Positions 1 to 64,000 of a DNA stretch of 64,000 nt are shown in pieces. The DNA is from Desulfuromonas sp. (GTDB lineage Bacteria; Desulfobacterota; Desulfuromonadia; Desulfuromonadales; UBA2294): the NCBI GenBank assembly GCA_002869615.1, contig PKUH01000106.1, forward strand, positions 6,158 to 70,157. The letters are read 5' to 3'. Below the pieces are notes generated by a model. That model saw only the letters and a program-made list of their open reading frames with translations, was not told the origin of the DNA and did not search any database. The translations under genes were made by a program, and so were the position numbers. The first letter of the stretch is position 1; the number at the start of each line of letters is the position of its first letter.

Positions 1-1156
1 TCGCCTCACCGATGCCGATATAGCGGACCGGAATCTTAAGGTCATTGCTGATCGCGACAACGATTCCGCCCTTGGCCGTACCATCAAGTTTGGTCAGCAC
101 AATGCCATCGACATCGACCGCCTCCTTGAACAGGCGGGCCTGGGCCAATGCATTCTGACCGGTCGTTGCATCAACAACCAGAAGAGTCTGGTGCGGCGCC
201 CCGGCAAGTTCGCGCCCGAGCACACGGCATACCTTCTTGAGCTCTTCCATCAGGTTGGCCTTGGTATGAAGCCGGCCGGCCGTATCGATAATCAGAAGAT
301 CGCTCTTCCGGGCAATCGCCGCCTTGACTGCATCAAAGGCGACTGCCGCCGGATCGCCGCCCTCCTGGTGCCGAACGATATCAACTCCGGCCCGCCTGGC
401 CCAGACTTCAAGTTGCTCAGCAGCCGCGGCCCGGAAAGTATCGCCGGCGCCGAGCAATACCTTTTTACCGTCAGCGGCGTAGCGACTGGCCAGCTTGCCG
501 ATCGTCGTCGTCTTGCCGACGCCGTTGACGCCGACCATCATGATAACCTTCGGACCCGCCGCAATTTCGCGATCCGGGACGGCAACCAGCCTGAGCCGGA
601 GGCTGATCTCTTCCTTTAACCCGGCATATATCTCTGACGATGGCGCATCACTGCCGGAGAATCTCTCTTCCAGGGCCCGAACCAGAGCCTGCGTCGTTGG
701 CATCCCGAAATCGGAAGTGATCAGAATCTCTTCGAGTTCTTCAATCATTTCCGGGCTGAACCGGCTCTGGCTGCCGAAAAGGCCGTCCAGACGACCGACC
801 AGCGAATCCCGGGTTTTGCCGAGACCGGAGCGCATTCGTTCCAGAACCGTTACCTCAGGGGCGACAACCGCTTCAGCCTCCGGATCCATGCCGATGGCAA
901 TGGAGTCGTCTGGCCGCTTTTCTTCTTGCACAACCGGCTCGCCGCTTTTTTCGGGCGCCGTTGTTTCATTTACAGAGAGCCCTGACTTGCGGCGACTGAT
1001 GCGCCAGACGACGAATACGAACAACAGAGAGATCAGGGTTGCACAAACATAAAGAAGGATCAGCGCACCGACCGGACGCGAGGCTTCAGCCACACCGATG
1101 GCACCCAGAAGGCTTTGAGTTTTCTGCAGTAATTGATCCAACCAGGGGGCGTTCAT
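1..1156 (-). CDS. ftsY: Signal recognition particle receptor FtsY. The start codon lies inside the window and the 3' end runs off the window start.
   Basis: The minus-strand frame is open from the ATG at 1156 (MNAPWLDQLL...) to position 1. The translation shows SRP-GTPase motifs GVNGVGKTTTIGKLA, DTAGR and TKLDGTAKGG. The gene is absent from the ORF track, presumably because it is edge-truncated. Confidence 0.93.
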   Translation of the reverse strand, partial: MNAPWLDQLLQKTQSLLGAIGVAEASRPVGALILLYVCATLISLLFVFVVWRISRRKSGLSVNETTAPEKSGEPVVQEEKRPDDSIAIGMDPEAEAVVAPEVTVLERMRSGLGKTRDSLVGRLDGLFGSQSRFSPEMIEELEEILITSDFGMPTTQALVRALEERFSGSDAPSSEIYAGLKEEISLRLRLVAVPDREIAAGPKVIMMVGVNGVGKTTTIGKLASRYAADGKKVLLGAGDTFRAAAAEQLEVWARRAGVDIVRHQEGGDPAAVAFDAVKAAIARKSDLLIIDTAGRLHTKANLMEELKKVCRVLGRELAGAPHQTLLVVDATTGQNALAQARLFKEAVDVDGIVLTKLDGTAKGGIVVAISNDLKIPVRYIGIGEA

Positions 1157-1204
1157 ACAAGAATCTTTCTGATGCAGATCATGACCCGCACCGCTTCACA
1201 ATCC

Positions 1205-1567
1205 TCAGGCAATCTCTGCACGCAGGGCCAGAACCGTTTTACGTGCTTCAAACTGGGCACGGCCGAAAGAGGCATCCTTCTGCAAGGTCAGAACAAGATA
1301 GTAGTCGCTGGTAATCGGGATTATCAGGGTCTGGGTCTTTTCGGTCGTTACGATAATTTCCTGCAGATCATCACTGTCGAGATCGCGCATTGCCTTGCGC
1401 ATATTGGCCAGAATAATCCCCTTGTGCGCACCGATAACTTTCATTTCGAACTCATCCATCCGCGACGAAACCTGGTCAACCGCCTCACCTTCCCAGTCGG
1501 CCAGAATTGCTCCAATCGAACCGGGGACCCGCTCGAGGAGATCTGAGAGTGTATCTTTAAACGACAT
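1205..1567 (-). CDS. Roadblock/LC7 (MglB-like) domain protein
   Basis: 120-aa ORF. Its size and sequence style (GAILADWEGEAV..., ...YYLVLTL...) fit the Roadblock/LC7 family. It is co-oriented between smc and ftsY. Confidence 0.6.
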   Translation of the reverse strand: MSFKDTLSDLLERVPGSIGAILADWEGEAVDQVSSRMDEFEMKVIGAHKGIILANMRKAMRDLDSDDLQEIIVTTEKTQTLIIPITSDYYLVLTLQKDASFGRAQFEARKTVLALRAEIA

Positions 1568-1578
1568 TTTTCATCATC

Positions 1579-4500
1579 TCAATATTCATTAATTTTGACG
1601 GAAACGGTTTTCGACACACCGGGTTCTTCCATCGTTACGCCATATAAGGTATCAGCAATTTCCATCGTACGCTTGTTATGAGTTATCAGGATAAACTGCG
1701 AGATTGCAGACATTTCGCGAACAATCTCGTTAAACCTCCCGATGTTTGCATCGTCGAGTGGCGCATCGACCTCGTCAAGCAGACAGAACGGCGACGGCTT
1801 GACCATAAAGATCGAGAAAATCAGGGCAACCGCGGTCAGGGCTTTCTCGCCTCCGGACAGCAGGGTTACGTTTTGCAGTTTTTTGCCGGGGGGCTGGGCA
1901 ATGATATCGATTCCGGTTTCCAGAAGGTCGTCTTCGTCACTCAGATTGAGTATTGCCTTACCGCCCCGGAACAGACGCGGAAAAACTTCCTGAAACTTGG
2001 TATTGACCAGATCGAATGTTTCGCGGAAACGGCGCCGGGTGGTCCGATTGATCTTGCTGATGGCAGCCTGCAATCCGGCCAGTGATTTTTGAAGATCCTC
2101 CTGCTGAACCGTCAGGAACTCATATCGCTCCTCGAGCTCCTGAAACTCTTCTATGGCGGTCAGGTTCACTTCACCCATTGCATCGAGTTGACGTTTCAAT
2201 TCTTCCATGCGAACCGATTCACGGTCGCGATCGCGATCCCCTTCAGTCGGATTGAATATCTGCAGGTCAACCCGATACTTTTCAAGAATACTGTCGCGCA
2301 AATGTTCCGCTTCCAGTTCCAGTTCACGCCCTTTCAGCTGCAGACCCGAAAGACTCTCGCGTAACTGGGTCACTTCCGAGCGCAACAGCTTGAGGGCGGT
2401 CTCCCGTTCATCAACCTGCAACTGCCCGGCATCGAAATCTTCACGCAACTTGACGACATCGGACTGCAGCTTTTCACGCTGTTCGAACAGCTCGGCCAAT
2501 TTACCCTTCAACTCTTCGTTCTCAAGCTGCAATCGTTTCCGATCAACCTCACCCTGCTCCTGACGCTGCTGTAGCGATACTGTCCGGTTTTGCAATTCGC
2601 TGCGTAGCTGTTCCAGCCGTTGCAAGGTCTGGCGCGAGCCCTCTTCGCGCTCGCGCATTGTTGAGACCGCAACCTTGAGCGTCATCAAACGTTCATTCGC
2701 TTTTTCCCGCTGCTGCCGCAGGGAGAAAACTGATTCCTGTAACCGCGACACCGAATTTTCGAGTTCGGTTTTTTCCTGAACCCTTTCTTCATGGCCGCGC
2801 GACGACTCCTCAAGCAGACGCTGCAACTCTTCATGTTCTTCATGGAGCTGATTCTCCTCAAGGCTGAGAACTTCGAGTCGATCGAGCAGGCGCTCCGCTT
2901 CCTGTTTTCGTCCGCCAAGCTCACGTTCACTGTCGACAGTCTGCAATTCAGACTGATGCAATGCGGCACTGACCTCGCGCAGCTCGCTGCTGGCGGCACT
3001 GAACTCTTCGCGAAGCTGTTCACGCTGCTGCTGCATCTGCTCAACCTGTTGACGCAACTCGGCGACCTGCTGTTCAAGCTCCTTGATTTCGCGCTTCTGG
3101 TGCAGCAACCCCTCTTCAAGAACATCACTCGATCCGCCGGCAAGTTCGCCCCGGAACGACAGGGTCTCACCGGCCTCGGTGACAAGCAGACAACCGGCCG
3201 GCAGATTCCCGGCCAGATGGGATGCGAGAGAGTCAACCAGCCGAACACCGGAGAGCAATGCCTCAACGGCTGAACCGCTGTTTTTAACTTTGATCAGGTC
3301 AAAAAGTGCCTCGCCGGGATGATGACCCTGTGGTTTAACCGCCTGAAAATCGGAGAGCAGAAAAGAGCTCCGCCCCCTGTTCTCACGCAAAAAACTGAAT
3401 GCGGCAAAAACATCATTGCTGCTTTTCGCCAGAACATCCTGAAGGCGGTCGCCGAGAACTGCTTCGACAGCCGCTTCGTAGCGGGCTGGAACTTCGATAG
3501 CATCGGCCAGAAAGCCACCGAACCGCTGGCCGTATTCATCGCTACCCATCAAGGCCTTGACGCCGCCACCGTAACCTTCGAGGTTTTTTTCAAGTTGCTG
3601 CAGTGATTCGAGGCGCGCCCGATGACGGTTCAGTTCTTCACGTTTGACCAGTAAACGATTTTCGTTGTCATCGGTCTGCTGTTCAAAGGTCTCGATACTC
3701 TTTTCAAGTTCAGATTTGCGTTGCAGCATCGACTGACGATCACCCCTGATTTTTTTCAGAGAGGTTTCAAGTACATCGACCTGCTGTTGTGCAGTCTGAT
3801 GTTCGTTTTTAAGGGTCAGGGCTTCAGTATGGCTTTTGTCGGTTTGCTGTTGCAGTGTTTTGAGGCGGCGCTCCGCCTCTTCTTTCTGAGAAGCCATTCT
3901 GGTCAGCTCGCCAACAATATTGTAGGCCCGGCTACGCGCCTCTTCGAGTTCGGCTGCGGCGGCCTCTTCCTTGGCCTGCAAACCGGCGAGTTCCTGGCCC
4001 GCTTTATCGAGCTGGTCACCTTCGCAATTGAGCTCCTGCTGAAACGACTCGAGACTCTTGCGTACGGTTTCTTCCTCCCCGGCCAGAGATTGAAGCCGTT
4101 CGGTTGCCTCTTTCGACTCGGCAACGTACTCTTCTTTCTGTCGCGCAATCAGGTCGGACTCATTATTATTACTATCTATTTTCGCCTCAATCCCCTGGAT
4201 TGATGACGATATACTGTACATCCGCTCCTGCTCCTGACTGACCTCACGTTCGCGCACCGACTGATCAAGTTTGAGCTTTTCGAGGGAAGCTTCCTGCTCG
4301 GCAAGCCGCGCGGCTTTTTCCTCGACCATGTTCTGATGCTGACGCTCGAGTGAAGTTTTGTCACCGATGCCGTCAAGCAGTTCGCGATAGCGATCGTGCG
4401 CGATAGCCGTTTCAATGCCACGCAGCTCGTCACGCAAAGTCCGGAATCGCTCCGCTTTTTTGGCCTGGCGCTTCAGGCTGTTGGTCTGACGGCGAACTTC

Positions 4501-5097
4501 GCTGATAATGTCGTTGAGTCGTTCGAGATTGTGCCGGGTTGCGTCGATCTTGCGTAATGCTGATTTCTTGCGGGCCTTGAACTTGGTAACACCGGCCGCC
4601 TCTTCAATGAGAAAGCGCCGCTCCTCTGGCTTGGCATTGAGAACCATGCCGATCTTGCCCTGCTCGATGATCGAGTAAGCCTTGGTGCCGACACCGGTAT
4701 CCATAAACAGTTCGGTAATATCGAGGAGTCGACAGGGCGTCTTGTTGATCAGGTACTCACTGTCTCCATTACGGTAGAGTCGCCTGGTAACAACAATTTC
4801 CGCGTATTCACGATAGGCCGCCGGAGCCAGGCCCTCATCATTGGAGAATGCGATCGAAACCTCGGCCATGCCGAGTGGTTTGCGGGTCTCACTCCCGCCG
4901 AAAATGACATCTTCCATCGAACGGCCACGCAGTTGTTTGGCGCTCTGTTCGCCCATCGACCAACGGATCGCGTCGACGATATTGCTTTTGCCGCAACCGT
5001 TCTGTCCAACCACACCGATAATGCCCTCAGAAAATTCGAAAGAGGTCTTATCGACGAAGGACTTGAAACCAACTATGTCAAGACGTTTAATCTTCAT
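1579..5097 (-). CDS. smc: Chromosome partition protein SMC
   Basis: 1172 aa. Walker A GQNGCGKSN at the N-terminus, long coiled-coil middle, central hinge, C-terminal signature LSGGEKALTAVAL and Walker B LLDEVDAPLD. Confidence 0.95.
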   Translation of the reverse strand: MKIKRLDIVGFKSFVDKTSFEFSEGIIGVVGQNGCGKSNIVDAIRWSMGEQSAKQLRGRSMEDVIFGGSETRKPLGMAEVSIAFSNDEGLAPAAYREYAEIVVTRRLYRNGDSEYLINKTPCRLLDITELFMDTGVGTKAYSIIEQGKIGMVLNAKPEERRFLIEEAAGVTKFKARKKSALRKIDATRHNLERLNDIISEVRRQTNSLKRQAKKAERFRTLRDELRGIETAIAHDRYRELLDGIGDKTSLERQHQNMVEEKAARLAEQEASLEKLKLDQSVREREVSQEQERMYSISSSIQGIEAKIDSNNNESDLIARQKEEYVAESKEATERLQSLAGEEETVRKSLESFQQELNCEGDQLDKAGQELAGLQAKEEAAAAELEEARSRAYNIVGELTRMASQKEEAERRLKTLQQQTDKSHTEALTLKNEHQTAQQQVDVLETSLKKIRGDRQSMLQRKSELEKSIETFEQQTDDNENRLLVKREELNRHRARLESLQQLEKNLEGYGGGVKALMGSDEYGQRFGGFLADAIEVPARYEAAVEAVLGDRLQDVLAKSSNDVFAAFSFLRENRGRSSFLLSDFQAVKPQGHHPGEALFDLIKVKNSGSAVEALLSGVRLVDSLASHLAGNLPAGCLLVTEAGETLSFRGELAGGSSDVLEEGLLHQKREIKELEQQVAELRQQVEQMQQQREQLREEFSAASSELREVSAALHQSELQTVDSERELGGRKQEAERLLDRLEVLSLEENQLHEEHEELQRLLEESSRGHEERVQEKTELENSVSRLQESVFSLRQQREKANERLMTLKVAVSTMREREEGSRQTLQRLEQLRSELQNRTVSLQQRQEQGEVDRKRLQLENEELKGKLAELFEQREKLQSDVVKLREDFDAGQLQVDERETALKLLRSEVTQLRESLSGLQLKGRELELEAEHLRDSILEKYRVDLQIFNPTEGDRDRDRESVRMEELKRQLDAMGEVNLTAIEEFQELEERYEFLTVQQEDLQKSLAGLQAAISKINRTTRRRFRETFDLVNTKFQEVFPRLFRGGKAILNLSDEDDLLETGIDIIAQPPGKKLQNVTLLSGGEKALTAVALIFSIFMVKPSPFCLLDEVDAPLDDANIGRFNEIVREMSAISQFILITHNKRTMEIADTLYGVTMEEPGVSKTVSVKINEY

Positions 5098-5242
5098 TGA
5101 AAATCGGCAGGGAACCCACGGTTGTATTGGCCAGAATGTCAGCGCGCCATATTATCAAGCGGACCAGACCATGTAAAGGATATATGTCACAAAACAGACT
5201 AATCTTGCCGGCCGTGGCAAGTGAGGGTATGCTCGACTTGTC

Positions 5243-6133
5243 ATGATCGAAAAAAAGGTAAAAAACAACGAGGCAAACAGCACACTTCTCACATACCTGC
5301 AGCAGCAGATTGCACACGCACCGGTATCTTATCTTCGACAACTGATCAGAACCGGGAAAATCAACTTGAACGGGTCGCGTTCGACGCCCGAACAGCTTCT
5401 GGTAGCCGGAGATTGCATTACCCTGCCGCAGAGTCAAAGGCTTCTTGACCTGATTGAGAGGAGTGTACAACCACTGACCATCCTCTATGAATCAGAAGAG
5501 GTGCTGATCGTACACAAACCGGCCGGCCTGGCAACCCACAGCAGCCAGGGCCATGAACACGACAACCTGGTGTCACAAGTCGTCAGTCGAACAAAAATGA
5601 AAGGTCAGAAATTCAAGATTGCGGCGATTCATCGCCTTGATGTGCCGACCTCCGGTCCGGTCATTTTCGGCAAGGGGCAACAGGCGATCGCCACTCTCGG
5701 GCGTCTTATGCAGGAGAACGGTATTAAGAAAAAGTATTTGGCCCTGGTCAAAAGCGGCCTGCCACAGGGAGGTCTCTTCTCCGGAGGCATTGCCAGCAAA
5801 GGAAAAATCAAATACGCGGAAACCCGGTTCCGAATTCTTGATACGCTCTCCGGTTTTGACCTGCTCGAGCTTGAACTCCGCACCGGAAGACAACACCAGA
5901 TCCGGAAACATCTCGCCGACCGCGGGTATCCGATCGCCGGCGATAACCGCTATAGCGGGCCAGCGACCGGCAACATGGAAAGGCTTTTCCTGCATTGCCA
6001 TTACATTGAACTTACAAACCCGTTTTCGGGTGAGCAGATGACCCTTTACGACCCGCTACCACCTGCCCTTTTGGAGACACTTCAAACGCTCGGCCTTGAC
6101 GACCTTTCTTTATTAATGACAGGCCCGGGATGA
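5243..6133 (+). CDS. RluA-family 23S rRNA pseudouridine synthase (RluD-like, with N-terminal S4-like domain)
   Basis: 296 aa with the catalytic motif HRLDVPTSGPVIFGK. Confidence 0.85.
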   Translation: MIEKKVKNNEANSTLLTYLQQQIAHAPVSYLRQLIRTGKINLNGSRSTPEQLLVAGDCITLPQSQRLLDLIERSVQPLTILYESEEVLIVHKPAGLATHSSQGHEHDNLVSQVVSRTKMKGQKFKIAAIHRLDVPTSGPVIFGKGQQAIATLGRLMQENGIKKKYLALVKSGLPQGGLFSGGIASKGKIKYAETRFRILDTLSGFDLLELELRTGRQHQIRKHLADRGYPIAGDNRYSGPATGNMERLFLHCHYIELTNPFSGEQMTLYDPLPPALLETLQTLGLDDLSLLMTGPG

Positions 6134-6274
6134 GTGATCATCCCTCCAAGAATTCTGGACTTTTAGCCAGTGAAAGCATATCATTTAATTAAAGCAAAAC
6201 TTCATTTCATAGCACCTGCGCGACTGGAGAAATAAAGCCAGGAGCTAATACAGGATAGAAGCGGAACAAGCTGC

Positions 6275-9200
6275 ATGAAATTCTCTCTTCGCCGACTTAT
6301 TGTCACGATCACTCTTGTTCTGATCATTGCGGCAACAACAATAGTCAGTATTTTTATTTCGGAGTTTGACCTGAACAACTTCCGGGCGCAGATCTCTGAT
6401 TCCATCAGCACGCAGCTTTCCCAACCCGCCAACCTCGGAAAAGCCCATTTCTCGATCAAGCACGGACCATCATTTGCCTTCGATGATATTCTGATCGGCA
6501 CCAAGCAGGGTCCGCTTTACCTGACGGCAGAGCATATTTTTTTTCGACTTGATGTCCTGCCGCTATTAAGAGGCGACTTCAGATTTTCAGAAATCCTTTT
6601 TGAAAAGCCTGACATCACTCTCAAGGTAGGCCAAAAGCTAACCGGCAACTCTAACAAGGCTACCGGAATACCGGACCTTGAACAGACGCTCTGGACTGAT
6701 ACCCTCGTCCGATCAATCAGAATCCATGATGGTCACTTCAGGATTGAAGACTATAGCCGTTCTGAGACGCCCTTTGTGGTTGCCCTCGAGCAGTTGCGAA
6801 TGGTCGTCGATGACCTCAGCCTGCAGGAATCTGGAAAAGTCGAGATCACCGCTGATATAAACTGCAACGACATCCGGTCACCATTGAAATTGAGCGGCAA
6901 TATCAGGGCCGGAGAATCAAAACCTTTTTGGAACCACGCGACCTTTGATCTTGACATGAACATCAACGACTTTGCATCGGATGTTTTGTCAAACCGGTAC
7001 CAGCATCTCTCTTCCCGCTTCAGAATTGAAGGCCGCACTGACATCACGACCCGCTTTTCCGGCTCACCGGCCGAAGGGCTCAACTTCAACATAGCGTTGA
7101 GCGGCCGTGACCTCGGAATCAGATTGCCCGGTAGAAATGAAGTAATTTCGGCAAAACAAATCGGCATCGAAGGCAATTGGCAGAAGACAGATCAACTCCA
7201 TAAGTTTGCGGGGATAGATCTCTTATTCGACTCAACCCATTTCTACGGCGACGGCCAAATCGATCTGGCACAAAAAGACCCGGTGCTGACGACTGAAATT
7301 TCGGCGCCACATCTCCCTCTGACCATGCTGAACCATTTTTTGCCGGCGGATAGCGCCCTGCAGGCAAGATCCGGCACCGTCCGACTGAATCGACTCGACA
7401 TCAACGCTAAACTCTCAACATTGATGAACGGCGTCGGTCGGGCCAATGCGGTTCAGAATCTCGAGATCGAGCTGTTGCAGGGAGAACTCATTCTCGGGCG
7501 CACCATAGTGACCGACATCAATTTCGATCTCGGCTGGAAGAATCAAAAGATCAGCCTGAAACACCTGCATTTCAATAGCGGCGATATCCAGGTCTCAAGC
7601 GACGCCGGATTCGATATTGCCAGTCCGGGCGCAGCTCTTGAAAAACTGAACCTGACCGGCCAATGGAACATGACTCTACAAAACCGGATCCGGGCAAAAG
7701 ACTCTCATGCTGTTTTTCCCGAAAAAGGCCTTAAGGCGGTTCTGCACCTCGATGCTGTATATTCCGGCAATACATGGAATTTGAAGGACAATCTCCTGGC
7801 GCTGCCTTCAATCAAGATTATCTTCCAGGGCCATTACGAGACGACCGGCGACCGGGAATATTCGCTCCGGGCAACAATGCCCGAATTTTCGCTCAGCGAC
7901 CTTTTCCTGATATCACCGGCTATCTCGGCAATCCAACCCGGCGGCAAAATGTCTGGCGATATCGAATGGACCGGCAGCACCGCATCACCCTCCGATCTTT
8001 CAGGAAAAATCATCCTGAATGAAGCATCGTTGCAGATTGCCGGCCCGATCGCCGACCTGACAAGGCTTAACGGTAAAATCAGGCTCGACTGGCCTGAAAT
8101 CAGGGGCGAAGGGCTAAGTGCCCAGCTTGGCCAATCTCCGATTCAACTCGGCCTTGAAATTCCGGATTTGAATACTGCCAAGGTCAACATGATTATCAGG
8201 GGGGATTCAATCCGGGCCGACGAGTTGATCTTCCGTTCAGACAAAGCGTATCTGCGTGACGTCGATTCCCGACTCAGCATCACCGAAAATGCAATCTATC
8301 TCGGGCCGATTTATCTACGCATGGATCGAGGTACAAATGTCACGATAAACGGGACTGTAAGCAACCTGCCGGCCGCCAACACCAAGCTGACGATTGAAGG
8401 GCGATACGGAAATATCGATGAAGTGATCAGCCTCTGGCTTGCCGATAACCCTCAACAATTCAAACAGAAGCAGAGAAAACAGCAAGGTAGCCTGGAAATA
8501 GATATCCACACCGCAGCTGGTGAAATAGCCAACCTGCCATTCGAGGAAAGCACCGGCCATATCAGCTATCGTGATCGCACTCTGATTATCAATCCGATCG
8601 AGTTTAAATCTGGCCCCGGCACCGGGATCGGCCAAGTGCTCGTCAAGTACCGGGACAACCAGCCACCGCTCATGAAGATTTCCGGACATCTCGAAAACTT
8701 CGACGCGCTTGCGGTCTACCAACAACTGCTGCAAAGGAAAGGGATTATCACCGGGCGACTGTGGGGAGACTTTTACCTCGAGGGGACAGCCGGCAATCTT
8801 AAAGAGGTTTTTCTGCCCTCCTCCTTCGGCGCCTTTGATTTCACTGTCCGGGACGGCGTATTAAAAAAACTGCGCGGGTTGAGCAATGCCCTGACCCTGT
8901 TTAATGTTTATCCGATTTTCACTTCATCGGGAAAAGAGCGTGGTGTCCCCTTCGACAAACTGCAGGGCAATACCATATTGAAGAATGGGATTCTGGCATC
9001 CGAAAACATATCGATGCAAGGTGATGTCATGAATATGACAATGACCGGTACGCAGGATCTGATCGCAAACGAGGTCGATCTGGAACTCGGTATTATGCCG
9101 TTACGAACCATTGACCGGCTGCTCACCAAGATTACGCTTGCCGGGTGGATATTGACCGGCGAAAAGAAGGCATTGGTTACAGCTCACTTCAAGTTGAGCG

Positions 9201-9331
9201 GACCGGGAGACGACCCCAATGTCACTCCCATTCCGATCGAGTCGGCATCGAAACAGGTTATTGGACTTTTCCGAAGGCTTTTTACCCTGCCGGTCAAAAT
9301 TATTTCCGACGTCAACGAGGCAATCAATTAA
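6275..9331 (+). CDS. AsmA-family / AsmA-like C-terminal domain envelope protein
   Basis: 1018 aa with a single N-terminal TM helix (LIVTITLVLIIAATTIVSIF) followed by a long beta-rich periplasmic region. Architecture is typical of the AsmA/TamB/YhdP-like family. Family call made by eye. Confidence 0.6.
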   Translation: MKFSLRRLIVTITLVLIIAATTIVSIFISEFDLNNFRAQISDSISTQLSQPANLGKAHFSIKHGPSFAFDDILIGTKQGPLYLTAEHIFFRLDVLPLLRGDFRFSEILFEKPDITLKVGQKLTGNSNKATGIPDLEQTLWTDTLVRSIRIHDGHFRIEDYSRSETPFVVALEQLRMVVDDLSLQESGKVEITADINCNDIRSPLKLSGNIRAGESKPFWNHATFDLDMNINDFASDVLSNRYQHLSSRFRIEGRTDITTRFSGSPAEGLNFNIALSGRDLGIRLPGRNEVISAKQIGIEGNWQKTDQLHKFAGIDLLFDSTHFYGDGQIDLAQKDPVLTTEISAPHLPLTMLNHFLPADSALQARSGTVRLNRLDINAKLSTLMNGVGRANAVQNLEIELLQGELILGRTIVTDINFDLGWKNQKISLKHLHFNSGDIQVSSDAGFDIASPGAALEKLNLTGQWNMTLQNRIRAKDSHAVFPEKGLKAVLHLDAVYSGNTWNLKDNLLALPSIKIIFQGHYETTGDREYSLRATMPEFSLSDLFLISPAISAIQPGGKMSGDIEWTGSTASPSDLSGKIILNEASLQIAGPIADLTRLNGKIRLDWPEIRGEGLSAQLGQSPIQLGLEIPDLNTAKVNMIIRGDSIRADELIFRSDKAYLRDVDSRLSITENAIYLGPIYLRMDRGTNVTINGTVSNLPAANTKLTIEGRYGNIDEVISLWLADNPQQFKQKQRKQQGSLEIDIHTAAGEIANLPFEESTGHISYRDRTLIINPIEFKSGPGTGIGQVLVKYRDNQPPLMKISGHLENFDALAVYQQLLQRKGIITGRLWGDFYLEGTAGNLKEVFLPSSFGAFDFTVRDGVLKKLRGLSNALTLFNVYPIFTSSGKERGVPFDKLQGNTILKNGILASENISMQGDVMNMTMTGTQDLIANEVDLELGIMPLRTIDRLLTKITLAGWILTGEKKALVTAHFKLSGPGDDPNVTPIPIESASKQVIGLFRRLFTLPVKIISDVNEAIN

Positions 9332-9335
9332 GCGG

Positions 9336-9860
9336 CTATCGTTCGACGACCGCACCGTATACCGATGCCATCTGGCGGAACGCGAACTCGCCATCATCTT
9401 TGTTAATCGACGCGACCGAATCGACCGGGACCGTGACCCGGTAACCGCGCAAGGCCGCATCGGCGACAGCCGACATGATACAGATATTTGAAACGCAGCC
9501 GGTAATAATCAAAGCTTCGGCACCAATTTCCTTGAGGACCTCTTCAAGCTCGGTCTGATAAAATGCCGAATAGGTTTTTTTTCTGACGATGCGATCGCCT
9601 TCCTGCGGGGCCAGTTCACTGACAATTTCGGCACCCCGGGTCCCGGCAACGGCATGCGGCGGCCAACCCATCTTTTCGAATTCTGAATCGTCTTCGGCAT
9701 GGGCATCACACACATAAACAACCGGTGTCCCCTGTTGGCGGGCCTGCTCAACCCGGTCTGCCAGAGCCGGGAGTATTTCACGGTTGTGTGGGACCTCAAG
9801 CGGCGCACCCGAGAGAACAAAGTCATTCAGCATATCGACAACAAGAATCGCTTCTCGCAT
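9336..9860 (-). CDS. Isochorismatase-family cysteine hydrolase (nicotinamidase-like)
   Basis: 174 aa with VVDMLNDF near the N-terminus and the nucleophile-cysteine context ITGCVSNICI. Confidence 0.85.
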   Translation of the reverse strand: MREAILVVDMLNDFVLSGAPLEVPHNREILPALADRVEQARQQGTPVVYVCDAHAEDDSEFEKMGWPPHAVAGTRGAEIVSELAPQEGDRIVRKKTYSAFYQTELEEVLKEIGAEALIITGCVSNICIMSAVADAALRGYRVTVPVDSVASINKDDGEFAFRQMASVYGAVVER

Positions 9861-9952
9861 GATTAATCCTCCTCTTTTCCTGCCTGCAACTATATCAGTT
9901 TTTACGCTGAAAAAAATGCGCCCGGGCGCGCACGGGAAACCGATTATTCAAA

Positions 9953-10660
9953 TCATTTGGTGCCGACATAAACGGAGACGATGCCGAATGTCAGGTCATA
10001 GTATTGAGTATCGGCAAATCCGGCCGACTGCATCATTGCGCAGAATTCTTCCTGCGGCGGAAATTCGAGGACCGAGTCCGGCAGGTATTGATAGGCGCTA
10101 CGCCTGGAAAAAACCCCTCCGATCAAGGGCAGGAGCCGCCGAAAATAAAATTGATAGATAAATTTGAAGAAACGATTACGGGGATTTGAAAATTCGAGAA
10201 TAACAGCCCGCCCTCCCGGCTTCAGAACCCGGCGCATCTCGCGTAATCCTTGGTTGCGATCAACAACATTACGGATACCGAAGGCTATCGTAATCCCGGA
10301 AAAAGTGTTGTCCGGATGCGGGATCGACTCACAGGGTGCGTTAACAAGGGATATCCTGTCCGCGTAGAGGGATCGTTCGATTTTTTCCCGGCCAAGGACC
10401 AGCATCCCCTGCGTAAAGTCCTCACCGACAATTGTCACCGTACGGGGCGTTGTCGACGCAATTTTCAAGGCGACATCACCGGTCCCGGTCGCGATATCAA
10501 GGACTTTCCCACCCTCCGGTATCTCCAGCTGGCCAACGGCAAAGGATCGCCAGTAACGATCGATTCCGAGAGAAATCAGCCGGTTGAGAAAATCATACTG
10601 CGGGGCAATCGTCTGAAACATATCGCGAATACCCCGTCCCTTGTCACTCAAATTTGTCAT
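9953..10660 (-). CDS. ubiE: Demethylmenaquinone/ubiquinone C-methyltransferase UbiE/MenG
   Basis: SAM-binding motif VLDIATGTGD and the family N-terminus MF..IAPQYDFLNRLISLGIDRYWR. I prefer the internal ATG at 10660 (MTNLSDKG...) to the ORF-track start at 10696, based on family N-termini. Confidence 0.88.
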   Translation of the reverse strand: MTNLSDKGRGIRDMFQTIAPQYDFLNRLISLGIDRYWRSFAVGQLEIPEGGKVLDIATGTGDVALKIASTTPRTVTIVGEDFTQGMLVLGREKIERSLYADRISLVNAPCESIPHPDNTFSGITIAFGIRNVVDRNQGLREMRRVLKPGGRAVILEFSNPRNRFFKFIYQFYFRRLLPLIGGVFSRRSAYQYLPDSVLEFPPQEEFCAMMQSAGFADTQYYDLTFGIVSVYVGTK

Positions 10661-10776
10661 AAAACACCCTGGAAATATTTTCGGATTTTTTAACATAATT
10701 ACGGGGCATGAGTCACGAAAACTCTTTCCCTCTGGTTGGTATGTCTATAATGTGGATCCATCAGAAAGGAGAATAT

Positions 10777-11175
10777 ATGGCGCATCCACTGATTGTCACT
10801 GCCGCGGTCATCCGCAAAGAGGGCCAAATCCTACTGACGCGGCGGCCGGCTGGCAAGCGCGATGCCGGCAAATGGGAGTTTCCGGGCGGTAAACTGGGCC
10901 CGAATGAATCCCCCGAGGACGGGTTGCAGCGGGAGTTGCTGGAGGAGCTGAATCTGCCGGCAAGGATCGGCAAAATCTACCAGGTTGTTCACCACATTTA
11001 TGACTGGGGCGCGGTCCTGCTTCTGTTCTATGATTGCCACCCTCTTTCCGACAAAATTGAAAACCGGGACGTCGCAGAACATCGCTTCGTATTGCTGGAC
11101 AAACTTGCCGAATACGACATCCTTGAAGCAGACTGGCCTGTTATCAACCAACTCATCGCCGATAAACATTCCTGA
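10777..11175 (+). CDS. NUDIX hydrolase (MutT / (d)CTP pyrophosphatase-like)
   Basis: Nudix box GGKLGPNESPEDGLQRELLEELNL. The ATG at 10777 is preceded by AAAGGAG, so the ORF-track start at 10708 is probably too far upstream. Confidence 0.88.
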   Translation: MAHPLIVTAAVIRKEGQILLTRRPAGKRDAGKWEFPGGKLGPNESPEDGLQRELLEELNLPARIGKIYQVVHHIYDWGAVLLLFYDCHPLSDKIENRDVAEHRFVLLDKLAEYDILEADWPVINQLIADKHS

Positions 11176-11434
11176 TCCGGATAAAATGTCTTCATATTTA
11201 TAAAACACCAGTCTAACAAAACATTAAAAACCGTAAAAACTGTCGTGTTGAGTCATAAAATAAACCAATCTGTTGTATCCTTAATTTATCATTAAGAAAT
11301 CAATAATCACTGAATTTCTTTTTATTTACGTTTATTTCAAGTTTATAAAAACAAATATTAAAATAACATTGACAATAATAAAACAGTGTATTATTTTCAT
11401 CACTACATCAGTTCTTGTATGCAATGTTTTTATT

Positions 11435-12229
11435 ATGCCGGAAACGGCTTGCCCCCCAAATGAGTGGATTTTGCCATCTCGGAACAAGGGCTCCTATTCT
11501 ATTCAATCTGTCGAGAACGCCCTGGATGTCCTCGAAGCCCTCTGTGAAGAGGATGACGAAGTACGCATTTCCCGCCTGAGCGAAAAGCTCAAGATGAACA
11601 AAACAAGTGTATTCAGACTCCTCGCCACGTTTGAAAGCAGAGGCTACGTCGAAAGAAAGAAGGATTCCGGTAAATACCGACTCGGACTTTCGGCTTATGA
11701 AATCGGCCAAAAGCTGATTTCAAGAATGGGCCTGATCAAACACGCTCATCCGGTTATGGAACGCCTAGCCCGCAAGTTTGATGAAGCTGTCTATATTGCC
11801 GTTCCGCGCGGCGATGAAATTCTTTTTCTCGACATGGTCGACACATCTCAACAGGTCAAGATTGTTCCCCTTATCGGCAAGCGATTCCCCCAGCCAACCA
11901 CGGCACCGGGCCAGGTCATTATGGCTAACCGGCCGATGGCAGCACCGGCCGAGGCAACTCCCGAAATGAAATCCCGGCTCAACCGGATCAACCAGAATGG
12001 CTATGCCTGTGAAACCGGCGGCCTCGGTGACGGCATCTGCTGTCTTGCAGTCCCCCTTTTTGCAACTGACGGGGAATTAAGTGGCTGCCTCTGCCTGGTC
12101 GGTCCTGATTTCAGAATAACATCGGAAAAAATCGAAGCGGAACTTTTGCCAAATCTCAGAGAAACCGGAAACATTATTTCCTCAAAGCTCGGCTTTCATA
12201 GTTCCTACATAACCCGACGAATCAGCTGA
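11435..12229 (+). CDS. IclR-family transcriptional regulator
   Basis: N-terminal wHTH (RISRLSEKLKMNKTSVFRLLATFESRGYV) plus an IclR effector domain. The start is uncertain between 11369 (TTG) and 11435 (ATG). An A/T-rich promoter region lies upstream. Confidence 0.85.
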   Translation: MPETACPPNEWILPSRNKGSYSIQSVENALDVLEALCEEDDEVRISRLSEKLKMNKTSVFRLLATFESRGYVERKKDSGKYRLGLSAYEIGQKLISRMGLIKHAHPVMERLARKFDEAVYIAVPRGDEILFLDMVDTSQQVKIVPLIGKRFPQPTTAPGQVIMANRPMAAPAEATPEMKSRLNRINQNGYACETGGLGDGICCLAVPLFATDGELSGCLCLVGPDFRITSEKIEAELLPNLRETGNIISSKLGFHSSYITRRIS

Positions 12230-12603
12230 CTACTCGCTGTTGACAAATGATGACAAAGAGGGTGATGATCGCTGACATGCACAGCGCAGGGGACAGTTTG
12301 TTCAGATGATTTCCGAAGATGCAATGAACTCGGTTTTTGTTTTGACAACCGGCTTTATCACCTGTGAGGTCTTTACGTTCAGGGACACTAAATGGCAAGA
12401 AGAACAATATTCGACTTCTTTTGGCTGTGTAGCCCCCATTGGCCTGCCTGACAGTTTCTGCCCAACTAAATCCTGCAGATCTGGAGCTGAACCGGAGCAG
12501 TCACGACCAGAGCCAACAGATAGATATTTACTGAAAATCAAATAGATGATATTGTGCGATATCAAGAATTTTGCACTTTAGCGCCGACTTAGAATAAATC
12601 AAA

Positions 12604-14517
12604 ATGGGCCTGATCAGACATCTTAGAGACACCGAGCCTTTCTCAAGCCTGCCCGAAGATATTCTTCAGGAAATCACCGATTCAGTCGTTGAAAAGACCT
12701 TCCCGGCCGACTCATGGGTTTGTCGTGAAGAACAGCCGCCGACCGGCTACCTCTACATTATCAAAGAAGGTCTGGTCGAAATTTCCGTCCTGACCCCGGG
12801 TGGGGTCGATATGGTTGTCGACTATCGGGAAAATGGCGCTTTTTTCGGAGGCACTCCGGTTTTCACCGGCCAGCCTTACTCGGCCAGTGCCCGAACGGCG
12901 AGTGACACCATCTGTTATCTCGTCCCGGAAGACGTTCTGAAAAAAGCCGAAGGCAACTTTCCTCTCTTCAGTAGTTATTTCACCCGTATCGTCCTGTCAC
13001 GGGTTCGCAAACTTTACACAGATATCGTCTCCGAACATACGACCGCTTCCGTCACCCAGATGGAGGCTTTCCCTTTCAAGAAGAGACTCTCCGAAATCAT
13101 GTCAACTCCGGCAACCTCATGCCGGCCCGATGCCAGCGCCCAAAAGGTTGCCCGAGAGATGACCGAGAGCAATGAAACAGCAGTCATCGTGACCGATGAA
13201 AATGGCGATGCGCTCGGAATCATCACAGAAAATGACATTGTCCGCAAAGTTGTCGCCCCCGGCAACATCGACTGTAATTCGATTACCGCGCAACAAATAA
13301 TGACCGCACAGCCATACAGCCTGCCGCCCGGCACCTACATGTATGAGGCAATGGCCTACATGATTGGTCATAACATAAAACATCTTCCGGTCATCACCGA
13401 CGGCAAGGCCGTCGGCATGGTTTCATTGCATGAGCTGATGCGCTACCGTAGCCAGAAGGCGATGATGCTGCTTGGGACAATTCGTGAGCAGACGACAATT
13501 GACGGTCTGCGATCGACCAGGAAAGAGATCATCAAGGTTGCGCGGTCACTCTTATCGGAAACCCGCAGCACCCCGGAAGCGATGGAGATTCTTTCGTACA
13601 TTCATCACGGTATCATCCGACGCGCTTTTGAAATCTGCCTCAACCTGCAAACCAGTGAATCGGGACCAGCACCGAATATACGATACTGCTTTCTGATTAT
13701 GGGCAGCGGCGGTCGACGCGAAATGCTTTTAAACCCCGACCAGGACAACGGTTTCATCTTCGAAAACTTCCCGGACAAACAACAACCCGAGGTTGATCGG
13801 TTTTTCATCCCACTGGCTGAAAAAATTGTTAATGCCCTGAGCGCTATCGGCTATGACCTCTGTAGCGGAAAAGTCATGGCCAACAATCCTGCCTGGCGCG
13901 GTCGGGTCAGTGACTGGGAGGAGAGAATCGGACAGTGGGCATTCGATCCGGAGCCGGTCCATATCCGCAACTCCTCGATCTTTTTCGATTTTGCGCCGCT
14001 GTTCGGCGACGTTGAACTTGTTCATGACCTGCGTGAAAGCTTGAATCAGATCATTGCCGATAATCCGCAGTTGCTGTATCAGATGATGGCGCTCGACATC
14101 CGGCACAAAACTCCGATCGGATTACTCGGTCGCTTTGTCGTCGAAAAGAGTGGCCCGCACAAAAACATGCTCTCCCTCAAACTCGGCGGGACAGTCTTCC
14201 TGACCGATTGCATCAGAATGTTCGCCCTCGAGGAAGGTCTCCAGGAAATTTCGACCCTCAAGCGACTGGAGGCACTCGTCGAAAGAAACGTTTTCGCGGC
14301 TGACACGGCAGAACATCTCCGGGCGTCTTACGAAGCCCTTAACTATCTGCGTCTCAGGCACGAAATCGCCTTGCTCGAAACCGGAGAACCATCATCACAC
14401 TTCATCAACCCGAACGATCTGAGCAAAACCGAACAGGATCTGCTCAAGGAATCCTTTCATGCGGTCAGTAAATTACAGGATGCAACCAAACGCCATTTCA
14501 GCCATAGTCCATTCTGA
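12604..14517 (+). CDS. Signal-transduction protein with cNMP-binding domain, CBS pair and DUF294-type nucleotidyltransferase domains (COG2905-like)
   Basis: 637 aa. N-terminal cyclic-nucleotide-binding fold, CBS pair (..VIVTDENGDALGIITENDI.. / ..HLPVITDGKAVGMVSLHEL..), then a GlnD-like nucleotidyltransferase region (FLIMGSGGRREMLLNPDQDNG). Confidence 0.8.
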   Translation: MGLIRHLRDTEPFSSLPEDILQEITDSVVEKTFPADSWVCREEQPPTGYLYIIKEGLVEISVLTPGGVDMVVDYRENGAFFGGTPVFTGQPYSASARTASDTICYLVPEDVLKKAEGNFPLFSSYFTRIVLSRVRKLYTDIVSEHTTASVTQMEAFPFKKRLSEIMSTPATSCRPDASAQKVAREMTESNETAVIVTDENGDALGIITENDIVRKVVAPGNIDCNSITAQQIMTAQPYSLPPGTYMYEAMAYMIGHNIKHLPVITDGKAVGMVSLHELMRYRSQKAMMLLGTIREQTTIDGLRSTRKEIIKVARSLLSETRSTPEAMEILSYIHHGIIRRAFEICLNLQTSESGPAPNIRYCFLIMGSGGRREMLLNPDQDNGFIFENFPDKQQPEVDRFFIPLAEKIVNALSAIGYDLCSGKVMANNPAWRGRVSDWEERIGQWAFDPEPVHIRNSSIFFDFAPLFGDVELVHDLRESLNQIIADNPQLLYQMMALDIRHKTPIGLLGRFVVEKSGPHKNMLSLKLGGTVFLTDCIRMFALEEGLQEISTLKRLEALVERNVFAADTAEHLRASYEALNYLRLRHEIALLETGEPSSHFINPNDLSKTEQDLLKESFHAVSKLQDATKRHFSHSPF

Positions 14518-14597
14518 TTGAACAGATTTTTCCTGATTTTCAGCATCTGTTCGCGTAGACTGTCCGGGAACAGTATCATTCTATTCCGGACATAAAA

Positions 14598-15527
14598 ATG
14601 ACAGAAAGCGAACATAACGATCCAGGCTGGGTGCCACTCACCAGACTTATTCCACACCCAGAGAACCCGACTCCGGCAACCCTGCGGACCTGGAGCCTTG
14701 TCCTTGCCGCCCGCGGCATCCCATACCGAACAATCCCGGAAAGAAAACCGCATGAAATCTTAATCCCTGAACAGTACAGCGCAATCGCTGTGCATGAAAT
14801 CAGTCTTTACCGAAGAGAAAACCCCGATAACACACCCCCGGTCAAACCACTGCCGACAACAGAAAACAGGATCGCATCGATATCCATCCTGTTGCTGCTC
14901 GGCATTTTTCATAACCTGACCTATTTTCACATTTCAGGGTTTGGTTACAATCCGATCGACTGGCTCAATCTCGGCAGCGCCAACAGCAGCTTGATTTTTA
15001 CCGGAGAGTGGTGGCGGATCATCACAGCGCTAACCCTGCATGCTGACGGTCAGCACCTGATGGGAAACATCCTGATAGGTGGATATTTCGTTGTACGGCT
15101 TTGTGAGATAACCGGTTCGGGCATGGGGTGGTTCCTGATCCTCGGCTCAGGGGCTCTCGGGAATCTGCTCAATGCTTTTTTCCAGTCGGGCACACACAAT
15201 GCGGTCGGTGCGTCAACCGCCATCTTCGGGGCGATCGGAATTGCCGGCGCCATCAGCTCGACCCTTTCACCACGCCATTTGATACGTCAATGGCTGTTGC
15301 CCTTGGCCGCGGCCGCGGTGCTGCTTGGTCTCCTCGGCACCGGGACGGACAGTCGCACCGATGTTGGTGCGCACCTGTTCGGCTTTCTGGCCGGAGCGCT
15401 GCTCGGCATCGGTGCCGGGCTTTATCTGAGAAACAAGGGAAAGTTGACGGACGGGCGAAATCTGGCACTGGCCATTATCACTCCGGCAATTGTTGCAGCT
15501 GCCTGGATGCTGGCGCTACTGAATTGA
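14598..15527 (+). CDS. Rhomboid-family intramembrane serine protease
   Basis: WWRIITALTLHADGQHLMGN, catalytic serine motif GASTAIFG and catalytic histidine context HLFGFLAGALLG. It carries a cytoplasmic N-terminal extension of about 100 aa. Confidence 0.88.
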   Translation: MTESEHNDPGWVPLTRLIPHPENPTPATLRTWSLVLAARGIPYRTIPERKPHEILIPEQYSAIAVHEISLYRRENPDNTPPVKPLPTTENRIASISILLLLGIFHNLTYFHISGFGYNPIDWLNLGSANSSLIFTGEWWRIITALTLHADGQHLMGNILIGGYFVVRLCEITGSGMGWFLILGSGALGNLLNAFFQSGTHNAVGASTAIFGAIGIAGAISSTLSPRHLIRQWLLPLAAAAVLLGLLGTGTDSRTDVGAHLFGFLAGALLGIGAGLYLRNKGKLTDGRNLALAIITPAIVAAAWMLALLN

Positions 15528-15536
15528 ACCGACGGG

Positions 15537-15737
15537 TTAAAGATTTGCGAAATTCAGCCCGGTCGGAGCGATATCGTCATTCGGAAAATTTCCGGTCTCA
15601 TCGAGATACTGCTTACGCAAGCACTGATCCTGAAGCGGCCCACGACAATAGATATTGACCAGCATCGGAAAAATGGCGAGATCAAAATCACCGTGCTTTT
15701 CAAAAAATCCGCATTTTTCGTGGTTTTCACAGGTCAT
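15537..15737 (-). CDS. Small Cys-containing hypothetical protein (66 aa)
   Basis: ORF only (MTCENHEKCGFFEKHGDF...YCRGPLQDQCLRK). It has four Cys residues. I recognise no family. Confidence 0.4.
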   Translation of the reverse strand: MTCENHEKCGFFEKHGDFDLAIFPMLVNIYCRGPLQDQCLRKQYLDETGNFPNDDIAPTGLNFANL

Positions 15738-15768
15738 CGGGTGCCCCTTTCCAGATTCGCACTGAGAT

Positions 15769-15784
15769 ATTAATGTACATTAAT
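15769..15784. repeat. Perfect 16-nt palindrome ATTAATGTACATTAAT in a divergent promoter region. Candidate operator.
   Basis: Read directly from the sequence. It lies 32 nt upstream of the 66-aa ORF start (15737, minus strand). Confidence 0.5.
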
Positions 15785-16010
15785 TTCAGAAAAAATTAAA
15801 CAAAAACCTGGCAGCTACCTGACCGGCAGCATGCACGACCTTCCTTATCGATCCGGGTCGATGAATTTACTGATAGAAAAACGTCGGGGCATTTTATATA
15901 ATCAACTCGTTATCAATCACTTTAATGGGGCAAATAATCGGTTTCTGCCGCAGAATTATAAAGATATTTCGGCAGTATGATCTTCTGACAAGGTCTCGGG
16001 CAAATACAAG

Positions 16011-17009
16011 ATGAGAGCCGGCCGCAACACCACCCCCCGGAATCCGAATTTTTTTTCAATGATTATTGCAAAAAAACACGAAACAGATCGGCATCGACCT
16101 ATTGATATCAAAGCAGGTCATGCGCCAAAGACCGGACCGGGAAAATACGTTCACGGTTTCGCCATGGTGCTGTTCATGGCGGCATTGATGGCGACCGGCT
16201 GCACCCCCTCCCTGCCACAAAAAAGCAGTCAGCAGAAAGTGCTGATTCAGGACGGCAACACCATTGCTCAAGTGCAGAAGGAGCAGCCTGACAAGACAAA
16301 CGACGAAAAAACCAATAAAAACGTCGGCACAGCCACTGCAAACCCGGATGACGGATTCGGTGGATTTGCAGAGTTTGAAGACGAATTCAACGATGACGGT
16401 CGGGTTGCGGTTTATGACCCTTTTGCCGGCTACAATCGTGCCATGACAACCTTTAACGATAAATTTTACTCGTGGCTTCTCCGGCCGGTCGCGAAAGGTT
16501 ATCAATATATCATCCCGAAAATGGTCCGGGTCAGCGTCAATAATATTTTTACCAACATTTTATTTCCGCAACGTTTTATCAACAACCTACTCCAGTTCAA
16601 ACTGAAAGATGCCGGCGTTGAGACCGGCCGCTTTGCTGTCAATTCAACCATCGGCATCGGCGGCATATTCGATCCGGCCGAGAGCTGGCTTGGCCTTGAA
16701 TCCCGGGATGAAGACTTCGGGCAAACGCTCGGCAGTTGGGGCCTCGGCTCCGGACCACATCTCGTACTACCATTTTTCGGTCCGTCGAATCTGCGCGACA
16801 CGCTTGCCCTACCGGCTGACTGGCTGCTCAATCCGGTCAGCTATATCGAAAAACCGGCGCATCGATTCGGAGCCGCAGCATTGAACCAGGTCAATTATGT
16901 TTCTTTGCATCTTGGTGAATATGAAAACCTGAAAAAAGATGCTGTTGATTTTTATCCATTTATGCGCGACGTTTATGAACAAAACCGGATCAGGGAAATA
17001 GAGGATTAA
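16011..17009 (+). CDS. mlaA: MlaA/VacJ-family outer-membrane lipoprotein
   Basis: VacJ signature blocks DPFAGYNRAMTTFNDKFY, NSTIGIGGIFD and DFGQTLGSWGLGSGPHLVLPFFGPSNLRD. Lipobox-like LMATGC. The start codon is uncertain (16011, 16059 or 16164). Confidence 0.85.
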   Translation: MRAGRNTTPRNPNFFSMIIAKKHETDRHRPIDIKAGHAPKTGPGKYVHGFAMVLFMAALMATGCTPSLPQKSSQQKVLIQDGNTIAQVQKEQPDKTNDEKTNKNVGTATANPDDGFGGFAEFEDEFNDDGRVAVYDPFAGYNRAMTTFNDKFYSWLLRPVAKGYQYIIPKMVRVSVNNIFTNILFPQRFINNLLQFKLKDAGVETGRFAVNSTIGIGGIFDPAESWLGLESRDEDFGQTLGSWGLGSGPHLVLPFFGPSNLRDTLALPADWLLNPVSYIEKPAHRFGAAALNQVNYVSLHLGEYENLKKDAVDFYPFMRDVYEQNRIREIED

Positions 17010-17013
17010 TATC

Positions 17014-17619
17014 ATGCGCCTTTTAATTAGCTCATTTATTATGATTTTGATGCTGGTGACGCCCGTGGCGGCTAATGAAGCTGATGCCGTCAGAAAAATG
17101 GCCAGCGAAAGAATAAACACTGTTATTAATCACCTGAGAGACCAGGCGATCGATAAGGAGACCCGGAACAGCCTGGTCATAAAGGCGATCAAACCTCTTT
17201 TCGATTTCAGTCAGATGGCCAAACTGAGCATGGGAAAAACAAACTGGTTGCGGATGAATAAAGCGCAAAGGGCTGAGTTCAACGACCTTTTTGTCAAACG
17301 GCTCGAAGAGTCCTACCTTGAAAAGCTCGATCTTTATAACGACGAAGAGGTCATCGTTGAAGAGGCTGAATCTGTGAAAACACGGATCCATGTTCTCACC
17401 CGCCTTGTCTCGGACAGCAACAAGATCGAAATGCTTTACAAGTTTTACAAATCAAGAGGCGGTCAATGGCTGGTCTATGATGTTGAAATCATGGGTGTCA
17501 GCATCGTTCAAACATACCGCTCTCAATTTGCCGGCATCCTTGAAAACCAGTCGGTTGAAGACCTGCTGAAGAAGCTGCGTCAGGCCGGCAGCATGAAAAT
17601 CGAAACCGACAACGGCTAG
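17014..17619 (+). CDS. mlaC: MlaC/Ttg2D-family periplasmic lipid-binding protein
   Basis: 201 aa with a signal peptide. Family-like blocks ...FDFSQMAKLSMGKTNWLRMNKAQRAEF..LF and ...WLVYDVEIMGVSIVQTYRSQF. Confidence 0.75.
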   Translation: MRLLISSFIMILMLVTPVAANEADAVRKMASERINTVINHLRDQAIDKETRNSLVIKAIKPLFDFSQMAKLSMGKTNWLRMNKAQRAEFNDLFVKRLEESYLEKLDLYNDEEVIVEEAESVKTRIHVLTRLVSDSNKIEMLYKFYKSRGGQWLVYDVEIMGVSIVQTYRSQFAGILENQSVEDLLKKLRQAGSMKIETDNG

Positions 17620-17630
17620 AAATAAAATAG

Positions 17631-20129
17631 ATGCTGGAAAAATTCTACCAGGCCTACGTACTGCAACACCCGCGATCGGTTTTCGTCCTGGTCACGCTGA
17701 CCATTATATTTTTTGCATTCTTTGCGACCAGGCTGCAGATTGATGCATCCTCCGAAACCCTGCTGCTGCAGGGCGACAAAGACCTCAAGCTGACCAGGGA
17801 AATCAACAATCGCTACCAGACTCCGAGTTTTCACATCGTCACCTATTCGCCGCACAATGGCGAACTGTTGGCTGATGAGACCCTGCAGCAGATCAGGGAG
17901 CTGAAAAAGGACCTTCTTCAGCTCGACCTCATCGAATCGGTCACCACCATCCTCGATGTGCCGCTCCTCGAAAGCCCGCCCAGGCCGATCAACGAAGTGA
18001 TCAACGACATCCCGACCCTCGAATCACCCGACATTGATAAAAACCTGGCAAAAAAGGAGTTGACGACAAGTCCGATCTACAGCAACAACCTGGTCAGCCC
18101 CGACTTCAAAACCACGGCACTGCTGGCCAACCTTCGGGTTGACGATCAGTGGCAGGAATTTGTTCGTAAACGGAATGTCTTGCGCAACAAGGAAGCAGAC
18201 GGCTCGCTCACCCCGGCCGACCGGGTGAATTTGCAGCGCCTCGAAGAAGAATTCAAGAAGCATCGCGAGCAGGTTCGCGACACCGAACACCGGAATATCG
18301 TGCAGGTCCGGGACATCCTTGAAAAATATCGTGATCAGGCCGATATTTTCCTCGGTGGCGTCTCGATGATCGCCGACGATATGGTGACTTTTGTTAAAAA
18401 CGACCTGAAATATTTCGGCGCCGGGGTCCTGGTCTTTCTCGTTGTCATGCTGTGGATCATCTTTCGACAACTCCGCTGGCTCATCCTGCCGGTATTAACC
18501 TGTCTTTTTTCGGTGATCGTCACCAGCGGCTTTCTTGGCATCTTCGGCTGGGAAGTTACAGTCATTTCATCAAACTTTATTTCGATTCAGCTGATTATCA
18601 CCATGGCCGTGACGATCCACCTGATCGTGCGCTACCGCGAGCTGGCGCTCGAGCAGCCGGAAGAGGATCAAAAGCAGCTCGTGCTGCAAGCTGTCATGAG
18701 TATGGCGACCCCCTGTTTTTATGCCATCCTGACCACCATGGCCGGTTTCAGCTCACTCGTCCTCAGTGACATTCTTCCAGTCATCAACTTTGGCTGGATG
18801 ATGACAATCGGTGTTGCTGTCTCCCTGGTTCTGACCTTCCTGATCTTCCCGTCAGTCATGATGCTGATGCCGAAAGTCGACCCCGACACTTCGTTCGAGA
18901 CACGCTTCATGCTGACCAGGCATCTGGCGCAATTCACGGAGCGCCACGGCCGCAAGATCATTCTGGTCAGCTTCATCGTCGGACTGTTCTGCATCGTCGG
19001 AGCAGCGCGCCTGCAGGTCGAAAACAGCTTTATCAGCTACTTCAAGGAGAGTACGGAAATCTTCCAGGGCATGAAGGTGATCGATCAGAAACTCGGCGGA
19101 ACCACCCCCCTCGATATCGTCCTCAACTTTGATTCCGATGCTGGCACGCCGGACGAGCAAGCGCCGGCGGAGAGCGAAAATGACGAGTTTGCCGAATTCG
19201 ATGCCTTTGAAGACGAATTCGAGGCCGCCAAAGACCAGGCTCAATACTGGTTTACCGCCAAGCGAATGGCCGAGGTCGAACGGGTACACGACTATCTCGA
19301 CAGTATCCCTGAGACCGGCAAGGTCCTCTCGCTCGCGACTATGCTCAAGGTCGGCAGAAAGCTGAACGACGGCAAGCCTCTCGACAATTTCATGCTCGCC
19401 CTGATCTACAACGAACTGCCGGAGAAGTTCCGCAAGATCATCCTGAGCCCCTACGTTTCGGTTGAAGATGACCAGGTCCGCTTCGCCGTCAGGGTTCGCG
19501 ACTCACAGCCGGATCTGCGTCGTCACGAATTGATTCAGCGTATCCGCACAGGGCTGGAGAACGAGCTCGACCTGGAACCGGATCGCTTTGCCCTCGGCAG
19601 CCTGCTGATTCTCTACGACAACCTGCTGCAGAGCCTGTTCGACTCGCAGATCAAAACCCTGGGGGCCGTCATGCTGGCGCTGATGGGCATGTTCCTCCTG
19701 CTGTTCCGGTCTATCAAGATTGCCCTGATCGCCATCACCCCCAACCTGCTCTCAGTGGCAGTCGTTCTCGGATTCATGGGGTGGGTCAAGATGCCGCTCG
19801 ACCTGATGACCATCACGATTGCGGCGATCAGTGTCGGCATCGCCGTCGACGATACGATTCACTACATTCATCGGTTCAGGAAGGAATTCAGCCAGACCGG
19901 ACGGTATCTCGAGAGTATGCACCGGGCCCACAGCAGCATCGGCTTTGCCATGTACTACACCTCGGCAACCATCATTATCGGCTTTTCAATATTGATTTTG
20001 TCGAGCTTCATCCCGACCATTTATTTTGGGCTGTTAACCGGTCTGGCCATGCTCATCGCGCTGGTCGCTGCCCTGACCCTGCTGCCGCAGCTGATCATTC
20101 TCTTCAAACCATTTGGTCCTGAGAAGTAA
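17631..20129 (+). CDS. RND-superfamily / MMPL-type exporter (HpnN-like)
   Basis: 832 aa in two repeated halves. Each half has a large periplasmic loop followed by a bundle of about 5 TM helices (sterol-sensing-domain-like). Confidence 0.8.
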   Translation: MLEKFYQAYVLQHPRSVFVLVTLTIIFFAFFATRLQIDASSETLLLQGDKDLKLTREINNRYQTPSFHIVTYSPHNGELLADETLQQIRELKKDLLQLDLIESVTTILDVPLLESPPRPINEVINDIPTLESPDIDKNLAKKELTTSPIYSNNLVSPDFKTTALLANLRVDDQWQEFVRKRNVLRNKEADGSLTPADRVNLQRLEEEFKKHREQVRDTEHRNIVQVRDILEKYRDQADIFLGGVSMIADDMVTFVKNDLKYFGAGVLVFLVVMLWIIFRQLRWLILPVLTCLFSVIVTSGFLGIFGWEVTVISSNFISIQLIITMAVTIHLIVRYRELALEQPEEDQKQLVLQAVMSMATPCFYAILTTMAGFSSLVLSDILPVINFGWMMTIGVAVSLVLTFLIFPSVMMLMPKVDPDTSFETRFMLTRHLAQFTERHGRKIILVSFIVGLFCIVGAARLQVENSFISYFKESTEIFQGMKVIDQKLGGTTPLDIVLNFDSDAGTPDEQAPAESENDEFAEFDAFEDEFEAAKDQAQYWFTAKRMAEVERVHDYLDSIPETGKVLSLATMLKVGRKLNDGKPLDNFMLALIYNELPEKFRKIILSPYVSVEDDQVRFAVRVRDSQPDLRRHELIQRIRTGLENELDLEPDRFALGSLLILYDNLLQSLFDSQIKTLGAVMLALMGMFLLLFRSIKIALIAITPNLLSVAVVLGFMGWVKMPLDLMTITIAAISVGIAVDDTIHYIHRFRKEFSQTGRYLESMHRAHSSIGFAMYYTSATIIIGFSILILSSFIPTIYFGLLTGLAMLIALVAALTLLPQLIILFKPFGPEK

Positions 20130-20422
20130 ATAAAAAAAGAAAAAGGATTACTGCAAAAACCGTATTCCCCTGACCACATCAATCAATGTTGCCTGCTGCC
20201 GATCCTCGCACAGTCTTCGCACCTCAGACGACGGACCTTGCCTATTGTGGTCTCGTCGACACCGATTTTTTTTGACGGTTGGAGCCCTTATCTACATTTT
20301 TGCGTTAAATCAACTAACATAATCCCCTTTTTTATTCTGTTCGAATCGGACATCTGGCTTTATTCTGATAAGCTTGCAGCTGATCAATGTTTTTCATTTA
20401 ACATATCAGGAAGGATGGCAAC

Positions 20423-20671
20423 ATGAATATCGAACAATTGGTCATACTATTGATCGTTGGCGCTATCGCAGGTTGGTTGGCCGGAGTGCTGATGAAAAAA
20501 CGAGGGTTCGGACTGCCGGTTAATGTCATCATCGGCATCGTGGGAGCAGCCATCGGTCGTTATCTGTTTGATCTGCTCAATATCTCGATGCGAGGTTTGG
20601 TCGGAGCTATAATCACTGCGACTTGCGGAGCCGTAGTCCTGTTGTTTGCTGTCAGCCTCATAAAGAAATGA
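20423..20671 (+). CDS. GlsB/YeaQ/YmgE-family (transglycosylase-associated) small membrane stress protein
   Basis: 82 aa with IVGAIAGWLAGVLMKKRGFG....IIGIVGAAIG, typical of the family. AGGAAGGA RBS upstream. Confidence 0.85.
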   Translation: MNIEQLVILLIVGAIAGWLAGVLMKKRGFGLPVNVIIGIVGAAIGRYLFDLLNISMRGLVGAIITATCGAVVLLFAVSLIKK

Positions 20672-20709
20672 ACAAGGGCAGAGAAACCTTAAATGATGAC
20701 AAAGAAAAA

Positions 20710-20737
20710 GGGTTACGGTAAAAAACCGTAACCCTTT
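20710..20737. terminator. Rho-independent terminator hairpin (bidirectional context)
   Basis: GGGTTACGG-TAAAAAA-CCGTAACCC followed by TTT and preceded by an A-run. It sits between the GlsB-like gene and tRNA-Arg. Confidence 0.75.
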
Positions 20738-20745
20738 GATATTAT

Positions 20746-20822
<77 letters not shown>

Positions 20823-20900
20823 ACGAAGGTGGATTTATACAATAACTGCCGACCTATTGCAACTGCTATCTTGGGCGATAAGACTGGTGGCGCAGCCGCC

Positions 20901-21710
20901 CTATTCCTCCTCCTCAAAGGTCCGCTTCAGCATCAACAGAAGAACACCGCCGACAATCAGCAAAACAATGACTATGCCGCCGAAAACCTTTCTCTGACCG
21001 AGATCATCCTGATTTGATTGCGCCCGCGCTGAAATTTCATCCAGTCGTTCCTGGAAGCTTTTGGTCTGACTGACGACCTGATCGACATCAACACTGTGAA
21101 AGATACGATGATAATCGTTACGCAGGGAGAAGAGCGCCCCCTCCATTTCATCGGTTGAGAATCCGTCATTGTGTAAACTTTTCAGTTCCGACTCGAGGTC
21201 GGCAATGCGATTATCCGTTGCCTCAAGCGCCCCCCGGATCTCGGCGGCTCGCCCATACTCGTGACAACGACTGCACGATTCGGGATTGATCAGATCAAGC
21301 GAAGCCCGCACGATCGCATGGCTGTTGTGACAGGTAACGCATTGCGGCCCACCGGAGCCCAAGGCCTGGCCATGGGCACTTTTCATGTAATCTTCCTTGA
21401 TTCCGACATGGCATCGCCCGCAAAAAGCAGGAATATCCTGTTTTTCCGGAACGCCGATAAAACCACGTTCCGGGCTCATCGCCATGGCGAAATCGGTCGG
21501 ATCACCACCATGACAATCGTGACAGGAGATGCCGTTTTCATGATGAACACTTGTCTGCCAAAGGCCGACAGGCTCTCCGAGGTGGCCCGGCTGGCCGGCA
21601 TGACACTGAGTACAGACAGGTTCATTTTCAGCAGCAAAAAGCACGGTCGGTAAAAACAACAGACCGAAAACCAACCCGATTTTTACAATCCGCATACATT
21701 TAATTTTCAT
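20901..21710 (-). CDS. Membrane-anchored pentahaem c-type cytochrome, the c subunit of the Rieske/cyt b complex
   Basis: Five CxxCH motifs (CTQCH, CHDCH, CGRCH, CVTCH, CSRCH), an N-terminal signal and a C-terminal TM helix. The ATG at 21710 overlaps the cyt b stop (ATGA). Confidence 0.88.
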   Translation of the reverse strand: MKIKCMRIVKIGLVFGLLFLPTVLFAAENEPVCTQCHAGQPGHLGEPVGLWQTSVHHENGISCHDCHGGDPTDFAMAMSPERGFIGVPEKQDIPAFCGRCHVGIKEDYMKSAHGQALGSGGPQCVTCHNSHAIVRASLDLINPESCSRCHEYGRAAEIRGALEATDNRIADLESELKSLHNDGFSTDEMEGALFSLRNDYHRIFHSVDVDQVVSQTKSFQERLDEISARAQSNQDDLGQRKVFGGIVIVLLIVGGVLLLMLKRTFEEEE

Positions 21711-22807
21711 GAGTAATGCCCCCAAACTGAGATTGCGATCATCACGACAAGCATCAGGACATAGACCGTAACAAAAACCGGTCGTTTGGCCGGTCGTCGC
21801 TCCTCACCCCGGTCAAGGAAGGGCAACAGCGCCAGAAATGTCATGAGTCCGCCCTGCACAGCCAGCCCGAGGAACTTGCTCGGGAAAATCTTCAAGGTTT
21901 GATAGGCCCAGAGGAAATACCATTCCGGCTTGATATGCTCCGGCGTATTGAACGGATCGGCAGGTTCCAGGGCATCAGGGGGAATAAACAACTGTGGGGC
22001 ATAGAAGGTGACCGCAACCAACGCCGCCAGAAAGAAACAGACCATCGCCATCTCTTCGGTGGTGTAATGCGGGAAGAATGGAATACCATCTTCGTGCTTC
22101 TCGTGCTTGAATTCGGTACCAACTTTTGCCGGCCGAGCCTTTTCGCCGAAAGGCGGCGTTGATATCCCGATTTTCCGGACGCAGAAGAGATGAAATCCAA
22201 TCAGCCCGAGCAGACCCAGAGGGAGGACCACGACATGCAGGGCAAAGAACCGCCCCAGGGTTTGCGCTCCGACCGATGGTCCGCCGCGGGCGAACTCAAC
22301 CAGTTTATCGCCGATGATCGGCACCGCTCCGGCGGCATCGGTAGCGACGGTCGTTGCCCAGAAGGAGAGCTGGCTCCAGGGCAGAAGGTAGCCGGTCAGG
22401 CAGAGGACCAGGGCAATATTGAAAATAACGAAACCGGAGAGCCAGGTCAGTTCGCGTGGTTTTTTATAAGACCCCATGAACAGAACCGACAGCATGTGCA
22501 GAAGCAGCACGACAACGATCAGGTTTGAGCCGACGGCGTGAAGATTACGGATCAGCCAGCCGTAAGGGACCTCATTAACAATAGTTTCGACACTGGCGAA
22601 CGCCTTGTCGACGTGCGGGACATAGTAAATCAGCAAGAGGATTCCGGTCAGGAACTGAAGGCCGAACAGCACCAGCAAAACAGTGCCGAGGGAGTACCAC
22701 TTGTTGATATTGCCCGGGACAAGATATCCGGTCGTATTTTCACGCCAGATCTCACGGACTCCGAGCCGGACATCAACCCAGTCGATAACCATATCAAAAA
22801 TTTTCAT
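21707..22807 (-). CDS. Cytochrome b (fused b6 plus subunit IV-like) of a bc-type complex
   Basis: Two haem-ligand His pairs 13 residues apart (RNLHAVGSNLIVVVLLLHM and FFALHVVVLPLGLLGLIGFH) and the Qo-site PEWYFLWAY motif. Confidence 0.92.
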   Translation of the reverse strand: MKIFDMVIDWVDVRLGVREIWRENTTGYLVPGNINKWYSLGTVLLVLFGLQFLTGILLLIYYVPHVDKAFASVETIVNEVPYGWLIRNLHAVGSNLIVVVLLLHMLSVLFMGSYKKPRELTWLSGFVIFNIALVLCLTGYLLPWSQLSFWATTVATDAAGAVPIIGDKLVEFARGGPSVGAQTLGRFFALHVVVLPLGLLGLIGFHLFCVRKIGISTPPFGEKARPAKVGTEFKHEKHEDGIPFFPHYTTEEMAMVCFFLAALVAVTFYAPQLFIPPDALEPADPFNTPEHIKPEWYFLWAYQTLKIFPSKFLGLAVQGGLMTFLALLPFLDRGEERRPAKRPVFVTVYVLMLVVMIAISVWGHYS

Positions 22808-22815
22808 AACTCCCC

Positions 22816-23250
22816 CTATCCGACCAGAACCTGGTCGCCTTCGAGGGCAACCGGGAAGTTTTCGAGAGCCGACGGCGGCGGTCCGGCAACAACATCACCG
22901 GCCGGTGAAAACTTGCCGCCATGGCAGGGGCAAAGGAAATGATTATCCTCAGCAATCCACTTGACGATACAGCCGAGATGGGTGCAAACGGCACTCATGG
23001 CGACAAATCGACCCGGCTCGGGTTGGAGCAGAACGGCCGGCTTGCCACGATAATCAAAGAAATGGGCAGTTCCGACGGCCACGGTCTCCCTGGCAATCTT
23101 GATTTTACCGCCGCTTCCGGATTGATTCTCGGGTGACAAAAATCTGAAAATCGGCCAACCGGCGGCCGCAGCAAGAACCCCGCCGACGCCGGTCAGCATA
23201 ACCAGCAGAAACCGCCGACGCTGGGATGGCAACACAGTACGATCGTCCAT
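22816..23250 (-). CDS. Rieske [2Fe-2S] subunit (Tat signal)
   Basis: CTHLGC and CPCHGG cluster boxes and the twin-arginine motif SQRRRFLL. The ATG at 23250 is preceded by GGAGG, so the ORF-track start at 23271 is probably too long. Confidence 0.9.
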   Translation of the reverse strand: MDDRTVLPSQRRRFLLVMLTGVGGVLAAAAGWPIFRFLSPENQSGSGGKIKIARETVAVGTAHFFDYRGKPAVLLQPEPGRFVAMSAVCTHLGCIVKWIAEDNHFLCPCHGGKFSPAGDVVAGPPPSALENFPVALEGDQVLVG

Positions 23251-23367
23251 TACACCTCCTCGATCAAGCAAAGACGCACGCGTGAAAAACTCTTCATTTA
23301 TCCAAACGGGGGATCCCTCCTGACCAGAACTCCCGTCAAAAAACGAATATCAATACTAATTGATAAT

Positions 23368-24060
23368 CTAGCGCTCGACAAGTCCGCGCACCGGGACCCT
23401 TATTTCGCCGAGGCTCTTGTCATCGGTTCGTATCAAAAGATACCCATTCAGATGCCTGGTCTCTTCATTAGGCCTGGCATAGGCTTCAAAAGAAACATCC
23501 TCTCCCGGCGGCAGATTCTTCGCCCCGGTGGTCGCACCGAGGGCAATATTGTTAGCGCGGATGTTTTCAATTTTGAGTGAATTATTCGTAGCGTTGGTCA
23601 GAACCAAAGGTAATTTCTTTTCCTGGCCGACCTTCACGGAACCGAATTCCAGTGTCAGAGGCGAATATCCAACCAGCGGTTTGACCTCCCCCTGCAGCAT
23701 AAATCTGCCGGAAGTCTTGTTTGGCAAATTGCCGTAAAGATAGATCACCTTTTGGACGCGACCGCGAAAACGCGACGAATCAAAAGTCGCCTTGATCGTA
23801 CCGGTTTCGCCGGGCGCAAGTTTTTTCGACGAAAGCAGAGCCGCCGTACACCCACAGGAACTCTTGACCCGATCAATCAAAAGCGGTTCATCACCCGCAT
23901 TTGCAAAAGAAAAGGTATGGACCACCTTGTCTCCCTGAAAAACTTCGCCAAAATCGTAGGTTGACTGTTCGGCATGCAAAACCGGAGTTGCACTGACAGT
24001 TGATATTAAAGCTATTGAAAGGAACAATACCATTAACAGGCAGGTGAACTTATGACACAT
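23368..24060 (-). CDS. Secreted protein with two DUF1573 domains
   Basis: Signal peptide, then YDFGEVFQGDKVVHTFSFANAGDEPLLIDRVKSSCGCT (DUF1573 hallmark) and a second degenerate copy (LEFGSVKVGQEKKLPLVLTNATNNSLKI). Confidence 0.8.
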   Translation of the reverse strand: MCHKFTCLLMVLFLSIALISTVSATPVLHAEQSTYDFGEVFQGDKVVHTFSFANAGDEPLLIDRVKSSCGCTAALLSSKKLAPGETGTIKATFDSSRFRGRVQKVIYLYGNLPNKTSGRFMLQGEVKPLVGYSPLTLEFGSVKVGQEKKLPLVLTNATNNSLKIENIRANNIALGATTGAKNLPPGEDVSFEAYARPNEETRHLNGYLLIRTDDKSLGEIRVPVRGLVER

Positions 24061-24240
24061 AGTTTTCTCCAGCAGACAGAAAATCGGGCTCGCCGAAATG
24101 AATCAACAATTCAACCATAATACAACATCAAGTCATCAGCAAGCAAACAGCTCTTCCAACTATGAAAAATTGACACAAAACGCATTACTTGATATAGAAT
24201 ACCGGTTTAATAATCAGCATTTGAAAGGTTCGAGACAAAT

Positions 24241-24768
24241 ATGACACCCCCCCAGCTGAAGCTGCTTTACTCCAAAGATGCAATCGCCAAAGAAGTTTCT
24301 CGGCTGGCACAGGAAATCAGTGAGGACTTTCGTGACGAAGAAGTGTTGATGGTCAGTGTCCTGAAGGGCTCGTTTTTATTTGTTTCCGATCTGATTCGCG
24401 AGGTCTCAATTCCGGCATCGATCGATTTTGTACGACTCGCCAGTTATGGCTCGGATACTCGATCTTCAGGTCTTGTCGAGATTCGTAAAGACCTCGAAAT
24501 GCCCTTGAAAAACAGAAATGTCATTATTATCGAGGACATCATAGATAGCGGCCACACGATTGAAACACTCTACCACCGGCTTTCGCTGCGGGAGCCCAAA
24601 GTCCTGAAGGTTTGCACCCTGATCGACAAGAGGAGTCGGCGCGAAGTCGAATTTGAAGCCGACTATGTCGGCCTTGCTATGGATGACGGATTTATAGTCG
24701 GCTATGGCCTCGATTTTGATGAAAAGTACCGCAACCTCAATGAAATTTATCTGGTCGAAAACGCCTGA
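24241..24768 (+). CDS. hpt: Hypoxanthine-guanine phosphoribosyltransferase
   Basis: 175 aa with the PRPP-binding loop VIIIEDIIDSGHT and the family C-terminus GYGLDFDEKYRNL. Confidence 0.93.
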   Translation: MTPPQLKLLYSKDAIAKEVSRLAQEISEDFRDEEVLMVSVLKGSFLFVSDLIREVSIPASIDFVRLASYGSDTRSSGLVEIRKDLEMPLKNRNVIIIEDIIDSGHTIETLYHRLSLREPKVLKVCTLIDKRSRREVEFEADYVGLAMDDGFIVGYGLDFDEKYRNLNEIYLVENA

Positions 24769-24791
24769 TCCGTTACCGAGGAGAACCTGAG

Positions 24792-26261
24792 ATGGTCATA
24801 CAATGTTCGTCTTGTGATACCCGTTTCAAACTTGCGGACGACAAAATTAAACCGGGCGGCGTAAAAGTACGCTGTTCGAAGTGCAAGGAAGTCTTCACCG
24901 TTACGCCCCCGGAAGAAGAAGCAGCGGCGGAAGAAGAAAGTTCTCTCGACTTATCCGGCGGAGATGATTCAGCTGAAAGTCCGGGCACCGACTGGAGTGA
25001 TCTCAATTCCGACAGTGAAAGCGGTGCAGAAGAGAGCTCTTCAGAAGACGAAGGCGGTATCGACTGGAGCGATATGGGTGGCGATGACGCCGCCGAAGAC
25101 CAGGAGGATGAAGGGAGCAGTGACGATTTCTCGTTTGGTGATGACACATCGACCGAGACCGGTAATATCTCTTTTGACGACAACGACAACAGCGATTCAA
25201 GTTCCGTTGATTTCGGCTTCGATGAGCCCTCTGCCGAGTCTTCCGACGAAGATTTCGGTTTTGATTCACCATCATCCGATTCCGATTCGGCCGATGATGA
25301 CTTCGGTTTTGACGAACCGGTCGGCGCAGGTGCACAGGACGAGTTTTCGTTTGACGATGACGCAGGTGGTTCGCCAGCCGCTTCGGTGGATGCGGCGCCT
25401 GACTTCGACTGGGATGGCAACTCGGGTGAAAGCAGCGGCGGCAATGATGACTTCGACTTCGGAGATGCCGACAGCAGCGGCGATGGCGACATGGACTTCA
25501 GTAGTGTCGCCCTTGAAAACAATGAGGAATCGCCCGCGCCCCAGGCATCGCCTCCCGAACCGGAACCAAGCTCTTTGGTCGCTGAAGACGCTGAAAAGCC
25601 TTTATCGGCAAAAGGCCCGCAAAAAAGGACCGGGGCCAAGAAATCCCGTAAAAAGAAAAAGAAGAAAAGCGGTGCAATGCGGGGTTTTCTGTTCTTTATC
25701 CTCTTCATTCTTCTACTGGCAGGTGGTCATGCCGGCATCCTCTACTGGAAAGGATACTGGAAGGGCGATCCGACAGAATTCACCAACATGGACCACAAGA
25801 CGGTTCACCTTCAGCCCTATAAGGAAATCTATGCCGAGTTGACCGGCGGGAAGATCAAAAAAGGCCCGGTTGGGCAAATTTCAATCCTCGGGATGAGCGG
25901 CCGCTTTATTGAAAACATCAATGCCGGTACGATCTTTATCATCGAGGGATCAGTCAAGAACGAATTCAAGGAGACCCGGTCAGCAATCGCAGTCAGGGGT
26001 ATTCTTTACGGTCAGTCAGGCAAGCCAACGATGCGCAAGAAGGTCTATTGCGGCAATATTCTGTCGGATGAGGAGTTGCAAACACTGGACATCGACACCA
26101 TAGCAGAACGGCTCGACAATCAGTTTGGTGATTCCCTGTCAAATCTCGATGTATCCCCGGGCGTGGAACTCCCATACGTTATCGTATTCGGAAAACTGCC
26201 GGACAACCTGGCCGAGTTCAATGTTGAAGTCGCTGAATCGGCTCCCGGTTCGGACGAGTAG
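24792..26261 (+). CDS. MJ0042-type zinc-ribbon protein with an acidic repeat linker, one TM helix and a DUF3426-like C-terminal domain
   Basis: N-terminus IQCSSCDTRFKL...VRCSKCKEVFTV. About 250 aa rich in D/E/S with repeated DFGFD-like motifs. Then KKSRKKKKKKSG and a TM helix, followed by a beta-rich C-terminal domain. Confidence 0.75.
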   Translation: MVIQCSSCDTRFKLADDKIKPGGVKVRCSKCKEVFTVTPPEEEAAAEEESSLDLSGGDDSAESPGTDWSDLNSDSESGAEESSSEDEGGIDWSDMGGDDAAEDQEDEGSSDDFSFGDDTSTETGNISFDDNDNSDSSSVDFGFDEPSAESSDEDFGFDSPSSDSDSADDDFGFDEPVGAGAQDEFSFDDDAGGSPAASVDAAPDFDWDGNSGESSGGNDDFDFGDADSSGDGDMDFSSVALENNEESPAPQASPPEPEPSSLVAEDAEKPLSAKGPQKRTGAKKSRKKKKKKSGAMRGFLFFILFILLLAGGHAGILYWKGYWKGDPTEFTNMDHKTVHLQPYKEIYAELTGGKIKKGPVGQISILGMSGRFIENINAGTIFIIEGSVKNEFKETRSAIAVRGILYGQSGKPTMRKKVYCGNILSDEELQTLDIDTIAERLDNQFGDSLSNLDVSPGVELPYVIVFGKLPDNLAEFNVEVAESAPGSDE

Positions 26262-26284
26262 GCCGGCCTGAAATCAAACAAAAA

Positions 26285-26310
26285 GGCCACGCTTTTGCGT
26301 GGCCTTTTTT
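26285..26310. terminator. Rho-independent terminator (bidirectional)
   Basis: GGCCACGC-TTTT-GCGTGGCC flanked by AAAA on the left and TTTTTT on the right. It sits between convergent genes. Confidence 0.8.
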
Positions 26311-26366
26311 CTGTTGCAGAAAGCGCCGGACGATTCAAATACCCCGCCCGACAACACAAACCTGGA

Positions 26367-26537
26367 TCAGGGTCCTTCGATAGCATCGACCGGACAGGAA
26401 TCGACACAAGCGGCACAATCAGTGCAGAGCCCGGCATCGATAACGTGCTTTTCCTCGCCTTCACTGATCGCGTCAACCGGACAGGTCGGCAGGCAGGCAC
26501 CACAGTTGATGCACTCATCATTGATAGTATGAGCCAA
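26367..26537 (-). CDS. 2x[4Fe-4S] ferredoxin (56 aa, TTG start), missed by the ORF track
   Basis: Hand translation gives (M)AHTINDECINCGACLPTCPVDAISEGEEKHVIDAGLCTDCAACVDSCPVDAIEGP*, with two CxxCxxCxxxCP motifs. AGGAGG lies 8 nt upstream of the TTG. The listed ORF 26120-26521 is in the wrong frame. Confidence 0.85.
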   Translation of the reverse strand: MAHTINDECINCGACLPTCPVDAISEGEEKHVIDAGLCTDCAACVDSCPVDAIEGP

Positions 26538-26744
26538 CGAAATCACCTCCTTTACCTAAAATTAATTCCTTGGAATCTGTAAATCGGAACAAAGTTTAAC
26601 CTACTTATGAATCTCTGTCCACAGCAAACAACATAACCGGAAAAACCTTGCTAAATCGATACTCTTCATATATCTTATTCCTTCTTTAAAACACTGTTTA
26701 TTTTTCATACTGATAGGAATCTAGCACTGGAGGAGGTTGTTATT

Positions 26745-28010
26745 ATGGATATTCTTGCATTGAATTGCGGAAGTTCTTCGGTCAAATACCAGCTTTTTGA
26801 CTGGGAGAAAAAAGAGATCATTGCCAAGGGGATGGTTGAGCGGGTCACGATCGGTGATTCATTCATCATTCACGAGGTGCCGGGTCGTGATACCTATCGC
26901 GAAGAATATGAATGTCCCGACCATGAAGTCGCCATTCACCTGATATTAAAAACCCTCGCCGCAAATGAGACCGGGGTCGTCAGCAGTATGGATGAAATCT
27001 CTGCGGTTGGCCACAGGGTCGTGCATGGTGGCGAGAAGTTTGCCCGCTCGGTTATGATCGACAATGAAGTTCTCAACGCGATCAAGGAAGTTCAGCATCT
27101 GGCACCGCTGCACAACCCGCCCAACATCTCGGGGATTGAAGCGGCGCAGGCTAACCTGCCGAACGTGCCGCATATCGCAATTTTTGATACGGCTTTCCAT
27201 CAGACTATGCCGGAACATGCCTATATCTACCCGCTGCCGTACGAGTGGTATGAAAAACACAGCGTTCGCCGTTACGGTTTTCACGGGACCAGTCATCTCT
27301 ATGTGTCTAAACGGGCTTCGGTTCTGCTCGGCAAAGAGCCAAAGGACTGCAATATTATTACCATGCATATCGGCAACGGCGTTTCGCACTGCGCTATCAA
27401 GAATGGTATCTCGGTCGACACTTCAATGGGCCTGACTCCACTTGAAGGGGCTGTCATGGGGACGCGCTGCGGCGATATCGACCCGGCGATACCGGCCTTC
27501 ATCATGGAGAAAGAGGAATTGTCGCCGAAAGAGATCGACTCGGTTCTCAACAAGAAGTCGGGTGTTCTCGGGATCACCGGTCACTACACTGACCGGCGCG
27601 ACGTTCTTGAGGGGATCGAAAACGGCGACGAAAAATGCAAGCTCGCACTCGAGATTGAAGCCTATCGGCTCAAGAAATACATCGGCTCCTACTGTGCCGC
27701 CCTGGGCCGGCTTGATGCCGTCGTCTTTACTGCCGGTGTCGGCGAAATGGGAGCGGACATCCGTGAGAAAGCTCTCGAAAACCTCGAGCATATCGGTATT
27801 ATTCTCGACAAGGAAGTTAACACCAGGACGATGACCCGAAAGGTAGAAACCGAGATCACGACTCCCGACTCACCGGTCAAGGTTTTCGTTATTCCGACCG
27901 ATGAGGAACTGGTCTTCACCGAGGACGTTGTGGCGATCCTCGAAAACACCTATACCGATCACATGAATTTCGAGTACAGTTTCAGCAGGAAGGATTTTGT
28001 CAAAGAATAA
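26745..28010 (+). CDS. ackA: Acetate kinase
   Basis: 421 aa with the N-terminus MDILALNCGSSSVKYQLF and conserved GHRVVHGG and RYGFHGTSH. Confidence 0.95.
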   Translation: MDILALNCGSSSVKYQLFDWEKKEIIAKGMVERVTIGDSFIIHEVPGRDTYREEYECPDHEVAIHLILKTLAANETGVVSSMDEISAVGHRVVHGGEKFARSVMIDNEVLNAIKEVQHLAPLHNPPNISGIEAAQANLPNVPHIAIFDTAFHQTMPEHAYIYPLPYEWYEKHSVRRYGFHGTSHLYVSKRASVLLGKEPKDCNIITMHIGNGVSHCAIKNGISVDTSMGLTPLEGAVMGTRCGDIDPAIPAFIMEKEELSPKEIDSVLNKKSGVLGITGHYTDRRDVLEGIENGDEKCKLALEIEAYRLKKYIGSYCAALGRLDAVVFTAGVGEMGADIREKALENLEHIGIILDKEVNTRTMTRKVETEITTPDSPVKVFVIPTDEELVFTEDVVAILENTYTDHMNFEYSFSRKDFVKE

Positions 28011-28033
28011 TTTCCTGCTTCCAATTGATGGTA

Positions 28034-28069
28034 TTGAAAAGGGTCAGGCTGTTGCCTGACCCTTTTCAA
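28034..28069. terminator. Bidirectional terminator hairpin between convergent ackA and pta
   Basis: TTGAAAAGGGTCAGGC-TGTT-GCCTGACCCTTTTCAA, a perfect 16-bp stem that includes A/T runs. Confidence 0.85.
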
Positions 28070-28087
28070 TACAACATGTCAAACCCT

Positions 28088-29089
28088 CTAGCCTTGCGCC
28101 TGCACCGCGGTAATCGCCGATACCGAAACGATATCATCGACCGAACAGCCACGTGACAGGTCATTGACCGGCTTGGCCAGCCCCTGGACGATCGGACCGA
28201 CCGCCTCGGCGCCGGCAACCCGCTCGACCAGCTTGTAGCCGATGTTGCCGGCATCAAGATCGGGAAAAATGATGGTATTTGCCTTGCCGGCAACCGGCGA
28301 GCCCGGGGCCTTTTTCTCACCGACCTTCGGCAACAGTGCGGCATCTGCCTGAAGTTCACCGTCTATCTGCAACTCCGGGGCCGCTTCCTGGGCAATCTTC
28401 AAAGCTTCGAGAACCTTGTCGGCATCGGGATGGCTGGCGCTACCCTTGGTCGAGAACGACAACATTGCAACCCGGGCCTCGACTCCGAGGAAGCTCTTGC
28501 AGCTGGCGGCTGTACTGATCGCAATTTCAGCCAACGCCTGGGCATCCGGGTTCGGATTAACTGCGCAATCGGCAAAGCAGAGGACGCCGTTCTCGCCGAA
28601 GTCGGTATTATTAGTCACCATCAGGAATACGGACGAAACCGTCTTGATCCCCGGGGCGGTGCCGATCACCTGAAAAGCGGCCCGCAAAACATCGCCGGTC
28701 GTATTGTCAGCACCGGCAACCATACCGCCGGCATCGCCTTTGCGGACCATCATCGCTCCGTAAAAAAGATTATCTTCCGCGGTCAGAATTTCCCGGGCCT
28801 GGTCAGCGGTCATCCCCTTCTTTTCGCGCAACATCACCAACTCATCAACGTAGCCGCCAAGAGCCGATGCAGTCTTCGGATCGATCAGGTCAACCCCGTC
28901 AAGCGTGACCCCGATTTCCTGCGCTTTTGCTTGCAGTGCCGACGGATCACCGAGCAGAACTACCTTCGCCAGCCCATCCCCGACAATCCGGCCCGCGGCT
29001 TCGATCATCCGATCGTCATAACTCTCCGGCAGAACGACTGTCTGCAGGCTCTCCCTGGCTTTCGCCTTGATCTGGTCTACCAGATGCAT
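28088..29089 (-). CDS. pta: Phosphate acetyltransferase (short form)
   Basis: Start [13 protein letters not shown]... at 29089 is preceded by AGGAGG. Homology runs through the PTA_PTB domain. The ORF-track start at 29149 is probably too long. Confidence 0.92.
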
Positions 29090-29252
29090 AATAATCCTCC
29101 TATAAAGTAAAAGATGTTCGAATAGAACATGGTTTGAATGAGCTCCCATTTATATCCGAACCCTGATGACCGGTCAAGTCTTTCCCCCGGCAGTTTTGCA
29201 TCAACTGATTTCTGGAACACTCTTGCCATAATCAGATATACTGATTACATTT

Positions 29253-30083
29253 ATGTTAATGAATTTTCGGAATGTTATGCACTTCAGACACCATGAAAAC
29301 CGGATCCTTTTGGCGTTTCTGAGCCTTTCGCTTTTACTGCATCTCTGCATTATTTTTCTGCTGCCTGATTTACAACTCATCCCTCAAGTTGAAGACAACA
29401 AGCCGGTCTATGTCGAAGTCAGGACTCCAACCAGGAGCCGCGAACTTGACCTGCCGGAGACAAAAGATCAGAGCAGGACAGAACCGGCAAAACGTCTCGG
29501 CCCGGCGGACCAGGCAGTCAAGAAAGAGCAGGCTCCGCAAGGGGATTTTATTGAGGACCGGATTCCGGCCACACCGTTGCAACCGCAACCGGCACCGACC
29601 GAGCAGCCGACTCCAGCCGAAACCGGTAAAGGGAAGCAGGTACCGATTCCGGATCTGGCACAACTGATGACGCTACCGCAGACGACTGTGCAGCGCCTCG
29701 ATGATCAACTCCGTACCAAGTACCGGGCAGAAGTTGAAGAAGGCGAGAGTGTCTGGCTCGACACCGAAAAAGACTTTCTGATCTCCTTTTACCAGAGGCT
29801 GCGTTCCGGCATCTACCGGGTCTGGAACTATCCGGCTAAATCGAAAGACCGGGGTGAAGCGGGGACCTGCCTGATCCGGATGACGTTCAACCGGGATGGG
29901 ACGGTCAAAGATGTCGAACTGCTTGAAACCAGCGGCTATCCGAGACTTGATCGGGAAGCGGTCGCCGCCGTCTACAAAGGTGAACCATACGGCAAACTTC
30001 CCGATGCGTACAAGAAGGAAGAGCTCAGCATCCTCGCCTTTTTCAGATACACCATGGGATACAGACCGGAGATCACCCCGTAA
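29253..30083 (+). CDS. TonB-family protein (N-terminal TM anchor, Pro-rich spacer, TonB C-terminal domain)
   Basis: TM helix ILLAFLSLSLLLHLCIIFLL, Pro-rich PATPLQPQPAPTEQPTPAE, and a C-terminal domain with ...SGYPRLDREAVAAV... Confidence 0.7.
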   Translation: MLMNFRNVMHFRHHENRILLAFLSLSLLLHLCIIFLLPDLQLIPQVEDNKPVYVEVRTPTRSRELDLPETKDQSRTEPAKRLGPADQAVKKEQAPQGDFIEDRIPATPLQPQPAPTEQPTPAETGKGKQVPIPDLAQLMTLPQTTVQRLDDQLRTKYRAEVEEGESVWLDTEKDFLISFYQRLRSGIYRVWNYPAKSKDRGEAGTCLIRMTFNRDGTVKDVELLETSGYPRLDREAVAAVYKGEPYGKLPDAYKKEELSILAFFRYTMGYRPEITP

Positions 30084-30092
30084 AAAACGCGC

Positions 30093-30126
30093 AGGGACAC
30101 CTCCCCGAAACCCGGGAAGTGTCCCT
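30093..30126 (+). terminator. Hairpin after the TonB-like gene
   Basis: AGGGACACCTCCC-loop-GGGAAGTGTCCCT, a 13-bp stem with 1 mismatch, followed by ATTT. The U-tract is weak. Confidence 0.5.
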
Positions 30127-30181
30127 ATTTACTCCCCTTTTCCGCTACACCATGGATCGGCCATATATTGCAAACCAAAAA

Positions 30182-30203
30182 GCCCCGCATTGCGGGGCTT
30201 TTT
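30182..30203. terminator. Rho-independent terminator (serves gcvPB on the minus strand and possibly the plus strand)
   Basis: GCCCCGC-ATT-GCGGGGC flanked by AAAAA on the left and TTTTT on the right. Confidence 0.8.
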
Positions 30204-30208
30204 GCTGA

Positions 30209-31675
30209 TCATTTTTCTTCCGTGGGCCAGCAGAGGCATGGCTGACGGGCCGCCGTTGTCTCATCGAGCCGCTTGATCCGGGTTAACTGCGGCGCCTCGT
30301 GCAACAGCTCCGGATTGGTCTTCGCCTCTTCGGCAATCGCCAGCATCGCATCACAGAACTCATCGAGTATCTCCATGCTCTCGGTCTCGGTCGGCTCGAT
30401 CATGATCGCCCCCTTGACCACCAGCGGAAAATAGATGGTCGGTGGATGGAATCCGTAATCGATCAGGCGCTTGGCAACATCGAGGGTATGGCAATCACCG
30501 TCAAGGTCCTTGTCGGAAAAAACGACCTCATGCAGGGAACGATGCTTGTGCGGCAGATCGAAGACCGGTTCCAACCGGGCGCGGATGTAGTTGGCGTTGA
30601 GAACCGCCATCTGACTGGCCCGTTTGAGGCCGGCGGCACCCATCGTCAGGATATAAGACCAGGCCCGGACCATAACACCGAAGTTGCCGTAAAAAGAGCG
30701 GAGCCGACCGATCGACTGCGGCAGGTCGGACTTGAGGGCGTAACCATTACCGTCCTTGATGATGATCGGAGTCGGCAGAAACGGCTCCAGCTCGGCGGTA
30801 ATACCAACCGGCCCGGCCCCCGGGCCACCGCCGCCATGCGGAGTCGAAAACGTCTTGTGCAGGTTGAAGTGCATGACATCGATCCCCATGTCTCCGGGCC
30901 GGGCGATGCCCATTAGAGCGTTGAGGTTGGCACCATCACAGTAAACCAGGCCGCCGCCAGCATGAACAATATCGCAAATCTTCCTGATATCCGATTCAAA
31001 AAGGCCGAGGGTGTTCGGGTTGGTCACCATCAGCGCGGCGACATCGTCATCCATGAACTCGGCGACCGTTTCCGCCGTCAGGACCCCTGCCCCCTTCGAC
31101 TCTATCGGCACAACCTCGTAGCCGCACAGAGACGCCGTTGCCGGATTGGTGCCATGCGCCGTATCCGGGATCAGAACTTTTGTCCGCTTGTTGCCCCTGG
31201 CTTCGTGCCAGGCGCGAATCATCAGCATTCCGGCCAGTTCACCGTGAGCCCCGGCCGCCGGCTGAAGAGTCACCCTGGCGAAACCGGAAATTTCGGCAAG
31301 CGCCTGCTGCAGATCGTACATCAGGCCAAGAGAACCCTGGCTCAGAGCTTCGGGCGTGTACGGGTGGCATTGACTGAAACCGGCAATCCGGGCCGCGGCT
31401 TCGTTGACCTTGGGGTTGTACTTCATGGTACAGCTGCCGAGCGGATAGAAACCGGAGTCAACACCGTAATTCCAGGTCGACAGCCGCGTAAAGTGCCGGA
31501 CCACGTCGACCTCGGAAACCTCGGGGAAGCCTTCGACTTCATTCCGCGTCAGATGTTCGGGCAGAGAAGCTGTCGGCACATCGAGTTTTGGCAGACTGTA
31601 GCCTTTGCGCCCCGGATCGGTATGGTCAAAAATCAGCTTTTCGTTCAGTTGCAAACCACTGGTTCCCGGCCTCAT
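30209..31675 (-). CDS. gcvPB: Glycine dehydrogenase (decarboxylating) subunit 2
   Basis: 488 aa with the PLP-lysine context HFNLHKTFSTPHGGGGPG. It overlaps the gcvPA stop by 4 nt. Confidence 0.95.
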   Translation of the reverse strand: MRPGTSGLQLNEKLIFDHTDPGRKGYSLPKLDVPTASLPEHLTRNEVEGFPEVSEVDVVRHFTRLSTWNYGVDSGFYPLGSCTMKYNPKVNEAAARIAGFSQCHPYTPEALSQGSLGLMYDLQQALAEISGFARVTLQPAAGAHGELAGMLMIRAWHEARGNKRTKVLIPDTAHGTNPATASLCGYEVVPIESKGAGVLTAETVAEFMDDDVAALMVTNPNTLGLFESDIRKICDIVHAGGGLVYCDGANLNALMGIARPGDMGIDVMHFNLHKTFSTPHGGGGPGAGPVGITAELEPFLPTPIIIKDGNGYALKSDLPQSIGRLRSFYGNFGVMVRAWSYILTMGAAGLKRASQMAVLNANYIRARLEPVFDLPHKHRSLHEVVFSDKDLDGDCHTLDVAKRLIDYGFHPPTIYFPLVVKGAIMIEPTETESMEILDEFCDAMLAIAEEAKTNPELLHEAPQLTRIKRLDETTAARQPCLCWPTEEK

Positions 31676-33021
31676 GCGGCACCTCCCTTCAGGGCAGTGA
31701 CAAGCCGGTCGATATCCTTCCGGCGATGCTGCTCAGTGACACAAACCAGGAAATGATTCTCCATCCCGGTAAAGAAGCGTTCCAACGGAATACCGCCGAG
31801 AACCTTGTCACCTTCAAGTCGTTCCATCAGCTCCGACAGATCCTGATCGCAGGAGACAACGAATTCATTGAAGGTCGGGCCGCTGAAGGGAATTGTGAAT
31901 CCGGGAATGTCGGCGATCGCATTTTTGGCATATTCCGCCTTGGCCAGATTCTGTTCCGCTACTTCGCGAATCCCCTTTTTGCCCATCAGACAAAGATACA
32001 TATTGGCCATCAGAGCGCACATCCCCTGGTTCGAACAGATGTTCGAGGTCGCCTTTTCACGCCGGATATGCTGTTCACGGGTCGCCAGGGTCAATACGAA
32101 TCCGTTTTTCCCTTCGGTATCGGTGGTTGCGCCGACCAGACGGCCCGGCATCGAGCGAACGGTTTTCTGCCGGGCGGCAAAAAAACCGACCCCCGGACCG
32201 CCGAAGGAAACCGGCATACCGAAACTCTGGCCCTCGCCGATGACGATATCGGCCCCACCCTCGCCCGGCGATTTAAGCAGGCCGAGTGCAACCGGCTCCG
32301 GTACCGCCGTTACCAGCAGAGCGCCATCCTTGTGCACGGTTTCGGCCAGAGCCGAGATATCCTCGATAACGCCGAAGAAGTTCGGATACCCGATGACCAG
32401 AGCCGCAGTCTGTTCGTTGAGAGCAGCTGCGAGCGCATCCTGGTCAACCCGGCCATCCGCAAGATAAGGGATCTCCGCCAACTCCATCTCGAGGTAACGA
32501 CAGTAGGTCTCAACCGTTTGTCGATATTCGGGATGTAAAGAACCGGCAAGCAGCACTCTCTTGCGTCGGGTCGCCCGGGCCGCCATCAGTACGGCCTCGG
32601 CACAGGCCGAAGCACCATCGTACATCGACGCGTTGCTGACATCCATCCCGGTCAACTGGCAGATCAGGGTCTGGTATTCGAATATAGCCTGCAGGGTCCC
32701 CTGGCTGATTTCCTGCTGGTAGGGTGTGTAAGCGGTATAAAACTCACTACGCGACACCAGCTGGTCGATAACTGACGGAATAAAATGATTGTAAGCGCCA
32801 CCCCCGAGAAAAGAGAGGTACTCACTGACCGAGGCGTTCTCCGCAGCCATTTCCTGCAGTTGCCGCAGCAACTCACTTTCGGAAAGAGCTTCCGGAAGCT
32901 GCATCTGGCGGTCCAGACGAAGCTCGGCCGGCACCTCCTCGAAAAGGTCTTCAATTGATTGAACACCGATAGCTGCCAGCATCTGCCGGACATCTTCCTC
33001 GGTATGGGGGATATAGCGCAT
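31672..33021 (-). CDS. gcvPA: Glycine dehydrogenase (decarboxylating) subunit 1
   Basis: The start MRYIPHTEEDVRQML at 33021 avoids overlap with gcvH and follows a CAGGAG RBS. Family homology runs throughout. Confidence 0.93.
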   Translation of the reverse strand: MRYIPHTEEDVRQMLAAIGVQSIEDLFEEVPAELRLDRQMQLPEALSESELLRQLQEMAAENASVSEYLSFLGGGAYNHFIPSVIDQLVSRSEFYTAYTPYQQEISQGTLQAIFEYQTLICQLTGMDVSNASMYDGASACAEAVLMAARATRRKRVLLAGSLHPEYRQTVETYCRYLEMELAEIPYLADGRVDQDALAAALNEQTAALVIGYPNFFGVIEDISALAETVHKDGALLVTAVPEPVALGLLKSPGEGGADIVIGEGQSFGMPVSFGGPGVGFFAARQKTVRSMPGRLVGATTDTEGKNGFVLTLATREQHIRREKATSNICSNQGMCALMANMYLCLMGKKGIREVAEQNLAKAEYAKNAIADIPGFTIPFSGPTFNEFVVSCDQDLSELMERLEGDKVLGGIPLERFFTGMENHFLVCVTEQHRRKDIDRLVTALKGGAA

Positions 33022-33043
33022 ATCAAACTCCTGCTGGCGGCGA

Positions 33044-33430
33044 TTAGCTCTCTTCTTCGACAAAAGCCTGGTAGCCTTCCGCATCAAGCAGACCATCAAG
33101 TTCCGATGAATCAGTCAGCTTGATCTTGATCATCCAGCCATCCTCGTACGGAGAGGCATTAACCAGTTCCGGGGTGTCGGGCAGTTCATCATTAACTTCA
33201 ACAACTTCACCCGAAACGGGCGCATAGATATCGGAAACAGCCTTGACCGATTCAACAACGCCGAAGGATTTGCCGCATTCGACCGAAACGCCCTCCTCGG
33301 GAAGTTCAACGAATACAACATCACCCAATGCATCCTGGGCAAAATCGGTAATACCAACCGTTACGACATCATCTTCGATCGACAGCCATTCATGTTCTTC
33401 TGTGTACTTGAGATCTACAGGATAGTCCAT
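33044..33430 (-). CDS. gcvH: Glycine cleavage system H protein
   Basis: 128 aa with the lipoyl-lysine motif [16 protein letters not shown]. Confidence 0.95.
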
Positions 33431-33482
33431 ATTTTCCTCCTGATCGTTTGAGGTTCTCGTTTATTATGCTTAATACTTAAAG

Positions 33483-34358
33483 TTAATTCTGCCTGAGAAT
33501 TTCAGGGATTTTCGCCTCAAGGCCCAAGGTCATCAGATGGACTCCGTGGCACCGATCACGGGCAACGGAAACCATCTCCCGGGCAATTGCAACACCTTCG
33601 GCAAGCGGGTCTGAAGCCTTGTCAAGCCGCTCGATAATCGCCGCCGGAACCTTAACTCCCGGGATGTTGGCATTGAGAAAACGCGCCATCCGGGAGTTTT
33701 TCAACAACAGGACTCCGGCCAGAACAGGAACATTGAGCGGTCCGGCATCATCCATGAAATGTTCGAGTTTCTGACTGTCGAATACGGCCTGGGTCTGAAA
33801 GAACCGGGCCCCGGCCTCAATTTTTTTCCGGTACTTCTGAAACATCAGCTCAAACGGTTCCGACTCCGGATTGACTGCGGCACCGGGAAAAAACGCAGGA
33901 AGTCCCGCCAACTCCGTTCCCGACATGTCACACCCCTGCGCCAGGCTGTGTACCACCTGAAGGAGCTGTACCGAATCGAGATCAAAGACCGACCGTGCCT
34001 CGGGATGATCACCAAACCGGGTATGATCGCCCGAAAGTAACAGCAGGTTTTCGATACCGAGAGCAGCCGCCCCGAGCAGATCGGACTGCAGGGCCATGCG
34101 GTTGCGGTCACGGCAAGTTAACTGCAGAATCGGTTCGACCCCCGCTTCCGCCAATTTCCCGGCCAGGACCAGCGGGGTCATCCGCATGTTGGCGCCCTGA
34201 TTATCGGTAACATTGACCGCGGCAATTCCGTCAAAAGCGGCGGCGGTTGCGAGCGCTTCGGCCACAGCAACGCCTTTCGGCGGAGCGACCTCGGCCGTCG
34301 CGACAAACCGGCCGCCGGCCATTGCCTCCTGCAATCGTGACATCAATGACTCCCGCAA
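33483..34358 (-). CDS. metF: Methylenetetrahydrofolate reductase, MetF (acetogen-type catalytic subunit)
   Basis: 291-aa MTHFR TIM-barrel family (..ATAEVAPPKG.., ..NVTDNQGANMRM.., ..LQLTCRDRNR..). It sits directly downstream of a MetV-like gene. Confidence 0.85.
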   Translation of the reverse strand: MRESLMSRLQEAMAGGRFVATAEVAPPKGVAVAEALATAAAFDGIAAVNVTDNQGANMRMTPLVLAGKLAEAGVEPILQLTCRDRNRMALQSDLLGAAALGIENLLLLSGDHTRFGDHPEARSVFDLDSVQLLQVVHSLAQGCDMSGTELAGLPAFFPGAAVNPESEPFELMFQKYRKKIEAGARFFQTQAVFDSQKLEHFMDDAGPLNVPVLAGVLLLKNSRMARFLNANIPGVKVPAAIIERLDKASDPLAEGVAIAREMVSVARDRCHGVHLMTLGLEAKIPEILRQN

Positions 34359-34386
34359 GCCAAAAATCTGAGCCGGAATCGCATCG

Positions 34387-35034
34387 TTACTTCTTTATAT
34401 TGAATCGTCCCGGCTTGCGCCGCCGGTCCCAGTGTTTCGGGGCAACCGTACGGGCAAATACCCCGGAACGCTTTTGCTTTTTCAGCCGCTCGTAAATCAG
34501 GTGCCAGGCACAATCAATCTCGTGATCGACCTCGCATCGCCCCTCTTCCATGCCACCGCAGGGACCATTCAGCAAGCCCTTGGAACAATTGGTCACCGGG
34601 CAGATCCCGGCGGTATCATTGATGATGCAGTCACCGCAGAGTGAACATTTCTCCTCATACTGGCCAAAGCGTCTGATATTACCGAGAAACAGTGAATCGA
34701 GACCGCCGATCACCCGTTTGTCACTACTTGCAGAAATCGACTGGATGCCGGCGCCACAGGAGAGCACCAGCAGGGCATCGGCATCTTCGACCGCCTGCTT
34801 GTGATGACGCAGATCACGACCGGCCCGCATAATATGGCAAGCCTCATCGATAACAACACTTCCGGTCACATCACATTGAACCGCTTCAAGCCATTCCTGC
34901 ATCTGAAAGACTTCTTCCTCGCCACCCGATTTGCACGCCGTGGCGCAGGCCCCGCACCCGACCAGGAAAACCCGTTCGGCCCCGTCGAGAGCGGCGAGCA
35001 GTTCTTCGTTATTTTTCCGACTGCTGATAATCAT
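34387..35034 (-). CDS. metV: MetV-like zinc/Fe-S subunit (MTHFR C-terminal-domain protein)
   Basis: Cys-rich (GCGACATACKSGG, CSLCGDC, CPVTNCSKGLLNGPCGG). The start MIISSRKNNEEL at 35034 is 10 nt after the folD stop. Confidence 0.75.
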   Translation of the reverse strand: MIISSRKNNEELLAALDGAERVFLVGCGACATACKSGGEEEVFQMQEWLEAVQCDVTGSVVIDEACHIMRAGRDLRHHKQAVEDADALLVLSCGAGIQSISASSDKRVIGGLDSLFLGNIRRFGQYEEKCSLCGDCIINDTAGICPVTNCSKGLLNGPCGGMEEGRCEVDHEIDCAWHLIYERLKKQKRSGVFARTVAPKHWDRRRKPGRFNIKK

Positions 35035-35044
35035 TGAGTCAAGA

Positions 35045-35902
35045 CTAGCCCATGGCGGCGAGGCGACGCTTGGCCGCTTCAACCGTGTTATAAAGGAGCA
35101 TGGTAATCGTCATCGGACCGACACCACCCGGCACCGGGGTAATCGCACTGGCGTGGCGGCTCGCACCTTCGAAATCGACATCACCGACCAGTTTTTTCTC
35201 GCCCACCCGGTTGACACCGACATCGATAACGACCGCACCATCCTTGATCCAGTCACCCTTGACCATCTCCGGCCGGCCGACCGCGGCAATAACAACATCA
35301 GCCTGGCGCACCTTGTCAGCCAGATCACGCGTACGCGAATGACAGATCGTCACCGTCGCATGTTCTTCGAGGCACATCAGGGCCACCGGCTTGCCGACAA
35401 TATTGGAACGGCCAACGACGACGACCTCTTTCCCCTTGAGATCGACACCTTCAGCCTCAAACATCTTCATGACCCCATACGGAGTGCAGGGTTTGAACAG
35501 GGCGTTACCGGTCGCCAGGCGACCGACGTTGTACGGATGAAAACCGTCGGCATCCTTTTTGGGTGAAATCGCCTCGAGCACTTTCGCTTCATCGATCTGG
35601 TCCGGCAGTGGCAACTGAACCAGAATGCCGTCGATCCGCTCATCATTGTTCAACTCGTCAATCAGGGCGAGAAGCTGCTCTTCGCTGGTCTCGGCCGGCA
35701 GTTTATGCTCGTCGGAGAAAATGCCGCACTCCTCACAAGCCTTCTCCTTCATCGAGACATAGACCCGACTGGCCGGATCATCACCAACCAGAACCACAGC
35801 CAGCCCCGGAGTCACCCCTTTTTCCTTCAAGCCGGCAACATCATCCGATATTGCCCCTCGCAGATTCCTGGCGATCTGCTTGCCATCAATTATTTGCGCC
35901 AT
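35045..35902 (-). CDS. folD: Bifunctional methylene-THF dehydrogenase / methenyl-THF cyclohydrolase
   Basis: The start [11 protein letters not shown] at 35902 matches the canonical FolD N-terminus. Also [13 protein letters not shown] and [11 protein letters not shown]. Confidence 0.94.
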
Positions 35903-36071
35903 AATCCTAGATAAGACTCCTTTGAAAATGAACACCAAATATAAACAGATATAAGAGAGATTGTAAAGATGATAGGCAAGCCGGAACAAGCTTTTTGAAA
36001 AGAGCGGTTTGTCAATTTAAAAGAGAGTCTTTTGATGCAAGCTTCCGGGCGCGTCAACAGCTGCATTGAAC

Positions 36072-36098
36072 AAAGAAAAAGCCCCGGGATTCCGGGGC
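36072..36098 (-). terminator. Rho-independent terminator of the FmdB-like gene
   Basis: The minus strand reads GCCCCGG-AATC-CCGGGGC followed by TTTTTCTTT. Confidence 0.75.
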
Positions 36099-36131
36099 TC
36101 GAAACGTACCTAGAAAATGGTAAACATCAAC

Positions 36132-36377
36132 CTACTCGTTTGCCGCCTTGGGACAACCGGCGCAGGCCGGGCTCTTCTCGGAAGAGTCGCAGGACGGCTT
36201 TGGGCCATAACCCTGATCATACCAGCCATCGCCCTTGAGGGTAAAAGCTGTCTGGGAAATCAATTTCTGCACACTGCCGCCACACTCACGACATTCGGTG
36301 AGCGGTGCATCGGAAAATTTCTGGCGGGCTTCAAAAACCAGATCACAAGCGCTGCATTTGTATTCGTACATCGGCAT
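36132..36377 (-). CDS. FmdB-family (CxxC_CxxC_SSSS) zinc-ribbon protein
   Basis: MPMYEYKCSACDLVFE....LTECRECGG is the family hallmark. The start is probably the ATG at 36377, with GGAGG upstream. Confidence 0.85.
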   Translation of the reverse strand: MPMYEYKCSACDLVFEARQKFSDAPLTECRECGGSVQKLISQTAFTLKGDGWYDQGYGPKPSCDSSEKSPACAGCPKAANE

Positions 36378-36617
36378 GGTATTCAATGACCTCCATAAAA
36401 GTTCGGCGATAATCTAATAACTTGGCTCTGTTTTGTCAAGCCAATGAAGTAAAAAACAGGGCTAACGACGACATACCGCTTGCACAACAGCTGAAAAAAC
36501 ATTAATTTGAGGTAATTCTGATGCTTGATCTGTCGAATAAATTATGCTATTTTCCGTTGAATATCAACAAATTATACAATTGTCAGTTGCAATTACAACT
36601 TCCGGCAGGAGGGAAAG

Positions 36618-37247
36618 ATGATCCGTAAAGTTTGTACCATACTTATTATCCTGATCTGCGTCACCGCAACTTCAGCATTCGCATTTGACCAGGACTACAG
36701 AAAGTACCTGACCCTGGGTGGTGGCTTCACTTTGATGCAGGAGACCGATCAGAACCATGACGATTCGGTCACCTTTGTTAACCAGCCACTAACTATCAGC
36801 TCCGACAAGGGATTCAACGGTTTTCTCGCAACCGGCATGTCTTATGATGCCGGCCGGGTTGAGTTCTCACTGCATTACAACCAGGCAGAGTTCGAAGAAT
36901 TCAAAGACTCTCTCGGGGCAACGACCAATCTTGAAGGTAATCTGAAATTCGTCTCATTTCTGATGAGCGTTTTTTGGGAATTCAACAAGGACGGCATCAT
37001 GTCTCCATACTTTGGTGGTGGCATTGGCGCCTGCCATATCAAGATGGATGATTCAACCCTCGGCGAGAACCGGGATGGTGCTGCCGTTATTCAGCTCGGT
37101 ATCGGCCTGAATTTCAATATCAGCGAGAACCTTGAGTTAGATCTCGGCTACAAGGCTATGAGCGTCGTGGAGCCGAACCTCGGACCGATCAACCCGAGCT
37201 ACCTGACAACGCACAACGGTAATCTTGCTTTCCGCTTCCTCTACTAG
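36618..37247 (+). CDS. Small outer-membrane beta-barrel protein (OmpA-like barrel / OmpW-size)
   Basis: Signal peptide ending SAFA, alternating amphipathic strands and a C-terminal aromatic terminus AFRFLY. GGAGGGAAAG RBS. Confidence 0.7.
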   Translation: MIRKVCTILIILICVTATSAFAFDQDYRKYLTLGGGFTLMQETDQNHDDSVTFVNQPLTISSDKGFNGFLATGMSYDAGRVEFSLHYNQAEFEEFKDSLGATTNLEGNLKFVSFLMSVFWEFNKDGIMSPYFGGGIGACHIKMDDSTLGENRDGAAVIQLGIGLNFNISENLELDLGYKAMSVVEPNLGPINPSYLTTHNGNLAFRFLY

Positions 37248-37274
37248 TCGACATAAAACAATATGAATTTTCTG

Positions 37275-37304
37275 ACGGGCAGCCATAACAGCTGCCCGTT
37301 TTTT
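37275..37304 (+). terminator. Rho-independent terminator
   Basis: ACGGGCAGC-CATAACA-GCTGCCCGT followed by TTTTT. Confidence 0.85.
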
Positions 37305-37387
37305 ATGAGAGAGCTCTCACGACCGTTGACAACCCGTTATCGAACATGCTACCTCTTGAATTCAGCTTTTTGAATATTAATTATACT

Positions 37388-37483
37388 GGGAGTAGTTCGT
37401 AGTCTGGTGACGCGCTCGGTCTTCAAAACCGATGGGGGGCGTATCCCGTCCCCGGTGGGTTCGATTCCCATCTGCTCCCGCCA
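37388..37483 (+). tRNA. selC: tRNA-Sec (anticodon UCA), bacterial 8/5 fold
   Basis: Hand fold of 96 nt: 8-bp acceptor GGGAGTAG/CTGCTCCC, 6-bp D stem with 4-nt loop (CGT(A)GTC-TGGT-GACGCG), anticodon loop CTTCAAA, 7-bp long variable arm GGGGGCG-TATCC-CGTCCCC, 5-bp T stem GTGGG-TTCGATT-CCCAT, discriminator G, encoded CCA. Confidence 0.93.
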
Positions 37484-37503
37484 ATAGAAAAGGAAGCATT
37501 GTT

Positions 37504-37773
37504 ATGCTGCCACCGAAACAGCACGAAAAGTACTGCAACTTCTACGATGCGGTCCGTGACGAATCGAACCTCGACAGGAAAACGACCATCCTGGTCGGGC
37601 TCGCTTCGGCCATGGCGATCGGCTGCGAACCATGAATCGAGCACTACCTTGGCGTTGCCAGGGACGACAACATCTCGAAAGAAGAAATCGGCGCCACCCA
37701 GGGGATTGTCATTGCGGTCGCGGCCGGCAAGGTCAATGCCCTGATGAAAAAAGCCGAAACGAATTCAGAATAG
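37504..37773 (+). CDS. AhpD-like / carboxymuconolactone-decarboxylase-family selenoprotein. The in-frame UGA at 37633-37635 is read as Sec.
   Basis: Translation is MLPPKQHEKY...LASAMAIGCEP-U-IEHYLGVARDDNISKEEIGATQGIVIAVAAGKVNALMKKAETNSE*. The UGA occupies the second Cys position of the family CxxC..H redox motif. CMD-like similarity continues after the UGA. A hairpin lies 11 nt downstream. The ORF track stops at the UGA. Confidence 0.85.
37647..37663 (+). other. Candidate bacterial SECIS hairpin for the AhpD-like gene
   Basis: CCUUGGC-GUU-GCCAGGG (7 bp including one G:U). The stem starts 11 nt after the UGA, and the loop begins with G about 18 nt from the UGA. Confidence 0.55.
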
Positions 37774-37803
37774 CTGAACTTCCATTCTACTCCGGAGGTG
37801 AAG

Positions 37804-39213
37804 ATGTCTGACCGCCGGAACCTGCTCAAAACCCTCCCTGCCATAGACAAAATACTGCACGCGCCCGAGATGATCACGCTGGCCGAAACCTGCCCGCACG
37901 TGCTGCTGGTTGAAGCAGCTCAGCGGACGGTCGATGACTTGCGAAGACAGATTCTCGATGAAAAAATGCCGGCACCGGAGTGCACGCCTGAAATCGTTGC
38001 CAAAAAAGCGCTCGCAATTGCGGAAAAGCTGAATACTCCCTCACTGCAGAAAGTGATCAACGTTACCGGCACCCTGCTCCATACCAACCTCGGGCGAGCC
38101 CCGCTCTGCCAGGCAGCCCTTGCGGCGATGCAGGAAGTCTCGGCCGGGTACTCGAATCTCGAATACGATCTCGATGCCGGTCAACGGGGCAAGCGCTTCC
38201 GCCATGTCGAAGACCTGATCTGCCGCCTGACCGGGGCCGAGGCGGCGACGGTGGTCAACAACAACGCCGGTGCCGTCCTGCTGGCGCTTGCCGCCCTTGC
38301 CGGAGAGAAAGAAGCGCTCGTCTCCCGCGGCGAGTTGATCGAAATCGGCGGTTCGTTCCGCATCCCCGACATCATGGCGGCCGGAAACGTCAGACTGGTC
38401 GAAGTCGGAACCACCAACAAGACCCATCTTGAGGACTACCGCAGGGCGATCACAGCCGATACGGCGCTGATCCTGAAAGTCCATACCAGCAACTACCGCA
38501 TTGTCGGATTTACCGAAGCGGTTCCGGGCAGCGCCCTGGCCGACCTCGGCCGGGAAAAGGGCGTCACTGTACTCGAAGACCTCGGCAGCGGACTGCTGAT
38601 CGATCTGTCAGATTACGGCCTGCCGCCGGAACCGACAGTCGGTGAAGCGTTGAAGACCGGGATAGATGTACTGACATTCAGCGGCGACAAGCTCCTCGGC
38701 GGACCGCAGGCCGGTATTATCGTTGGCCGCAAAGAGTGTATTGAGCGGATACGCAAACACCCGATGGCCCGGGCCCTGCGTATCGACAAGATGACCCTGG
38801 CGGCGATCGAAGCGACCTTGCGTCTTTACCTCGATCCGGAGCAGGCACTGCGCGAAATCCCGACCCTGCGGATGCTGGCGCAGCATGATGACCAGTTAAA
38901 GGTAAAAAGCGAGCAGCTGATCGAGAAACTAATGAAAGAACTGAACGGGGCATGCAGCATGGAATTAATCTCGACACTGGCTACGGTTGGCGGCGGCGCC
39001 CTGCCGCTGGCCGAGCTTCCCGGCTTCGGTATTGCCCTCAAACCGAAAACGATCTCGCCGAACCGGCTGGCCGAAAACCTCCGGCAGTCGATACCACCGG
39101 TTATCGGCCGGATCCAGAACGAATATTTCATTATCGACCCACGGACTCTAGCCGTAGATGAAGAGCCCCTGCTCTGCCAATCTCTGGCGAATGCCTTAAG
39201 GATAACCGACTGA
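37804..39213 (+). CDS. selA: L-seryl-tRNA(Sec) selenium transferase
   Basis: PLP-lysine context FSGDKLLGGPQAG and family homology throughout. The ATG at 37804 follows GGAGG. The ORF-track start at 37798 is a GTG inside the spacer. Confidence 0.94.
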   Translation: MSDRRNLLKTLPAIDKILHAPEMITLAETCPHVLLVEAAQRTVDDLRRQILDEKMPAPECTPEIVAKKALAIAEKLNTPSLQKVINVTGTLLHTNLGRAPLCQAALAAMQEVSAGYSNLEYDLDAGQRGKRFRHVEDLICRLTGAEAATVVNNNAGAVLLALAALAGEKEALVSRGELIEIGGSFRIPDIMAAGNVRLVEVGTTNKTHLEDYRRAITADTALILKVHTSNYRIVGFTEAVPGSALADLGREKGVTVLEDLGSGLLIDLSDYGLPPEPTVGEALKTGIDVLTFSGDKLLGGPQAGIIVGRKECIERIRKHPMARALRIDKMTLAAIEATLRLYLDPEQALREIPTLRMLAQHDDQLKVKSEQLIEKLMKELNGACSMELISTLATVGGGALPLAELPGFGIALKPKTISPNRLAENLRQSIPPVIGRIQNEYFIIDPRTLAVDEEPLLCQSLANALRITD

Positions 39214-39215
39214 CC

Positions 39216-41129
39216 ATGGCGCCGCCCGAACGACACCATATTATCGGCACGGCCGGTCATGTCGACCACGGCAAAACCGAATTGATCCGGGCCCTGACCG
39301 GGACCGACACCGATCGCCTGCAGGAAGAAAAGGCGCGCGGCATCTCCATCGATCTCGGCTTTGCCCCGTTCAGACTTCCGGACGGCTCGGTGGCCGGTGT
39401 CGTCGATGTTCCGGGTCACGAACGTTTTATTCACAATATGCTCGCCGGCGTCGGCGGAATCGATCTGGTGCTGCTGGTTATCGATGTTCAGGAAGGGATC
39501 ATGCCGCAAACCCGTGAGCACCTGCAGATCCTCGAACTGTTGCAAATCCAACAGGGAATCATTGTCCTGACCAAGTGCGATCTCGCCGAAGATGACTGGA
39601 TCGATATTGTCGAAGAAGAGGTCCGTGAAGAGCTACAGGAAACATTCCTCGAACATGCTCCCTTCTGCCGGGTTTCGTCAATCAGCGGCAGCGGCATTGC
39701 GGAGCTGAAGGAGCAGATCGCCAAAATCCTCAGGCAGGTCGAATCGAAGGATTGCGATGGCCCCCTGCGCCTGCCGATTGATCGCCATTTCAGTGTCGCC
39801 GGTTTCGGCACCGTTGTCACCGGCACCCTGCTCTCGGGCCGCATCAACACCGGCGTTACCACCGAGCTGCTGCCGCCCGGAATCGAAGCCCGGATCCGTG
39901 AAATTCAGGTGCATGGCAAGAAGGTCGAGGCCGCAGCCGCCGGGCAGAGGGTTGCTCTAAACCTCGCCGGCGTTGACCGCGCCAAGTTGAAAAGGGGAGC
40001 GGTGATCGGTACGCCCGGAATCTTTGAACAGACCGAAATGATCGACGTCCGGCTCAACCTTCTGCCGGGCGCTCCGCGGACTCTCAAGTTCCGTGATCCG
40101 GTCCACTTTTACCTCGGTACCGCCCGGGTCGTTGGAATCGTAGCCCTCCTCGACCGCGATGAACTCAAACCTGGTGAAACCGCCATCGTTCAGATCCATC
40201 TCGATCGGCCCCTGGTCGCCCATCGCCAGGATCGATTTATCGTCCGTTCCTATTCGCCGATGACCACCATTGGCGGCGGCATGATCATCGATCCGGGACC
40301 GGCCAAGCACAAACGTTTTCGTGATGAGGTCATGCAGACCCTCTCCGAGCTCGAATCGGGTGAGACCTCGTTCCTGTTGCAGAAAATCAGTGAACTGACC
40401 GGCCCGAAAGTCAAGGAGCTTGAGCAGGCCTCCGGCCTCGGTCGGGAAAGGATCGAGGACCACCTCGAGAGACTGGCAGAAGATGGCACGGTCATCCGGC
40501 TTGGCGATCAGTGGTTGACCGGAGAGACGGTTCGCGCCTGGGAGCGACTGCTGCTTGAACGATGCACCCGGTTCCACGCGGACAACCCGCTCCTCAACGG
40601 CATTCCGCTGGCAACCCTGAAAGGGATTTTGCCGCACCCCCTGGCTGCCAAGGGGTTTGATGCACTGCTCAACCGGCTCGAAGAGCGTGGTGAGCTGACG
40701 CGGCGTCTCGACAACGCGGCTCTGCCCGGTTTCCGGCCGGAACCATCACCTGAGCAAAAGAAAAACATCGACGCCATCCTGAAAAACTACGAGGACGCCG
40801 GGGCATTAGCCAAAAACCGGACGGAAATGCTGGCCCGGCTCAATCTGAGTGAAGCCGAGGCAAACGATTGCCTGGGCTACCTGTTTGCCGAAGGGCTTTT
40901 GATCCGCTTGAATGACGAAAACTTTTTTCATCATAAAACTTTTGATTTCGCCATCTCGCTGCTCCGTGATAAATTTGCCGATAGAGAGTTCAGCCTTGCC
41001 GAGTTTCGCGATGAACTCGGCAGTGCCCGCAAGGCGGTCCAGGCTTTACTCGAATACTTTGACGCGCAGAAATACACGATGCGCAAAGGTGATGTCAGGG
41101 TCGCATGGAAACTGCCCGAAAAAACTTAG
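39216..41129 (+). CDS. selB: Selenocysteine-specific elongation factor
   Basis: G-domain motifs GHVDHGKT, DVPGHERF and TKCD, plus a long C-terminal winged-helix extension. 637 aa. Confidence 0.94.
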   Translation: MAPPERHHIIGTAGHVDHGKTELIRALTGTDTDRLQEEKARGISIDLGFAPFRLPDGSVAGVVDVPGHERFIHNMLAGVGGIDLVLLVIDVQEGIMPQTREHLQILELLQIQQGIIVLTKCDLAEDDWIDIVEEEVREELQETFLEHAPFCRVSSISGSGIAELKEQIAKILRQVESKDCDGPLRLPIDRHFSVAGFGTVVTGTLLSGRINTGVTTELLPPGIEARIREIQVHGKKVEAAAAGQRVALNLAGVDRAKLKRGAVIGTPGIFEQTEMIDVRLNLLPGAPRTLKFRDPVHFYLGTARVVGIVALLDRDELKPGETAIVQIHLDRPLVAHRQDRFIVRSYSPMTTIGGGMIIDPGPAKHKRFRDEVMQTLSELESGETSFLLQKISELTGPKVKELEQASGLGRERIEDHLERLAEDGTVIRLGDQWLTGETVRAWERLLLERCTRFHADNPLLNGIPLATLKGILPHPLAAKGFDALLNRLEERGELTRRLDNAALPGFRPEPSPEQKKNIDAILKNYEDAGALAKNRTEMLARLNLSEAEANDCLGYLFAEGLLIRLNDENFFHHKTFDFAISLLRDKFADREFSLAEFRDELGSARKAVQALLEYFDAQKYTMRKGDVRVAWKLPEKT

Positions 41130-41146
41130 CCAAACGAGGATGATAA

Positions 41147-42184
41147 ATGTCTGGACAGGTCAAGTTGACCAGCCTTTCACGCACCAGTGGTTGAGCCGCC
41201 AAACTGGCCCCCGAGCCGCTGGCGCAGGTGCTGCGTCAGTTACCGAAAACTGAAGATCCCAATCTGTTGACGGCCGGGATTCTCTTTGCCGACGCCGGAG
41301 TTTACCGGATAGCGGACGATTGCGCCCTTGTCCAGTCGGTCGATTTCTTTACGCCGATTGTCGATGATCCGGCGACCTTCGGCCGCATCGCCGCCGCCAA
41401 TGCCCTGTCCGATATCTATGCGATGGGCGGCAAACCAATTACGGCCCTCAACATGGTCGGCTTCCCGAAATGCCTCGATCACGGCATTCTCGTCGAGATC
41501 CTCAAGGGGGGGGCTGAAAAAGCCGCCGAAGGGGGAACCATTATCGTCGGCGGCCATACCGTAGAAGACGATGAACCAAAATACGGCCTGGCAGTGACCG
41601 GACTGATTCACCCCGACAGCATGATCACGACCGCTGGAGCCCAGCCGGGCGACGTTCTGATTCTGACCAAACCGCTCGGTACCGGCATCCTGGCAACAGC
41701 ACTCAAGGGCGAGGTTCTCACCGAGGTGGATATTGCTGAAGCGATTGCCGGGATGGAATCTCTCAATCGCGATGCATCCGAAGCGATGCTGGCCGTCGGA
41801 GTCAATGCCTGTACCGACATTACCGGCTTCGGTTTTCTCGGTCACGCCATCGAAATGGCTGAAGCAAGCTCGGTCTGCATTGAAATTTCAGCCGAAAAAC
41901 TTCCGGTCTATCCACGCGTCCGCGAGATGGCTGCGATGGGGATGATCCCGGCCGGCAACCGGCGGAACCGCAACTATTACTGGCCGAAAGTTCTCGACGG
42001 CCACGTACCGACAACCGACATCATCGACCTTGTCTCCGATCCGCAGACCTCGGGAGGGCTGCTGATATCGGTTGCCGCCGACAAAAAAGAACAATTGATC
42101 CAGCTTCTTGCCAACAAAGGGGTCGATGCCCGCATCGTCGGCGTTATATCATGCGGACGGCCGGGAACGGTCAGAATCGAGTAA
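41147..42184 (+). CDS. selD: Selenophosphate synthetase, Sec-containing form. The in-frame UGA at 41192-41194 is codon 16.
   Basis: The N-terminus extends upstream of the ORF-track start: MSGQVKLTSLSRTSG-U-AAKLAPEPLAQVLRQLPK.... The UGA sits at the position of the catalytic Cys/Sec in the SelD glycine-rich N-terminal loop. The rest is a PurM-like fold (DDPATFGRIAAANALSDIYAMGG). Confidence 0.88.
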
Positions 42185-42199
42185 AGACTTCACCTTTCA

Positions 42200-43885
42200 T
42201 TATTGAGAAGAGCTGCTTTTGCCAAGCCTGAGGTAGGCGAATTGTTGAGCCGCGTACAAATCCCTGTTCATTCCTGATGTCTGCTCCATAAATGCAATAT
42301 CCTTCAAAACATCCCGATAAATCACTGACCTGTTTTTAATTTCAGGTAATTTAGAATTGGGGAACGCGTTTCTTCTTAGAAAAACCATGGAAACTTCGTC
42401 ATGGTAAACAAAACTCCACTCAGGAGTTTGCCATAAATAATCTGTTAATTTGTACAACTCACCGGTAAAAGGGTTTAGTCTCGGAACCAGGATAATATCA
42501 ATCTGATTTGAATCCAGAATCCTTTTCGTTTTATCAGGCAGCCACAACACACGCGTATAGGCGTCGAAAAGACGAAGGTTCAAACTTCTGCCATCGATAA
42601 ATGTGACAAGCTGTCCCGGTGCATGCCATGCCAAGTAGCCCCCCCAATTAAAATGGTTAAAAATATTTCCTGACAACTCATGGGATTGCAAGAATGCGAC
42701 AGCTTCTTCCGGGAACCGTCTTTCATTCACAGGGTTTTCCGACAACACACGGTAACTTTCCGAAACCTGGCGTACAGCCTGCCACGCCAGGAGGACTATC
42801 AGTGACAGGGTCACTCCGGCAGTAAATACTTTCAAGGTATTATTCTCACGACGCCTGATTTCATACTTATCAAAGATGAAAACGACAAAACCACTGATGA
42901 AAAACGGAGCGTAACGAAAAGCCGTCGTACTGACGAGAAACAAAAAAGAGACAATGGCGAGTTTGGTTAATGATATTTTCAGTCTGTTTAAGAACAGAAT
43001 TGCAATAAAAAGGAAAAGAGCGAAAAAATATGGCCAGTAGACCAGAATATCTCTTTTCGCAAGAACAAAGGGCGACAGGTATTCCGATGATTTCTGTTGA
43101 ATCAGCCCCCCTTGGGACTGGATAAACTGCATGTAAATATTGAGTCCGTTCGGATTAAGGAGAGTTGAAAAAATTGCAAGAACGATAATCCCCCATAAAA
43201 TCATGAGTCTTTTTTTAGGGTTGCCGCTGTGAAGTATACTACCACTTTCAAATACAATGAAAAGAGCGAGAACAGCAACCCCAAGGAGAAAACCACCGTG
43301 CAGGTTGGCCCATAGCAGCATAAACGGTGGAAGGAGTATTGCCGCTCGCAAATTGTATTGCTTCTTTTCATCCATCTCCGCAGAAAAACCGACTGCTGCC
43401 AGGAGTATGAAAAATATTGGGACTAATAGCAAAGTCAAATGATTCGGCCTCAGACCGGGAACATAGACCAGCCCCCATCCCAAAAGCAGTGAAGCTAGGA
43501 TCGCGACTTCGAAGCTGATATTACGGATGCGGAAATATAAAAAGGTAACAACAATGGGTAAAGAGATGAGGACAGCGCGAAAGATAACCATGCCCTGTTC
43601 AGCACTAAAGATGAAAACCTTATAAAGTATAATCTGGGAAAGCCAATAGCCGTTCAGAATTATCTCACGATCTGGAGAAATAGCTCGACCGGCCAGACCG
43701 AAAGGATCATGATTCAACAGGGATCCGGTTTGACAGATATGCCGTCCTGTCGCGAGATGCCACCAGATGTCGATGTCCGAGATCGGTTCAATAGCTAAGA
43801 TGAAAAAACTTGCAGTAACGACTATCAGGCCGACCACCTGGAGAGGGTGATTGATCTGGCTATATTTTCCAATAAGCTTTTTCAC
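42200..43885 (-). CDS. Polytopic membrane protein, possibly a GT-C-fold glycosyltransferase-like protein, with a C-terminal soluble domain. Function unknown.
   Basis: 561 aa with about 12 predicted TM helices. An acidic motif (ISDIDIWWHL) follows TM1, as in GT-C enzymes. The C-terminal domain of about 190 aa contains FNHFNWGGYLAW...FIDGR. The gene is visibly more A/T-rich than its neighbours. Confidence 0.45.
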   Translation of the reverse strand: MKKLIGKYSQINHPLQVVGLIVVTASFFILAIEPISDIDIWWHLATGRHICQTGSLLNHDPFGLAGRAISPDREIILNGYWLSQIILYKVFIFSAEQGMVIFRAVLISLPIVVTFLYFRIRNISFEVAILASLLLGWGLVYVPGLRPNHLTLLLVPIFFILLAAVGFSAEMDEKKQYNLRAAILLPPFMLLWANLHGGFLLGVAVLALFIVFESGSILHSGNPKKRLMILWGIIVLAIFSTLLNPNGLNIYMQFIQSQGGLIQQKSSEYLSPFVLAKRDILVYWPYFFALFLFIAILFLNRLKISLTKLAIVSFLFLVSTTAFRYAPFFISGFVVFIFDKYEIRRRENNTLKVFTAGVTLSLIVLLAWQAVRQVSESYRVLSENPVNERRFPEEAVAFLQSHELSGNIFNHFNWGGYLAWHAPGQLVTFIDGRSLNLRLFDAYTRVLWLPDKTKRILDSNQIDIILVPRLNPFTGELYKLTDYLWQTPEWSFVYHDEVSMVFLRRNAFPNSKLPEIKNRSVIYRDVLKDIAFMEQTSGMNRDLYAAQQFAYLRLGKSSSSQ

Positions 43886-43932
43886 CTGAAAAACCTTGTA
43901 GATCCTATAGTTAGATTATTAGTGGAGAGATT

Positions 43933-44343
43933 TCAGAGATCCCCTGTTAATTTCTGAAGCCTGAACAATTTCGGATTCAGGATTTTGACACATTCAACAA
44001 TATCCTGCAAACCCTGTTCATCAACCCTCTCTTCCTCATCTTTCCCTTGAAACCAGGCATACCCTTTCGGCAATTCAGAGGGTCGGCCGCCGCGCATCAA
44101 CATTACGTCAACCATCTCGTTCACCCGACCCTCTGCTTCCCAGGGATCACGATAATCATATTGCCGAGCGATAATGTTGAGCATCAAACCATTCGGAAAT
44201 TGCGCCCGCACCTCGAACGAATATTCGCGCGGCGCGCTGTAATTATCGGTTCGGCCACTGCGCGACATCGCCCGGGCACCGGCCGCGTCAAGCATTTCCT
44301 TGACCGTCTCCTCGGTCATCGGTTTTTGTTCGGTCATTAACAA
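43933..44343 (-). CDS. Hypothetical protein (136 aa)
   Basis: ORF only. I recognise no motif. Codon usage looks native. Confidence 0.4.
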   Translation of the reverse strand: MLMTEQKPMTEETVKEMLDAAGARAMSRSGRTDNYSAPREYSFEVRAQFPNGLMLNIIARQYDYRDPWEAEGRVNEMVDVMLMRGGRPSELPKGYAWFQGKDEEERVDEQGLQDIVECVKILNPKLFRLQKLTGDL

Positions 44344-44407
44344 ATTCCTTTTCTAAAAATAAATTCGCCAGCAGGCCGCGAAGAAAAACAATCTCAATAG
44401 ACACACC

Positions 44408-44528
44408 TTTTAACGGAGAGACGCGAAGGTGGAGAGGGAATCCACACACACAAAAAATTCAGTATTCGATCTGACGCTTGATAACTCGTTTCCTGTTGCC
44501 TCTACCTCTCTCCGCCTCTCCGTTAAAT
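44408..44528. repeat. Imperfect long inverted repeat with a 12-nt perfect core (TTTAACGGAGAG ... CTCTCCGTTAAA) and purine-rich / pyrimidine-rich arms of about 28 nt
   Basis: Left arm tttaacggagagacgcgaaggtggagaggg (from 44408). Right arm cctctacctctctccgcctctccgttaaa (to 44528). The arms are about 60 nt apart. The repeat lies in the 240-nt gap between the vWA gene stop and the start of the 136-aa ORF. Confidence 0.6.
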
Positions 44529-44583
44529 GCCGTGAGTTTTAATAACTTCTTGGTGCCTTCGTGGCAAACACGCCTGTCATTTA

Positions 44584-45804
44584 TCACGTGTGCAGTCGCA
44601 GCTCCACTCCCCAGTCGGCCGGTTTCTGGCCATCGATGGTCAGAGCCCAGAGGGTCGGGAACTCCATCGTCTCCGGGACAGGACCATAACCATCGGTCAG
44701 ATAGATGACGGCGGCCGGTTGCGGCTGCATGGTTCGGGCATATGCAAAAACCGGGCGCAGATCGGTAAACCCGCCACCGGTCACGACTTCAGCAACCACA
44801 TTACTGCCGGTGAAAGAATCGACCTTCTGAATGCGGCTGTTGGCATAAAGAACCGTGATCAGGCTGTCGCGGCTTCTGGCGATCTGCAGCAGTTCGCGGG
44901 CGAACGCTTTCCGCAATTCGAGAATATCAGTCGACTCACTGGTATCGATACCGACCAGCAGATTCAGGCGCTTTTTCTTGCGAACTCCCGGGGTACTGTG
45001 CGAAAAACGCCGATGTTGGCGTTTCCAGGTTGACTGTATGCCGACCCGTCCGGCGGTCGCGACAAACTGGCGCAGAATTTCTCGCCACGGAATGGCCGGT
45101 GGGACCAGCCAGCCTTCAACCAGTTGTTGGACATCGGCCGGCACCTCGCCGCCACTTTTCCGGTGCGCATCAACGACCATATCGCGAACGGCCTGTTCCG
45201 CCAGGCGCTCCGGTGTCGAGCCGGCATCATCCCAGAGGCTGTGGTCATCAATGGTACGAGGAGCAAAGGACTGCGCCGAAGTGCTTTCCCTTTCCGGGCC
45301 GTCAGCGCTTTCCTTTTCAGGGGTGGCCGTACCATAGCCATCGCCGCGCAGGTTGCCGGTATCGAATTGTGGGGTCAGCAGGCGGGCATACTCTTCGGCG
45401 GCCCGACCGGGTTCGAGGCGAAAACGGTCGGGTTGCAGAGCTTCGGCCGGCAGGTTGTCGATGGTCGGGTTGATCGCCAGGTCGGTTGCGACATCCCAGG
45501 TCAGCGGATGAAATATTCCACGGCGAAACGGGTGCATGTGCAGGATATGTTTGAGTCCGTGCTCAAGAAGAGCCTGCTGTTCCGAGTTGCTGAATTGAAG
45601 AAAAGGTTCAGGGTTGATCGCCAGCAGGGGAGTGCCATTGCGCACCGTGGCGCCGAGGCAGCCATCGGTCGAAGTCAATTCACGGCGAAAGTTCATCAGG
45701 AAATGCCCGTAAAAAGGCTTTTCCTTCAACAGGCGGATGACCGAATTCTCGAGCGCACGTTGTCCATTCTGCTGCAATGAGGAGAATTCAGCCATAGCGG
45801 TCAC
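44584..45804 (-). CDS. DUF2201-type protein: N-terminal zincin-like (putative metallopeptidase) domain plus C-terminal vWA domain
   Basis: 406 aa. The N-terminal half contains ..ALLEHGLKHILHMHP.. and WDVATDLAINP (DUF2201_N-like). The C-terminal half has the MIDAS motif GIDTSES (DxSxS) and a vWA-like fold. It starts 4 nt after the AAA+ gene. Confidence 0.7.
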   Translation of the reverse strand: MTAMAEFSSLQQNGQRALENSVIRLLKEKPFYGHFLMNFRRELTSTDGCLGATVRNGTPLLAINPEPFLQFSNSEQQALLEHGLKHILHMHPFRRGIFHPLTWDVATDLAINPTIDNLPAEALQPDRFRLEPGRAAEEYARLLTPQFDTGNLRGDGYGTATPEKESADGPERESTSAQSFAPRTIDDHSLWDDAGSTPERLAEQAVRDMVVDAHRKSGGEVPADVQQLVEGWLVPPAIPWREILRQFVATAGRVGIQSTWKRQHRRFSHSTPGVRKKKRLNLLVGIDTSESTDILELRKAFARELLQIARSRDSLITVLYANSRIQKVDSFTGSNVVAEVVTGGGFTDLRPVFAYARTMQPQPAAVIYLTDGYGPVPETMEFPTLWALTIDGQKPADWGVELRLHT

Positions 45805-45807
45805 CGA

Positions 45808-46869
45808 TCAGGAAGCCTCTTCGCTGATCGCACTGATGGCGTCGAGTACCAAGGCATCGTGTTCATCCTTGCAGAGCAAAGCTGCTACCTCCGGGATCTT
45901 GACCAGTGACTTGACCAGTCCGAACCGGGCGTCACGCGGCAGGACCGCGATGTAAGCGACCAGATGTTTCTCACGCACCGGGCTGAGGCTCGGCTCCAGT
46001 TGCAGGGTCGACACCAGGTCGTTCATGGTCACCGCCTGGGCATCATCACGCTGGGCAACAACCCGGGGTTCGACCTCCGGCCAGGTATCGAGGACTTCAT
46101 TGGCGCTAACCGGCCGTTCGCTTTTTTCACGGCACCAGCGCAGGAAGCTGACCGCGGCTTCCTGGCCAACGATGCCGGCATAGACTTCCATTTCGAGTTC
46201 GTCAGCAAACCGGCACGACCTGCGCAAGGTGCTGACCATCTCCCAGGCCCGCTCGCTCGGTTCCATCTGCATATCGAGTGGCGCCCCCTGGCGCGCCAGG
46301 AACTGCGGCTGGCCGGAGAGAAACTGCCGCACCGATTCATCGAAATCCTGTTCCCGGGCATAGTCGGCCCAACAGCGGTAATCGGTTTCAACGTAAAGCA
46401 TCACCATCCGGTCGAGCAGGGCCCGGTCGAGAGTCGCCACCTGGTAGCTTCCATCCGGCGGGTTGATCGAAACGACAACCTTATGCTTCGGGTGCAGGGT
46501 GTGGGTATGTAAAGCTCGACACCTACCCGCCAGCGGCGGCTCGACGAACTGGAAGATCGCCTGCAGGGTATCCTCCTGCTGGGCCCGGTTGAGCTCATCG
46601 CAGTGAATGATGGACGCTTCGTTCTCATCATCCGGCCACCACGACGGCCGCGACCAGTACATGACCTTGCCCTCGCGATACGGGATGCCGACCAGGTCGC
46701 CAACCTCCATCTGGCCGAGGCGGAGAGAAACATATTTCCGACCAATCTCGTTACAGACCTGGAGGATTCCGGCCGATTTGCCGACTCCGCGGTGACCTAC
46801 AACACATGGTGTGAGCTCGGTGTGAAGAATGATTTCGTGAAGAACCGATTTCATTTGTGCAATATTCAT
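45808..46869 (-). CDS. MoxR/AAA_5-type AAA+ ATPase
   Basis: Walker A GHRGVGKS and Walker B SIIHCDELNRA. The start is uncertain between the ATG at 46869 (MNIAQMK) and the TTG at 46908. Confidence 0.8.
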   Translation of the reverse strand: MNIAQMKSVLHEIILHTELTPCVVGHRGVGKSAGILQVCNEIGRKYVSLRLGQMEVGDLVGIPYREGKVMYWSRPSWWPDDENEASIIHCDELNRAQQEDTLQAIFQFVEPPLAGRCRALHTHTLHPKHKVVVSINPPDGSYQVATLDRALLDRMVMLYVETDYRCWADYAREQDFDESVRQFLSGQPQFLARQGAPLDMQMEPSERAWEMVSTLRRSCRFADELEMEVYAGIVGQEAAVSFLRWCREKSERPVSANEVLDTWPEVEPRVVAQRDDAQAVTMNDLVSTLQLEPSLSPVREKHLVAYIAVLPRDARFGLVKSLVKIPEVAALLCKDEHDALVLDAISAISEEAS

Positions 46870-47163
46870 TTTGAGGGTCCGTTGATTGTTGACAAACAGG
46901 GTTATCAATTACCATATCAAGACGAATGACGCAACCAACCAGAGAAAGCATCAATAATGATTATTATCTCTGGCAGCCTTGTCAATTTACGTTTTTTGGT
47001 ACCGTGATTTAACACATATTAATTTTGAGTTCATGCCAAGGCTCGTATCATAATCCATTAGCAAAAAGATTAAACATGACTCCACGCCATAAAGTTCTAT
47101 GAAATCAATTGCTTACAAAAAAAACACGGCCAAATCCCTAAACTGACAATAAAGTTCTGATTT

Positions 47164-47179
47164 TGGTATATTGCTTGCT
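47164..47179 (+). promoter_or_regulatory. Candidate sigma-54 (RpoN) promoter
   Basis: TGGTAT-ATTGC-TTGCT matches the TGGCAC-N5-TTGCW consensus, with the invariant GG and GC at canonical spacing. It lies about 135 nt upstream of the cytochrome ATG. Confidence 0.5.
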
Positions 47180-47314
47180 AGTTATTTTCAAACGTGGATT
47201 CCTATATATCCATATCCATGAAATGCCGGTCTTATCTTCCCTGCAGAACCTCAAAGGCTGCAGACTGATGGGGTTGAAGGTGATGCTGGCCAACAGACAA
47301 AAGGAGAAGAAGGT

Positions 47315-47905
47315 ATGAAGAAGTTTATTGTCCTAACCGCTGCTCTGGTTTTTATGAGCAGCAGCGCTTTTGCGCTGATTGCCAACTCCGGTCATGATTT
47401 CACCGGAACGTTTACCAATGACATCTGCGCACCGTGCCATGTTCCTCATAACGGAACAACTGGTGTCGGACCACTGTGGTCACACTCATCGGCTACCGCG
47501 ACTTCGTTTACCATGTACTCGAACGCAACCATTGATATGACCATCGCAGGCTCTCCGCAAGCTGAATCTCTGGCATGCCTGAGCTGCCATGACGGCGAGA
47601 CAAACCTCGACGACTTCATCGGCAGCGCCACTACCGGCACTACAATGACCGCAGGTATTGCTGCAAACCTCGGCACTGACTTGAGTGATGACCATCCGAT
47701 CAGCATTACCTACGATACAGCTCAAGACGCTGCTTACAATACGATCGCCAATGCTACAGCTGATGGCATCGTTTTCTACTGCGCTTGTTCAAATCAGGTC
47801 GAATGTGCATCTTGCCACGATGTTCACAACTCGTTTGATGTTGCTCCGCTGCTCCGTTTCTCGAATGCTGGTAGTAACATGTGCTTGGCCTGCCACATTA
47901 AGTAA
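47315..47905 (+). CDS. Secreted tetrahaem c-type cytochrome
   Basis: Signal peptide MKKFIVLTAALVFMSSSAFA and four CxxCH motifs (CAPCH, CLSCH, CASCH, CLACH). It shows paired-CXXCH style contexts (GHDF....CAPCHVPH, DDHPIS, CASCHDVH). AAAGGAGAAG RBS. Confidence 0.88.
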   Translation: MKKFIVLTAALVFMSSSAFALIANSGHDFTGTFTNDICAPCHVPHNGTTGVGPLWSHSSATATSFTMYSNATIDMTIAGSPQAESLACLSCHDGETNLDDFIGSATTGTTMTAGIAANLGTDLSDDHPISITYDTAQDAAYNTIANATADGIVFYCACSNQVECASCHDVHNSFDVAPLLRFSNAGSNMCLACHIK

Positions 47906-47936
47906 TTTTGCCTGGCTTAAGTAAGTAACACCTGAT

Positions 47937-47976
47937 ACTGGCGATCGGAGCTGCAGGTCTGATCGCCAGTTTTCTT
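47937..47976 (+). terminator. Rho-independent terminator after the cytochrome gene
   Basis: ACTGGCGATC-(14-nt loop)-GATCGCCAGT followed by TTTCTT. Confidence 0.8.
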
Positions 47977-48068
47977 ATTGATCTTCCTTTCAAATTTACA
48001 GATAATCAGATAACGAACAAGTTCACAAATTATTTCTCTTTTTCTATAAAGGATAAAGGGTACAGACA

Positions 48069-49157
48069 GTGAAATATCGAGCACATAAAACATTAACCAG
48101 CAGCTTTTGCAGGGTAATAATCGTTTTTTTATTATCGAGCCTGATGTCGGCTTGTGCCACCAAACCAGTGGAGTATACGCTCTTCCCACCGGAACCAGCG
48201 GCGCCGCGCATTCAGTTGCTTAAGCAATTCCATAACGGCTCGACCCTTAAAGAAGACAACAAGCTTTTTGATTTTATAATTGGGGATACCGGATCTGATT
48301 CCTTATCAAAAGCTTTCGGCCTCACCTTTAAGGACGGTAAGCTTTTCATCGTTGATTCCGGTAAAGCATCCCCTAGTTATTTGATAGTCGACTTTGATCT
48401 TTCCACAATGGAGAGACACGCCGGACAGCTTATAAAGCCAATTCATATATCAATAGACGCTGAAGGTAACCGTTATATCTCCGACACTGTTAACAGAGCC
48501 GTGATAGTATTCAATCAAAATGATAAATATCTCAGAAAAATCAAATTAGATGAAAAGAATTTTTGGCCAACCGGTTTGCAAATAATAGACGACAGACTTT
48601 ATGTATCAGACCTAAAAGCCAACCTGATCAGGGTTTTCGATAAAGATACCGGTAAGTTGCTGAACACCTTTGGCCAGAATGATCGACTTGGCTGGCCGAC
48701 CTCAATTTCCCTGATGCCGAATGGTAATCTTCTTGTCACTGAAACACTCGCAGCTGCACTTCGCCTCTATACAAAGGATGGTACTTCGATCAAACAAATT
48801 GGTTCTCCCGGAGACCGGGCCGGTAATTTTGCCCGACCAAAGGGGACCGCGGTCGATAAAAACGGAAACATCTATGCTGTTGACGTCGCTTTTCAGAACG
48901 TCCAGATTTTGAATACCGATGGTGACCCACTCATGTACTTTGGTTCGACCGGTGACAACAATTCTCTCTGGATGCCGGCCGGCATTGCGATCAGTTACGA
49001 TGTCCCCGAAGCATTGAAAAAGCTAGCTAAGCCTGGATTTAACATTGAATACATCATTGCAGTATCGAGCCAGGGCGGCCCACATATGTTGTCCAAAATT
49101 TCGGTTTACGGTTTCGGCAAGCAAGAAGGCATCGATTACAGCAAGGATGGTGACTAA
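48069..49157 (+). CDS. NHL-repeat six-bladed beta-propeller lipoprotein
   Basis: GTG start, signal with lipobox-like LMSAC, and repeated NHL-like blades (..GNRYISDTVNRAVIVFN.., ..DRLYVSDLKANLIRVFD.., ..GNLLVTETLAAALRLYT.., ..GNIYAVDVAFQNVQILN..). Confidence 0.8.
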   Translation: MKYRAHKTLTSSFCRVIIVFLLSSLMSACATKPVEYTLFPPEPAAPRIQLLKQFHNGSTLKEDNKLFDFIIGDTGSDSLSKAFGLTFKDGKLFIVDSGKASPSYLIVDFDLSTMERHAGQLIKPIHISIDAEGNRYISDTVNRAVIVFNQNDKYLRKIKLDEKNFWPTGLQIIDDRLYVSDLKANLIRVFDKDTGKLLNTFGQNDRLGWPTSISLMPNGNLLVTETLAAALRLYTKDGTSIKQIGSPGDRAGNFARPKGTAVDKNGNIYAVDVAFQNVQILNTDGDPLMYFGSTGDNNSLWMPAGIAISYDVPEALKKLAKPGFNIEYIIAVSSQGGPHMLSKISVYGFGKQEGIDYSKDGD

Positions 49158-49160
49158 AAC

Positions 49161-50894
49161 TTAACCTTCTGATTTACTACATACACCGCACCTTACACAC
49201 CCCGCCACACAGCGGGGTGTTGTCGTTTCAGCCTTAGCGGACTGATACTCACGCCAGAGATATTTTTTTTGCACGCGACTATCGAGGAGATCCCAGGGAA
49301 AATTTTCGTTTTGAGTTCTTTCTTGATGCAACAAGGATTCATAGTCGATTCCAGACTCCCGACAGACCTTTTTATATTTCTCACCGCTGGCGATTCTCTT
49401 TATCAGACCGGCCAACCGCCGGTCACCGCGCGACAGAAGCGCCTGCAGAATCGCCTCGCGTGGTGACTCGAAGGAGACCACGACGTTCGGCAGGCGGCCG
49501 ATTGCCGAACGGATCGCCTTGATCTTTTTTTTTAATTCCGCCTCGGTCGCCATCGGTGCCCACTGGAACGGCGTGAACGGCTTCGGTACGAACGGGTTGA
49601 TTGAAAGATGAATCGAGCCGAGCCAACCCCGCTTTTTGCCGGCTTCAATCCAGACCGTCCGGATCGCTGCGGTGAGATCGATAATCGCCGTAATATCGTT
49701 CTCTTCCTCCAGCGGCAGACCGATCAGGAAATAGAGCTTGAGATTCGGGATGCCGGCCCCGGCGATGCGCTTGACCGCTTCAAGTATCTGCTCCTCGGTG
49801 ACCCCCTTGTTAATGACTTTGCGTAACTTCTCACTCCCCGCCTCGGGCGCCAGGGTCACTGTTTTATGACCCGAAACCTTGAGCGCTTCAATATCGGCTG
49901 TAGTGATCGCATCGAGCCGTAATGACGCGACCGAAACGGCCCCTCCGTGATCGAGGATGTACTGTTCAATTTTGGCCAACTCCGGGTGGTCGCCAACCGC
50001 CGGGCTGACCAGTCCCTGCTTATCCTGCCAGCAGAGCCCGGCATCGATCTGACTCTTTAAACTCTCCAGGCTTCGGGTACGCGGCGGCAGAAACAGGAAC
50101 CCGGCGGCGCAGAACCGACAGCCACGTGAACAGCCGCGCGAAATCTCGGTCAGCGCCATGTCGCCGAATTCGGTAGCGGTCGTCTGGACAAAGTTACGGC
50201 TTGCGTTTTGCTCGAGGTCGGCGGCCCAGACCCGCCCGACTGGCAGCGGCGCGTTTTCGGAAACCGCCCAGCCGGTCAAACAACCGGCTGTATCGTATGT
50301 TGGTTGGTAGAGTGAGGGTATATAAATCCCGGGAAGACGACAGAGATCGGATAAAACGTTCTTACCAGACCCTTGGCTGAACAGTGCTGTGACGAGACCG
50401 GGAAGGATTGCTTCGGCTTCACCAATTGCAAAAAGGTCGATCACCTCGGCCAGCGGTTCCGGATTCATGAAGGCGCAGACGCCGCCGGCCAGCAGCAGTG
50501 GGAAGCTATCTCCTCGATCCCTGGAAAGCCAGGGTATACGACCCAGCTCAAAGATCACCGGCAGATTGAGGTAATCGTTTTCGAAGGAGAGAGAAAACGC
50601 GACCAGATCAAAATCGGTCAGGCTTCGCCCGGATTCCAGGGAAAAGATGGGTGTTCCTGTTTTTTTGTGTTCTTCCAGGTCTTCATGGTCCGGCAGGAAG
50701 AACCGTTCACAGAGCGTATCGTCCCGGCTGTTGAGCAGATAATAGACCGTCTGGAAACCGAGATTGCTCATCGCGTGATGATAGGTATTGGGATAAACCA
50801 GGGCAACGGTCAAACGCCCGCCCCAGGGGCTGGAGCGGATTCCGGATTCGGCGGCGCGCCGCTTTCGTGCTTTTGCCTGTAACTTGCGGGACAT
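49161..50894 (-). CDS. B12-binding-domain radical SAM protein (TIGR03960-like)
   Basis: 577 aa with the radical-SAM cluster motif CSRGCRFC and an N-terminal B12-binding-like domain. Confidence 0.8.
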   Translation of the reverse strand: MSRKLQAKARKRRAAESGIRSSPWGGRLTVALVYPNTYHHAMSNLGFQTVYYLLNSRDDTLCERFFLPDHEDLEEHKKTGTPIFSLESGRSLTDFDLVAFSLSFENDYLNLPVIFELGRIPWLSRDRGDSFPLLLAGGVCAFMNPEPLAEVIDLFAIGEAEAILPGLVTALFSQGSGKNVLSDLCRLPGIYIPSLYQPTYDTAGCLTGWAVSENAPLPVGRVWAADLEQNASRNFVQTTATEFGDMALTEISRGCSRGCRFCAAGFLFLPPRTRSLESLKSQIDAGLCWQDKQGLVSPAVGDHPELAKIEQYILDHGGAVSVASLRLDAITTADIEALKVSGHKTVTLAPEAGSEKLRKVINKGVTEEQILEAVKRIAGAGIPNLKLYFLIGLPLEEENDITAIIDLTAAIRTVWIEAGKKRGWLGSIHLSINPFVPKPFTPFQWAPMATEAELKKKIKAIRSAIGRLPNVVVSFESPREAILQALLSRGDRRLAGLIKRIASGEKYKKVCRESGIDYESLLHQERTQNENFPWDLLDSRVQKKYLWREYQSAKAETTTPRCVAGCVRCGVCSKSEG

Positions 50895-51000
50895 AAAAAC
50901 AGTCTACAGTGAACAGTTTCCAGTTGTCAGTAAAAACCGATCAACAAACATTGCCGGCAGCCTACTGTCAACTGGTTACTGCCAACTAGCTACTCGCATT

Positions 51001-51029
51001 AAAGAAAAAGGGGCTGCACAAGCAGCCCC
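51001..51029 (-). terminator. Rho-independent terminator downstream of ftsZ
   Basis: The minus strand reads GGGGCTGC-TTGT-GCAGCCCC followed by TTTTTCTTT. Confidence 0.8.
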
Positions 51030-51196
51030 GACGAGGGAGTCGTCATTACATAGCAGCCCGCTTCTCCTTGGTGCCGGGCGGAGTTCAGCAGAGAAGCGTC
51101 TGAATCAGAACATTCAATGTATACAGCGTGCGGCCGTCGACCGCGGTGTCAACAATTACGTTTTATTTCACCTTTTTTGCGTTCACAGTATGGAGA

Positions 51197-52351
51197 TCAA
51201 TCGACCCGCCTGCGGATAAAGGTCGGAATATCGTATTCATCATCACTGTTCACAGCCTGGCGCATTGCCCGGGGCGATTCCTTCTGCTTCATCCGGATAA
51301 AGGTCGGCAGGTCATGATTATCTTCCTTGATCGGCAGACCGACCGGGCGATCCTTCAGTTCCTCCTCGATTCTGCGGGTCTTGTCAAAGGCCGAGCCGAA
51401 GCCGGTCGCAATCACGGTCACCTTGAGATTATCCTCAAACTCTTCATCAACAACGATGCCGGAGATAATATTGGCATCTTCATGCGCCTTTTCATGAACG
51501 ATCCGCATGACCTCGTCGTAATCCTCCATGGTCATAGACGACGACCCGGAGATGTTGACCAGAACGCCCCTGGCACCGGAGATGTCGATATCTTCGAGCA
51601 GCGGACTGGCAATCGCTTCATGCGCGGCCTCGGCGGCACGGCGCTCTCCTGCAGCAAAGCCGATTCCCATCATCGCCATGCCACGTTCACTCATGATCGC
51701 CTTAACGTCGGCAAAGTCGACATTGATCAGGCCGCTGGTTGTAATCAGATCGGCAATCCCCTGGACCGCCTGGCGCAGGACATCATCGGCCGGCTTGAAG
51801 GCATCGAGAATACTCATGTTCTTGCCGGCCAATCCGAGCAGGCGGTCGTTCGGAACGACGATCAGCGAATCGACCACTTCCTTGAGGTTTTCCACTCCTT
51901 CGTCAGCCTGGGTAGCGCGCCGCTTCCCTTCCCGGCTGAACGGACGGGTCACAACCCCGACGGTCAGGGCGCCGGTCTCCCTGGCGACTTCGGCGATGAC
52001 CGGAGCAGCGCCAGTTCCGGTTCCGCCACCCAACCCGGCGGCGATGAATACCATGTCGGCACCTTCCAGCGACTCATAAATCCTGGCGCGATCCTCGAGG
52101 GCCGCTTCACGTCCGACTTCGGGATCGGCACCGGCACCAAGTCCCTTGGTCAGTTTTGAACCGAGCTGCATCTTCATCGGTGCCCGACTGTTGCGCAGCG
52201 CCTGGGCATCGGTGTTCGAGACAATAAACTCGACCCCTCCGACCTCTGCATTAATCATGGTGTTTACGGCGTTGCCGCCGCCGCCACCAACTCCGACCAC
52301 CTTGATCTTGGCGATCTGTTCCATACTGTCGTCAAATTCGAATACTGGCAT
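51197..52351 (-). CDS. ftsZ: Cell division GTPase FtsZ
   Basis: [11 protein letters not shown] tubulin signature and N-terminus MPVFEFDD...[15 protein letters not shown]. The ATG at 52351 follows GGAGGGAG, and the ORF-track ATG at 52363 lies inside that RBS. Confidence 0.95.
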
Positions 52352-52412
52352 AACTCCCTCCATCTGGTTAATGCCGGGCTTCTCCGCGTCCCGGCCTGCC
52401 TTGTTTATGAAC

Positions 52413-53642
52413 TTAAAAAAACTCGCCGAACCATTCCTTCATCCGGTTCGTAATTTTGTCGAAAATATTATCCTGGCCGATCGAAAAGTTTTTCGTGCTC
52501 AGGTTACGGCTGCCGTACTTGACGAGCCCAACCCCGGTGGCGTAGATCGGCGAATTCACCACATCGGTCAAACCGCCGATACCCATCGGCACCCCACGCC
52601 GCACCGGCAGGTTGAAAATCTGTTCGGCCAACTCCGGCATCCCCGGTAGTATCGAGGAGCCACCGGTAATGACGACCCCGGAGGCGATCAGATCTTCATA
52701 ACCGCTGCGGACGATATCTCGGTTGACCAGGGTAAAGATCTCTTCGACCCGCGGCTCGAGTATTTCGGTCAGCAGCTGCCGTGACAGGATTCGCGGCTCC
52801 CGCCCGCCGACCGATGGGACTTCGATCGTCTCGTCGCGACTGACCATCGAGGTCAGGCAACAGCCGCTTTGTTGTTTGATCTTCTCGGCTTCGTTCATCG
52901 GTGTGCGCAAGCCAACGGCGATATCGTTGGTCAAGTGGTTGCCTCCGAGCGACAGAACCGACGTATGCTTGATAGCGCCATCCACGAAAATGGCGATATC
53001 GGTTGTTCCACCGCCGATGTCGACCATGGCGACGCCGAGGTCCTTTTCATCCTGGGCCAGGGCCGCCTCTGAAGATGCGAGCTGTTCGAGTACGATATCG
53101 GCAACATCGACTCCGGCCCGGTTGCAGCTCTTGATGATATTCTGGGCACTGGCGACCGCACCGGTTACGATATGAACTTTCGATTCGAGGCGGACACCAC
53201 TCATCCCGAGCGGCTCCTTGATGCCGTCCTGATCATCGATAATGAATTCCTGCGGCAGGATATGGATCACTTCACGGTCCATCGGAATTGCAATCGCCTT
53301 GGCAGCATCAATCACCCGCCGGATATCCTCCTTGGTCACCTCGCGGTTTTTGATGGCTATGACGCCCTGCGAGTTGAAACCCTTGATATGACCGCCGGCA
53401 ATGCCGGCAAAGACCGACTTGATTTCACATCCGGCCATCAATTCGGCTTCCTGCAGTGCAGTCTTGATCGCCTCAACTGTACTTTCGATATTGATGACGA
53501 CACCCTTGCGCAGCCCTTTCGACGGGCTGGTCCCGATCCCGACAATATCGAGTCCTTCGTCAGTCAGGTTGCCGACAATCGCACAAATTTTCGTGGTGCC
53601 TATATCGAGTCCGACAATCAGATTTTCTTTTTTGCTGCTCAT
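52413..53642 (-). CDS. ftsA: Cell division protein FtsA
   Basis: 409 aa, actin-like ATPase ([28 protein letters not shown]). Confidence 0.95.
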
Positions 53643-53661
53643 CGCTTCTCCCCTTCTCTAT

Positions 53662-54504
53662 CTAGCCTTTACCTGAGGTGAATTTCTGATCTATTTTAAC
53701 GATTACGCGATCACTGACATTCAGATCAATCCCTTTAAGCATCGGCAGTTTCGGTTCAAGCTCCGGATATATCCGCTCGAGCCGATCAAGCTTCCGGTCA
53801 TACTGCCGGAATCCGAGTTGAACCGGCACCCCGGATCTGTAGGTTGTCAGGATCACACCGTTTTCCCTGTCGACATGCACTTCCGAAACCTGGTCAAGTG
53901 TAAAAGTTGTCCGTTCAGCCAAACGATCGATTATCGCCATTGCCTCCTGCAACAGTTTTTTCCCATTTTCCGGAAAGTCGAGCAGATAGCTCCGCTCGAT
54001 GCCGGTTATGACCGGGTAGTCGAGACGGTCATCGGCTGCCAGCACCTTGAAGATCTCGGCGTTGCCATCAACATAGTAGAGGTAGCCGAGATTGATAATT
54101 GCCCGCGCCTCCCGCTCGGTGATCCGGATCACGATCTCACGTGGGAAAACCCGTCCGACTTCGGCCTTGGCAACCCAGGGATTCTCTTCAATCTTGCGGC
54201 CGATTGCTTCAAGATCGAGACGGAAAATATTGTCGCCGCTGCTGATATTTGATTCGGCGATAATTTCGTCCGCTTCGAGCCGTTTCAGGTTGAGGATCTT
54301 GACCTGCTCAACACCAAAGTATCCCGACTCAAAAAGGATCTGGGCCGCCAGCGTGGCGCCGCTCAGAATCAGCACGGTACTGCAGCTGAACAAAAGAAGC
54401 CGTAACGAGCGATGGAAAATACCTTTCCAGTCACGCTTCTTTTTACTGCCGATTCGCCGATTGCCTTTAATCCGGCGCTTTTTATGTCCTTTCAGATCGC
54501 GCAT
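53662..54504 (-). CDS. ftsQ: Cell division protein FtsQ (POTRA-containing)
   Basis: 280 aa with a basic N-terminus, a single TM helix and POTRA/FtsQ domains. It sits in the canonical position between ddl and ftsA. Confidence 0.85.
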   Translation of the reverse strand: MRDLKGHKKRRIKGNRRIGSKKKRDWKGIFHRSLRLLLFSCSTVLILSGATLAAQILFESGYFGVEQVKILNLKRLEADEIIAESNISSGDNIFRLDLEAIGRKIEENPWVAKAEVGRVFPREIVIRITEREARAIINLGYLYYVDGNAEIFKVLAADDRLDYPVITGIERSYLLDFPENGKKLLQEAMAIIDRLAERTTFTLDQVSEVHVDRENGVILTTYRSGVPVQLGFRQYDRKLDRLERIYPELEPKLPMLKGIDLNVSDRVIVKIDQKFTSGKG

Positions 54505-54520
54505 CCAATTCCAGGGGCTA

Positions 54521-55447
54521 TTATTTGTCGAGCCCCGCTCCTTCGAGAATCCTCTGCACCAGCTCCGGAAACGCTATCCCCGCCTCGGCCGCCGCTTTCG
54601 GCAGCAGGCTGGTCGCTGTCATTCCCGGTATCGTATTGATTTCAAGGCAGGAAAAATCTTTTTCCCGGACCATGAAATCGACCCGCACCGCCCCGGTGCA
54701 GCCGGTTAACCGGCAGGCCTCGACCGCGGCCTGCTGCAACCTTTCATAGAGCACCGGAGCATAAGGTGCCGGCAGGATATATTCGGTAGCGCCGGCTGTA
54801 TACTTGGCCTCGTAATCGTAAAATCCGCTTTTCGGAACGATTTCAATGATCGGCAGCGCTTCGCCATTCAGCACGCTGACGGTTGCTTCACTCCCCTTGA
54901 TGAAATCCTCAACCAGTATCTGCCGGTCATACTTCAACGCCTCGATTAACCCGATGCGCAGTTCCGCAGCGTCATCAGCGATGGTCATGCCGATGGTCGA
55001 ACCTTCACAGGCCGGTTTGACGATCAATGGAAAATGACGACATTTTTCAACGAATGCATCGATATCGTCTCCAGCTCGAAACACCATGTATTGCGGTGTC
55101 GGCAACTCGTGGTAGAGCAGAATTTTCTTGGTCATCACCTTGTCGATGGCCATACTCGAAGCGCGAACGCCGCTGCCGGTATAAGGGATAGCCATGGTTT
55201 CGAGCAGACCCTGGACCGTTCCGTCTTCACCGCCGCGGCCATGCAGAGCAATAAATGCGATCTCGACCCCTGAATCCTTGAGCTGTTGCGGCAGATCGGT
55301 AGCGGCGTCGATTTCAACTACGTTGTAACCGGAGGAAACCAGCGCCTGGCTGATCGCCTTGCCGGTCCGGAGTGAGACCTCGCGTTCAGCCGAGACACCG
55401 CCCAGCAGTACCCCGATTTTTTTCTGTTTGAGTTCGTCTCGCGTCAT
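54521..55447 (-). CDS. ddl: D-alanine--D-alanine ligase
   Basis: 308 aa, ATP-grasp fold. N-terminus KIGVLLGGVSAEREVSL, then HGRGGEDGTVQGLLE and the C-terminus NTIPGMT. Confidence 0.94.
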   Translation of the reverse strand: MTRDELKQKKIGVLLGGVSAEREVSLRTGKAISQALVSSGYNVVEIDAATDLPQQLKDSGVEIAFIALHGRGGEDGTVQGLLETMAIPYTGSGVRASSMAIDKVMTKKILLYHELPTPQYMVFRAGDDIDAFVEKCRHFPLIVKPACEGSTIGMTIADDAAELRIGLIEALKYDRQILVEDFIKGSEATVSVLNGEALPIIEIVPKSGFYDYEAKYTAGATEYILPAPYAPVLYERLQQAAVEACRLTGCTGAVRVDFMVREKDFSCLEINTIPGMTATSLLPKAAAEAGIAFPELVQRILEGAGLDK

Positions 55448-55454
55448 CTTCCGC

Positions 55455-56828
55455 TTATTCCTCTTCCAGCTTCCGGATCAGCTCTTCACCAACCTGCCAT
55501 ACGTTACCGGCGCCGAGGGTAATAATCATATCTCCCGACCGGACCTGCTCCTGCAGGTGCCTGACGACTGCGTCCTTATCAGCGATATAGGTAACATCCT
55601 TGTGGCCATGGCCGGCAATCCCTGCGCAAAGGTCTTTCGCCTCAACACCGGGGATAATATCCTCGCTCGCAGCATAGACGTCCATGACCACCAGTTTGTC
55701 AGCCTGGTAGAAAGCGGTCAGGAACTCATCAAACAAGGCCTGGGTGCGGGTATAGCGATGCGGCTGAAAGACAGCAACAACCCGCCGGTCCCAGCCGTTC
55801 CGGGCCGCCGCCAGGGTCGCCATGATTTCAACCGGGTGGTGTCCGTAATCGTCAACCACCATGATTCCATTTTTGTCATACTTGACCTGAAAACGCCGCT
55901 GCACTCCACCGAACTCATCGAGGCCCTCGGCAATGGTTGCAAACGGCAGCTCCACCTCCATGCCGACGGCAACAGCGGCCAGGGCATTCAGAACGTTGTG
56001 CCGCCCCGGCATGTGCAGGGTTATGCCGCCTAGCTTATGCCCGTTGTGATAGACATTGAACGCGGTTTTTTCGCCATCATGGACAATATCGCTTGCCTGG
56101 AAATCTGCCTGCCCGGTTAAACCGTAACTGATGAATCTCTTTTTGATCCGGGGGATACACGCCTGGATATTCGCATCATCGAGGCAAAGAACGGCCATTC
56201 CATAAAAGGGGACCTTATTGATGAAATCAATAAACGTTTCACGAATCTCGTTGAGATCCTCATAATAATCGAGATGATCGGCATCAATGTTGGTCACCAC
56301 AGCGATGGTCGGTGAGAGTTTCATAAATGTACCATCCGACTCATCGGCTTCGGCGACCAGGAACTTGCCCTGCCCGAGCTTGGCATTGGTCCCGAGAGAA
56401 TCAAGTCGGCCGCCAATAACTGCCGTCGGATCGATTCCTCCGTGCGACAATATAGTGGCAACCATACTTGTCGTTGTCGTCTTGCCATGTGTTCCGGCGA
56501 TGGCGATGCCATATTTCATCCGCATCAGCTCGGCCAGCATTTCGGCCCGTGGAATGACCGGAATCAGCTGCCGATGAGCTTCGACAACTTCCGGGTTGTC
56601 AGCGCGCACGGCGGTCGAGGTAACGACGACATCTACGTCCTGCAGATTCTTCTCATCATGCCCGAACGCAACTTCAGCTCCGAGTTCGGCGAGCCGGGAT
56701 GTCGTCTCTGATTTGGCAAGATCCGAACCGGAGACCTGGTAGTCGAGATTGAGCAAAACCTCGGCAATCCCGCTCATACCGATGCCGCCGATCCCGACAA
56801 AATGAATTTTCTTGATCTTTCCGTACAT
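55455..56828 (-). CDS. murC: UDP-N-acetylmuramate--L-alanine ligase
   Basis: 457 aa with [15 protein letters not shown] and [11 protein letters not shown]. Confidence 0.95.
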
Positions 56829-56830
56829 AT

Positions 56831-57910
56831 TCAGGCTGCTCTCTTTTCGTCCATCACCTGGTGGCAGGTAGCAATTATTTTTTCAGCGACACCGCGGCGA
56901 CCGAGGCTTTTTGCGATCCGGGCCATACTTTTCAGCTCATCAGGCCTGGTAATCAGGTTCGCGATCAGGGCTGCAAGTTTGTCAGCATCGGCCTCTTCCT
57001 CGGCCAGCATCAAGGCGGCGCCTTTAACCGCCAGCGCTCTGGCGTTCGCACTCTGGTGATCGCCGGCCGCGTGTGGAAACGGAATCAGAATCGCCGGCCG
57101 GCCACAGGCGGTCAATTCAGCGACAGTCGTCGCCCCGGCCCGGCAGACAACCAGGTGGGCCTGCCGGTAGGCACTCGCCATATCGTCGATAAAAGACGTT
57201 ACCCTGGCATCCTTCCAGCCAGCCTGACGATACCTGTCGCTGACCCAGGCAACATCTTCTTCACCGGTTTGATGAATAATGTCGATCTGCCCCTGCCATT
57301 CATGCAGCAGTTCAATTGCTGCGGTCATCCGCTCGTTGATCGCCCGGGCACCGCGCGACCCTCCGAAAATAAGCAGGCACGGTCTCCCGTTTTCAATTTC
57401 GGGACAATCGTCAAGGCCACTGCGTAACGGGTTGCCGGTCAATTCAGCATTAGCGAAAGCCGATAATGTTTCTTCAAAGGAGACACAGACCCTGTCTGCC
57501 CAGCGCCCGAGCAGGCGATTGGTCAGGCCCGGTATGGCATTCTGTTCGTGTAGAACAACCGGCAACCGCCTGAGTTTTGCCGCAATCACCATCGGCGCCG
57601 AAGCATAGCCGCCGACTCCGATCACCAGATCAGGTTTGAATCGGTCGAGTACAGCCAAACCCTGTCTGACACTCCTGCCCAGCATAATGATGACCCCGAG
57701 TTTCGCTATTATCCCCTTGCCCATAAATCCTTTAACATCAACAAACTCCAGCTTGAACCCGAGTTTCGGAATGACTCCGGCCTCGATGCCCCTGGTGGTT
57801 CCGACAAACAGGGCTTCCGCCTTTTCGTTTTCAGCCAACAGTCTTTCGGCCAGCGCAACCGCCGGGAAAAGATGTCCGCCGGTGCCGCCGCCGGCCAGTA
57901 TCACCCGCAT
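56831..57910 (-). CDS. murG: Undecaprenyl-PP-MurNAc-pentapeptide GlcNAc transferase
   Basis: 359 aa with the N-terminus [16 protein letters not shown]. Confidence 0.95.
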
Positions 57911-59034
57911 CAGCGCAACTCTCCCGGAACCTGGCTGGAAATATTGAGCAGGATTCCGATGGCAAAAAGCGTTGTCAAAAGGCTCGTTCCGCCATACGAC
58001 AGAAACGGCAGCGCCAGCCCTTTGGTCGGCAGCATGCCGAGGACGACCGCGATATTGACGAAAGCTTCCAGCCCGAGCAGCAGGGTAATGCCGAAGGCCA
58101 GGTTCCGTCCGAACAGGTCGGGCGCGCCAAGCGTCGTTCTGATGCCACGCAGAATAAGGACCAGGAACATCGCGCTGACAATCAGCACACCGACGAATCC
58201 GAGTTCCTCACCGATTACCGAAAAGATAAAGTCGGTGTGCGCCTCCGGCAGATAAAAGAGTTTCTGCTTGCTCTCTCCCAGGCCCTGCCCGAACGGTCCA
58301 CCGCTGCCGAAGGCGATCCAGCTCTGGATAATTTGAAACCCGCTGTTGGTCGGATCATCCCAGGGGTTAAGAAATGACATGATCCTTCGTCGCCGGTAAT
58401 CGACATTCATGACAACGAAATAGAGAACCGGCAAAGTTGCAACGCCAACAAAAAACAGATAGCGGATTCGACTGCCGGCGATCATCATCATCACAATCGC
58501 AACCCCACCCAGGGTCAGGGCACTGCCGAGATCCGGCTGCGCCAGAAGCAGGCCAAGAACCACGACAAGCAGCAGGATATAGGGTAGAAAACCCTGCTTG
58601 AATGTCTGCAGCTTCTCTTCTTTTTTACTCAACGAGTAGGCCATAAATATAACCAGTCCCAGCTTGGTGACTTCGGCCGGCTGGATCGAGAAACCGGGCA
58701 ACCGGATCCAGCGGGCAGCCCCGCCGACATGTGAACCGATTCCCGGGACCAGAACCAGGACGAGCAACAGGATTGATCCGCAGAAAACAGGTACTGCCAG
58801 TTTTTTGTAATGGCGGTAATCAAACTGCATCGCAACCAGCATCACAACAAATCCGAGCAGGGCAAAAGCACCCTGTTTTTTCAGGAAAAAGAATCCGTCA
58901 GCATATCTCTTTTCAGCCATGATCGACGATGCGGAATAGACCATGACAACTCCGAGACAGGTCAGCACGACGCTGAGCAACAGGATCGAGGTATCGAATC
59001 CTCTACGGAGTTCCATTGCTGACGGCCTTTCCAT
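57910..59034 (-). CDS. ftsW: FtsW (SEDS-family peptidoglycan polymerase)
   Basis: FtsW/RodA/SpoVE family with 10 TM helices and the C-terminus LPTKGLALPFLSYGGTS. It sits in the canonical dcw position. The start is uncertain: 59034 or 59016. The ORF-track start at 59100 overlaps murD by 98 nt. Confidence 0.88.
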   Translation of the reverse strand: MERPSAMELRRGFDTSILLLSVVLTCLGVVMVYSASSIMAEKRYADGFFFLKKQGAFALLGFVVMLVAMQFDYRHYKKLAVPVFCGSILLLVLVLVPGIGSHVGGAARWIRLPGFSIQPAEVTKLGLVIFMAYSLSKKEEKLQTFKQGFLPYILLLVVVLGLLLAQPDLGSALTLGGVAIVMMMIAGSRIRYLFFVGVATLPVLYFVVMNVDYRRRRIMSFLNPWDDPTNSGFQIIQSWIAFGSGGPFGQGLGESKQKLFYLPEAHTDFIFSVIGEELGFVGVLIVSAMFLVLILRGIRTTLGAPDLFGRNLAFGITLLLGLEAFVNIAVVLGMLPTKGLALPFLSYGGTSLLTTLFAIGILLNISSQVPGELR

Positions 59035-60379
59035 CTTCAAGCTGTTCGACGAGCTCGCAAAAACGCTCGCCGCGAACGGCAAAATTGGCAAACTGATCAA
59101 AACTCGAACAACCGGGTGACAACAGGACCGTGCCGCCCGGCCGGGTCAGCTCGCGGGCCCTGACAACAGCCGCATCAAGAGAATCGACCTTGCTGATATC
59201 GGTCACCGGTCCGATTTCCGTCGCCATCCGCTCGGTCGCTTCGCCGATCAGGATCAGGTGCGCGACTTTCTCCTTGACCGGGCCACTCAGTTCACCAAAG
59301 TCGCCCCCCTTGTCCCTGCCGCCGGCAATCAGAGTCACCGGGGCATCAAGCCCTGCCAGGCTCATGATCACACTGCCAATATTTGTCCCTTTTGAATCGT
59401 TGTACCACTCGACCCCGTCAAGGCTTCTGACCAGGTTCATCCGATGCGGCAGACCGGTAAAGCGGGTCATGGCCGGCCAGATGGTCTCAGCCTGATATCC
59501 TTCAAGTAAGAGCGGGATGCAAGCGGCCATAACGTTTGCAATATTATGCAGCCCCTTAAGCCTCAGTTCCTTAACTGCAAAAGTCTGTTCGGTTCCCTGC
59601 CAGCGCCAGACGATATGGTCATCATCAAGGAACATTCCTTCATCAAGTTTACTATTACAGGAGAAACAGACGACCCGGGCTGGCGCTCCGACTGCTGCCT
59701 CCATAACAAGTTTGTCGTCCGCATTCAGAATCATGAAATCAGCGGCCGTCTGACAGCTGAAGATTTTTTTCTTCGCTTCGATATAGGCCCGCATATCGGG
59801 ATAGCGATCGAGATGATCGGCGCTGATATTCAACAACATGCTGTAGCGCGGCCGGAAGCTGGTTACTGTTTCGAGCTGGAATGACGAAAGCTCGATTACC
59901 AGCCATTCCAATTCCTCCTGATCGACCGCTTCGGTCAATGGCGTTCCGATGTTGCCGCCGACATAGGTCTTCGCACCACAAGCCTTTAACGCTTCTCCGA
60001 CCAGTGCCGTGACCGTCGACTTGCCGTTCGTTCCGGTAATACCGATCATCGGTGCAGTCAACTCACGGGAAGCTATTTCCACCTCGCCGCTGAGGTCGAC
60101 TCCCTGTTCAACTGCGGCCTGAACCGGGGCGATTGTTGGCGGCACCCCCGGGCTCAGAACGATCAGGTCGGCTTTCCGGAACAGCTCCGGGTTGTGACCA
60201 CCCAGATCGAACGCAACATCGCACCCGGACAGGTCACTCAGGTCACCGATATCCGCTCGTTGACGGATATCGGAGAGGATGACCCGGGCGTTGCGGCGGG
60301 CAAAGAATCGACAGAGCGCGAGTCCGCTCTTGCCGGCGCCGACAACAACAATCTTTTTATTTGCGTAGCGGTTTGTCAT
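59003..60379 (-). CDS. murD: UDP-N-acetylmuramoylalanine--D-glutamate ligase
   Basis: 458 aa with VVGAGKSG and GITGTNGKSTVT. Confidence 0.95.
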   Translation of the reverse strand: MTNRYANKKIVVVGAGKSGLALCRFFARRNARVILSDIRQRADIGDLSDLSGCDVAFDLGGHNPELFRKADLIVLSPGVPPTIAPVQAAVEQGVDLSGEVEIASRELTAPMIGITGTNGKSTVTALVGEALKACGAKTYVGGNIGTPLTEAVDQEELEWLVIELSSFQLETVTSFRPRYSMLLNISADHLDRYPDMRAYIEAKKKIFSCQTAADFMILNADDKLVMEAAVGAPARVVCFSCNSKLDEGMFLDDDHIVWRWQGTEQTFAVKELRLKGLHNIANVMAACIPLLLEGYQAETIWPAMTRFTGLPHRMNLVRSLDGVEWYNDSKGTNIGSVIMSLAGLDAPVTLIAGGRDKGGDFGELSGPVKEKVAHLILIGEATERMATEIGPVTDISKVDSLDAAVVRARELTRPGGTVLLSPGCSSFDQFANFAVRGERFCELVEQLEDGKAVSNGTP

Positions 60380-60380
60380 C

Positions 60381-61457
60381 CTACCTCAGCTTCAGAGTCG
60401 ATAATGCGATCAGGGCGAGGATAATACTGATGATCCAGAACCGGACGATAATTTTCGGTTCCGGCCACCCCTTTAGCTCAAAATGATTGTGAATCGGTGA
60501 CATCCGGAAAATCCTCTTGCCCCATAAACGGAAGGAGAGCACCTGGAAAATAACCGACAACGCCTCGACCACGAAAATCCCGCCGACGATAACCAGCACC
60601 AGTTCCTGCTTGGTAATCACCGCAATCGTCCCGAGGGCGCCGCCGAGTGACAACGACCCGACATCGCCCATAAACACCTGGGCCGGGTAGGTGTTGAACC
60701 AGAGAAAACCGAGCCCGGCGCCGACCATCGCACCACAGATGATCGACAGTTCACCGGCGCCCTGAACACTGCTGATCTGCAGGTAGGACGAGAGCTTGGC
60801 ATTACCGGCGAGATAAGCGAACAACAGGTAGGTTCCCGATGCGATAATCATCGGCCCGATCGCCAAACCGTCAAGACCATCGGTCAGGTTGACCGCATTA
60901 CCCGATCCGACGATGACCAGGACAACAAAAGGTATGTAGTACCAGCCGAGATCCGGCCGCAATCCCTTGAAGAACGGAAATGCGAGGGTCGTCTCGAATA
61001 GCGGGTAGTAGTAGAGCATTGTCCCGGCGGCCACGGTTATCAGCATCAGCCAGAACATCTTGGCCCGGGCCGAAAGCCCATCGCTGCTGCGGAGCTTGAC
61101 TTTTCGATAATCGTCGATGAAGCCGACGGCGCCGAAGCCGACGGCTACAAACAGGGTGATCCAGACATAGATATTGGTCAGGTCGGCCCAGAGCAGCGTC
61201 GGCAGGACGATGGCCAGCAGAATCAATGTGCCGCCCATGGTCGGTGTCCCCTCCTTGCGAAAATGTGATTCCGGTCCAACTTTGCGGATGCTTTGCCCAA
61301 TCTGCATTTCCGACAGCGTCCGGATCAGCCAGGGGCCGAGAATAAAAGAGATAACCAGAGCCGTTATCGCCGCGTAGATTGTCCGGAAGGTGATAAACCG
61401 GAAAACATACAGCGCCGAAAACTCGGTATGGAGCGGATATAGCAGATGATATAACAT
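60381..61457 (-). CDS. mraY: Phospho-N-acetylmuramoyl-pentapeptide transferase
   Basis: The start [10 protein letters not shown] at 61457 is the family-typical N-terminus. Also [13 protein letters not shown]. The ORF-track start at 61514 overlaps murF. Confidence 0.94.
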
Positions 61458-61492
61458 TTCTGATTCCTTACCTCTTGACTCCGGCTTCTTAT

Positions 61493-62884
61493 TTACCCGT
61501 TTGCCGCCATGCAAAAATGCATTCCGCGCAGTGCCTTGCTGACCTTTTCCATACGCATTCCGCGCGACCCCTTGACCAGAATCCGATCCCCGGGTTGAAT
61601 CATATCGCGCAGAATGTCGATCGCTTCCTGGTGTGAGTTGACCAGATATATCTCCTTCGCCGCCGTCTCTTGCGTTCCATAGCCGGCTGCAACAGCATCT
61701 TTCATTTCACCCATGACAATAAGGATGTCGACCAGATCAGCAGCCTGCCTGCCGACTTCGGTGTGCAGTTCAGCCGACTGTTCTCCCAGTTCGAGCATAT
61801 CGCCAAGAACAGCGATGTGGCGACCGAGACCGTTCATCTCCGACAGGGTCTGCAGCGCCGCCTTGACCGACAACGGGTTGGCATTGTAGCTGTCTTCAAG
61901 CAGCAGAACATCGCAACCGAGGCTGATCGTTTCCATGCGGCCGCAACAGGGCTGAAACTGTTCGAGCCCGCGCACAATGGTCCGGCCATCAACACCGAGT
62001 ACATGTGCTGCTGCCGCTGCGGCGAGGGCATTGTAGACATTGTGTCGACCGGCTATCTTCAACTGTACCGGCCAGTTGCCTTCGGGGGTCACGAGACGGA
62101 AGGTCACGCCGCTGCCGCGGGCAATAATTGACTCGGCCCGGATTTCCGCAGATTCGGCGGAGCCGTAAAGAATACGTCGAACCTTGTTGGCGACCGGCAG
62201 ATTGACGACAAAGTCATCATCAGCATTGACGATCGCGAACCCGTCTTCCGGCAAAGCTTCGAACAATTCCCCCTTGGCCCGGGCAACCCCTTCCATTCCG
62301 TGCAGGGTTTCCAGGTGAGCCGGTCCAATATTGGTAATAATACCGACTGTCGGCGAGGCAATCTCACTCAACCGGGCGATTTCACCCCGGGCACTCATCC
62401 CCATTTCGAGAACCATCCATTCACATTCATCCCGATTCCGAAAAAGCGTCAACGGCAGGCCGATCAGATTATTGAAATTCCCGGCCGTGAGCAGTCCCGG
62501 CCTGGTCAGTGACAGAATTCCGGCGAGCATCTCCTTGGTTGTCGTTTTCCCCGAGGAACCGGTGATGCCGACGACCGGTCCGGCAAATCGGTTCCGCACA
62601 TCGGCCGCCAGACGACCAAGCGCCTTGAGTGTGTCGTCGACGACAATAACCGGAACCGGAAGACCATTGACGACATCCTCGCTCAGACAGGCGGCGGCAC
62701 CACTTTTCACGGCAAGCGTCAGGAAGTCATGGCCGTCAAAGTTCGGGCCGCGCAGCGGTACGAACAGCTCACCTGAACCGATCGTTCGACTGTCGGTCGA
62801 GATCCCGTCAACCATGCCTCTGGCATCGGCCGGATACAACGTACCTTCGGTTATTCTGGCGATATCCCTGATGTTAAATTCCAT
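61493..62884 (-). CDS. murF: UDP-MurNAc-tripeptide--D-alanyl-D-alanine ligase
   Basis: 463 aa with [14 protein letters not shown]. Confidence 0.94.
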
Positions 62885-64000
62885 CAGTCCCTCCCTGACG
62901 CCCGAAGCGCCTGCCGGATCTCTTCCCGATCATCAAAATGGACCTTTTCCTTACCGATGATCTGATAATCTTCATGCCCCTTGCCGGCGACCAGCAAAAG
63001 ATCGCCCGGCAAAAGAATCTCCACCGCCACCTGAATCGCTTCCCGGCGATCAGGAACAACAACATGCCCTTTGCTGCTCGATGATTGCAGCTGTTCTAAC
63101 ATCAAGGGTGATGCATAATGTTTTTTAACTCCGGTCAGGATCTCATTAATTATGGAATCGGGATCTTCGGTTCTCGGATTATCGGATGTGACAATCGCCA
63201 GATCGCTGAACCGGGCAGCAATTTCACCCATAACCGGACGCTTGCTCCGATCACGATCACCGCCACAACCGAACAGGGTAATAACCCGGCCGCCAGCAAG
63301 TTCATTCACGGCCTGCAAAACGTTTTCGAGGGCGTCGCCGGTGTGTGCGTAATCGACAAGGATCAGGGCATCGCGATTATTCTCAATCGTTTCAATCCGC
63401 CCCGGGACGACCGGGACCGCTTTAATTCCGGAAACAATTGCGTCCAGAGGTAAATCGAGAGCGACTCCGCCCGCGATAGCGCAGAGCAGGTTACTGAGAT
63501 TAAATCCTCCGAGCAGAGCCGATTGCAGCCGGAATCGACCATGTGGAATGACGACATCAGCTTCGATGCCGCGCCGACTCAGCGTCACGTTTTCGGCCCG
63601 GACATCGGCTTCGGCCGCGAGCCCGCAAGTTAGGGCATCGTCAAGTTCATCGGCGATTCTGCGGCCATAGGGATCGTCTATATTAACGACGGCCCGACTC
63701 CCCTGAGGCACAATATAGTCATCGTAAAACTTCTTCTTGCTTGAGAAATAGGATTCCATCGTCTGGTGATAGTCGAGATGCTCCGGTGTCAGATTGGTAA
63801 AGATACCGACTTCGAAATTGATGCCGGAAACCCGGTTCTGCTCGAGCGCATGCGAAGAGACTTCGAGCACCAGTGAATCGGCACCCTGCCCGAGAAAATC
63901 GGCTGTAAGTTTTTGCAGATCATACGACTCCGGCGTCGTATGTGAGGCCGGTGTTTCACTACCCTGATACCTGTAATTGACGGTCCCGACAACAGCCGGC
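62884..64000 (-). CDS. murE: UDP-MurNAc-L-Ala-D-Glu--2,6-diaminopimelate ligase. The 5' end lies outside the window.
   Basis: The frame stays open upstream of the ORF-track start to position 64000 (..PAVVGTVNYRYQGSETPASHTTPESYDLQKLTADFLGQGADSLVLEVSSHAL..). Downstream it contains the DNPR motif (VTSDNPRTEDP). Confidence 0.92.
   Translation of the reverse strand, partial: PAVVGTVNYRYQGSETPASHTTPESYDLQKLTADFLGQGADSLVLEVSSHALEQNRVSGINFEVGIFTNLTPEHLDYHQTMESYFSSKKKFYDDYIVPQGSRAVVNIDDPYGRRIADELDDALTCGLAAEADVRAENVTLSRRGIEADVVIPHGRFRLQSALLGGFNLSNLLCAIAGGVALDLPLDAIVSGIKAVPVVPGRIETIENNRDALILVDYAHTGDALENVLQAVNELAGGRVITLFGCGGDRDRSKRPVMGEIAARFSDLAIVTSDNPRTEDPDSIINEILTGVKKHYASPLMLEQLQSSSSKGHVVVPDRREAIQVAVEILLPGDLLLVAGKGHEDYQIIGKEKVHFDDREEIRQALRASGRD

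What the first reader, a model, noticed from the sequence alone, without database searches (positions are those of the whole stretch)
37388..42184. Compact selenocysteine island: tRNA-Sec, a client selenoprotein, selA, selB and a Sec-containing selD in one co-oriented string
Five co-oriented elements sit in under 5 kb with short spacers. The tRNA-Sec is followed after 21 nt by a UGA-containing ORF. selA follows after a 30-nt gap, selB after 2 nt and selD after 17 nt. The whole Sec-decoding trait therefore travels with one small redox selenoprotein, and a terminator (37275-37304) lies just upstream. That is the layout expected of a self-contained, possibly transferable module. The ORF track misses the tRNA and truncates both selenoprotein genes, so automated annotation would probably mis-call this locus.
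Basis: partly seen in the sequence, partly recalled or inferred. Interest (0 to 1): 0.7.

Follow-up and report, generated by a model that had tools for sequence, protein, structure and literature searches.

The report
Conserved selenocysteine operon, not an island
This is a real, complete selenocysteine operon (tRNA-Sec, a small selenoprotein, selA, selB, selD) that sits at a fixed chromosomal site in a group of Desulfuromonadales bacteria rather than on a mobile island; its one new feature is the small selenoprotein, which is always encoded next to selA.

Summary
The parts are tRNA-Sec (37388-37483), an 89-residue CMD/AhpD-fold ORF with an in-frame UGA (C-E-P-U), selA, selB and a Sec-type selD. 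All are co-oriented, with 20, 30, 2 and 17 nt spacers and a terminator just upstream. Both UGAs are followed by SECIS hairpins, and covariation across 69 and 38 unique homologous sequences supports both.

The "transferable island" reading is not supported. Composition and codon usage match the rest of the window. No integrase or att-like repeat is present. Related contigs carry the same operon between the same flanking genes (gcvP-metF-folD-OMP upstream; 136-aa gene, DUF2201 gene and 366-aa gene downstream). The foreign-looking element is the adjacent low-GC membrane gene (42200-43885).

Complete sel clusters that include a selenoprotein gene are already known, also on plasmids. What appears undescribed is the small selenoprotein. 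All 37 metagenomic relatives with at least 55% identity and enough downstream sequence have it directly upstream of selA. This subfamily carries an extra conserved Cys11. Its 44-56% paralogues lack Cys11, and many lie beside arsenic-resistance genes. In a sister group yedF precedes the tRNA.

The protein may therefore handle selenium for the pathway rather than being a mere client. That is an inference.

The parts
37274..37308 (+). Intrinsic-terminator-like hairpin plus T-run. It ends the upstream OMP beta-barrel gene (36618-37247) and sets the 5' limit of the sel unit.
   Evidence: 10-bp stem with 7 G-C pairs, followed by TTTTAT. Homologous hairpins precede the tRNA in L001 and L089.
37326..37355 (+). 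Candidate promoter: TTGACA, an 18-nt spacer, then TACCTC preceded by TG. This is inferred, not shown.
   Evidence: Read from the sequence. The same TTGACA...TGCTACCTC arrangement is conserved in L089, and L001 has TTGACA-16-GATAAT at the same place. It falls below the threshold of the consensus scan.
37388..37483 (+). selC, the tRNA-Sec gene (anticodon UCA, encoded CCA end).
   Evidence: ARAGORN. Rfam RF01852, 75.8 bits, E = 9e-14.
37504..37773 (+). Small selenoprotein gene (89 residues) with the CMD/AhpD fold. Redox motif Cys41-Glu-Pro-Sec44 plus Cys11. Called cmdU here for convenience only.
   Evidence: Translation. Pfam PF02627, 41.2 bits against a gathering score of 23. Solved relatives 3BEY, 1VKE, 1P8C and 7Y4R have CxxC aligned to CxxU. 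45 sel-linked homologues.
37633..37635 (+). In-frame UGA read as selenocysteine (residue 44 of the small protein).
   Evidence: 84 of the 87 homologous loci recovered have TGA here, two have TGC (L164, L165) and one has TTA (L081).
37647..37663 (+). SECIS hairpin of the small gene: CCUUGGC-GUU-GCCAGGG. It starts 15 nt from the U of the UGA and encodes YLGVAR.
   Evidence: Folding. Across 69 unique Sec-type sequences the 7 core pairs are 98.6% paired, against 16-62% when the partner is slid. Compensatory changes C-G to U-A (56 vs 12) and U-A to C-G (65 vs 4). Loop GUN in 66 of 69. The two Cys homologues lack the hairpin.
37804..39213 (+). selA, L-seryl-tRNA(Sec) selenium transferase. The ATG is preceded by GGAGGTG.
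   Evidence: TIGR00474, 606.7 bits against a cut-off of 267.9. Pfam SelA and Se-cys_synth_N.
39216..41129 (+). selB, the Sec-specific elongation factor, with C-terminal winged-helix SECIS-binding domains.
   Evidence: TIGR00475, 381.5 bits against a cut-off of 242. Pfam GTP_EFTU, Beta-barrel_SelB, SelB-wing_2 and SelB-wing_3.
41147..42184 (+). selD, selenophosphate synthetase of the Sec type (N-terminal ...TSG-U-AAKL...).
   Evidence: Translation. TIGR00476, 371 bits against a cut-off of 125.
41192..41194 (+). In-frame UGA read as selenocysteine (residue 16 of SelD).
   Evidence: 44 of the 46 selD genes recovered in the fetched sel loci have TGA at this position.
41218..41240 (+). SECIS hairpin of selD: GCUGGCGCAG-GUG-CUGCGUCAGU, 27-49 nt from the U of the UGA.
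   Evidence: Folding. Across 38 unique Sec-type selD sequences the 8 core pairs are 93.4% paired, against 27-51% when slid. Compensatory G-C to U-A (19 vs 12) and G-C to A-U (21 vs 15). Loop GUN in 34 of 38.

Best explanation
The region is a chromosomal, vertically inherited selenocysteine operon of a Desulfuromonadales bacterium, in the order selC (tRNA-Sec), small CMD/AhpD-fold selenoprotein, selA, selB, selD.

How it works, from the established bacterial pathway:
- SelD makes selenophosphate from reduced selenium and ATP.
- SelA converts Ser-tRNA(Sec) to Sec-tRNA(Sec).
- SelB-GTP binds Sec-tRNA(Sec) and the SECIS hairpin just 3' of a UGA, and inserts Sec.

Two of the operon's own genes need this. 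The small protein is recoded at UGA 37633 and SelD at UGA 41192, each followed by a SECIS hairpin. The unit therefore depends on its own product.

The layout suggests one transcript. It would start between the upstream terminator and the tRNA, and the tRNA would be cut out of its 5' end. This step is inferred.

The small protein belongs to a sel-operon-specific subfamily of CxxU CMD proteins with an additional conserved Cys11. It is most likely a thiol/selenol redox protein. I think it more likely an accessory of selenium handling than an unrelated client, but that is also inferred.

The block is not a mobile island.
For: Gene identities.

Recoding: SECIS covariation for both UGAs. The Cys homologues lack the hairpin.

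Single unit: spacers of 20, 30, 2 and 17 nt, a Shine-Dalgarno-like sequence before each ORF, and no internal terminator-like or promoter-like site on the + strand.

Conservation: all 37 metagenomic relatives of the small protein with at least 55% identity and enough downstream sequence have selA next. selB and then Sec-type selD follow wherever the contig continues. The same holds in the MAG loci L001, L002, L003 and L081 and the short metagenome contig L082.

tRNA-Sec lies upstream on the same strand in 18 loci.

Vertical inheritance: L095 shares gcvP, metF, the metF C-terminal gene, folD (85%) and the OMP gene upstream. L102 shares the three genes downstream, beginning 71 nt after selD. GC, GC3 and codon usage are typical of the window. 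The surrounding genes are housekeeping genes.

Accessory role of the small protein:
- Cys11 is conserved in 42 of the 43 full-length sel-linked sequences and in none of the 40 non-sel-linked ones.
- The paralogues lie next to ArsA, ArsR or ArsC genes.
- The best NCBIfam similarities are to the AhpD domains of arsenite-methyltransferase selenoproteins.
- yedF (TIGR03527, 204 bits) directly precedes the tRNA in 14 sister loci.
Against: No transcript data exist, so co-transcription and tRNA processing are inferred from spacing alone.

The candidate promoter is weak by consensus and was not flagged by the scan.

The function of the small protein is untested.
- One relative (L002) has a Prx-like UxxC selenoprotein gene just upstream, which fits a plain peroxide-defence role.
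- One relative (L081) has Leu (TTA) and Ser in place of Sec44 and Cys11, yet keeps the ORF.
- A Desulfuromonadales MAG (L004) has tRNA-Sec, selA and selB without the small gene, so it is not essential for Sec decoding.

The metagenomic loci carry no taxonomy and may include repeated samplings of related populations.
Confidence: 0.85

Rival explanations
1. It is a mobile or recently inserted 'Sec island': a self-contained cassette integrated next to, or carrying, tRNA-Sec and transferable between genomes.
For: All parts of the trait plus two selenoprotein genes lie in 4.8 kb. The genes flanking the block on both sides are low in GC (0.43-0.49). L002, L003 and L004 share no flanking genes with the window within 10 kb. 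Sec clusters do occur on plasmids: 144 plasmid records carry selB homologues, and 21-kb Terrisporobacter plasmids carry selD-selA-selB. The literature argues that transfer of the trait needs such clustering plus a selenoprotein gene (PMC1794560).
Against: The upstream flank (six genes) is colinear in L095, and the downstream flank (three genes) is colinear in L102, with the operon between them. The sel genes have typical GC, GC3 and codon usage; it is the neighbouring 561-aa membrane gene that is atypical, and it is absent at that spot in L102. No integrase or transposase and no direct repeat of the tRNA 3' end were found. No close SelA relative was found in viral contigs.
Confidence: 0.05
2. 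The small selenoprotein is only a client. On this view it is an AhpD-like thiol/peroxide-defence protein, for example the reductant of a peroxiredoxin, and it sits in the operon merely because it needs Sec.
For: It has the CMD/AhpD fold with the CxxU motif at the AhpD CxxC position. L002 has a Prx-like W-U-P-Y-C selenoprotein gene directly upstream. A review notes operons that pair Prx-like and AhpD-like selenoprotein genes (PMC13188914).
Against: Only one sel-linked locus was found to have a Prx-like neighbour; tblastn with the L002 protein found none in the window or in the 80 metagenome loci. The nearest paralogues are linked to ars genes, not prx genes. Linkage to selA is invariant across the subfamily, and the subfamily has its own extra cysteine. 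In the sister group yedF adds a second predicted selenium-handling gene to the operon.
Confidence: 0.35
3. The small ORF acts mainly as a Sec-sensing leader. Whether ribosomes read through or terminate at UGA 37633, or whether SelB occupies its SECIS, would tune expression of the selA-selB-selD genes downstream. This would be analogous to the SECIS-like element that controls E. coli selAB (recalled from the literature, not tested here).
For: It is the first ORF of the unit, only 30 nt upstream of selA, and carries a strongly conserved SECIS.
Against: The whole 89-residue protein is conserved as a CMD fold at 55-82% identity, so the peptide itself is under selection. L081 keeps the ORF with a sense codon at the Sec position. 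In several loci other genes lie between selA and selB, so the operon tolerates rearrangement.
Confidence: 0.1

Closest known systems
Firmicutes-type complete sel cluster, selD-selA-selB(-selC). Example: Terrisporobacter mayombei plasmid pTM1, NZ_CP101638.1.
   Same: All Sec-decoding genes are co-oriented in about 5 kb. SelD is itself Sec-type, with a homologous SECIS. tRNA-Sec is nearby.
   Different: The gene order differs: selD comes first and the tRNA, where present, comes last. No CMD-family selenoprotein gene is embedded. The accessory genes are LysR_Se and a NifS-like enzyme. Some copies are plasmid-borne.
Proteobacterial selA-selB-selC operon with a neighbouring fdhA (Zhang et al. 2006, PMC1794560).
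   Same: The Sec machinery is clustered with one selenoprotein gene. That paper already states that such clustering plus a selenoprotein gene is what lets the trait be transferred or kept.
   Different: There the linked selenoprotein is formate dehydrogenase and selD is usually elsewhere. Romero et al. 2005 (PMC1273633) found selD rarely contiguous with selAB. Here the linked gene is a 10-kDa CMD protein, selD is included, and the locus is vertically inherited.
CMD-domain CxxU selenoproteins (Zhang et al. 2005, PMC1088965), the GSU3128 'distant AhpD homologue' family (NF041047), and the AhpD domain of ArsM/AhpD selenoproteins (NF041537).
   Same: PF02627 fold, a CxxU motif at the AhpD CxxC position, and a SECIS immediately after the UGA.
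   Different: The scores are far below the cut-offs of every curated NCBIfam family (21.6 against 110; 57.4 against 510). The sel-linked subfamily has an extra conserved Cys11 and a fixed position upstream of selA. I found neither feature described in the papers I could read.
YedF/YedE, DUF3343 and LysR_Se: accessory selenium-metabolism genes predicted from their position next to sel genes (Lin et al. 2015, PMC5322559).
   Same: The argument is the same: guilt by genomic association with selA or selD. yedF itself directly precedes the tRNA in 14 sister loci.
   Different: That paper contains neither 'AhpD' nor 'carboxymuconolactone'. The window itself has no yedF.
tRNA-Sec (selC)-associated genomic islands of enterobacteria. 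Recalled from the literature, not examined here.
   Same: A block of genes lies directly 3' of tRNA-Sec.
   Different: No integrase, no att repeat and no atypical composition, and the synteny is conserved. The resemblance is positional only.

Membership tests
Bacterial Sec-decoding system (selC, selA, selB, selD) | tRNA with a UCA anticodon and the tRNA-Sec architecture | tested here: met
   ARAGORN tRNA-SeC. Rfam RF01852, 75.8 bits against a gathering score of 47.
Bacterial Sec-decoding system (selC, selA, selB, selD) | SelA, SelB (with winged-helix SECIS-binding domains) and SelD above the curated equivalog cut-offs | tested here: met
   TIGR00474 607 against 268 bits, TIGR00475 381 against 242, TIGR00476 371 against 125. 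Pfam SelB-wing_2 and SelB-wing_3.
Bacterial Sec-decoding system (selC, selA, selB, selD) | A bacterial SECIS hairpin shortly 3' of each recoded UGA, with G-U in the apical loop | tested here: met
   Hairpins at 37647-37663 and 41218-41240. Covariation in 69 and 38 unique homologues, with a GUN loop. bSECISearch itself was not available, and Rfam gave no SECIS match.
Bacterial Sec-decoding system (selC, selA, selB, selD) | Actual insertion of Sec at the UGA codons | not testable with these tools
   Needs 75Se labelling or mass spectrometry.
CMD / AhpD-like family (Pfam PF02627) | Domain match above the gathering score, with the redox pair at the CxxC position | tested here: met
   41.2 bits against 23. 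C41-x-x-U44 aligns with the CxxC of 3BEY and 1VKE.
GSU3128 family (seleno)protein, NF041047 ('distant AhpD homologue') | Score at or above the curated cut-off of 110 bits | tested here: not met
   21.6 bits.
ArsM/AhpD-domain selenoprotein (NF041537), MduS (NF045649), TIGR04169 | Whole-protein score above the cut-off, and the methyltransferase fusion architecture | tested here: not met
   57.4 against 510, 54.6 against 380 and 31.2 against 120 bits. Only the AhpD domain aligns and the protein is 89 residues long.
tRNA-linked genomic island or mobile element | An integrase or recombinase next to the tRNA, and a direct repeat of the tRNA 3' end at the far border | tested here: not met
   No such repeat in 36000-46000. 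The neighbouring genes are an OMP gene, an FmdB zinc-ribbon gene, folD, metF, a membrane-protein gene and a DUF2201 gene.
tRNA-linked genomic island or mobile element | Atypical composition, and presence or absence varying at a conserved site in relatives | tested here: not met
   The sel genes have GC 0.58-0.59 and GC3 0.65-0.70, within the range of other window genes. Relatives L095 and L102 carry the operon between the same flanking genes.
Single operon (one transcript) | Read-through transcription across all junctions | not testable with these tools
   Only indirect evidence: short spacers and no internal terminator-like or promoter-like sites on the + strand.

The most novel reading that the evidence does not exclude
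The small C11...C41-x-x-U44 CMD protein may be a dedicated selenium-handling component of the Sec pathway. It could be a redox carrier that reduces or binds selenium, for example as an S-Se-Se or S-Se-S adduct, and hands it to SelD, or that recycles SelD's N-terminal Sec. It would have evolved from metalloid-handling paralogues encoded beside ars genes. This would name a new candidate for the unresolved question of how reduced selenium is delivered to selenophosphate synthetase.
Probability: 0.3. Interest if true: 0.7.

Novelty: new variant of a known kind. Interest (0 to 1): 0.4.

Why it matters
The operon itself is textbook biology in a tidy arrangement, and it is useful mainly as an annotation warning. 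Gene callers split both selenoprotein genes, and in one public record an ORF was called through the tRNA gene.

The more useful result is comparative. A distinct subfamily of small CxxU CMD proteins is locked to selA across a whole clade. It has its own extra cysteine, paralogues encoded beside arsenic-resistance genes, and yedF as a further neighbour in the sister group. That yields a concrete, testable candidate for a selenium-trafficking or redox accessory of SelD. The physiological selenium donor of SelD is, to my knowledge, still debated.

Tried and rejected
- Rfam at a permissive threshold found no SECIS family match in 37300-42300, only chance miRNA/snoRNA hits. SECIS support therefore rests on folding and covariation.
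- Folding z-scores of the single sequences are weak (-0.2 and -1.1) and were not used as evidence.
- The word-indexed protein search found only 2 relatives of the small protein.
- Context look-ups for distant half-proteins (P0021, P0036, P0040) returned contigs under 1 kb, which are uninformative. P0005, a Cys form, is not sel-linked.
- A search for an att-like repeat of the tRNA 3' end found none.
- Neither a Prx-like gene nor yedF is present in the window.
- A scan for further UGA-containing ORFs in the window gave only uninterpretable candidates.
- A viral-contig scan with SelA found nothing.
- Two papers by Haft and co-workers on new selenoprotein families (PMC12013261, PMC9879109) are not held. 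I cannot exclude that they mention this subfamily.
- Structure prediction was not run. The tool does not return coordinates, so the distance from Cys11 to the CxxU motif could not have been measured.
Full report
**1.

ARAGORN finds tRNA-SeC (anticodon tca) at 37388-37483 on the + strand. Rfam's tRNA-Sec model scores 75.8 bits against a gathering score of 47.

Twenty nucleotides later (the finding said 21) an ATG at 37504 opens an 89-codon frame. It reads MLPPKQHEKYCNFYDAVRDESNLDRKTTILVGLASAMAIGCEP-UGA-IEHYLGVARDDNISKEEIGATQGIVIAVAAGKVNALMKKAETNSE and stops at TAG 37771-37773.

The genes that follow are:
- selA, 37804-39213, after a 30-nt gap. The ATG follows GGAGGTG.
- selB, 39216-41129, after a 2-nt gap.
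- selD, 41147-42184, after a 17-nt gap. It has TGA at codon 16 (...TSG-U-AAKL...).

All three proteins exceed the curated NCBIfam equivalog cut-offs by wide margins: 607 against 268 bits, 381 against 242 and 371 against 125. SelB also carries the winged-helix SECIS-binding domains.

A terminator-like hairpin with a T-run lies at 37274-37300. It is the only such site on the + strand until 44301. No sigma-70-like site was flagged on the + strand inside the block.

**2. Both UGAs are recoded, judged by comparative RNA evidence**

Folding the single sequences shows a 7-bp hairpin, CCUUGGC-GUU-GCCAGGG, starting 15 nt from the UGA of the small gene. It also shows a 10-bp hairpin, GCUGGCGCAG-GUG-CUGCGUCAGU, 27-49 nt from the selD UGA. 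The z-scores are weak on their own, and Rfam has no matching SECIS family. I therefore used homologues.

For the small gene there are 69 unique Sec-type sequences.
- The 7 core pairs are 98.6% paired. When the 3' partner is slid by 1-2 nt the figure falls to 16-62%.
- Double compensatory changes occur: C-G to U-A (56 vs 12) and U-A to C-G (65 vs 4).
- The loop is GUN in 66 of 69.
- The two Cys-containing homologues have no hairpin.

For selD there are 38 unique Sec-type sequences, spanning Desulfuromonadales and Firmicutes.
- The 8 core pairs are 93.4% paired, against 27-51% when slid.
- Compensatory exchanges occur: G-C to U-A and G-C to A-U.
- The loop is GUN in 34 of 38.

**3. What the small protein is**

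It matches Pfam CMD (PF02627) at 41.2 bits against a gathering score of 23. It aligns with small CMD proteins of solved structure, each deposited with six chains (3BEY, 1VKE, 1P8C, 7Y4R), and their CxxC sits where this protein has C41-E-P-U44.

CMD-domain CxxU proteins are a known selenoprotein family (PMC1088965; PMC13188914). However, this protein reaches no curated NCBIfam cut-off. Its best similarities are to the AhpD domains of ArsM/AhpD (57 against 510 bits) and MduS (55 against 380). TIGR04169 scores 31 against 120, and the GSU3128 family scores only 21.6 against 110.

**4. The arrangement is lineage-typical, not unique**

A scan of GTDB species genomes with SelA puts the nearest relatives in Desulfuromonadales MAGs, at 58-72% identity. 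Their layouts are:
- L001: OMP gene, tRNA-Sec, small gene, selA, selB (contig ends).
- L002: small gene, selA, selB, selD.
- L003: the same, with a GAF/HD-domain gene between selA and selB.
- L004: tRNA-Sec, selA and selB only.

A metagenome scan with an alignment of the small protein returned 80 loci.
- All 41 loci with at least 55% identity have TGA at the Sec codon.
- All 37 of these with enough downstream sequence have selA next.
- selB and then Sec-type selD follow wherever the contig continues.

tRNA-Sec lies upstream on the same strand in 18 loci. The distance is 19-29 nt in eight (as here), 46-146 nt in six, and 0.7-3.5 kb in four. In the last group an OMP gene, a 160-aa gene or a metal/redox gene set intervenes.

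In 14 loci of a sister group yedF ends about 10 nt before the tRNA. It matches TIGR03527 at 204 bits against a cut-off of 110. yedF is a predicted selenium-metabolism gene (PMC5322559).

**5. It is not an inserted island**

- Composition: the sel genes have GC 0.58-0.59 and GC3 0.65-0.70, with ordinary codon-usage distances. All lie within the spread of the other 44 genes of the window.
- Mobility genes: the surrounding genes are core housekeeping genes (SMC, ackA, pta, gcvP, metF, folD) with no integrase or transposase.
- Repeats: no repeat of the tRNA 3' end exists within 10 kb.
- Upstream synteny: metagenome contig L095 carries gcvP (79%), a 137-aa gene (74%), metF (72%), the metF C-terminal gene (68%), folD (85%) and the OMP gene (42%). 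They are in the window's order and lie directly upstream of the same operon.
- Downstream synteny: contig L102 carries homologues of window genes 43933-44343 (72%), 44584-45804 (62%) and 45808-46908 (73%). They are in order and begin 71 nt after selD.

The operon therefore occupies a conserved chromosomal slot. The element that looks foreign is the window's 561-aa membrane gene at 42200-43885. It has GC 0.43, no family match, and is absent at that position in L102.

L002, L003 and L004 do not share the window's flanks. At 58-66% SelA identity this is unsurprising.

**6. Relation to what is known**

- Complete sel clusters are common. In the fetched Firmicutes loci selD(U)-selA-selB, often with tRNA-Sec nearby, is the rule.
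- 144 plasmid records carry selB homologues.
- Plasmids of 21 kb in Terrisporobacter carry selD-selA-selB plus LysR_Se and a NifS-like gene.
- Zhang et al. 2006 already argued that transfer of the trait needs clustered sel genes plus a selenoprotein gene, fdhA or selD (PMC1794560).
- Romero et al. 2005 noted that selD is rarely contiguous with selAB in the genomes then available (PMC1273633).

The concept in the finding is therefore established. The specific order selC, CMD-U gene, selA, selB, selD is a clade-specific variant.

**7. The part that seems new**

The sel-linked proteins form a distinct subfamily.
- Cys11 (motif AYC[N/D]FYD) is present in 42 of the 43 full-length sequences and in none of the 40 non-sel-linked relatives.
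- Those relatives (44-56% identical, also CxxU) often lie in arsenic contexts. An ArsA ATPase gene is directly upstream in 8 loci, ArsR regulator genes occur in 6 and LMW-phosphatase-type ArsC genes in 5.
- The single sel-linked exception, L081, has lost both Cys11 (to Ser) and Sec44 (to Leu, TTA). It retains the SECIS hairpin and the ORF. This hints that the two residues work together.
- Lin et al. 2015, who catalogued genes neighbouring sel genes, mention neither AhpD nor CMD.
- No NCBIfam model covers the subfamily.

From this I infer, without proof, that the protein may be a selenium (metalloid) redox or carrier accessory that feeds or recycles SelD.

The plainer alternative is an AhpD-like partner of a peroxiredoxin. 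L002 supports this, since a Prx-like W-U-P-Y-C selenoprotein gene lies just upstream. The literature also reports Prx-like and AhpD-like selenoprotein gene pairs. I put these two readings at roughly 0.3-0.35 each. A purely regulatory leader-ORF role is less likely (about 0.1), because the whole fold is conserved.

**8. Verdict**

- The identification of the parts is correct.
- The 'self-contained' reading is correct in the functional sense.
- The 'island / transferable' reading is not supported.
- The 'client' reading is an open question.

Overall this is an ordinary Sec operon in an unusually complete, clade-specific arrangement. The sel-locked Cys11 CMD selenoprotein is a modestly interesting and testable by-product.

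Noticed in passing
window 42200-43885 (- strand): A 561-aa multi-pass membrane protein gene with GC 0.43 and GC3 0.46 and no Pfam or NCBIfam match. It is wedged between selD and the conserved downstream genes. In relative L102 the downstream genes start 71 nt after selD, so this gene, not the sel block, looks like the insertion.
   Followed up: partly
L081 1468-1740 (Desulfuromonas sp. MAG, GCA_002868925.1): The sel-linked small protein has TTA (Leu) instead of TGA at the Sec codon and Ser instead of Cys11. The SECIS hairpin and the full ORF are intact. This could be a recent loss of function, a change of function or an assembly error.
   Followed up: partly
L002 7900-8493: A Prx-like (AhpC/TSA) gene with an in-frame TGA (motif W-U-P-Y-C) lies directly upstream of the small selenoprotein gene. 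That makes three selenoprotein genes in one string: Prx-U, CMD-U and SelD-U.
   Followed up: partly
L003 1950-3590 and L095 9841-11526: A GAF plus HD-domain (HD-GYP-like) signalling gene is inserted between selA and selB in two independent relatives.
   Followed up: no
L104 900-3981: Five genes lie between tRNA-Sec and the small selenoprotein gene: an ArsR-type regulator, a permease related to the SO_0444/SaoE efflux families, an MTH895/ArsE-type thioredoxin-like protein, a thioredoxin-fold protein and a DsbD/CcdA-like membrane protein. This is a metal/metalloid redox set inside a sel locus.
   Followed up: partly
L099-L101, L082, L083 (e.g. L082 496-981): A conserved gene of about 160 aa for a secreted or lipoprotein-like protein, with a coiled-coil segment and two W-E-C motifs and no family match. 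It recurs between the OMP gene or the tRNA and the small selenoprotein gene.
   Followed up: no
L147-L161 (e.g. L147 638-901): In the ars-linked paralogue loci a conserved ORF of about 88 aa (MLKFPDGTKIRVTGLDEILADLY...) with no Pfam or NCBIfam match follows the CMD-U gene about 180 nt downstream.
   Followed up: no
window 36132-36386 (- strand): An FmdB-family CxxC-CxxC zinc-ribbon protein (TIGR02605) is encoded two genes upstream of the sel unit (the OMP gene lies between). Reviews list the FmdB family among families that have Sec-containing members; this copy uses Cys.
   Followed up: no
L001 (public ORF call P0002): A public gene call of 95 aa starts upstream of tRNA-Sec, reads through the tRNA gene and ends at the Sec UGA.
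   Followed up: yes

What the first reader, a model, noticed from the sequence alone, without database searches (positions are those of the whole stretch)
37504..37773. In-frame UGA in an AhpD-like (CMD-family) ORF placed at the redox CxxC position, giving a C-E-P-U motif
The listed ORF (37432-37635) ends at a TGA, but the same frame continues for 45 more codons. These read IEHYLGVARDDNISKEEIGATQGIVIAVAAGKVNAL, which matches the second half of small carboxymuconolactone-decarboxylase/AhpD-like proteins. The TGA replaces the second Cys of the family CxxC...H motif (AIGCEP-U-IEH). A 7-bp hairpin with a G-first loop starts 11 nt after the UGA, which is SECIS-like geometry. AhpD-like selenoproteins have been reported in computational selenoproteome surveys. 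This one is unusual in being wired directly to selC and selAB.
Basis: partly seen in the sequence, partly recalled or inferred. Interest (0 to 1): 0.7.

Follow-up and report, generated by a model that had tools for sequence, protein, structure and literature searches.

The report
Small AhpD-like selenoprotein heading sel operon
The in-frame UGA is a real selenocysteine codon in an 89-residue AhpD/CMD-type redox protein, a known kind of selenoprotein. What is less ordinary is that in one clade of Desulfuromonadales the gene always sits just upstream of the selenocysteine-machinery genes selA-selB-selD, often right after the selenocysteine tRNA gene selC.

Summary
The ORF at 37504-37773 has an in-frame TGA at codon 44 (37633-37635). 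Read through, it matches Pfam CMD (E=1.7e-10) on both sides of the TGA.

Among 96 homologous loci that cover this codon, it is TGA in 89, TGC (Cys) in 6 and TTA in 1. More distant full-length relatives mostly carry CxPC. Sequence after the TGA is under purifying selection as strong as before it (pN/pS 0.34 vs 0.31).

A 7-bp hairpin with a G-U-N triloop starts 11 nt after the UGA and meets all published bacterial SECIS rules. All 7 pairs form in 84 of 89 TGA loci, with compensatory changes, and rare codons are locked in the stem (Leu49 CTT 82/87, Arg53 AGG 66/66). The Cys-codon homologues have lost the hairpin.

selC, selA, selB and a Sec-containing selD flank the gene.

CMD-domain CxxU selenoproteins have been known since 2005, so this is a new, unannotated member of a known kind. 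Public records call it a 43-aa hypothetical protein.

The less ordinary result is a monophyletic clade (50 loci, the window's own among them) in which the gene always lies 30-84 nt upstream of selA and carries a clade-specific Cys11. Sister clades sit next to hslO, arsM/arsC or hgcA/hgcB. A dedicated role in selenium handling or sel-operon regulation is possible but not shown.

The parts
37274..37300 (+). Intrinsic-terminator-like hairpin plus T-run after the upstream outer-membrane-protein gene. It marks the 5' boundary of the sel transcription unit.
   Evidence: 10-bp stem with 7 GC pairs and a TTTTAT tail. No + strand terminator-like site was found between here and 42600.
37388..37483 (+). 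selC, the tRNA-Sec gene (anticodon TCA), ending 20 nt before the start codon of the selenoprotein gene.
   Evidence: ARAGORN. Rfam RF01852, 75.8 bits, E=1e-14. The same juxtaposition, with gaps of 19-60 nt, occurs in 9 related loci.
37490..37496 (+). Shine-Dalgarno-like AAGGAAG, 7 nt upstream of the ATG.
   Evidence: Read directly from the sequence.
37504..37773 (+). 89-codon CMD/AhpD-like selenoprotein gene: M1 ... C11 ... C41-E-P-U44-I-E-H47 ... stop TAG.
   Evidence: Translation. Pfam CMD, E=1.7e-10, spanning residues 8-79. Orthologues in 96 loci. pN/pS is 0.31 before and 0.34 after the UGA.
37534..37536 (+). Codon for Cys11, a third cysteine specific to the selA-linked clade.
   Evidence: Cys in 98% of 48 selA-linked sequences; the commonest residue is Arg in the Hsp33-linked clade and Gly in the third clade.
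37624..37626 (+). Codon for Cys41, the first residue of the CxxU redox motif.
   Evidence: Invariant in all three clades and in the more distant relatives. Aligns with the first Cys of CxxC in PDB CMD proteins.
37633..37635 (+). UGA codon 44, read as selenocysteine.
   Evidence: TGA in 89, TGC in 6 and TTA in 1 of 96 homologous loci. Aligned with Cys in most of the more distant full-length relatives.
37647..37663 (+). SECIS hairpin: 7-bp stem CCUUGGC/GCCAGGG with a GUU triloop. The loop starts 21 nt from the U of UGA.
   Evidence: Energy is -9.4 kcal/mol for the hairpin alone. In the 16-sequence alignment, 100% of cells are paired against 25-61% in slid controls, and 2 pairs show double changes. 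All 7 pairs form in 84 of 89 TGA loci, but only 2-5 of 7 in the 6 TGC loci. Codons are locked: CTT in 82/87 Leu49 and AGG in 66/66 Arg53, against background frequencies of 10-11% and 6-8%.
37804..39213 (+). selA (L-seryl-tRNA(Sec) selenium transferase), 30 nt after the selenoprotein stop codon, with its own GGAGG Shine-Dalgarno. It ends in TGA.
   Evidence: TIGR00474, 606.7 bits. Pfam SelA, E=1.4e-157. Spacer analysis. Stop codon.
39216..41129 (+). selB, the selenocysteine-specific elongation factor.
   Evidence: TIGR00475, 381.5 bits. SelB winged-helix domains found in Pfam.
41147..42184 (+). selD (selenide, water dikinase), itself a selenoprotein. It has an in-frame UGA at 41192-41194 (SG-U-AAKL) and a 10-bp hairpin with a GUG triloop at 41218-41240.
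   Evidence: TIGR00476, 343 bits, for the part from 41228 onward. The sequence was read across the TGA. Hairpin fold.

Best explanation
The ORF at 37504-37773 is a genuine selenoprotein gene encoding an 89-residue, single-domain CMD/AhpD-fold protein. Its CxxC redox motif is C41-E-P-U44.

How the UGA is decoded (inferred from sequence and comparison). During translation, the hairpin at 37647-37663 (7 bp, G-U-N triloop) is bound by SelB-GTP-Sec-tRNA(Sec). This delivers selenocysteine to UGA codon 44 in place of termination.

What the protein does (inferred by homology). By analogy with AhpD-type CxxC proteins, the selenolate of U44 is the attacking nucleophile. Its target would be a peroxide or other thiol-reactive oxidant, or an oxidised partner cysteine. 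C41 then resolves the adduct as a selenenyl-sulfide, which a thiol reductant recycles.

How it is expressed (inferred from layout). The gene is the first ORF of one co-directional unit, selC - CMD(U) - selA - selB - selD(U). The unit is bounded upstream by a terminator. Spacers inside it are 20 and 30 nt and hold no terminator, so the protein is made together with the machinery it depends on.

Shown here: the gene is real, the UGA is conserved and interchanges with Cys, the hairpin covaries and occurs only with UGA, the fold is CMD, and the synteny is conserved. Inferred: Sec insertion itself, co-transcription and the catalytic chemistry.
For: - In-frame TGA with an intact downstream frame.
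- Pfam CMD above its cut-off and spanning the TGA.
- PDB CMD proteins 3bey, 1vke and 7y4r align their CxxC with C41/U44.
- The AF2 model of the 70%-identical orthologue P0001 has pLDDT 94. Its best PDB fold matches are all CMD/AhpD proteins, TM 0.81-0.83 to 3bey.
- Codon 44 is TGA in 89, TGC in 6 and TTA in 1 of 96 loci.
- More distant relatives mostly carry CxPC. The protein libraries hold many fragments that stop at residue 43 or start at residue 45, which is the signature of gene callers splitting a Sec gene.
- pN/pS after the UGA is 0.34, against 0.31 before it.
- The hairpin is 100% paired with compensatory double changes, while slid controls give 25-61%.
- The hairpin is kept in 84 of 89 TGA loci and lost in all 6 TGC loci.
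- The rare codons CTT (Leu49) and AGG (Arg53) are fixed in the stem.
- All four published bSECIS criteria are met (criteria from PMC13188914, read; values).
- selC, selA, selB and selD are adjacent.
- selD in the same cluster carries its own UGA followed by a hairpin with the same G-U-N triloop.
- TGA is an ordinary stop in this genome: selA ends in TGA, as do 19 of 46 long ORFs.
- Synteny with selA holds in 50 loci that form one clade.
Against: - There is no experimental evidence of selenium incorporation for this family.
- Single-sequence folding of the 71-nt region is not better than shuffles (z=0.26). Support for the hairpin is comparative, not thermodynamic.
- No Rfam family matched the hairpin.
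- One orthologue (L005, identical to L001, a Desulfuromonas sp. MAG) has TTA (Leu) at the Sec codon with an intact hairpin. This could be a sequencing error or a decaying copy.
- The His after the motif is at +3 (CxxUxxH), not +4 as in the aligned PDB CMD proteins. It is conserved in only 62-85% of sequences, so AhpD-type catalysis is not guaranteed.
- The protein falls below the cut-off of every NCBIfam model, so no curated functional family covers it.
Confidence: 0.9

Rival explanations
1. The protein is dedicated to selenium handling. The selA-linked clade would be a selenium carrier or reductase rather than a general oxidant-detoxifying enzyme. It would use C11, C41 and U44 to bind or reduce selenium species (selenotrisulfide, perselenide) and hand selenide to the Sec-containing SelD encoded in the same operon.
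For: - The gene sits immediately upstream of selA-selB-selD in a monophyletic clade across substantial divergence: CMD identity is 57-82% and SelA identity 59-72%.
- That clade alone has a conserved third Cys, C11, in 98% of sequences.
- Sister-clade members sit next to other soft-metal(loid) genes: arsR-arsM-CMD(U)-arsC in L095, arsM in L084, L088 and L094, hgcA in L080 and hgcB in L091.
- The best NCBIfam hits are the AhpD domains of ArsM- and methyltransferase-fused selenoproteins.
- Redox partners predicted to generate the SelD substrate have precedent, e.g. the NADH oxidoreductase linked to SelD (PMC2432076).
Against: - The argument is purely by genomic association.
- A second sister clade sits next to hslO (Hsp33), which points to general thiol and oxidant stress.
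- No MAG in the genome scan carried both a selA-linked and an Hsp33-linked copy. The position may therefore reflect one relocation of the same gene, not a new function.
- Selenoprotein genes are known to travel with sel genes simply because the trait needs a client (PMC1794560).
Confidence: 0.2
2. The ORF doubles as a sensor of selenocysteine capacity for the sel operon. The outcome at its UGA/SECIS (Sec insertion versus termination, or SelB complex binding to the hairpin) would tune expression of the downstream selA-selB-selD. This would be analogous to the SECIS-like element in the E. coli selAB 5' UTR that binds SelB-GTP-Sec-tRNA and represses selAB.
For: - A functional-looking SECIS lies on the same transcript, upstream of selA, in every member of the clade.
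- The spacer to selA is short and nearly fixed in length, with a mode of 45 nt.
- There is no terminator between the genes.
- Precedents are the E. coli SECIS-like autoregulation and a proposed selC-selAB regulatory link in mycobacteria (PMC13449736; PMC8124441).
Against: - The hairpin is about 140 nt upstream of the selA Shine-Dalgarno and lies inside a translated ORF. In E. coli it is 3 nt from the SD (PMC13449736), so direct occlusion is not possible.
- selA has its own strong GGAGG SD, and no conserved structure was seen in the spacer.
- The same UGA and hairpin occur in the Hsp33-, ars- and hgc-linked clades, where no sel genes follow.
- The protein is under purifying selection along its whole length, so its existence needs no regulatory explanation.
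- Polarity after failed Sec insertion would lower SelA/B/D exactly when more is needed.
Confidence: 0.12
3. The TGA is a true stop. The locus would then be a 43-residue peptide gene or a pseudogene, with the downstream similarity a decaying remnant or a separately initiated ORF.
For: Gene callers and NCBI annotate exactly this: 43-aa 'hypothetical protein' entries in Desulfuromonadales MAGs and P0002. One orthologue carries a non-Cys, non-Sec codon (TTA).
Against: - The downstream 45 codons stay in frame and free of stops in all loci, with pN/pS 0.34.
- The TGA has held the same codon in 89 loci spanning 50-82% protein identity.
- No in-frame start codon is conserved after the TGA: the next codon is variously ATC, GTC, ATG, CTG or GTG.
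- A half CMD domain would not fold.
Confidence: 0.02
4. UGA is reassigned genome-wide (to Trp or Gly, as in genetic codes 4 and 25), so codon 44 is not selenocysteine.
For: Two distant library homologues are recorded with W at the aligned position (P0003, P0023). This is what a code-4 translation of TGA would give.
Against: - selA in the same cluster ends in TGA at the position where homologues end, and 19 of 46 long ORFs in the window end in TGA.
- In most orthologous loci the same gene uses TGA as its real stop, 45 nt before selA.
- A complete selC/selA/selB/selD set is adjacent.
- The aligned residue in non-TGA homologues is Cys, not Trp or Gly.
Confidence: 0.01

Closest known systems
CMD domain-containing selenoprotein / 'AhpD-like 2' (Pfam PF02627, CxxU motif), from the Sargasso Sea and GOS selenoproteome surveys (PMC1088965, PMC2398784; listed in the 2026 review PMC13188914)
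   Same: Same Pfam domain and same CxxU motif, with Sec at the second position. Both are small redox-type proteins with abundant Cys homologues and a bacterial SECIS directly after the UGA.
   Different: I could not compare sequences with the published representatives, so subfamily identity is untested. The papers read here do not describe a sel-operon location, a clade-specific Cys11, or the ars/hgc/hslO neighbourhoods of relatives.
Mycobacterium tuberculosis AhpD and small hexameric CMD proteins (PDB 1knc/1gu9; O27018 3bey; TM1620 1vke/1p8c; P. aeruginosa RclX 7y4r)
   Same: All-helical CMD fold: TM 0.81-0.83 to 3bey and 0.78-0.79 to RclX. The CxxC motif aligns with C41/U44 at the start of a helix. 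RclX is an AhpD-like CxxC protein needed for resistance to HOCl and HOSCN (PMC7950407).
   Different: These proteins have Cys, not Sec. The query has only four helices in 89 residues. Its His is at +3 after the second redox residue, not +4. No peroxiredoxin partner gene is nearby.
GSU3128 family 'distant AhpD homolog' (seleno)protein of Geobacter (NCBIfam NF041047; PMC1794560)
   Same: A small (84-aa) CxxU selenoprotein of the same bacterial order, distantly CMD-like.
   Different: It scores 21.6 bits against a 110-bit cut-off, so this protein is not a member.
ArsM/AhpD-domain selenoprotein (NF041537) and MduS (NF045649)
   Same: These are the best NCBIfam matches (E=1e-15 and 8e-15), aligned to their C-terminal AhpD domains that carry CxxU. 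Free-standing relatives of the query sit next to arsM.
   Different: The query has no methyltransferase domain and scores far below their cut-offs (57 against 510 bits).
E. coli selAB 5'-UTR SECIS-like autoregulatory element (as described in PMC13449736)
   Same: A SelB-recognisable hairpin on the sel mRNA, upstream of selA.
   Different: Here the hairpin is a working SECIS inside a conserved coding ORF, about 140 nt from the selA Shine-Dalgarno rather than 3 nt. No regulatory effect has been shown.
selC-selAB co-transcription in mycobacteria (PMC13449736) and selCAB operons (PMC8124441)
   Same: The tRNA-Sec gene lies directly upstream of, and on the same strand as, the sel protein genes.
   Different: Here a selenoprotein ORF is inserted between selC and selA. 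In mycobacteria, the species with an intervening hypothetical gene showed no read pairs linking selC and selA.

Membership tests
Bacterial selenoprotein gene (UGA-Sec plus bSECIS) | An in-frame UGA conserved at the same codon in orthologues, with the coding frame conserved downstream | tested here: met
   TGA in 89 of 96 loci. The downstream 38 codons carry no stops in frame, with pN/pS 0.34.
Bacterial selenoprotein gene (UGA-Sec plus bSECIS) | A Sec/Cys pair: homologues carry Cys at the aligned position | tested here: met
   TGC in 6 loci. CxPC in most full-length relatives at 30-50% identity. PDB CMD proteins align their CxxC here.
Bacterial selenoprotein gene (UGA-Sec plus bSECIS) | bSECIS model: 4-16 bp upper stem, 3-9 nt apical loop, G in the first two loop positions, 16-37 nt from UGA to loop, MFE at or below -7.5 kcal/mol (criteria from PMC13188914) | tested here: met
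   7-bp stem; 3-nt GUU loop; the loop starts 21 nt from the U of UGA (18 nt lie between the UGA and the loop); -9.4 kcal/mol for the hairpin alone and -10.5 for the 45-nt stretch from the UGA. Covariation, and loss of the hairpin in Cys forms.
Bacterial selenoprotein gene (UGA-Sec plus bSECIS) | The genome encodes selC, selA, selB and selD | tested here: met
   All four lie in the same cluster.
Bacterial selenoprotein gene (UGA-Sec plus bSECIS) | Selenium is incorporated into the protein | not testable with these tools
   Needs 75Se labelling or mass spectrometry.
Pfam CMD (PF02627) / AhpD-like fold | HMM score above the gathering threshold | tested here: met
   41.2 bits against 23; residues 8-79 match profile positions 5-77 of 84.
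Pfam CMD (PF02627) / AhpD-like fold | All-helical CMD fold | tested here: met
   The model is of the 70%-identical orthologue P0001, because the window sequence with U replaced by C was not accepted. It has pLDDT 94.1 and four helices. The top PDB matches are all CMD/AhpD proteins, TM 0.81-0.83.
AhpD-type alkylhydroperoxidase (catalytic definition) | CxxC redox pair at the N-terminus of a helix | tested here: met
   C41 and U44; helix 3 spans residues 42-54 in the model. C41 is invariant.
AhpD-type alkylhydroperoxidase (catalytic definition) | Conserved His (and Glu) of the proton relay at the family positions | tested here: inconclusive
   His47 is at +3, not +4, relative to the aligned PDB proteins. 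It is His in only 62-85% of sequences per clade. The Glu was not mapped.
AhpD-type alkylhydroperoxidase (catalytic definition) | Peroxidase activity or AhpC-reducing activity; a partner peroxiredoxin | not testable with these tools
   No peroxiredoxin gene was seen among the ORFs annotated between 30.2 kb and 45.8 kb of the window. Activity needs biochemistry.
GSU3128 family (seleno)protein, NF041047 | Score above the curated cut-off | tested here: not met
   21.6 bits against 110.
ArsM/AhpD-domain selenoprotein NF041537 and MduS NF045649 | N-terminal methyltransferase domain fused to the AhpD domain; score above the cut-off | tested here: not met
   Only the C-terminal AhpD domain aligns, at 57.4 bits against 510 and 54.6 against 380. 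The protein is 89 residues long.
E. coli-type selAB SECIS-like autoregulatory element | A SelB-binding hairpin immediately adjacent to the selA Shine-Dalgarno in an untranslated leader | tested here: not met
   The hairpin lies inside an ORF, about 140 nt upstream of the selA SD. The spacers show no conserved hairpin.

The most novel reading that the evidence does not exclude
The selA-linked clade of this CMD(CxxU) protein, marked by its own conserved Cys11, would be an unrecognised fifth component of the selenocysteine system in Desulfuromonadales. It could be a selenium-handling reductase or carrier that feeds the Sec-containing SelD. Alternatively or in addition, it could be a UGA/SECIS-bearing leader ORF through which the cell gauges Sec-decoding capacity and adjusts selA-selB-selD. 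More broadly, free-standing CMD(CxxU) modules would be soft-metal(loid) handling domains, recruited separately to the selenium (sel), arsenic (arsM/arsC) and mercury (hgcAB) pathways.
Probability: 0.2. Interest if true: 0.7.

Novelty: new member of a known kind. Interest (0 to 1): 0.45.

Why it matters
On its own this adds one more correctly read selenoprotein to a family known since 2005, and it corrects a systematic mis-annotation. Public records list the gene as a 43-residue hypothetical protein.

The more useful result is comparative. A monophyletic set of at least 50 environmental Desulfuromonadales loci keeps this gene between selC and selA, so one compact unit carries the tRNA, the synthase, the elongation factor, the selenium donor enzyme and two client selenoproteins. 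That fits, and extends, the published idea that the Sec trait persists and moves together with a client selenoprotein (PMC1794560).

Three observations give a concrete, testable lead on function: the clade-specific Cys11, the arsenic- and mercury-methylation neighbourhoods of sister clades, and the position of a working SECIS on the sel mRNA. The lead is that some small AhpD-like selenoproteins act in metalloid handling or in control of Sec capacity rather than in generic peroxide defence.

The family also provides a clean natural example of a minimal SECIS (7 bp plus a GUN triloop), with matched Cys homologues that have lost it.

Tried and rejected
- Single-sequence folding of 37630-37700 gave an MFE no better than shuffles (z=0.26). 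Thermodynamics alone cannot validate so short a hairpin, so I relied on comparative evidence.
- An Rfam scan of 36000-43000 at E<=10 found only tRNA-Sec and noise. No SECIS family matched.
- The first word-index protein search returned only 2 hits, because Sec genes are split or truncated in protein libraries. The DNA-level locus scans were what worked.
I modelled the 70%-identical orthologue P0001 with an alignment instead.
- I looked for an E. coli-like SECIS-like hairpin or a terminator in the CMD-to-selA spacer across 48 loci. There was none, only a strong GGAGG.
- I looked for a second CMD copy, hslO or the ABC-2 permease gene in the window. None was found.
- I considered in-frame reinitiation after the TGA and rejected it. 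The following codon is not a conserved start, and the ATG that overlaps the TGA (37632) is out of frame and not conserved.
- I considered genome-wide UGA reassignment and rejected it.
- Two papers by Haft and co-workers, on selenoprotein neighbourhoods and on organometallic/methylmercury selenoproteins (PMC12013261, PMC9879109), are not held. I cannot exclude that they mention this neighbourhood.
- No paper in the searchable library links a CMD selenoprotein to selA or selC.
- The promoter scan found no consensus sigma-70 site upstream of selC, so the transcription start is undetermined.
Full report
**1. The observation**

From the ATG at 37504 the frame reads 43 codons, a TGA at 37633-37635, and 45 further sense codons to a TAG at 37771-37773. 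The product is MLPPKQHEKYCNFYDAVRDESNLDRKTTILVGLASAMAIGCEP-U-IEHYLGVARDDNISKEEIGATQGIVIAVAAGKVNALMKKAETNSE.

The mechanical ORF 37432-37635 starts inside the tRNA gene. Homologues all begin at the equivalent of 37504, and an AAGGAAG Shine-Dalgarno lies 7 nt upstream. The hairpin CCUUGGC-GUU-GCCAGGG occupies 37647-37663, starting 11 nt after the UGA.

The neighbours are as follows:
- tRNA-Sec at 37388-37483 (ARAGORN; Rfam RF01852, 75.8 bits)
- selA at 37804-39213 (TIGR00474, 607 bits)
- selB at 39216-41129 (TIGR00475, 382 bits)
- selD at 41147-42184 (TIGR00476, 343 bits)

**2. Is the read-through product a real protein of the claimed family?**

With U written as C, the 89-mer matches Pfam CMD (PF02627) at E=1.7e-10, 41.2 bits against a 23-bit cut-off. 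The match covers residues 8-79 and so spans both sides of the TGA.

Against PDB sequences, the small CMD proteins 3bey (O27018), 1vke/1p8c (TM1620) and 7y4r (RclX) align their CxxC exactly with C41/U44.

An AlphaFold model of the 70%-identical orthologue P0001, built with a 31-sequence alignment, has mean pLDDT 94. It has four helices, and the motif sits at the start of helix 3. Its best PDB fold matches are all CMD/AhpD proteins, with TM 0.81-0.83 to 3bey and 0.78-0.79 to RclX.

No NCBIfam model reaches its cut-off. The best partial hits are the C-terminal AhpD domains of the ArsM/AhpD and MduS selenoproteins. The Geobacter GSU3128 'distant AhpD' family scores 21.6 bits against 110.

**3. Comparative test of the UGA**

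A genome scan gave 16 loci, all Desulfuromonadales, Geobacteraceae or related MAGs. A metagenome scan gave 80 more. Mapping codon 44 in each gave TGA in 89, TGC in 6 and TTA in 1; one further locus was truncated before the codon.

The 38 codons after the UGA have no in-frame stop in any of 15 sequences. Their pN/pS of 0.34 matches the 0.31 found upstream.

An exhaustive HMMER search of 1.8 billion representatives, using the orthologue as query, found two kinds of hit. Full-length relatives at 30-50% identity mostly carry C-x-P-C at the motif. Many other entries are fragments that end at residue 43 or begin at residue 45, which is what gene callers produce from a Sec gene. Cluster look-up shows the N-terminal fragments are deposited as 43-aa 'hypothetical protein' in Desulfuromonadales MAGs.

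TGA is an ordinary stop in this genome. selA ends in TGA, as do 19 of 46 long ORFs. In most orthologous loci the same gene also ends in TGA.

**4. The hairpin is a SECIS**

On a 16-sequence ungapped alignment, the 7 proposed pairs are 100% standard pairs, against 25-61% when the 3' arm is slid by 1-3 columns. Two pairs show changes on both sides.

Across all loci, all 7 pairs form in 84 of 89 TGA-containing sequences. Most of the rest have 6; one, which contains Ns, has 5. Variants include CCUCAGC/GCUGAGG, CCUUAGC/GCUAAGG, CUUUGGC/GCCAAAG and UCUUGGC/GCCGAGA, and the loop is G-U-N in all but one. In these variants an amino-acid change on one arm is compensated by a synonymous change on the other.

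In the six TGC (Cys) homologues only 2-5 of the 7 pairs can form, and the loop reads CAG, CAA or GAG.

Synonymous sites in the stem are frozen. Leu49 is CTT in 82 of 87 cases and Arg53 is AGG in 66 of 66. CTT makes up 10-11% of Leu codons and AGG 6-8% of Arg codons in the sel genes of the same loci.

The element satisfies each published bSECIS constraint: stem of 4-16 bp, loop of 3-9 nt, G in the first two loop positions (usually followed by G or U), 16-37 nt from the UGA, and MFE at or below -7.5 kcal/mol (PMC13188914, read). The values here are 7 bp, a GUU loop, 21 nt and -9.4 kcal/mol.

selD provides an internal control. It has its own in-frame UGA (41192-41194, SG-U-AAKL) followed by a 10-bp hairpin with a GUG triloop (41218-41240). 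Single-sequence thermodynamics of the 71-nt region is not significant, and Rfam has no match. The case for the SECIS rests on comparison.

**5. Genomic setting**

A strong terminator-like hairpin at 37274-37300 closes the upstream outer-membrane-protein gene. No + strand terminator-like site occurs between selC and the end of selD. The spacers are 20 nt (selC to ATG), 30 nt (stop to selA ATG, with a GGAGG), 2 nt (selA to selB) and 17 nt (selB to selD).

Across the related loci the gene falls into context classes:
- selA within 30-84 nt downstream in 50 loci (the window's own among them), with a mode of 45 nt in the 48 where the spacer could be measured
- an ABC-2 permease gene upstream and hslO (Hsp33) downstream in 21 loci
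- other contexts in 16 loci
- too little flank to tell in 9 loci

A neighbour-joining tree places all selA-linked genes in one clade, the Hsp33-linked genes in a second, and the rest, including all Cys forms, in a third.

In the selA-linked clade, tRNA-Sec is found upstream in 18 of 44 loci with enough flank, and within 150 nt in 13 of them. No conserved hairpin or terminator occurs in the spacer before selA.

Members of the third clade sit in arsR-arsM-CMD(U)-arsC (L095), after arsM (L084, L088, L094), after hgcA (L080, a Cys form) or after hgcB (L091). These neighbours were confirmed with NCBIfam above their cut-offs.

Position-by-position comparison shows a cysteine at residue 11 in 98% of the selA-linked clade and not in the others.

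No MAG in the genome scan carried two copies, and the window has no second copy.

**6. Mechanism**

The best-supported reading has three parts.

(i) Decoding. SelB-GTP-Sec-tRNA(Sec) binds the 37647-37663 hairpin and inserts Sec at codon 44. This is inferred from items 3 and 4 and from the general bacterial mechanism summarised in PMC13188914.

(ii) Chemistry. The product is a small CMD-fold oxidoreductase whose C41/U44 pair cycles between the selenol/thiol and selenenyl-sulfide states. In M. tuberculosis AhpD the second Cys of the CxxC is the attacking nucleophile; this is from my own knowledge of the AhpD literature and was not checked here. That would fit Sec occupying this position. The nearest characterised small homologue, RclX, protects P. 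aeruginosa against HOCl and HOSCN (PMC7950407). The hslO neighbourhood of the sister clade points the same way. The His is offset by one position and is incompletely conserved, so AhpD-type catalysis is plausible but not established.

(iii) Expression. The gene is co-expressed with selC and selA-B-D as the first ORF of the unit. This is inferred from the layout. Co-transcription of selC with selAB has experimental precedent in mycobacteria (PMC13449736).

**7. Rivals**

A true stop or pseudogene, and genome-wide UGA reassignment, are effectively excluded (items 3 and 4).

Two more interesting additions remain open. The first is a dedicated selenium-handling role. It is supported only by the strict sel linkage, Cys11 and the arsenic and mercury neighbourhoods of relatives.

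The second is a regulatory role of the UGA/SECIS for the downstream sel genes. It is suggested by analogy with the E. coli selAB leader (PMC13449736, PMC8124441). Four things weaken it: the 140-nt distance to the selA Shine-Dalgarno, the independent SD, the absence of spacer structure, and the presence of the same UGA/SECIS in clades with no sel genes downstream.

The simplest account of the linkage is that a client selenoprotein gene became fixed inside the sel cluster. This is in line with the observation that sel genes tend to be accompanied by a selenoprotein gene (PMC1794560).

**8. Known or new?**

CMD-domain proteins with CxxU were reported as a selenoprotein family in the Sargasso Sea survey (PMC1088965). 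They appear as 'AhpD-like 2, pfam02627, CxxU' in the GOS survey (PMC2398784) and are tabulated in the 2026 review (PMC13188914).

The kind is therefore known. This subfamily is not covered by any NCBIfam model, is deposited only as truncated hypothetical proteins, and comes only from MAGs and metagenomes. I found no paper describing its conserved placement between selC and selA. Two potentially relevant papers by Haft and co-workers are not held.

**9. Verdict**

This is a real, correctly interpreted selenoprotein gene and a new member of a known kind. It has a modestly novel, well-supported comparative feature, the clade-wide position at the head of the sel operon together with a clade-specific Cys11. 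That feature deserves an experiment but does not yet show a new mechanism.

Noticed in passing
window 41147-42184 (UGA at 41192-41194; hairpin 41218-41240): selD is itself a selenoprotein gene. The ATG at 41147 is followed by ...TSG-U-AAKL..., and a 10-bp hairpin with a GUG triloop follows the UGA. The mechanical ORF list starts the gene at the GTG at 41228, which is actually the hairpin loop. The loop is the same G-U-N type as in the CMD(U) gene.
   Followed up: partly
L005 (identical to L001) 1597-1599, Desulfuromonas sp. BM302 MAG, GCA_002868925.1: This is the only orthologue with TTA (Leu) at the Sec codon. Its SECIS hairpin is perfectly intact and selA lies downstream, but no tRNA-Sec lies upstream. 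It is the only family member annotated full-length in NCBI ('carboxymuconolactone decarboxylase family protein'). It may be an assembly error or a very recent inactivation.
   Followed up: partly
L095 3573-5763; L084, L088, L094; L080 3478-5773; L091 1046-1682: Relatives of the CMD(CxxU/CxxC) protein sit inside arsenic and mercury gene clusters. L095 has arsR-arsM-CMD(U)-arsC. L084, L088 and L094 have arsM directly upstream. In L080, hgcA lies upstream of a Cys form and a CsoR/RcnR-type repressor gene lies downstream. In L091, hgcB lies directly upstream of a Sec form.
   Followed up: partly
L011-L016, L060, L064, L066, L069, L070, L073, L074, L076, L079, L081, L085, L087, L093, L096 and L067: A second clade of the same selenoprotein is always flanked by an ABC transporter (ATPase plus ABC-2 permease) upstream and hslO (the redox-regulated chaperone Hsp33) downstream, followed by nuo genes in several loci. 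Cys69 is present in 60% of this clade.
   Followed up: partly
window 37534-37536 (Cys11): A third cysteine is conserved in 98% of the selA-linked clade and absent from the sister clades. Its position relative to the C41/U44 site in the oligomer is unknown.
   Followed up: partly
window 37483-37504, and L003, L004, L019 and other loci: The tRNA-Sec 3' CCA end lies only 19-29 nt from the start codon of the selenoprotein gene in 7 loci, so the Shine-Dalgarno sits almost against the tRNA. If the two are co-transcribed, tRNA 3' processing would create the mRNA 5' end.
   Followed up: no
window 30209-35989 (- strand): Upstream of the sel cluster lies a one-carbon metabolism block on the opposite strand: the two glycine-cleavage P-protein subunits, MTHFR with its C-terminal partner domain protein, and FolD.
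   Followed up: no
window 42200-43885 and 43933-44343 (- strand): Two ORFs convergent with selD, of 561 aa and 136 aa, have no Pfam match at E<=1e-5. The next gene (44584-45804) is a DUF2201 putative metallopeptidase/VWA-like protein.
   Followed up: no
P0003 and P0023 (representative library): Two distant homologues are recorded with Trp at the position aligned to U44 (GCYHW..., GCEPW...). This probably reflects TGA translated under genetic code 4 or 25 by the depositing pipeline, so they may be further hidden Sec forms.
   Followed up: no

What the first reader, a model, noticed from the sequence alone, without database searches (positions are those of the whole stretch)
43933..46908. MoxR-type AAA+ ATPase plus zincin-like/vWA (DUF2201) pair with a possibly degenerate HExxH, followed by an unknown 136-aa gene
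The AAA+ gene (Walker A GHRGVGKS, Walker B HCDELNRA) ends 4 nt before a 406-aa protein. That protein's C-terminal half is a vWA domain with an intact MIDAS motif (DTSES). Its N-terminal half resembles the DUF2201 putative metallopeptidase domain. Where that family usually shows HExxH, this protein reads H-G-L-K-H (..ALLEHGLKHILHMHP..), which suggests loss of the catalytic Glu. This is my by-eye alignment only. MoxR-vWA pairs are established as metal-insertion or chaperone modules (RavA-ViaA, NorQ-NorD, CbbQ-CbbO). Comparative genomics has also proposed some vWA-MoxR modules as conflict or signalling systems. This pair has no obvious client enzyme nearby. It sits in a compositionally mosaic patch next to a structured repeat and two unknown genes.
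Basis: partly seen in the sequence, partly recalled or inferred. Interest (0 to 1): 0.6.

Follow-up and report, generated by a model that had tools for sequence, protein, structure and literature searches.

The report
Glu-less MoxR–vWA chaperone trio, Desulfuromonadales
This is a three-gene set (an ATP-driven motor, a metal-binding adaptor whose peptidase-like half has lost its catalytic residue, and a small protein of unknown fold) that is inherited vertically across the Geobacter/Desulfuromonas group; it is a new variant of a widespread but unstudied chaperone-type gene pair, not a defence island.

Summary
On the minus strand lie three genes. The first is an AAA+ ATPase (46869/46908..45808). 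The second is a DUF2201_N + DUF2201 protein (45804..44584). The third is a 134/136-aa gene (44337/44343..43933).

The ATPase keeps Walker A/B, sensor 1, the Arg finger and sensor 2. A family profile matches midasin, CbbQ and NorQ.

The vWA half of the second protein has a complete MIDAS motif. The zincin-like half reads H-G-L-K-H…H. The wider family (11,730 clusters at 50% identity) reads HExxHxxxxH in about 89% of the representatives examined. The catalytic Glu is G/A/V/L/S/C/T in the 120 closest proteins and in G. metallireducens. All three His are kept, and no HExxH or HxxEH occurs elsewhere in those proteins.

New result: the small gene is the conserved third partner. It lies directly downstream in 64 of 72 informative Desulfuromonadales/Geobacterales loci. 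It is under purifying selection and has no Pfam, PDB or fold match. It was absent next to the three Glu-retaining relatives and the three other Glu-less lineages that I could inspect. No client gene (nor, cox, cbb) is linked. Nothing of this clade turned up in viral contigs, phage or plasmid collections, or PADLOC.

Best reading: a housekeeping MoxR-type remodelling module with a pseudo-peptidase adaptor. The client is unknown. It is a new variant of a known kind, of moderate interest.

The parts
46957..46985 (-). Sigma-70-like promoter candidate (TTGACA-17-AATCAT) upstream of the ATPase gene
   Evidence: Consensus scan, 10 of 12 matches. This is weak evidence. No upstream motif is conserved across 61 orthologous upstream regions.
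45808..46908 (-). AAA+ ATPase of the MoxR/AAA_5 (midasin-CbbQ-NorQ) class. The ORF is 366 aa from TTG. The probable true start is ATG 46869 (353 aa).
   Evidence: Walker A GHRGVGKS and Walker B HCDE are present. Sensor-1 N149, Arg finger R167 and sensor-2 R220 are invariant in distant relatives. PHROG 1297 'ATPase' scores 2.7e-46. Pfam AAA_5 scores 19.1 bits, below the gathering score of 22. The family profile matches Midasin at 2.6e-23, CbbQ at 1.6e-7 and NorQ at 2.2e-5. It lies upstream of the vWA gene in 61 of 72 loci.
44584..45804 (-). DUF2201_N + DUF2201 protein (406 aa from GTG; 403 aa from ATG 45795). It is a zincin-like domain, a disordered linker, a helical middle domain and a vWA/MIDAS domain.
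   Evidence: Pfam DUF2201_N 3.2e-23 and DUF2201 5.7e-14. PHROG 1314 scores 5.7e-48. The AF2 model has pLDDT 74 and is disordered at residues 150-180 and 254-277. No PDB sequence relative was found.
45361..45753 (-). Zincin-like N-terminal domain (residues 18-148)
   Evidence: Pfam DUF2201_N. The AF2 model is confident here, with pLDDT 85-95. There is a weak fold resemblance to the minimal zincin selecase (prob 0.95, E 0.08). pN is 0.32, against 0.49 for the linker.
45532..45561 (-). Degenerate zinc-binding motif H82-G83-L84-K85-H86…H91. The family consensus is HExxHxxxxH. The catalytic Glu is replaced by Gly.
   Evidence: Alignment with 136 diverse relatives gives H82 135/137, E at position 83 122/137, H86 136/137 and H91 136/137. 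In the clade, position 83 is G, A, V, L, S or C, and T in G. metallireducens.
44593..44973 (-). vWA-like domain with a complete MIDAS motif: D287-T-S289-E-S291 (44946..44932), T347 and D371
   Evidence: Pfam DUF2201. The MIDAS residues are invariant in the clade and near-invariant in the family. Clade-specific changes lie next to them: G290 to E/D, E320 to Y, R344 to G and G346 to F.
44402..44534 (-). Imperfect inverted repeat (39-nt arms, 72% complementary, 55-nt loop) in the 240-nt spacer between the vWA gene and the small gene
   Evidence: the repeat finder. The RNA fold gives -47.2 kcal/mol, z -2.76. No Rfam match was found. It is unique in the window and absent from 98 loci. The spacer in other species has a median of 69 nt. 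It is therefore a lineage-specific insertion and probably not part of the mechanism.
43933..44343 (-). Conserved third gene 'p136' (134 aa from ATG 44337), a soluble alpha/beta protein that is an orphan family
   Evidence: 931 homologues, all labelled 'hypothetical' and none with a Pfam hit. It lies within 700 nt downstream on the same strand in 64 of 72 loci. pN is 0.24 and pS 0.80. The AF2 model has pLDDT 78 and pTM 0.73. No significant fold match was found in PDB (best E 0.18) or BFVD (best E 0.013, TM below 0.5). No Pfam, NCBIfam, PHROG or PADLOC hit was found.

Best explanation
The three genes form one cytoplasmic, housekeeping MoxR-type remodelling (chaperone) module that is specific to the Desulfuromonadales/Geobacterales.

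Shown:
- The ATPase keeps every catalytic AAA+ motif.
- Its partner keeps a complete MIDAS metal site in the vWA domain.
- The partner's zincin-like domain has lost the general-base Glu but keeps the three His. It is therefore most likely a non-proteolytic ('pseudo-peptidase') domain that still binds a metal or a peptide.
- A 134-aa orphan protein was gained in the same lineage that lost the Glu and remodelled the loops around the MIDAS site.
- All three genes are retained under purifying selection, even in genomes where the ATPase has become unlinked.

Inferred, by analogy with NorQ/NorD, CbbQ/CbbO and midasin:
- The ATPase forms a hexameric ring.
- The vWA protein docks on the ring and uses its MIDAS ion to grip an acidic residue of a target.
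- ATP hydrolysis pulls on or remodels that target.
- The small protein is the dedicated adaptor, or the client itself. Its invariant acidic residues, for example the near-C-terminal T-G-D, are candidate MIDAS ligands.

The final client is unknown. Metal or cofactor delivery to some enzyme is one plausible job, and the retained His3 site fits it.
For: Domains and motifs.

Glu loss with His retention across the clade, and no alternative HExxH.

Conserved trio:
- p136 is directly downstream in 64 of 72 loci and the AAA gene is upstream in 61 of 72.
- De novo clustering of all ORFs in 80 loci finds only these three genes widely conserved: 80, 68 and 64 loci. The next is SelD at 23.

Co-derived character states in the p136-bearing clade only: E83 to G/L, N264 to H, G290 to E/D, E320 to Y, R344 to G and G346 to F. 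The deepest sampled member (46% identity, motif HLLVH) also has p136 and the AAA gene. The three Glu-retaining relatives and the three other Glu-less lineages with readable flanks have no p136.

Purifying selection acts on all folded parts.

The ATPase is retained at about 80% identity in genomes where it is not adjacent. These are Geomobilimonas luticola (about 30 kb away), Geobacter sp. AOG1 and OW818669.

Vertical, chromosomal inheritance:
- 221 species genomes were hit, and the best 80 are all Desulfuromonadales/Geobacterales.
- Synteny with ftsZ, a radical-SAM gene and selDBA holds in the Desulfuromonas-type genomes.
- No clade member occurs in 2.9 million viral contigs.
- Phage and plasmid relatives of the vWA protein are at most about 30% identical, and p136 has no match in either collection.
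- PADLOC gives no hit.
Against: - No interaction, ATPase activity, metal content or phenotype has been measured for any member of the DUF2201 family. I found almost no literature on it.
- Loss of the Glu does not strictly prove loss of catalysis.
- The role of p136 rests only on gene linkage. Its fold gave no functional clue.
- Pfam AAA_5 is below its gathering score for this ATPase.
- The link between Glu loss and p136 rests on one clade, that is, on one evolutionary event.
- In several Geobacter genomes the ATPase is unlinked and sits next to other genes: an M16 peptidase in one lineage and an alpha/beta hydrolase in another. It may therefore serve other partners as well.
Confidence: 0.55

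Rival explanations
1. It is still an ATP-regulated protease. The zincin-like domain remains catalytic, using another general base. Candidates are the invariant E81 just before His1, or a residue supplied in trans by p136. The AAA+ motor would feed it substrates.
For: The three His are invariant and the domain is under purifying selection. E81, K85 and H89 are invariant within the core clade. 89% of the wider family keeps HExxH and is probably proteolytic. A peptidolytic role has been proposed for the phage versions (PMC7824862).
Against: Position 83 is G, A, V, L, S, C or T, and none of these can act as a base. E81 is not clade-specific: E or K is common there in Glu-retaining relatives. It would also face away from the metal on a helix, which is an inference. 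K85 and H89 are not kept in the deepest p136-bearing member, which reads HLLVH…L. Glu loss recurs independently in about 10% of representatives, which is typical of pseudo-enzymes.
Confidence: 0.15
2. It is a biological-conflict or anti-phage system of the ternary vWA-MoxR kind, with p136 as sensor or effector.
For: It has a three-gene architecture built on a MoxR-vWA core, as in the ternary systems of Kaur et al. 2020 (PMC7159879). Relatives of the pair occur in phages, on plasmids and on a conjugative-like contig. Low-GC, lineage-specific genes flank the trio in this window.
Against: PADLOC gives no match. p136 is a 134-aa protein with no VMAP, iSTAND, FtsH, beta-propeller or effector domain. 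The trio is inherited vertically, with conserved synteny, 54-81% identity and no hypervariability. It is absent from viral contigs, and p136 has no match in the phage or plasmid collections. The genes persist even when dispersed in the genome, which is unlike defence islands.
Confidence: 0.07
3. It is a domesticated remnant of a phage or mobile-element MoxR-DUF2201 pair with no current cellular role, and p136 is an unrelated neighbour.
For: The strongest profile matches are to phage families (PHROG 1297 and 1314). The pair is common in N4-like and jumbo phages.
Against: pN is 0.19-0.32 with saturated pS across an entire order. p136 adjacency is kept in 64 of 72 loci with variable spacers. There are no integrase, tRNA-attachment or phage genes in the conserved neighbourhood. 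Phage homologues are only 20-29% identical.
Confidence: 0.05

Closest known systems
MoxR AAA+ / metallopeptidase-fused vWA pair of phages (PHROG 1297 + PHROG 1314; group 2.2 jumbo phages in Iyer et al. 2021, PMC7824862; N4-like phages such as Erwinia phage S6 gp035/gp036)
   Same: The two-gene order is the same: an ATPase, then a DUF2201_N + DUF2201 protein, often with overlapping genes. The Pfam domains are the same, and the MIDAS and His residues are conserved.
   Different: Identity is only 20-29%. Most of the wider family keeps the HExxH Glu. No p136 homologue occurs in the phage collection or in the two phage loci searched. The window clade is chromosomal and vertically inherited. The phage function is itself only a proposal (virion assembly and processing). 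In the two phage loci I inspected, the pair sits among early or replication genes.
NorQ/NorD and CbbQ/CbbO (CGN-type MoxR ATPase with a vWA/MIDAS adaptor that matures or reactivates a defined enzyme)
   Same: These are AAA_5-class motors recognisably related to this one (CbbQ 1.6e-7, NorQ 2.2e-5). Each has a separate vWA partner with a MIDAS site, encoded next to the motor.
   Different: The adaptor here has a different architecture: a zincin-like domain fused to a short DUF2201 vWA. No nor or cbb client genes are linked. There is an extra orphan partner.
Midasin/Rea1 (eukaryotic AAA_5 ring with a C-terminal MIDAS domain that grips an acidic residue of its ribosome-assembly clients)
   Same: It is the best solved-structure match of the ATPase profile (2.6e-23). 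The logic is the same: an AAA_5 motor plus a MIDAS grip.
   Different: Midasin is a single giant polypeptide with six AAA modules. It has no zincin-like domain. Its clients are UBL-domain assembly factors (from my own knowledge).
Ternary vWA-MoxR conflict systems (VMAP, iSTAND, FtsH and beta-propeller types; Kaur et al. 2020, PMC7159879)
   Same: A MoxR-vWA core plus at least one further conserved gene.
   Different: The third gene is none of the four defining types. There are no effector domains, no hypervariability and no sporadic distribution.

Membership tests
MoxR-type (AAA_5 class) AAA+ ATPase | Walker A, Walker B, sensor-1 Asn, Arg finger and sensor-2 Arg are intact | tested here: met
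   GHRGVGKS and HCDE are present. G41, G43, K44, S45, E105, N149, R167 and R220 are invariant across relatives at 23-40% identity.
MoxR-type (AAA_5 class) AAA+ ATPase | Pfam AAA_5 (PF07728) match above the gathering score | tested here: inconclusive
   The window protein scores 19.1 bits against a cut-off of 22. The Moorella phage relative scores 24 bits. Precomputed AAA_5 hits exist for relatives in L083, L086, L091 and L092.
MoxR-type (AAA_5 class) AAA+ ATPase | Closest solved relatives are MoxR, midasin or dynein class proteins rather than Clp or classical AAA proteins | tested here: met
   The profile of 7 family members matches Midasin at 2.6e-23, CbbQ at 1.6e-7 and NorQ at 2.2e-5. The best Clp hit, ClpE, scores 1.5e-6 over only 52 residues.
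MoxR-type (AAA_5 class) AAA+ ATPase | Encoded next to a vWA/MIDAS partner | tested here: met
   Only 3 nt separate it from the vWA gene in the window. It is adjacent in 61 of 72 loci.
MoxR-type (AAA_5 class) AAA+ ATPase | Assignment to one of the seven Snider-Houry subfamilies (MRP, RavA, CGN, APE2220, PA2707, YehL, and APE0892, which one of the papers I read lists as TM0930) | not tested
   No reference set of subfamily sequences was at hand. The subfamily lists were taken from PMC3893208 and PMC9964418.
DUF2201_N + DUF2201 ('VWA-like domain-containing protein / predicted metal-dependent peptidase') | Both Pfam domains score above gathering, in this order | tested here: met
   83.2 bits (cut-off 23.2) and 52.7 bits (cut-off 26.4).
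DUF2201_N + DUF2201 ('VWA-like domain-containing protein / predicted metal-dependent peptidase') | Family signature HExxHxxxxH…R…D…N | tested here: not met
   H82, H86, H91, R94, D108 and N112 are present, but the Glu is Gly83. The family has Glu in 122 of 137 sequences. It is a member by profile, but a derived, Glu-less subfamily.
DUF2201_N + DUF2201 ('VWA-like domain-containing protein / predicted metal-dependent peptidase') | MIDAS DxSxS…T…D | tested here: met
   D287, S289, S291, T347 and D371 are all present.
Catalytically active zincin metallopeptidase | HExxH with Glu as general base | tested here: not met
   The window protein reads HGLKH. No HExxH or HxxEH occurs anywhere in 120 clade proteins.
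Catalytically active zincin metallopeptidase | Bound zinc and measurable peptidase activity | not testable with these tools
   This needs purified protein, metal analysis and a protease assay.
Ternary vWA-MoxR conflict systems (Kaur et al. 2020) | The third component is a VMAP, an inactive STAND NTPase, FtsH or a beta-propeller fusion, and effector domains are present | tested here: not met
   p136 is 134 aa with no Pfam, NCBIfam or PADLOC match. The vWA protein carries no extra effector domain.
Ternary vWA-MoxR conflict systems (Kaur et al. 2020) | Patchy, horizontally spread distribution typical of defence genes | tested here: not met
   221 species were hit, and the best 80 all fall in one order-level group with conserved synteny. 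The clade is absent from viral contigs, and neither the phage nor the plasmid collection holds a close relative.
Client-linked MoxR-vWA maturation systems (NorQD, CbbQO, CoxDEF, RavA-ViaA) | Conserved linkage to the client genes (nor, cbb, cox, ldcI/nuo) | tested here: not met
   De novo clustering of all ORFs in 80 loci shows no further widely conserved neighbour. SelD (23 loci), SelB (16), a Tpx-like protein (16) and the radical-SAM gene (12) reflect local synteny only.
YugN-like family (the name one UniRef entry gives to a p136 orthologue) | Match to the Pfam YugN model, or to a YugN structure | tested here: not met
   No YugN hit at E up to 10 for any of 26 members. No YugN entry appears among the top 50 Foldseek PDB matches. 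The name itself was seen.

The most novel reading that the evidence does not exclude
The Glu-less DUF2201 protein and the orphan p136 co-evolved into a new, order-specific maturation machine. In it, the dead peptidase domain's His3 site and the MIDAS site hand a metal or cofactor to p136, or hand p136 itself to a client characteristic of Desulfuromonadia physiology, for example a component of their metal-respiring or multi-haem redox apparatus. This would be the first defined function for the very large DUF2201 family, and an example of a pseudo-peptidase recruited as a chaperone adaptor.
Probability: 0.15. Interest if true: 0.6.

Novelty: new variant of a known kind. Interest (0 to 1): 0.4.

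Why it matters
The MoxR-like ATPase + DUF2201 pair is very common: 11,730 clusters at 50% identity reached E ≤ 0.001, across bacteria, plasmids and phages. I could find no experimental function for it, and only four papers in the library mention the domain at all.

The variant described here is well suited to experiment. It has a defined extra partner and a naturally inactivated peptidase site. It is also present in the well-studied species Geobacter metallireducens GS-15, where the p136 orthologue is ABB30586.2 / Q39YT8. It could show what the zincin-like domain does when it does not cut, and what such modules act on.

For genome annotation, it also shows two things. The small 'hypothetical protein' belongs with the pair. 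Many phage records label DUF2201 proteins 'HNH endonuclease', and the one such protein I scanned has no HNH domain.

Tried and rejected
- NCBIfam gave no hit for any of the three proteins. PADLOC gave only a chance-level SduA hit at 0.06.
- Single-sequence PDB searches with the ATPase and with the vWA protein found nothing. The vWA profile found only a chance CzcD hit at 0.21. The p136 profile found only a marginal hit to a COX-assembly protein at 0.035, which I did not pursue and regard as chance.
- Foldseek with the p136 model found nothing significant against PDB or BFVD. Foldseek with the whole vWA406 model gave only weak domain-level hints: selecase and USP-like Rossmann folds.
- Rfam found nothing in 42.0-48.2 kb. 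Tandem repeats there are trivial.
- The first genome scan, with patterns from the single protein, failed. The alignment-based scan worked.
- A k-mer search for a conserved regulatory motif upstream of the ATPase in 61 loci found none. The best 9-mer occurs in 7 loci.
- I looked for a common third gene beside distant relatives. Their downstream genes are unrelated to p136 and to each other.
- I tested whether the genes now next to the unlinked ATPase (an M16 peptidase and an alpha/beta hydrolase) were once part of the operon. They are not found in any of the 80 loci.
- The 'YugN-like' label for p136 is not supported.
- Literature searches for DUF2201, COG3864 and Geobacter + MoxR gave nothing on this system.

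Full report
**1. What is in the window**

Three genes lie head to tail on the minus strand between 46908 and 43933.

- Gene 1 is the ORF 46908..45808. It encodes an AAA+ ATPase.
- Gene 2 is 45804..44584. It encodes 406 aa and starts 3 nt after the stop of gene 1.
- Gene 3 is 44343..43933. It follows a 240-nt spacer.

The window comes from a Desulfuromonas sp. metagenome-assembled genome. Gene 2 is 100% identical to NCBI protein C0623_11650.

Orthologue starts suggest slightly shorter true gene models. Gene 1 probably starts at ATG 46869, giving 353 aa. Gene 3 probably starts at ATG 44337, giving 134 aa.

**2. The ATPase**

I aligned the protein with relatives at 23-40% identity taken from other bacteria and from two phages. 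The invariant residues include the P-loop, E105, sensor-1 N149, the R167 Arg finger and sensor-2 R220.

Pfam AAA_5 falls just under its gathering score: 19.1 bits against 22. Single-sequence PDB searches are empty. A seven-member profile does better. It matches midasin AAA modules at 2.6e-23, CbbQ at 1.6e-7 and NorQ at 2.2e-5. PHROG 1297 ('ATPase') matches at 2.7e-46.

'MoxR-type' is therefore justified at the class level. I did not assign a subfamily.

**3. The vWA partner and the degenerate HExxH**

Pfam gives DUF2201_N (3.2e-23) plus DUF2201 (5.7e-14).

An exhaustive search of 1.84 billion representative proteins finds 11,730 relatives at E ≤ 0.001. I aligned 136 near-full-length representatives from the best 150 hits. 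The family signature is HExxHxxxxH…R…D…N, together with a MIDAS DxSxS…T…D. Counts out of 137 are:

| Position | Residue | Count |
|---|---|---|
| 82 | His1 | 135 |
| 83 | Glu | 122 |
| 86 | His2 | 136 |
| 91 | His3 | 136 |
| 108 | D | 136 |
| 112 | N | 137 |
| 287, 289, 291, 347, 371 | MIDAS | 135-137 |

The window protein has all of these except the Glu, which is Gly83. In the 120 closest homologues the motif is H-[G/A/V/L/S/C]-[I/L/V]-[K/R]-H. In Geobacter metallireducens it is HTIKH. No HExxH or HxxEH occurs anywhere else in these proteins.

Glu loss is not unique to this clade. About 10% of the representatives lack the Glu, in several unrelated lineages. Some of those lie on phage-like contigs.

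**4. The third gene is the conserved partner**

A scan of one genome per species found 221 species with this subfamily. The best 80 loci are all Desulfuromonadales/Geobacterales: Desulfuromonas, Trichloromonas, Geoalkalibacter, Geobacter, Geomonas, Oryzomonas, Geomobilimonas and others.

Among loci with enough flank, a p136 homologue at 54-76% identity lies within 700 nt downstream on the same strand in 64 of 72. It is 1.5-5.5 kb downstream in 5 more. The ATPase lies within 700 nt upstream in 61 of 72.

I then clustered every ORF in the 80 loci de novo. Only three real genes are widely conserved: the vWA gene (80 loci), p136 (68) and the ATPase (64). The next are SelD (23), SelB (16), a Tpx-like protein (16) and a radical-SAM protein (12). 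Those reflect local synteny in the Desulfuromonas-type genomes.

p136 has 931 homologues, every one unnamed and without a Pfam domain. It evolves under purifying selection (pN 0.24; pS saturated at 0.80). The AF2 model is moderately confident (pLDDT 78, pTM 0.73). It shows a helix, a five-stranded sheet and two C-terminal helices. It has no significant match in PDB or BFVD. One UniRef entry calls an orthologue 'YugN-like', but no member matches Pfam YugN even at E ≤ 10.

**5. Glu loss, MIDAS-loop remodelling and p136 go together**

The deepest sampled member of the subfamily is 46% identical to the window protein and has the motif HLLVH. It has the ATPase upstream and a p136 homologue (51% identity) overlapping its stop.

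The nearest Glu-retaining relatives are 37-43% identical. They have the ATPase upstream but unrelated downstream genes. A p136 profile finds nothing in any of the 12 other outgroup and phage loci I held.

The p136-bearing sequences also share derived states that all the nearest outgroups lack. These are N264 to H, G290 to E/D (inside DxSxS), E320 to Y, R344 to G and G346 to F. This looks like one coordinated refunctionalisation of both domains. It is, however, a single evolutionary event, so the correlation is suggestive rather than statistical.

**6. Inheritance and context**

In compact Desulfuromonas-type genomes the order is ftsZ, radical-SAM gene, ATPase, vWA gene, p136, selD, selB, selA. 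Locus L023 is an example.

In the window this block is interrupted on both sides by low-GC genes. These are a 561-aa membrane protein, a 196-aa multi-haem cytochrome and a 362-aa NHL-repeat protein. None has a counterpart in the 80 loci. That accounts for the 'mosaic' composition. The trio itself has ordinary GC.

The 240-nt spacer before p136 carries a unique imperfect hairpin. Other species have a median spacer of 69 nt. I therefore regard the hairpin as a local insertion.

In part of the Geobacter group the vWA-p136 pair stands without the ATPase. In G. metallireducens GS-15 it follows a VTT/DedA-like gene. The ATPase is still present elsewhere in such genomes at about 80% identity. In Geomobilimonas luticola it lies about 30 kb away on the same contig. 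Co-retention after dispersal argues for a functional tie and against a mobile cassette.

No member of the subfamily, and no p136, was found in 2.9 million viral contigs. Phage and plasmid records hold only relatives of the vWA protein at about 30% identity or less, and none of p136. PADLOC has no match.

**7. How it most likely works**

Shown:
- The motor motifs are intact.
- The MIDAS motif is intact.
- The His3 site is retained but lacks the general base.
- There is a dedicated, co-inherited small partner.
- There is no linked client.
- The proteins have no transmembrane-domain match and no obvious N-terminal signal sequence. I judged this by eye and ran no predictor.

Inferred, from the established mechanism of NorQ/NorD, CbbQ/CbbO and midasin (my own knowledge, plus for the relationship):
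- The ATPase forms a ring.
- The vWA protein docks on it and grips an acidic residue of a target through the MIDAS ion.
- ATP hydrolysis remodels the target.

Without the Glu, the zincin-like domain is probably a binding module for a metal or a peptide rather than a protease. p136 is the best candidate for what is bound, either as adaptor or as client. Its invariant acidic residues (E42, D61, D64, D77, E101, E102, D133) offer candidate MIDAS ligands.

I put about 0.55 on this 'housekeeping chaperone with pseudo-peptidase adaptor' reading. Rivals are a still-active protease (0.15), a conflict system (0.07) and a decaying phage remnant (0.05). The rest is unassigned.

**8. Comparison with what is known**

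The two-gene core is a known kind. Iyer et al. 2021 described a MoxR-vWA pair whose vWA cochaperone has an N-terminal metallopeptidase domain, in group 2.2 jumbo phages. They proposed a role in virion assembly (PMC7824862). The same pair occurs in N4-like phages and in a Moorella phage. In the two phage loci I inspected it sits among early or replication genes.

The ternary MoxR-vWA conflict systems of Kaur et al. 2020 differ in the third component, in their effectors and in their distribution.

I found no paper on the DUF2201 family as such.

The window's trio is a new variant of this known kind, in three respects. It is a Glu-less subfamily, it has remodelled MIDAS loops, and it has an orphan third subunit. 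It is confined, as far as sampled, to one order-level group.

**9. Verdict**

The finding is real and coherent, but moderately rather than highly surprising. Interest is 0.4.

Noticed in passing
window 42200-43885 (-): This is a 561-aa multi-pass membrane protein in a low-GC stretch (0.43-0.45). It has no Pfam, NCBIfam or PADLOC match and no counterpart in 80 related loci. It appears to be a lineage-specific insertion between p136 and selD.
   Followed up: partly
window 47315-49157 (+): A 196-aa multi-haem cytochrome (Paired_CXXCH_1, cytochrome c7-like) and a 362-aa NHL-repeat beta-propeller protein occupy a second low-GC stretch. They lie between the ATPase and the radical-SAM and ftsZ genes. 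Both are absent from the 80 related loci.
   Followed up: partly
window 44402-44534: An imperfect 39-nt-arm inverted repeat sits in the spacer before p136 (RNA fold z -2.76). It has no Rfam match, is not repeated elsewhere in the window and is absent from other loci. It could be a small insertion or a local attenuator or terminator.
   Followed up: partly
L096 7001-9378 and L097 694-3071 (Geobacter, Logan assemblies): In one Geobacter lineage the orthologous ATPase is unlinked from the vWA-p136 pair. It overlaps by 4 nt the start of a Peptidase_M16 (insulinase-type) gene. In Geomobilimonas luticola (L098) it overlaps an alpha/beta-hydrolase gene instead. I did not test whether the motor serves these neighbours.
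   Followed up: partly
L086 5001-9108 (NCBI GCA_052744975.1): An independent Glu-less DUF2201 lineage (motif HLCLH) is followed by a Peptidase_M54 (archaemetzincin-like) gene and two radical-SAM genes. This may be another case of a dead zincin domain acquiring new partners.
   Followed up: no
Phage records OR602862.1 (L088 3992-5164), OZ195710.1 and others: Many phage DUF2201_N + DUF2201 proteins are annotated 'HNH endonuclease', which is the PHROG 1314 label. A Pfam scan of the one I checked (Moorella phage) finds only the two DUF2201 domains and no HNH domain, so the label is probably a propagated error.
   Followed up: yes
window 37798-42184 (+): A complete selenocysteine gene set (selA, selB, selD) lies next to the trio. 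selD neighbours p136 in about a quarter of related loci. I read this as synteny, not a functional link.
   Followed up: partly
vWA406 residues 254-277 (window about 44974-45045, -): A strongly conserved basic loop (W260, R262, R265, R266, F267, P272, G273, R275, K276; conserved family-wide) precedes the vWA domain. The model shows it as disordered (pLDDT below 50). It might be the segment engaged by the ATPase, or a processing site in the proteolytic relatives.
   Followed up: no
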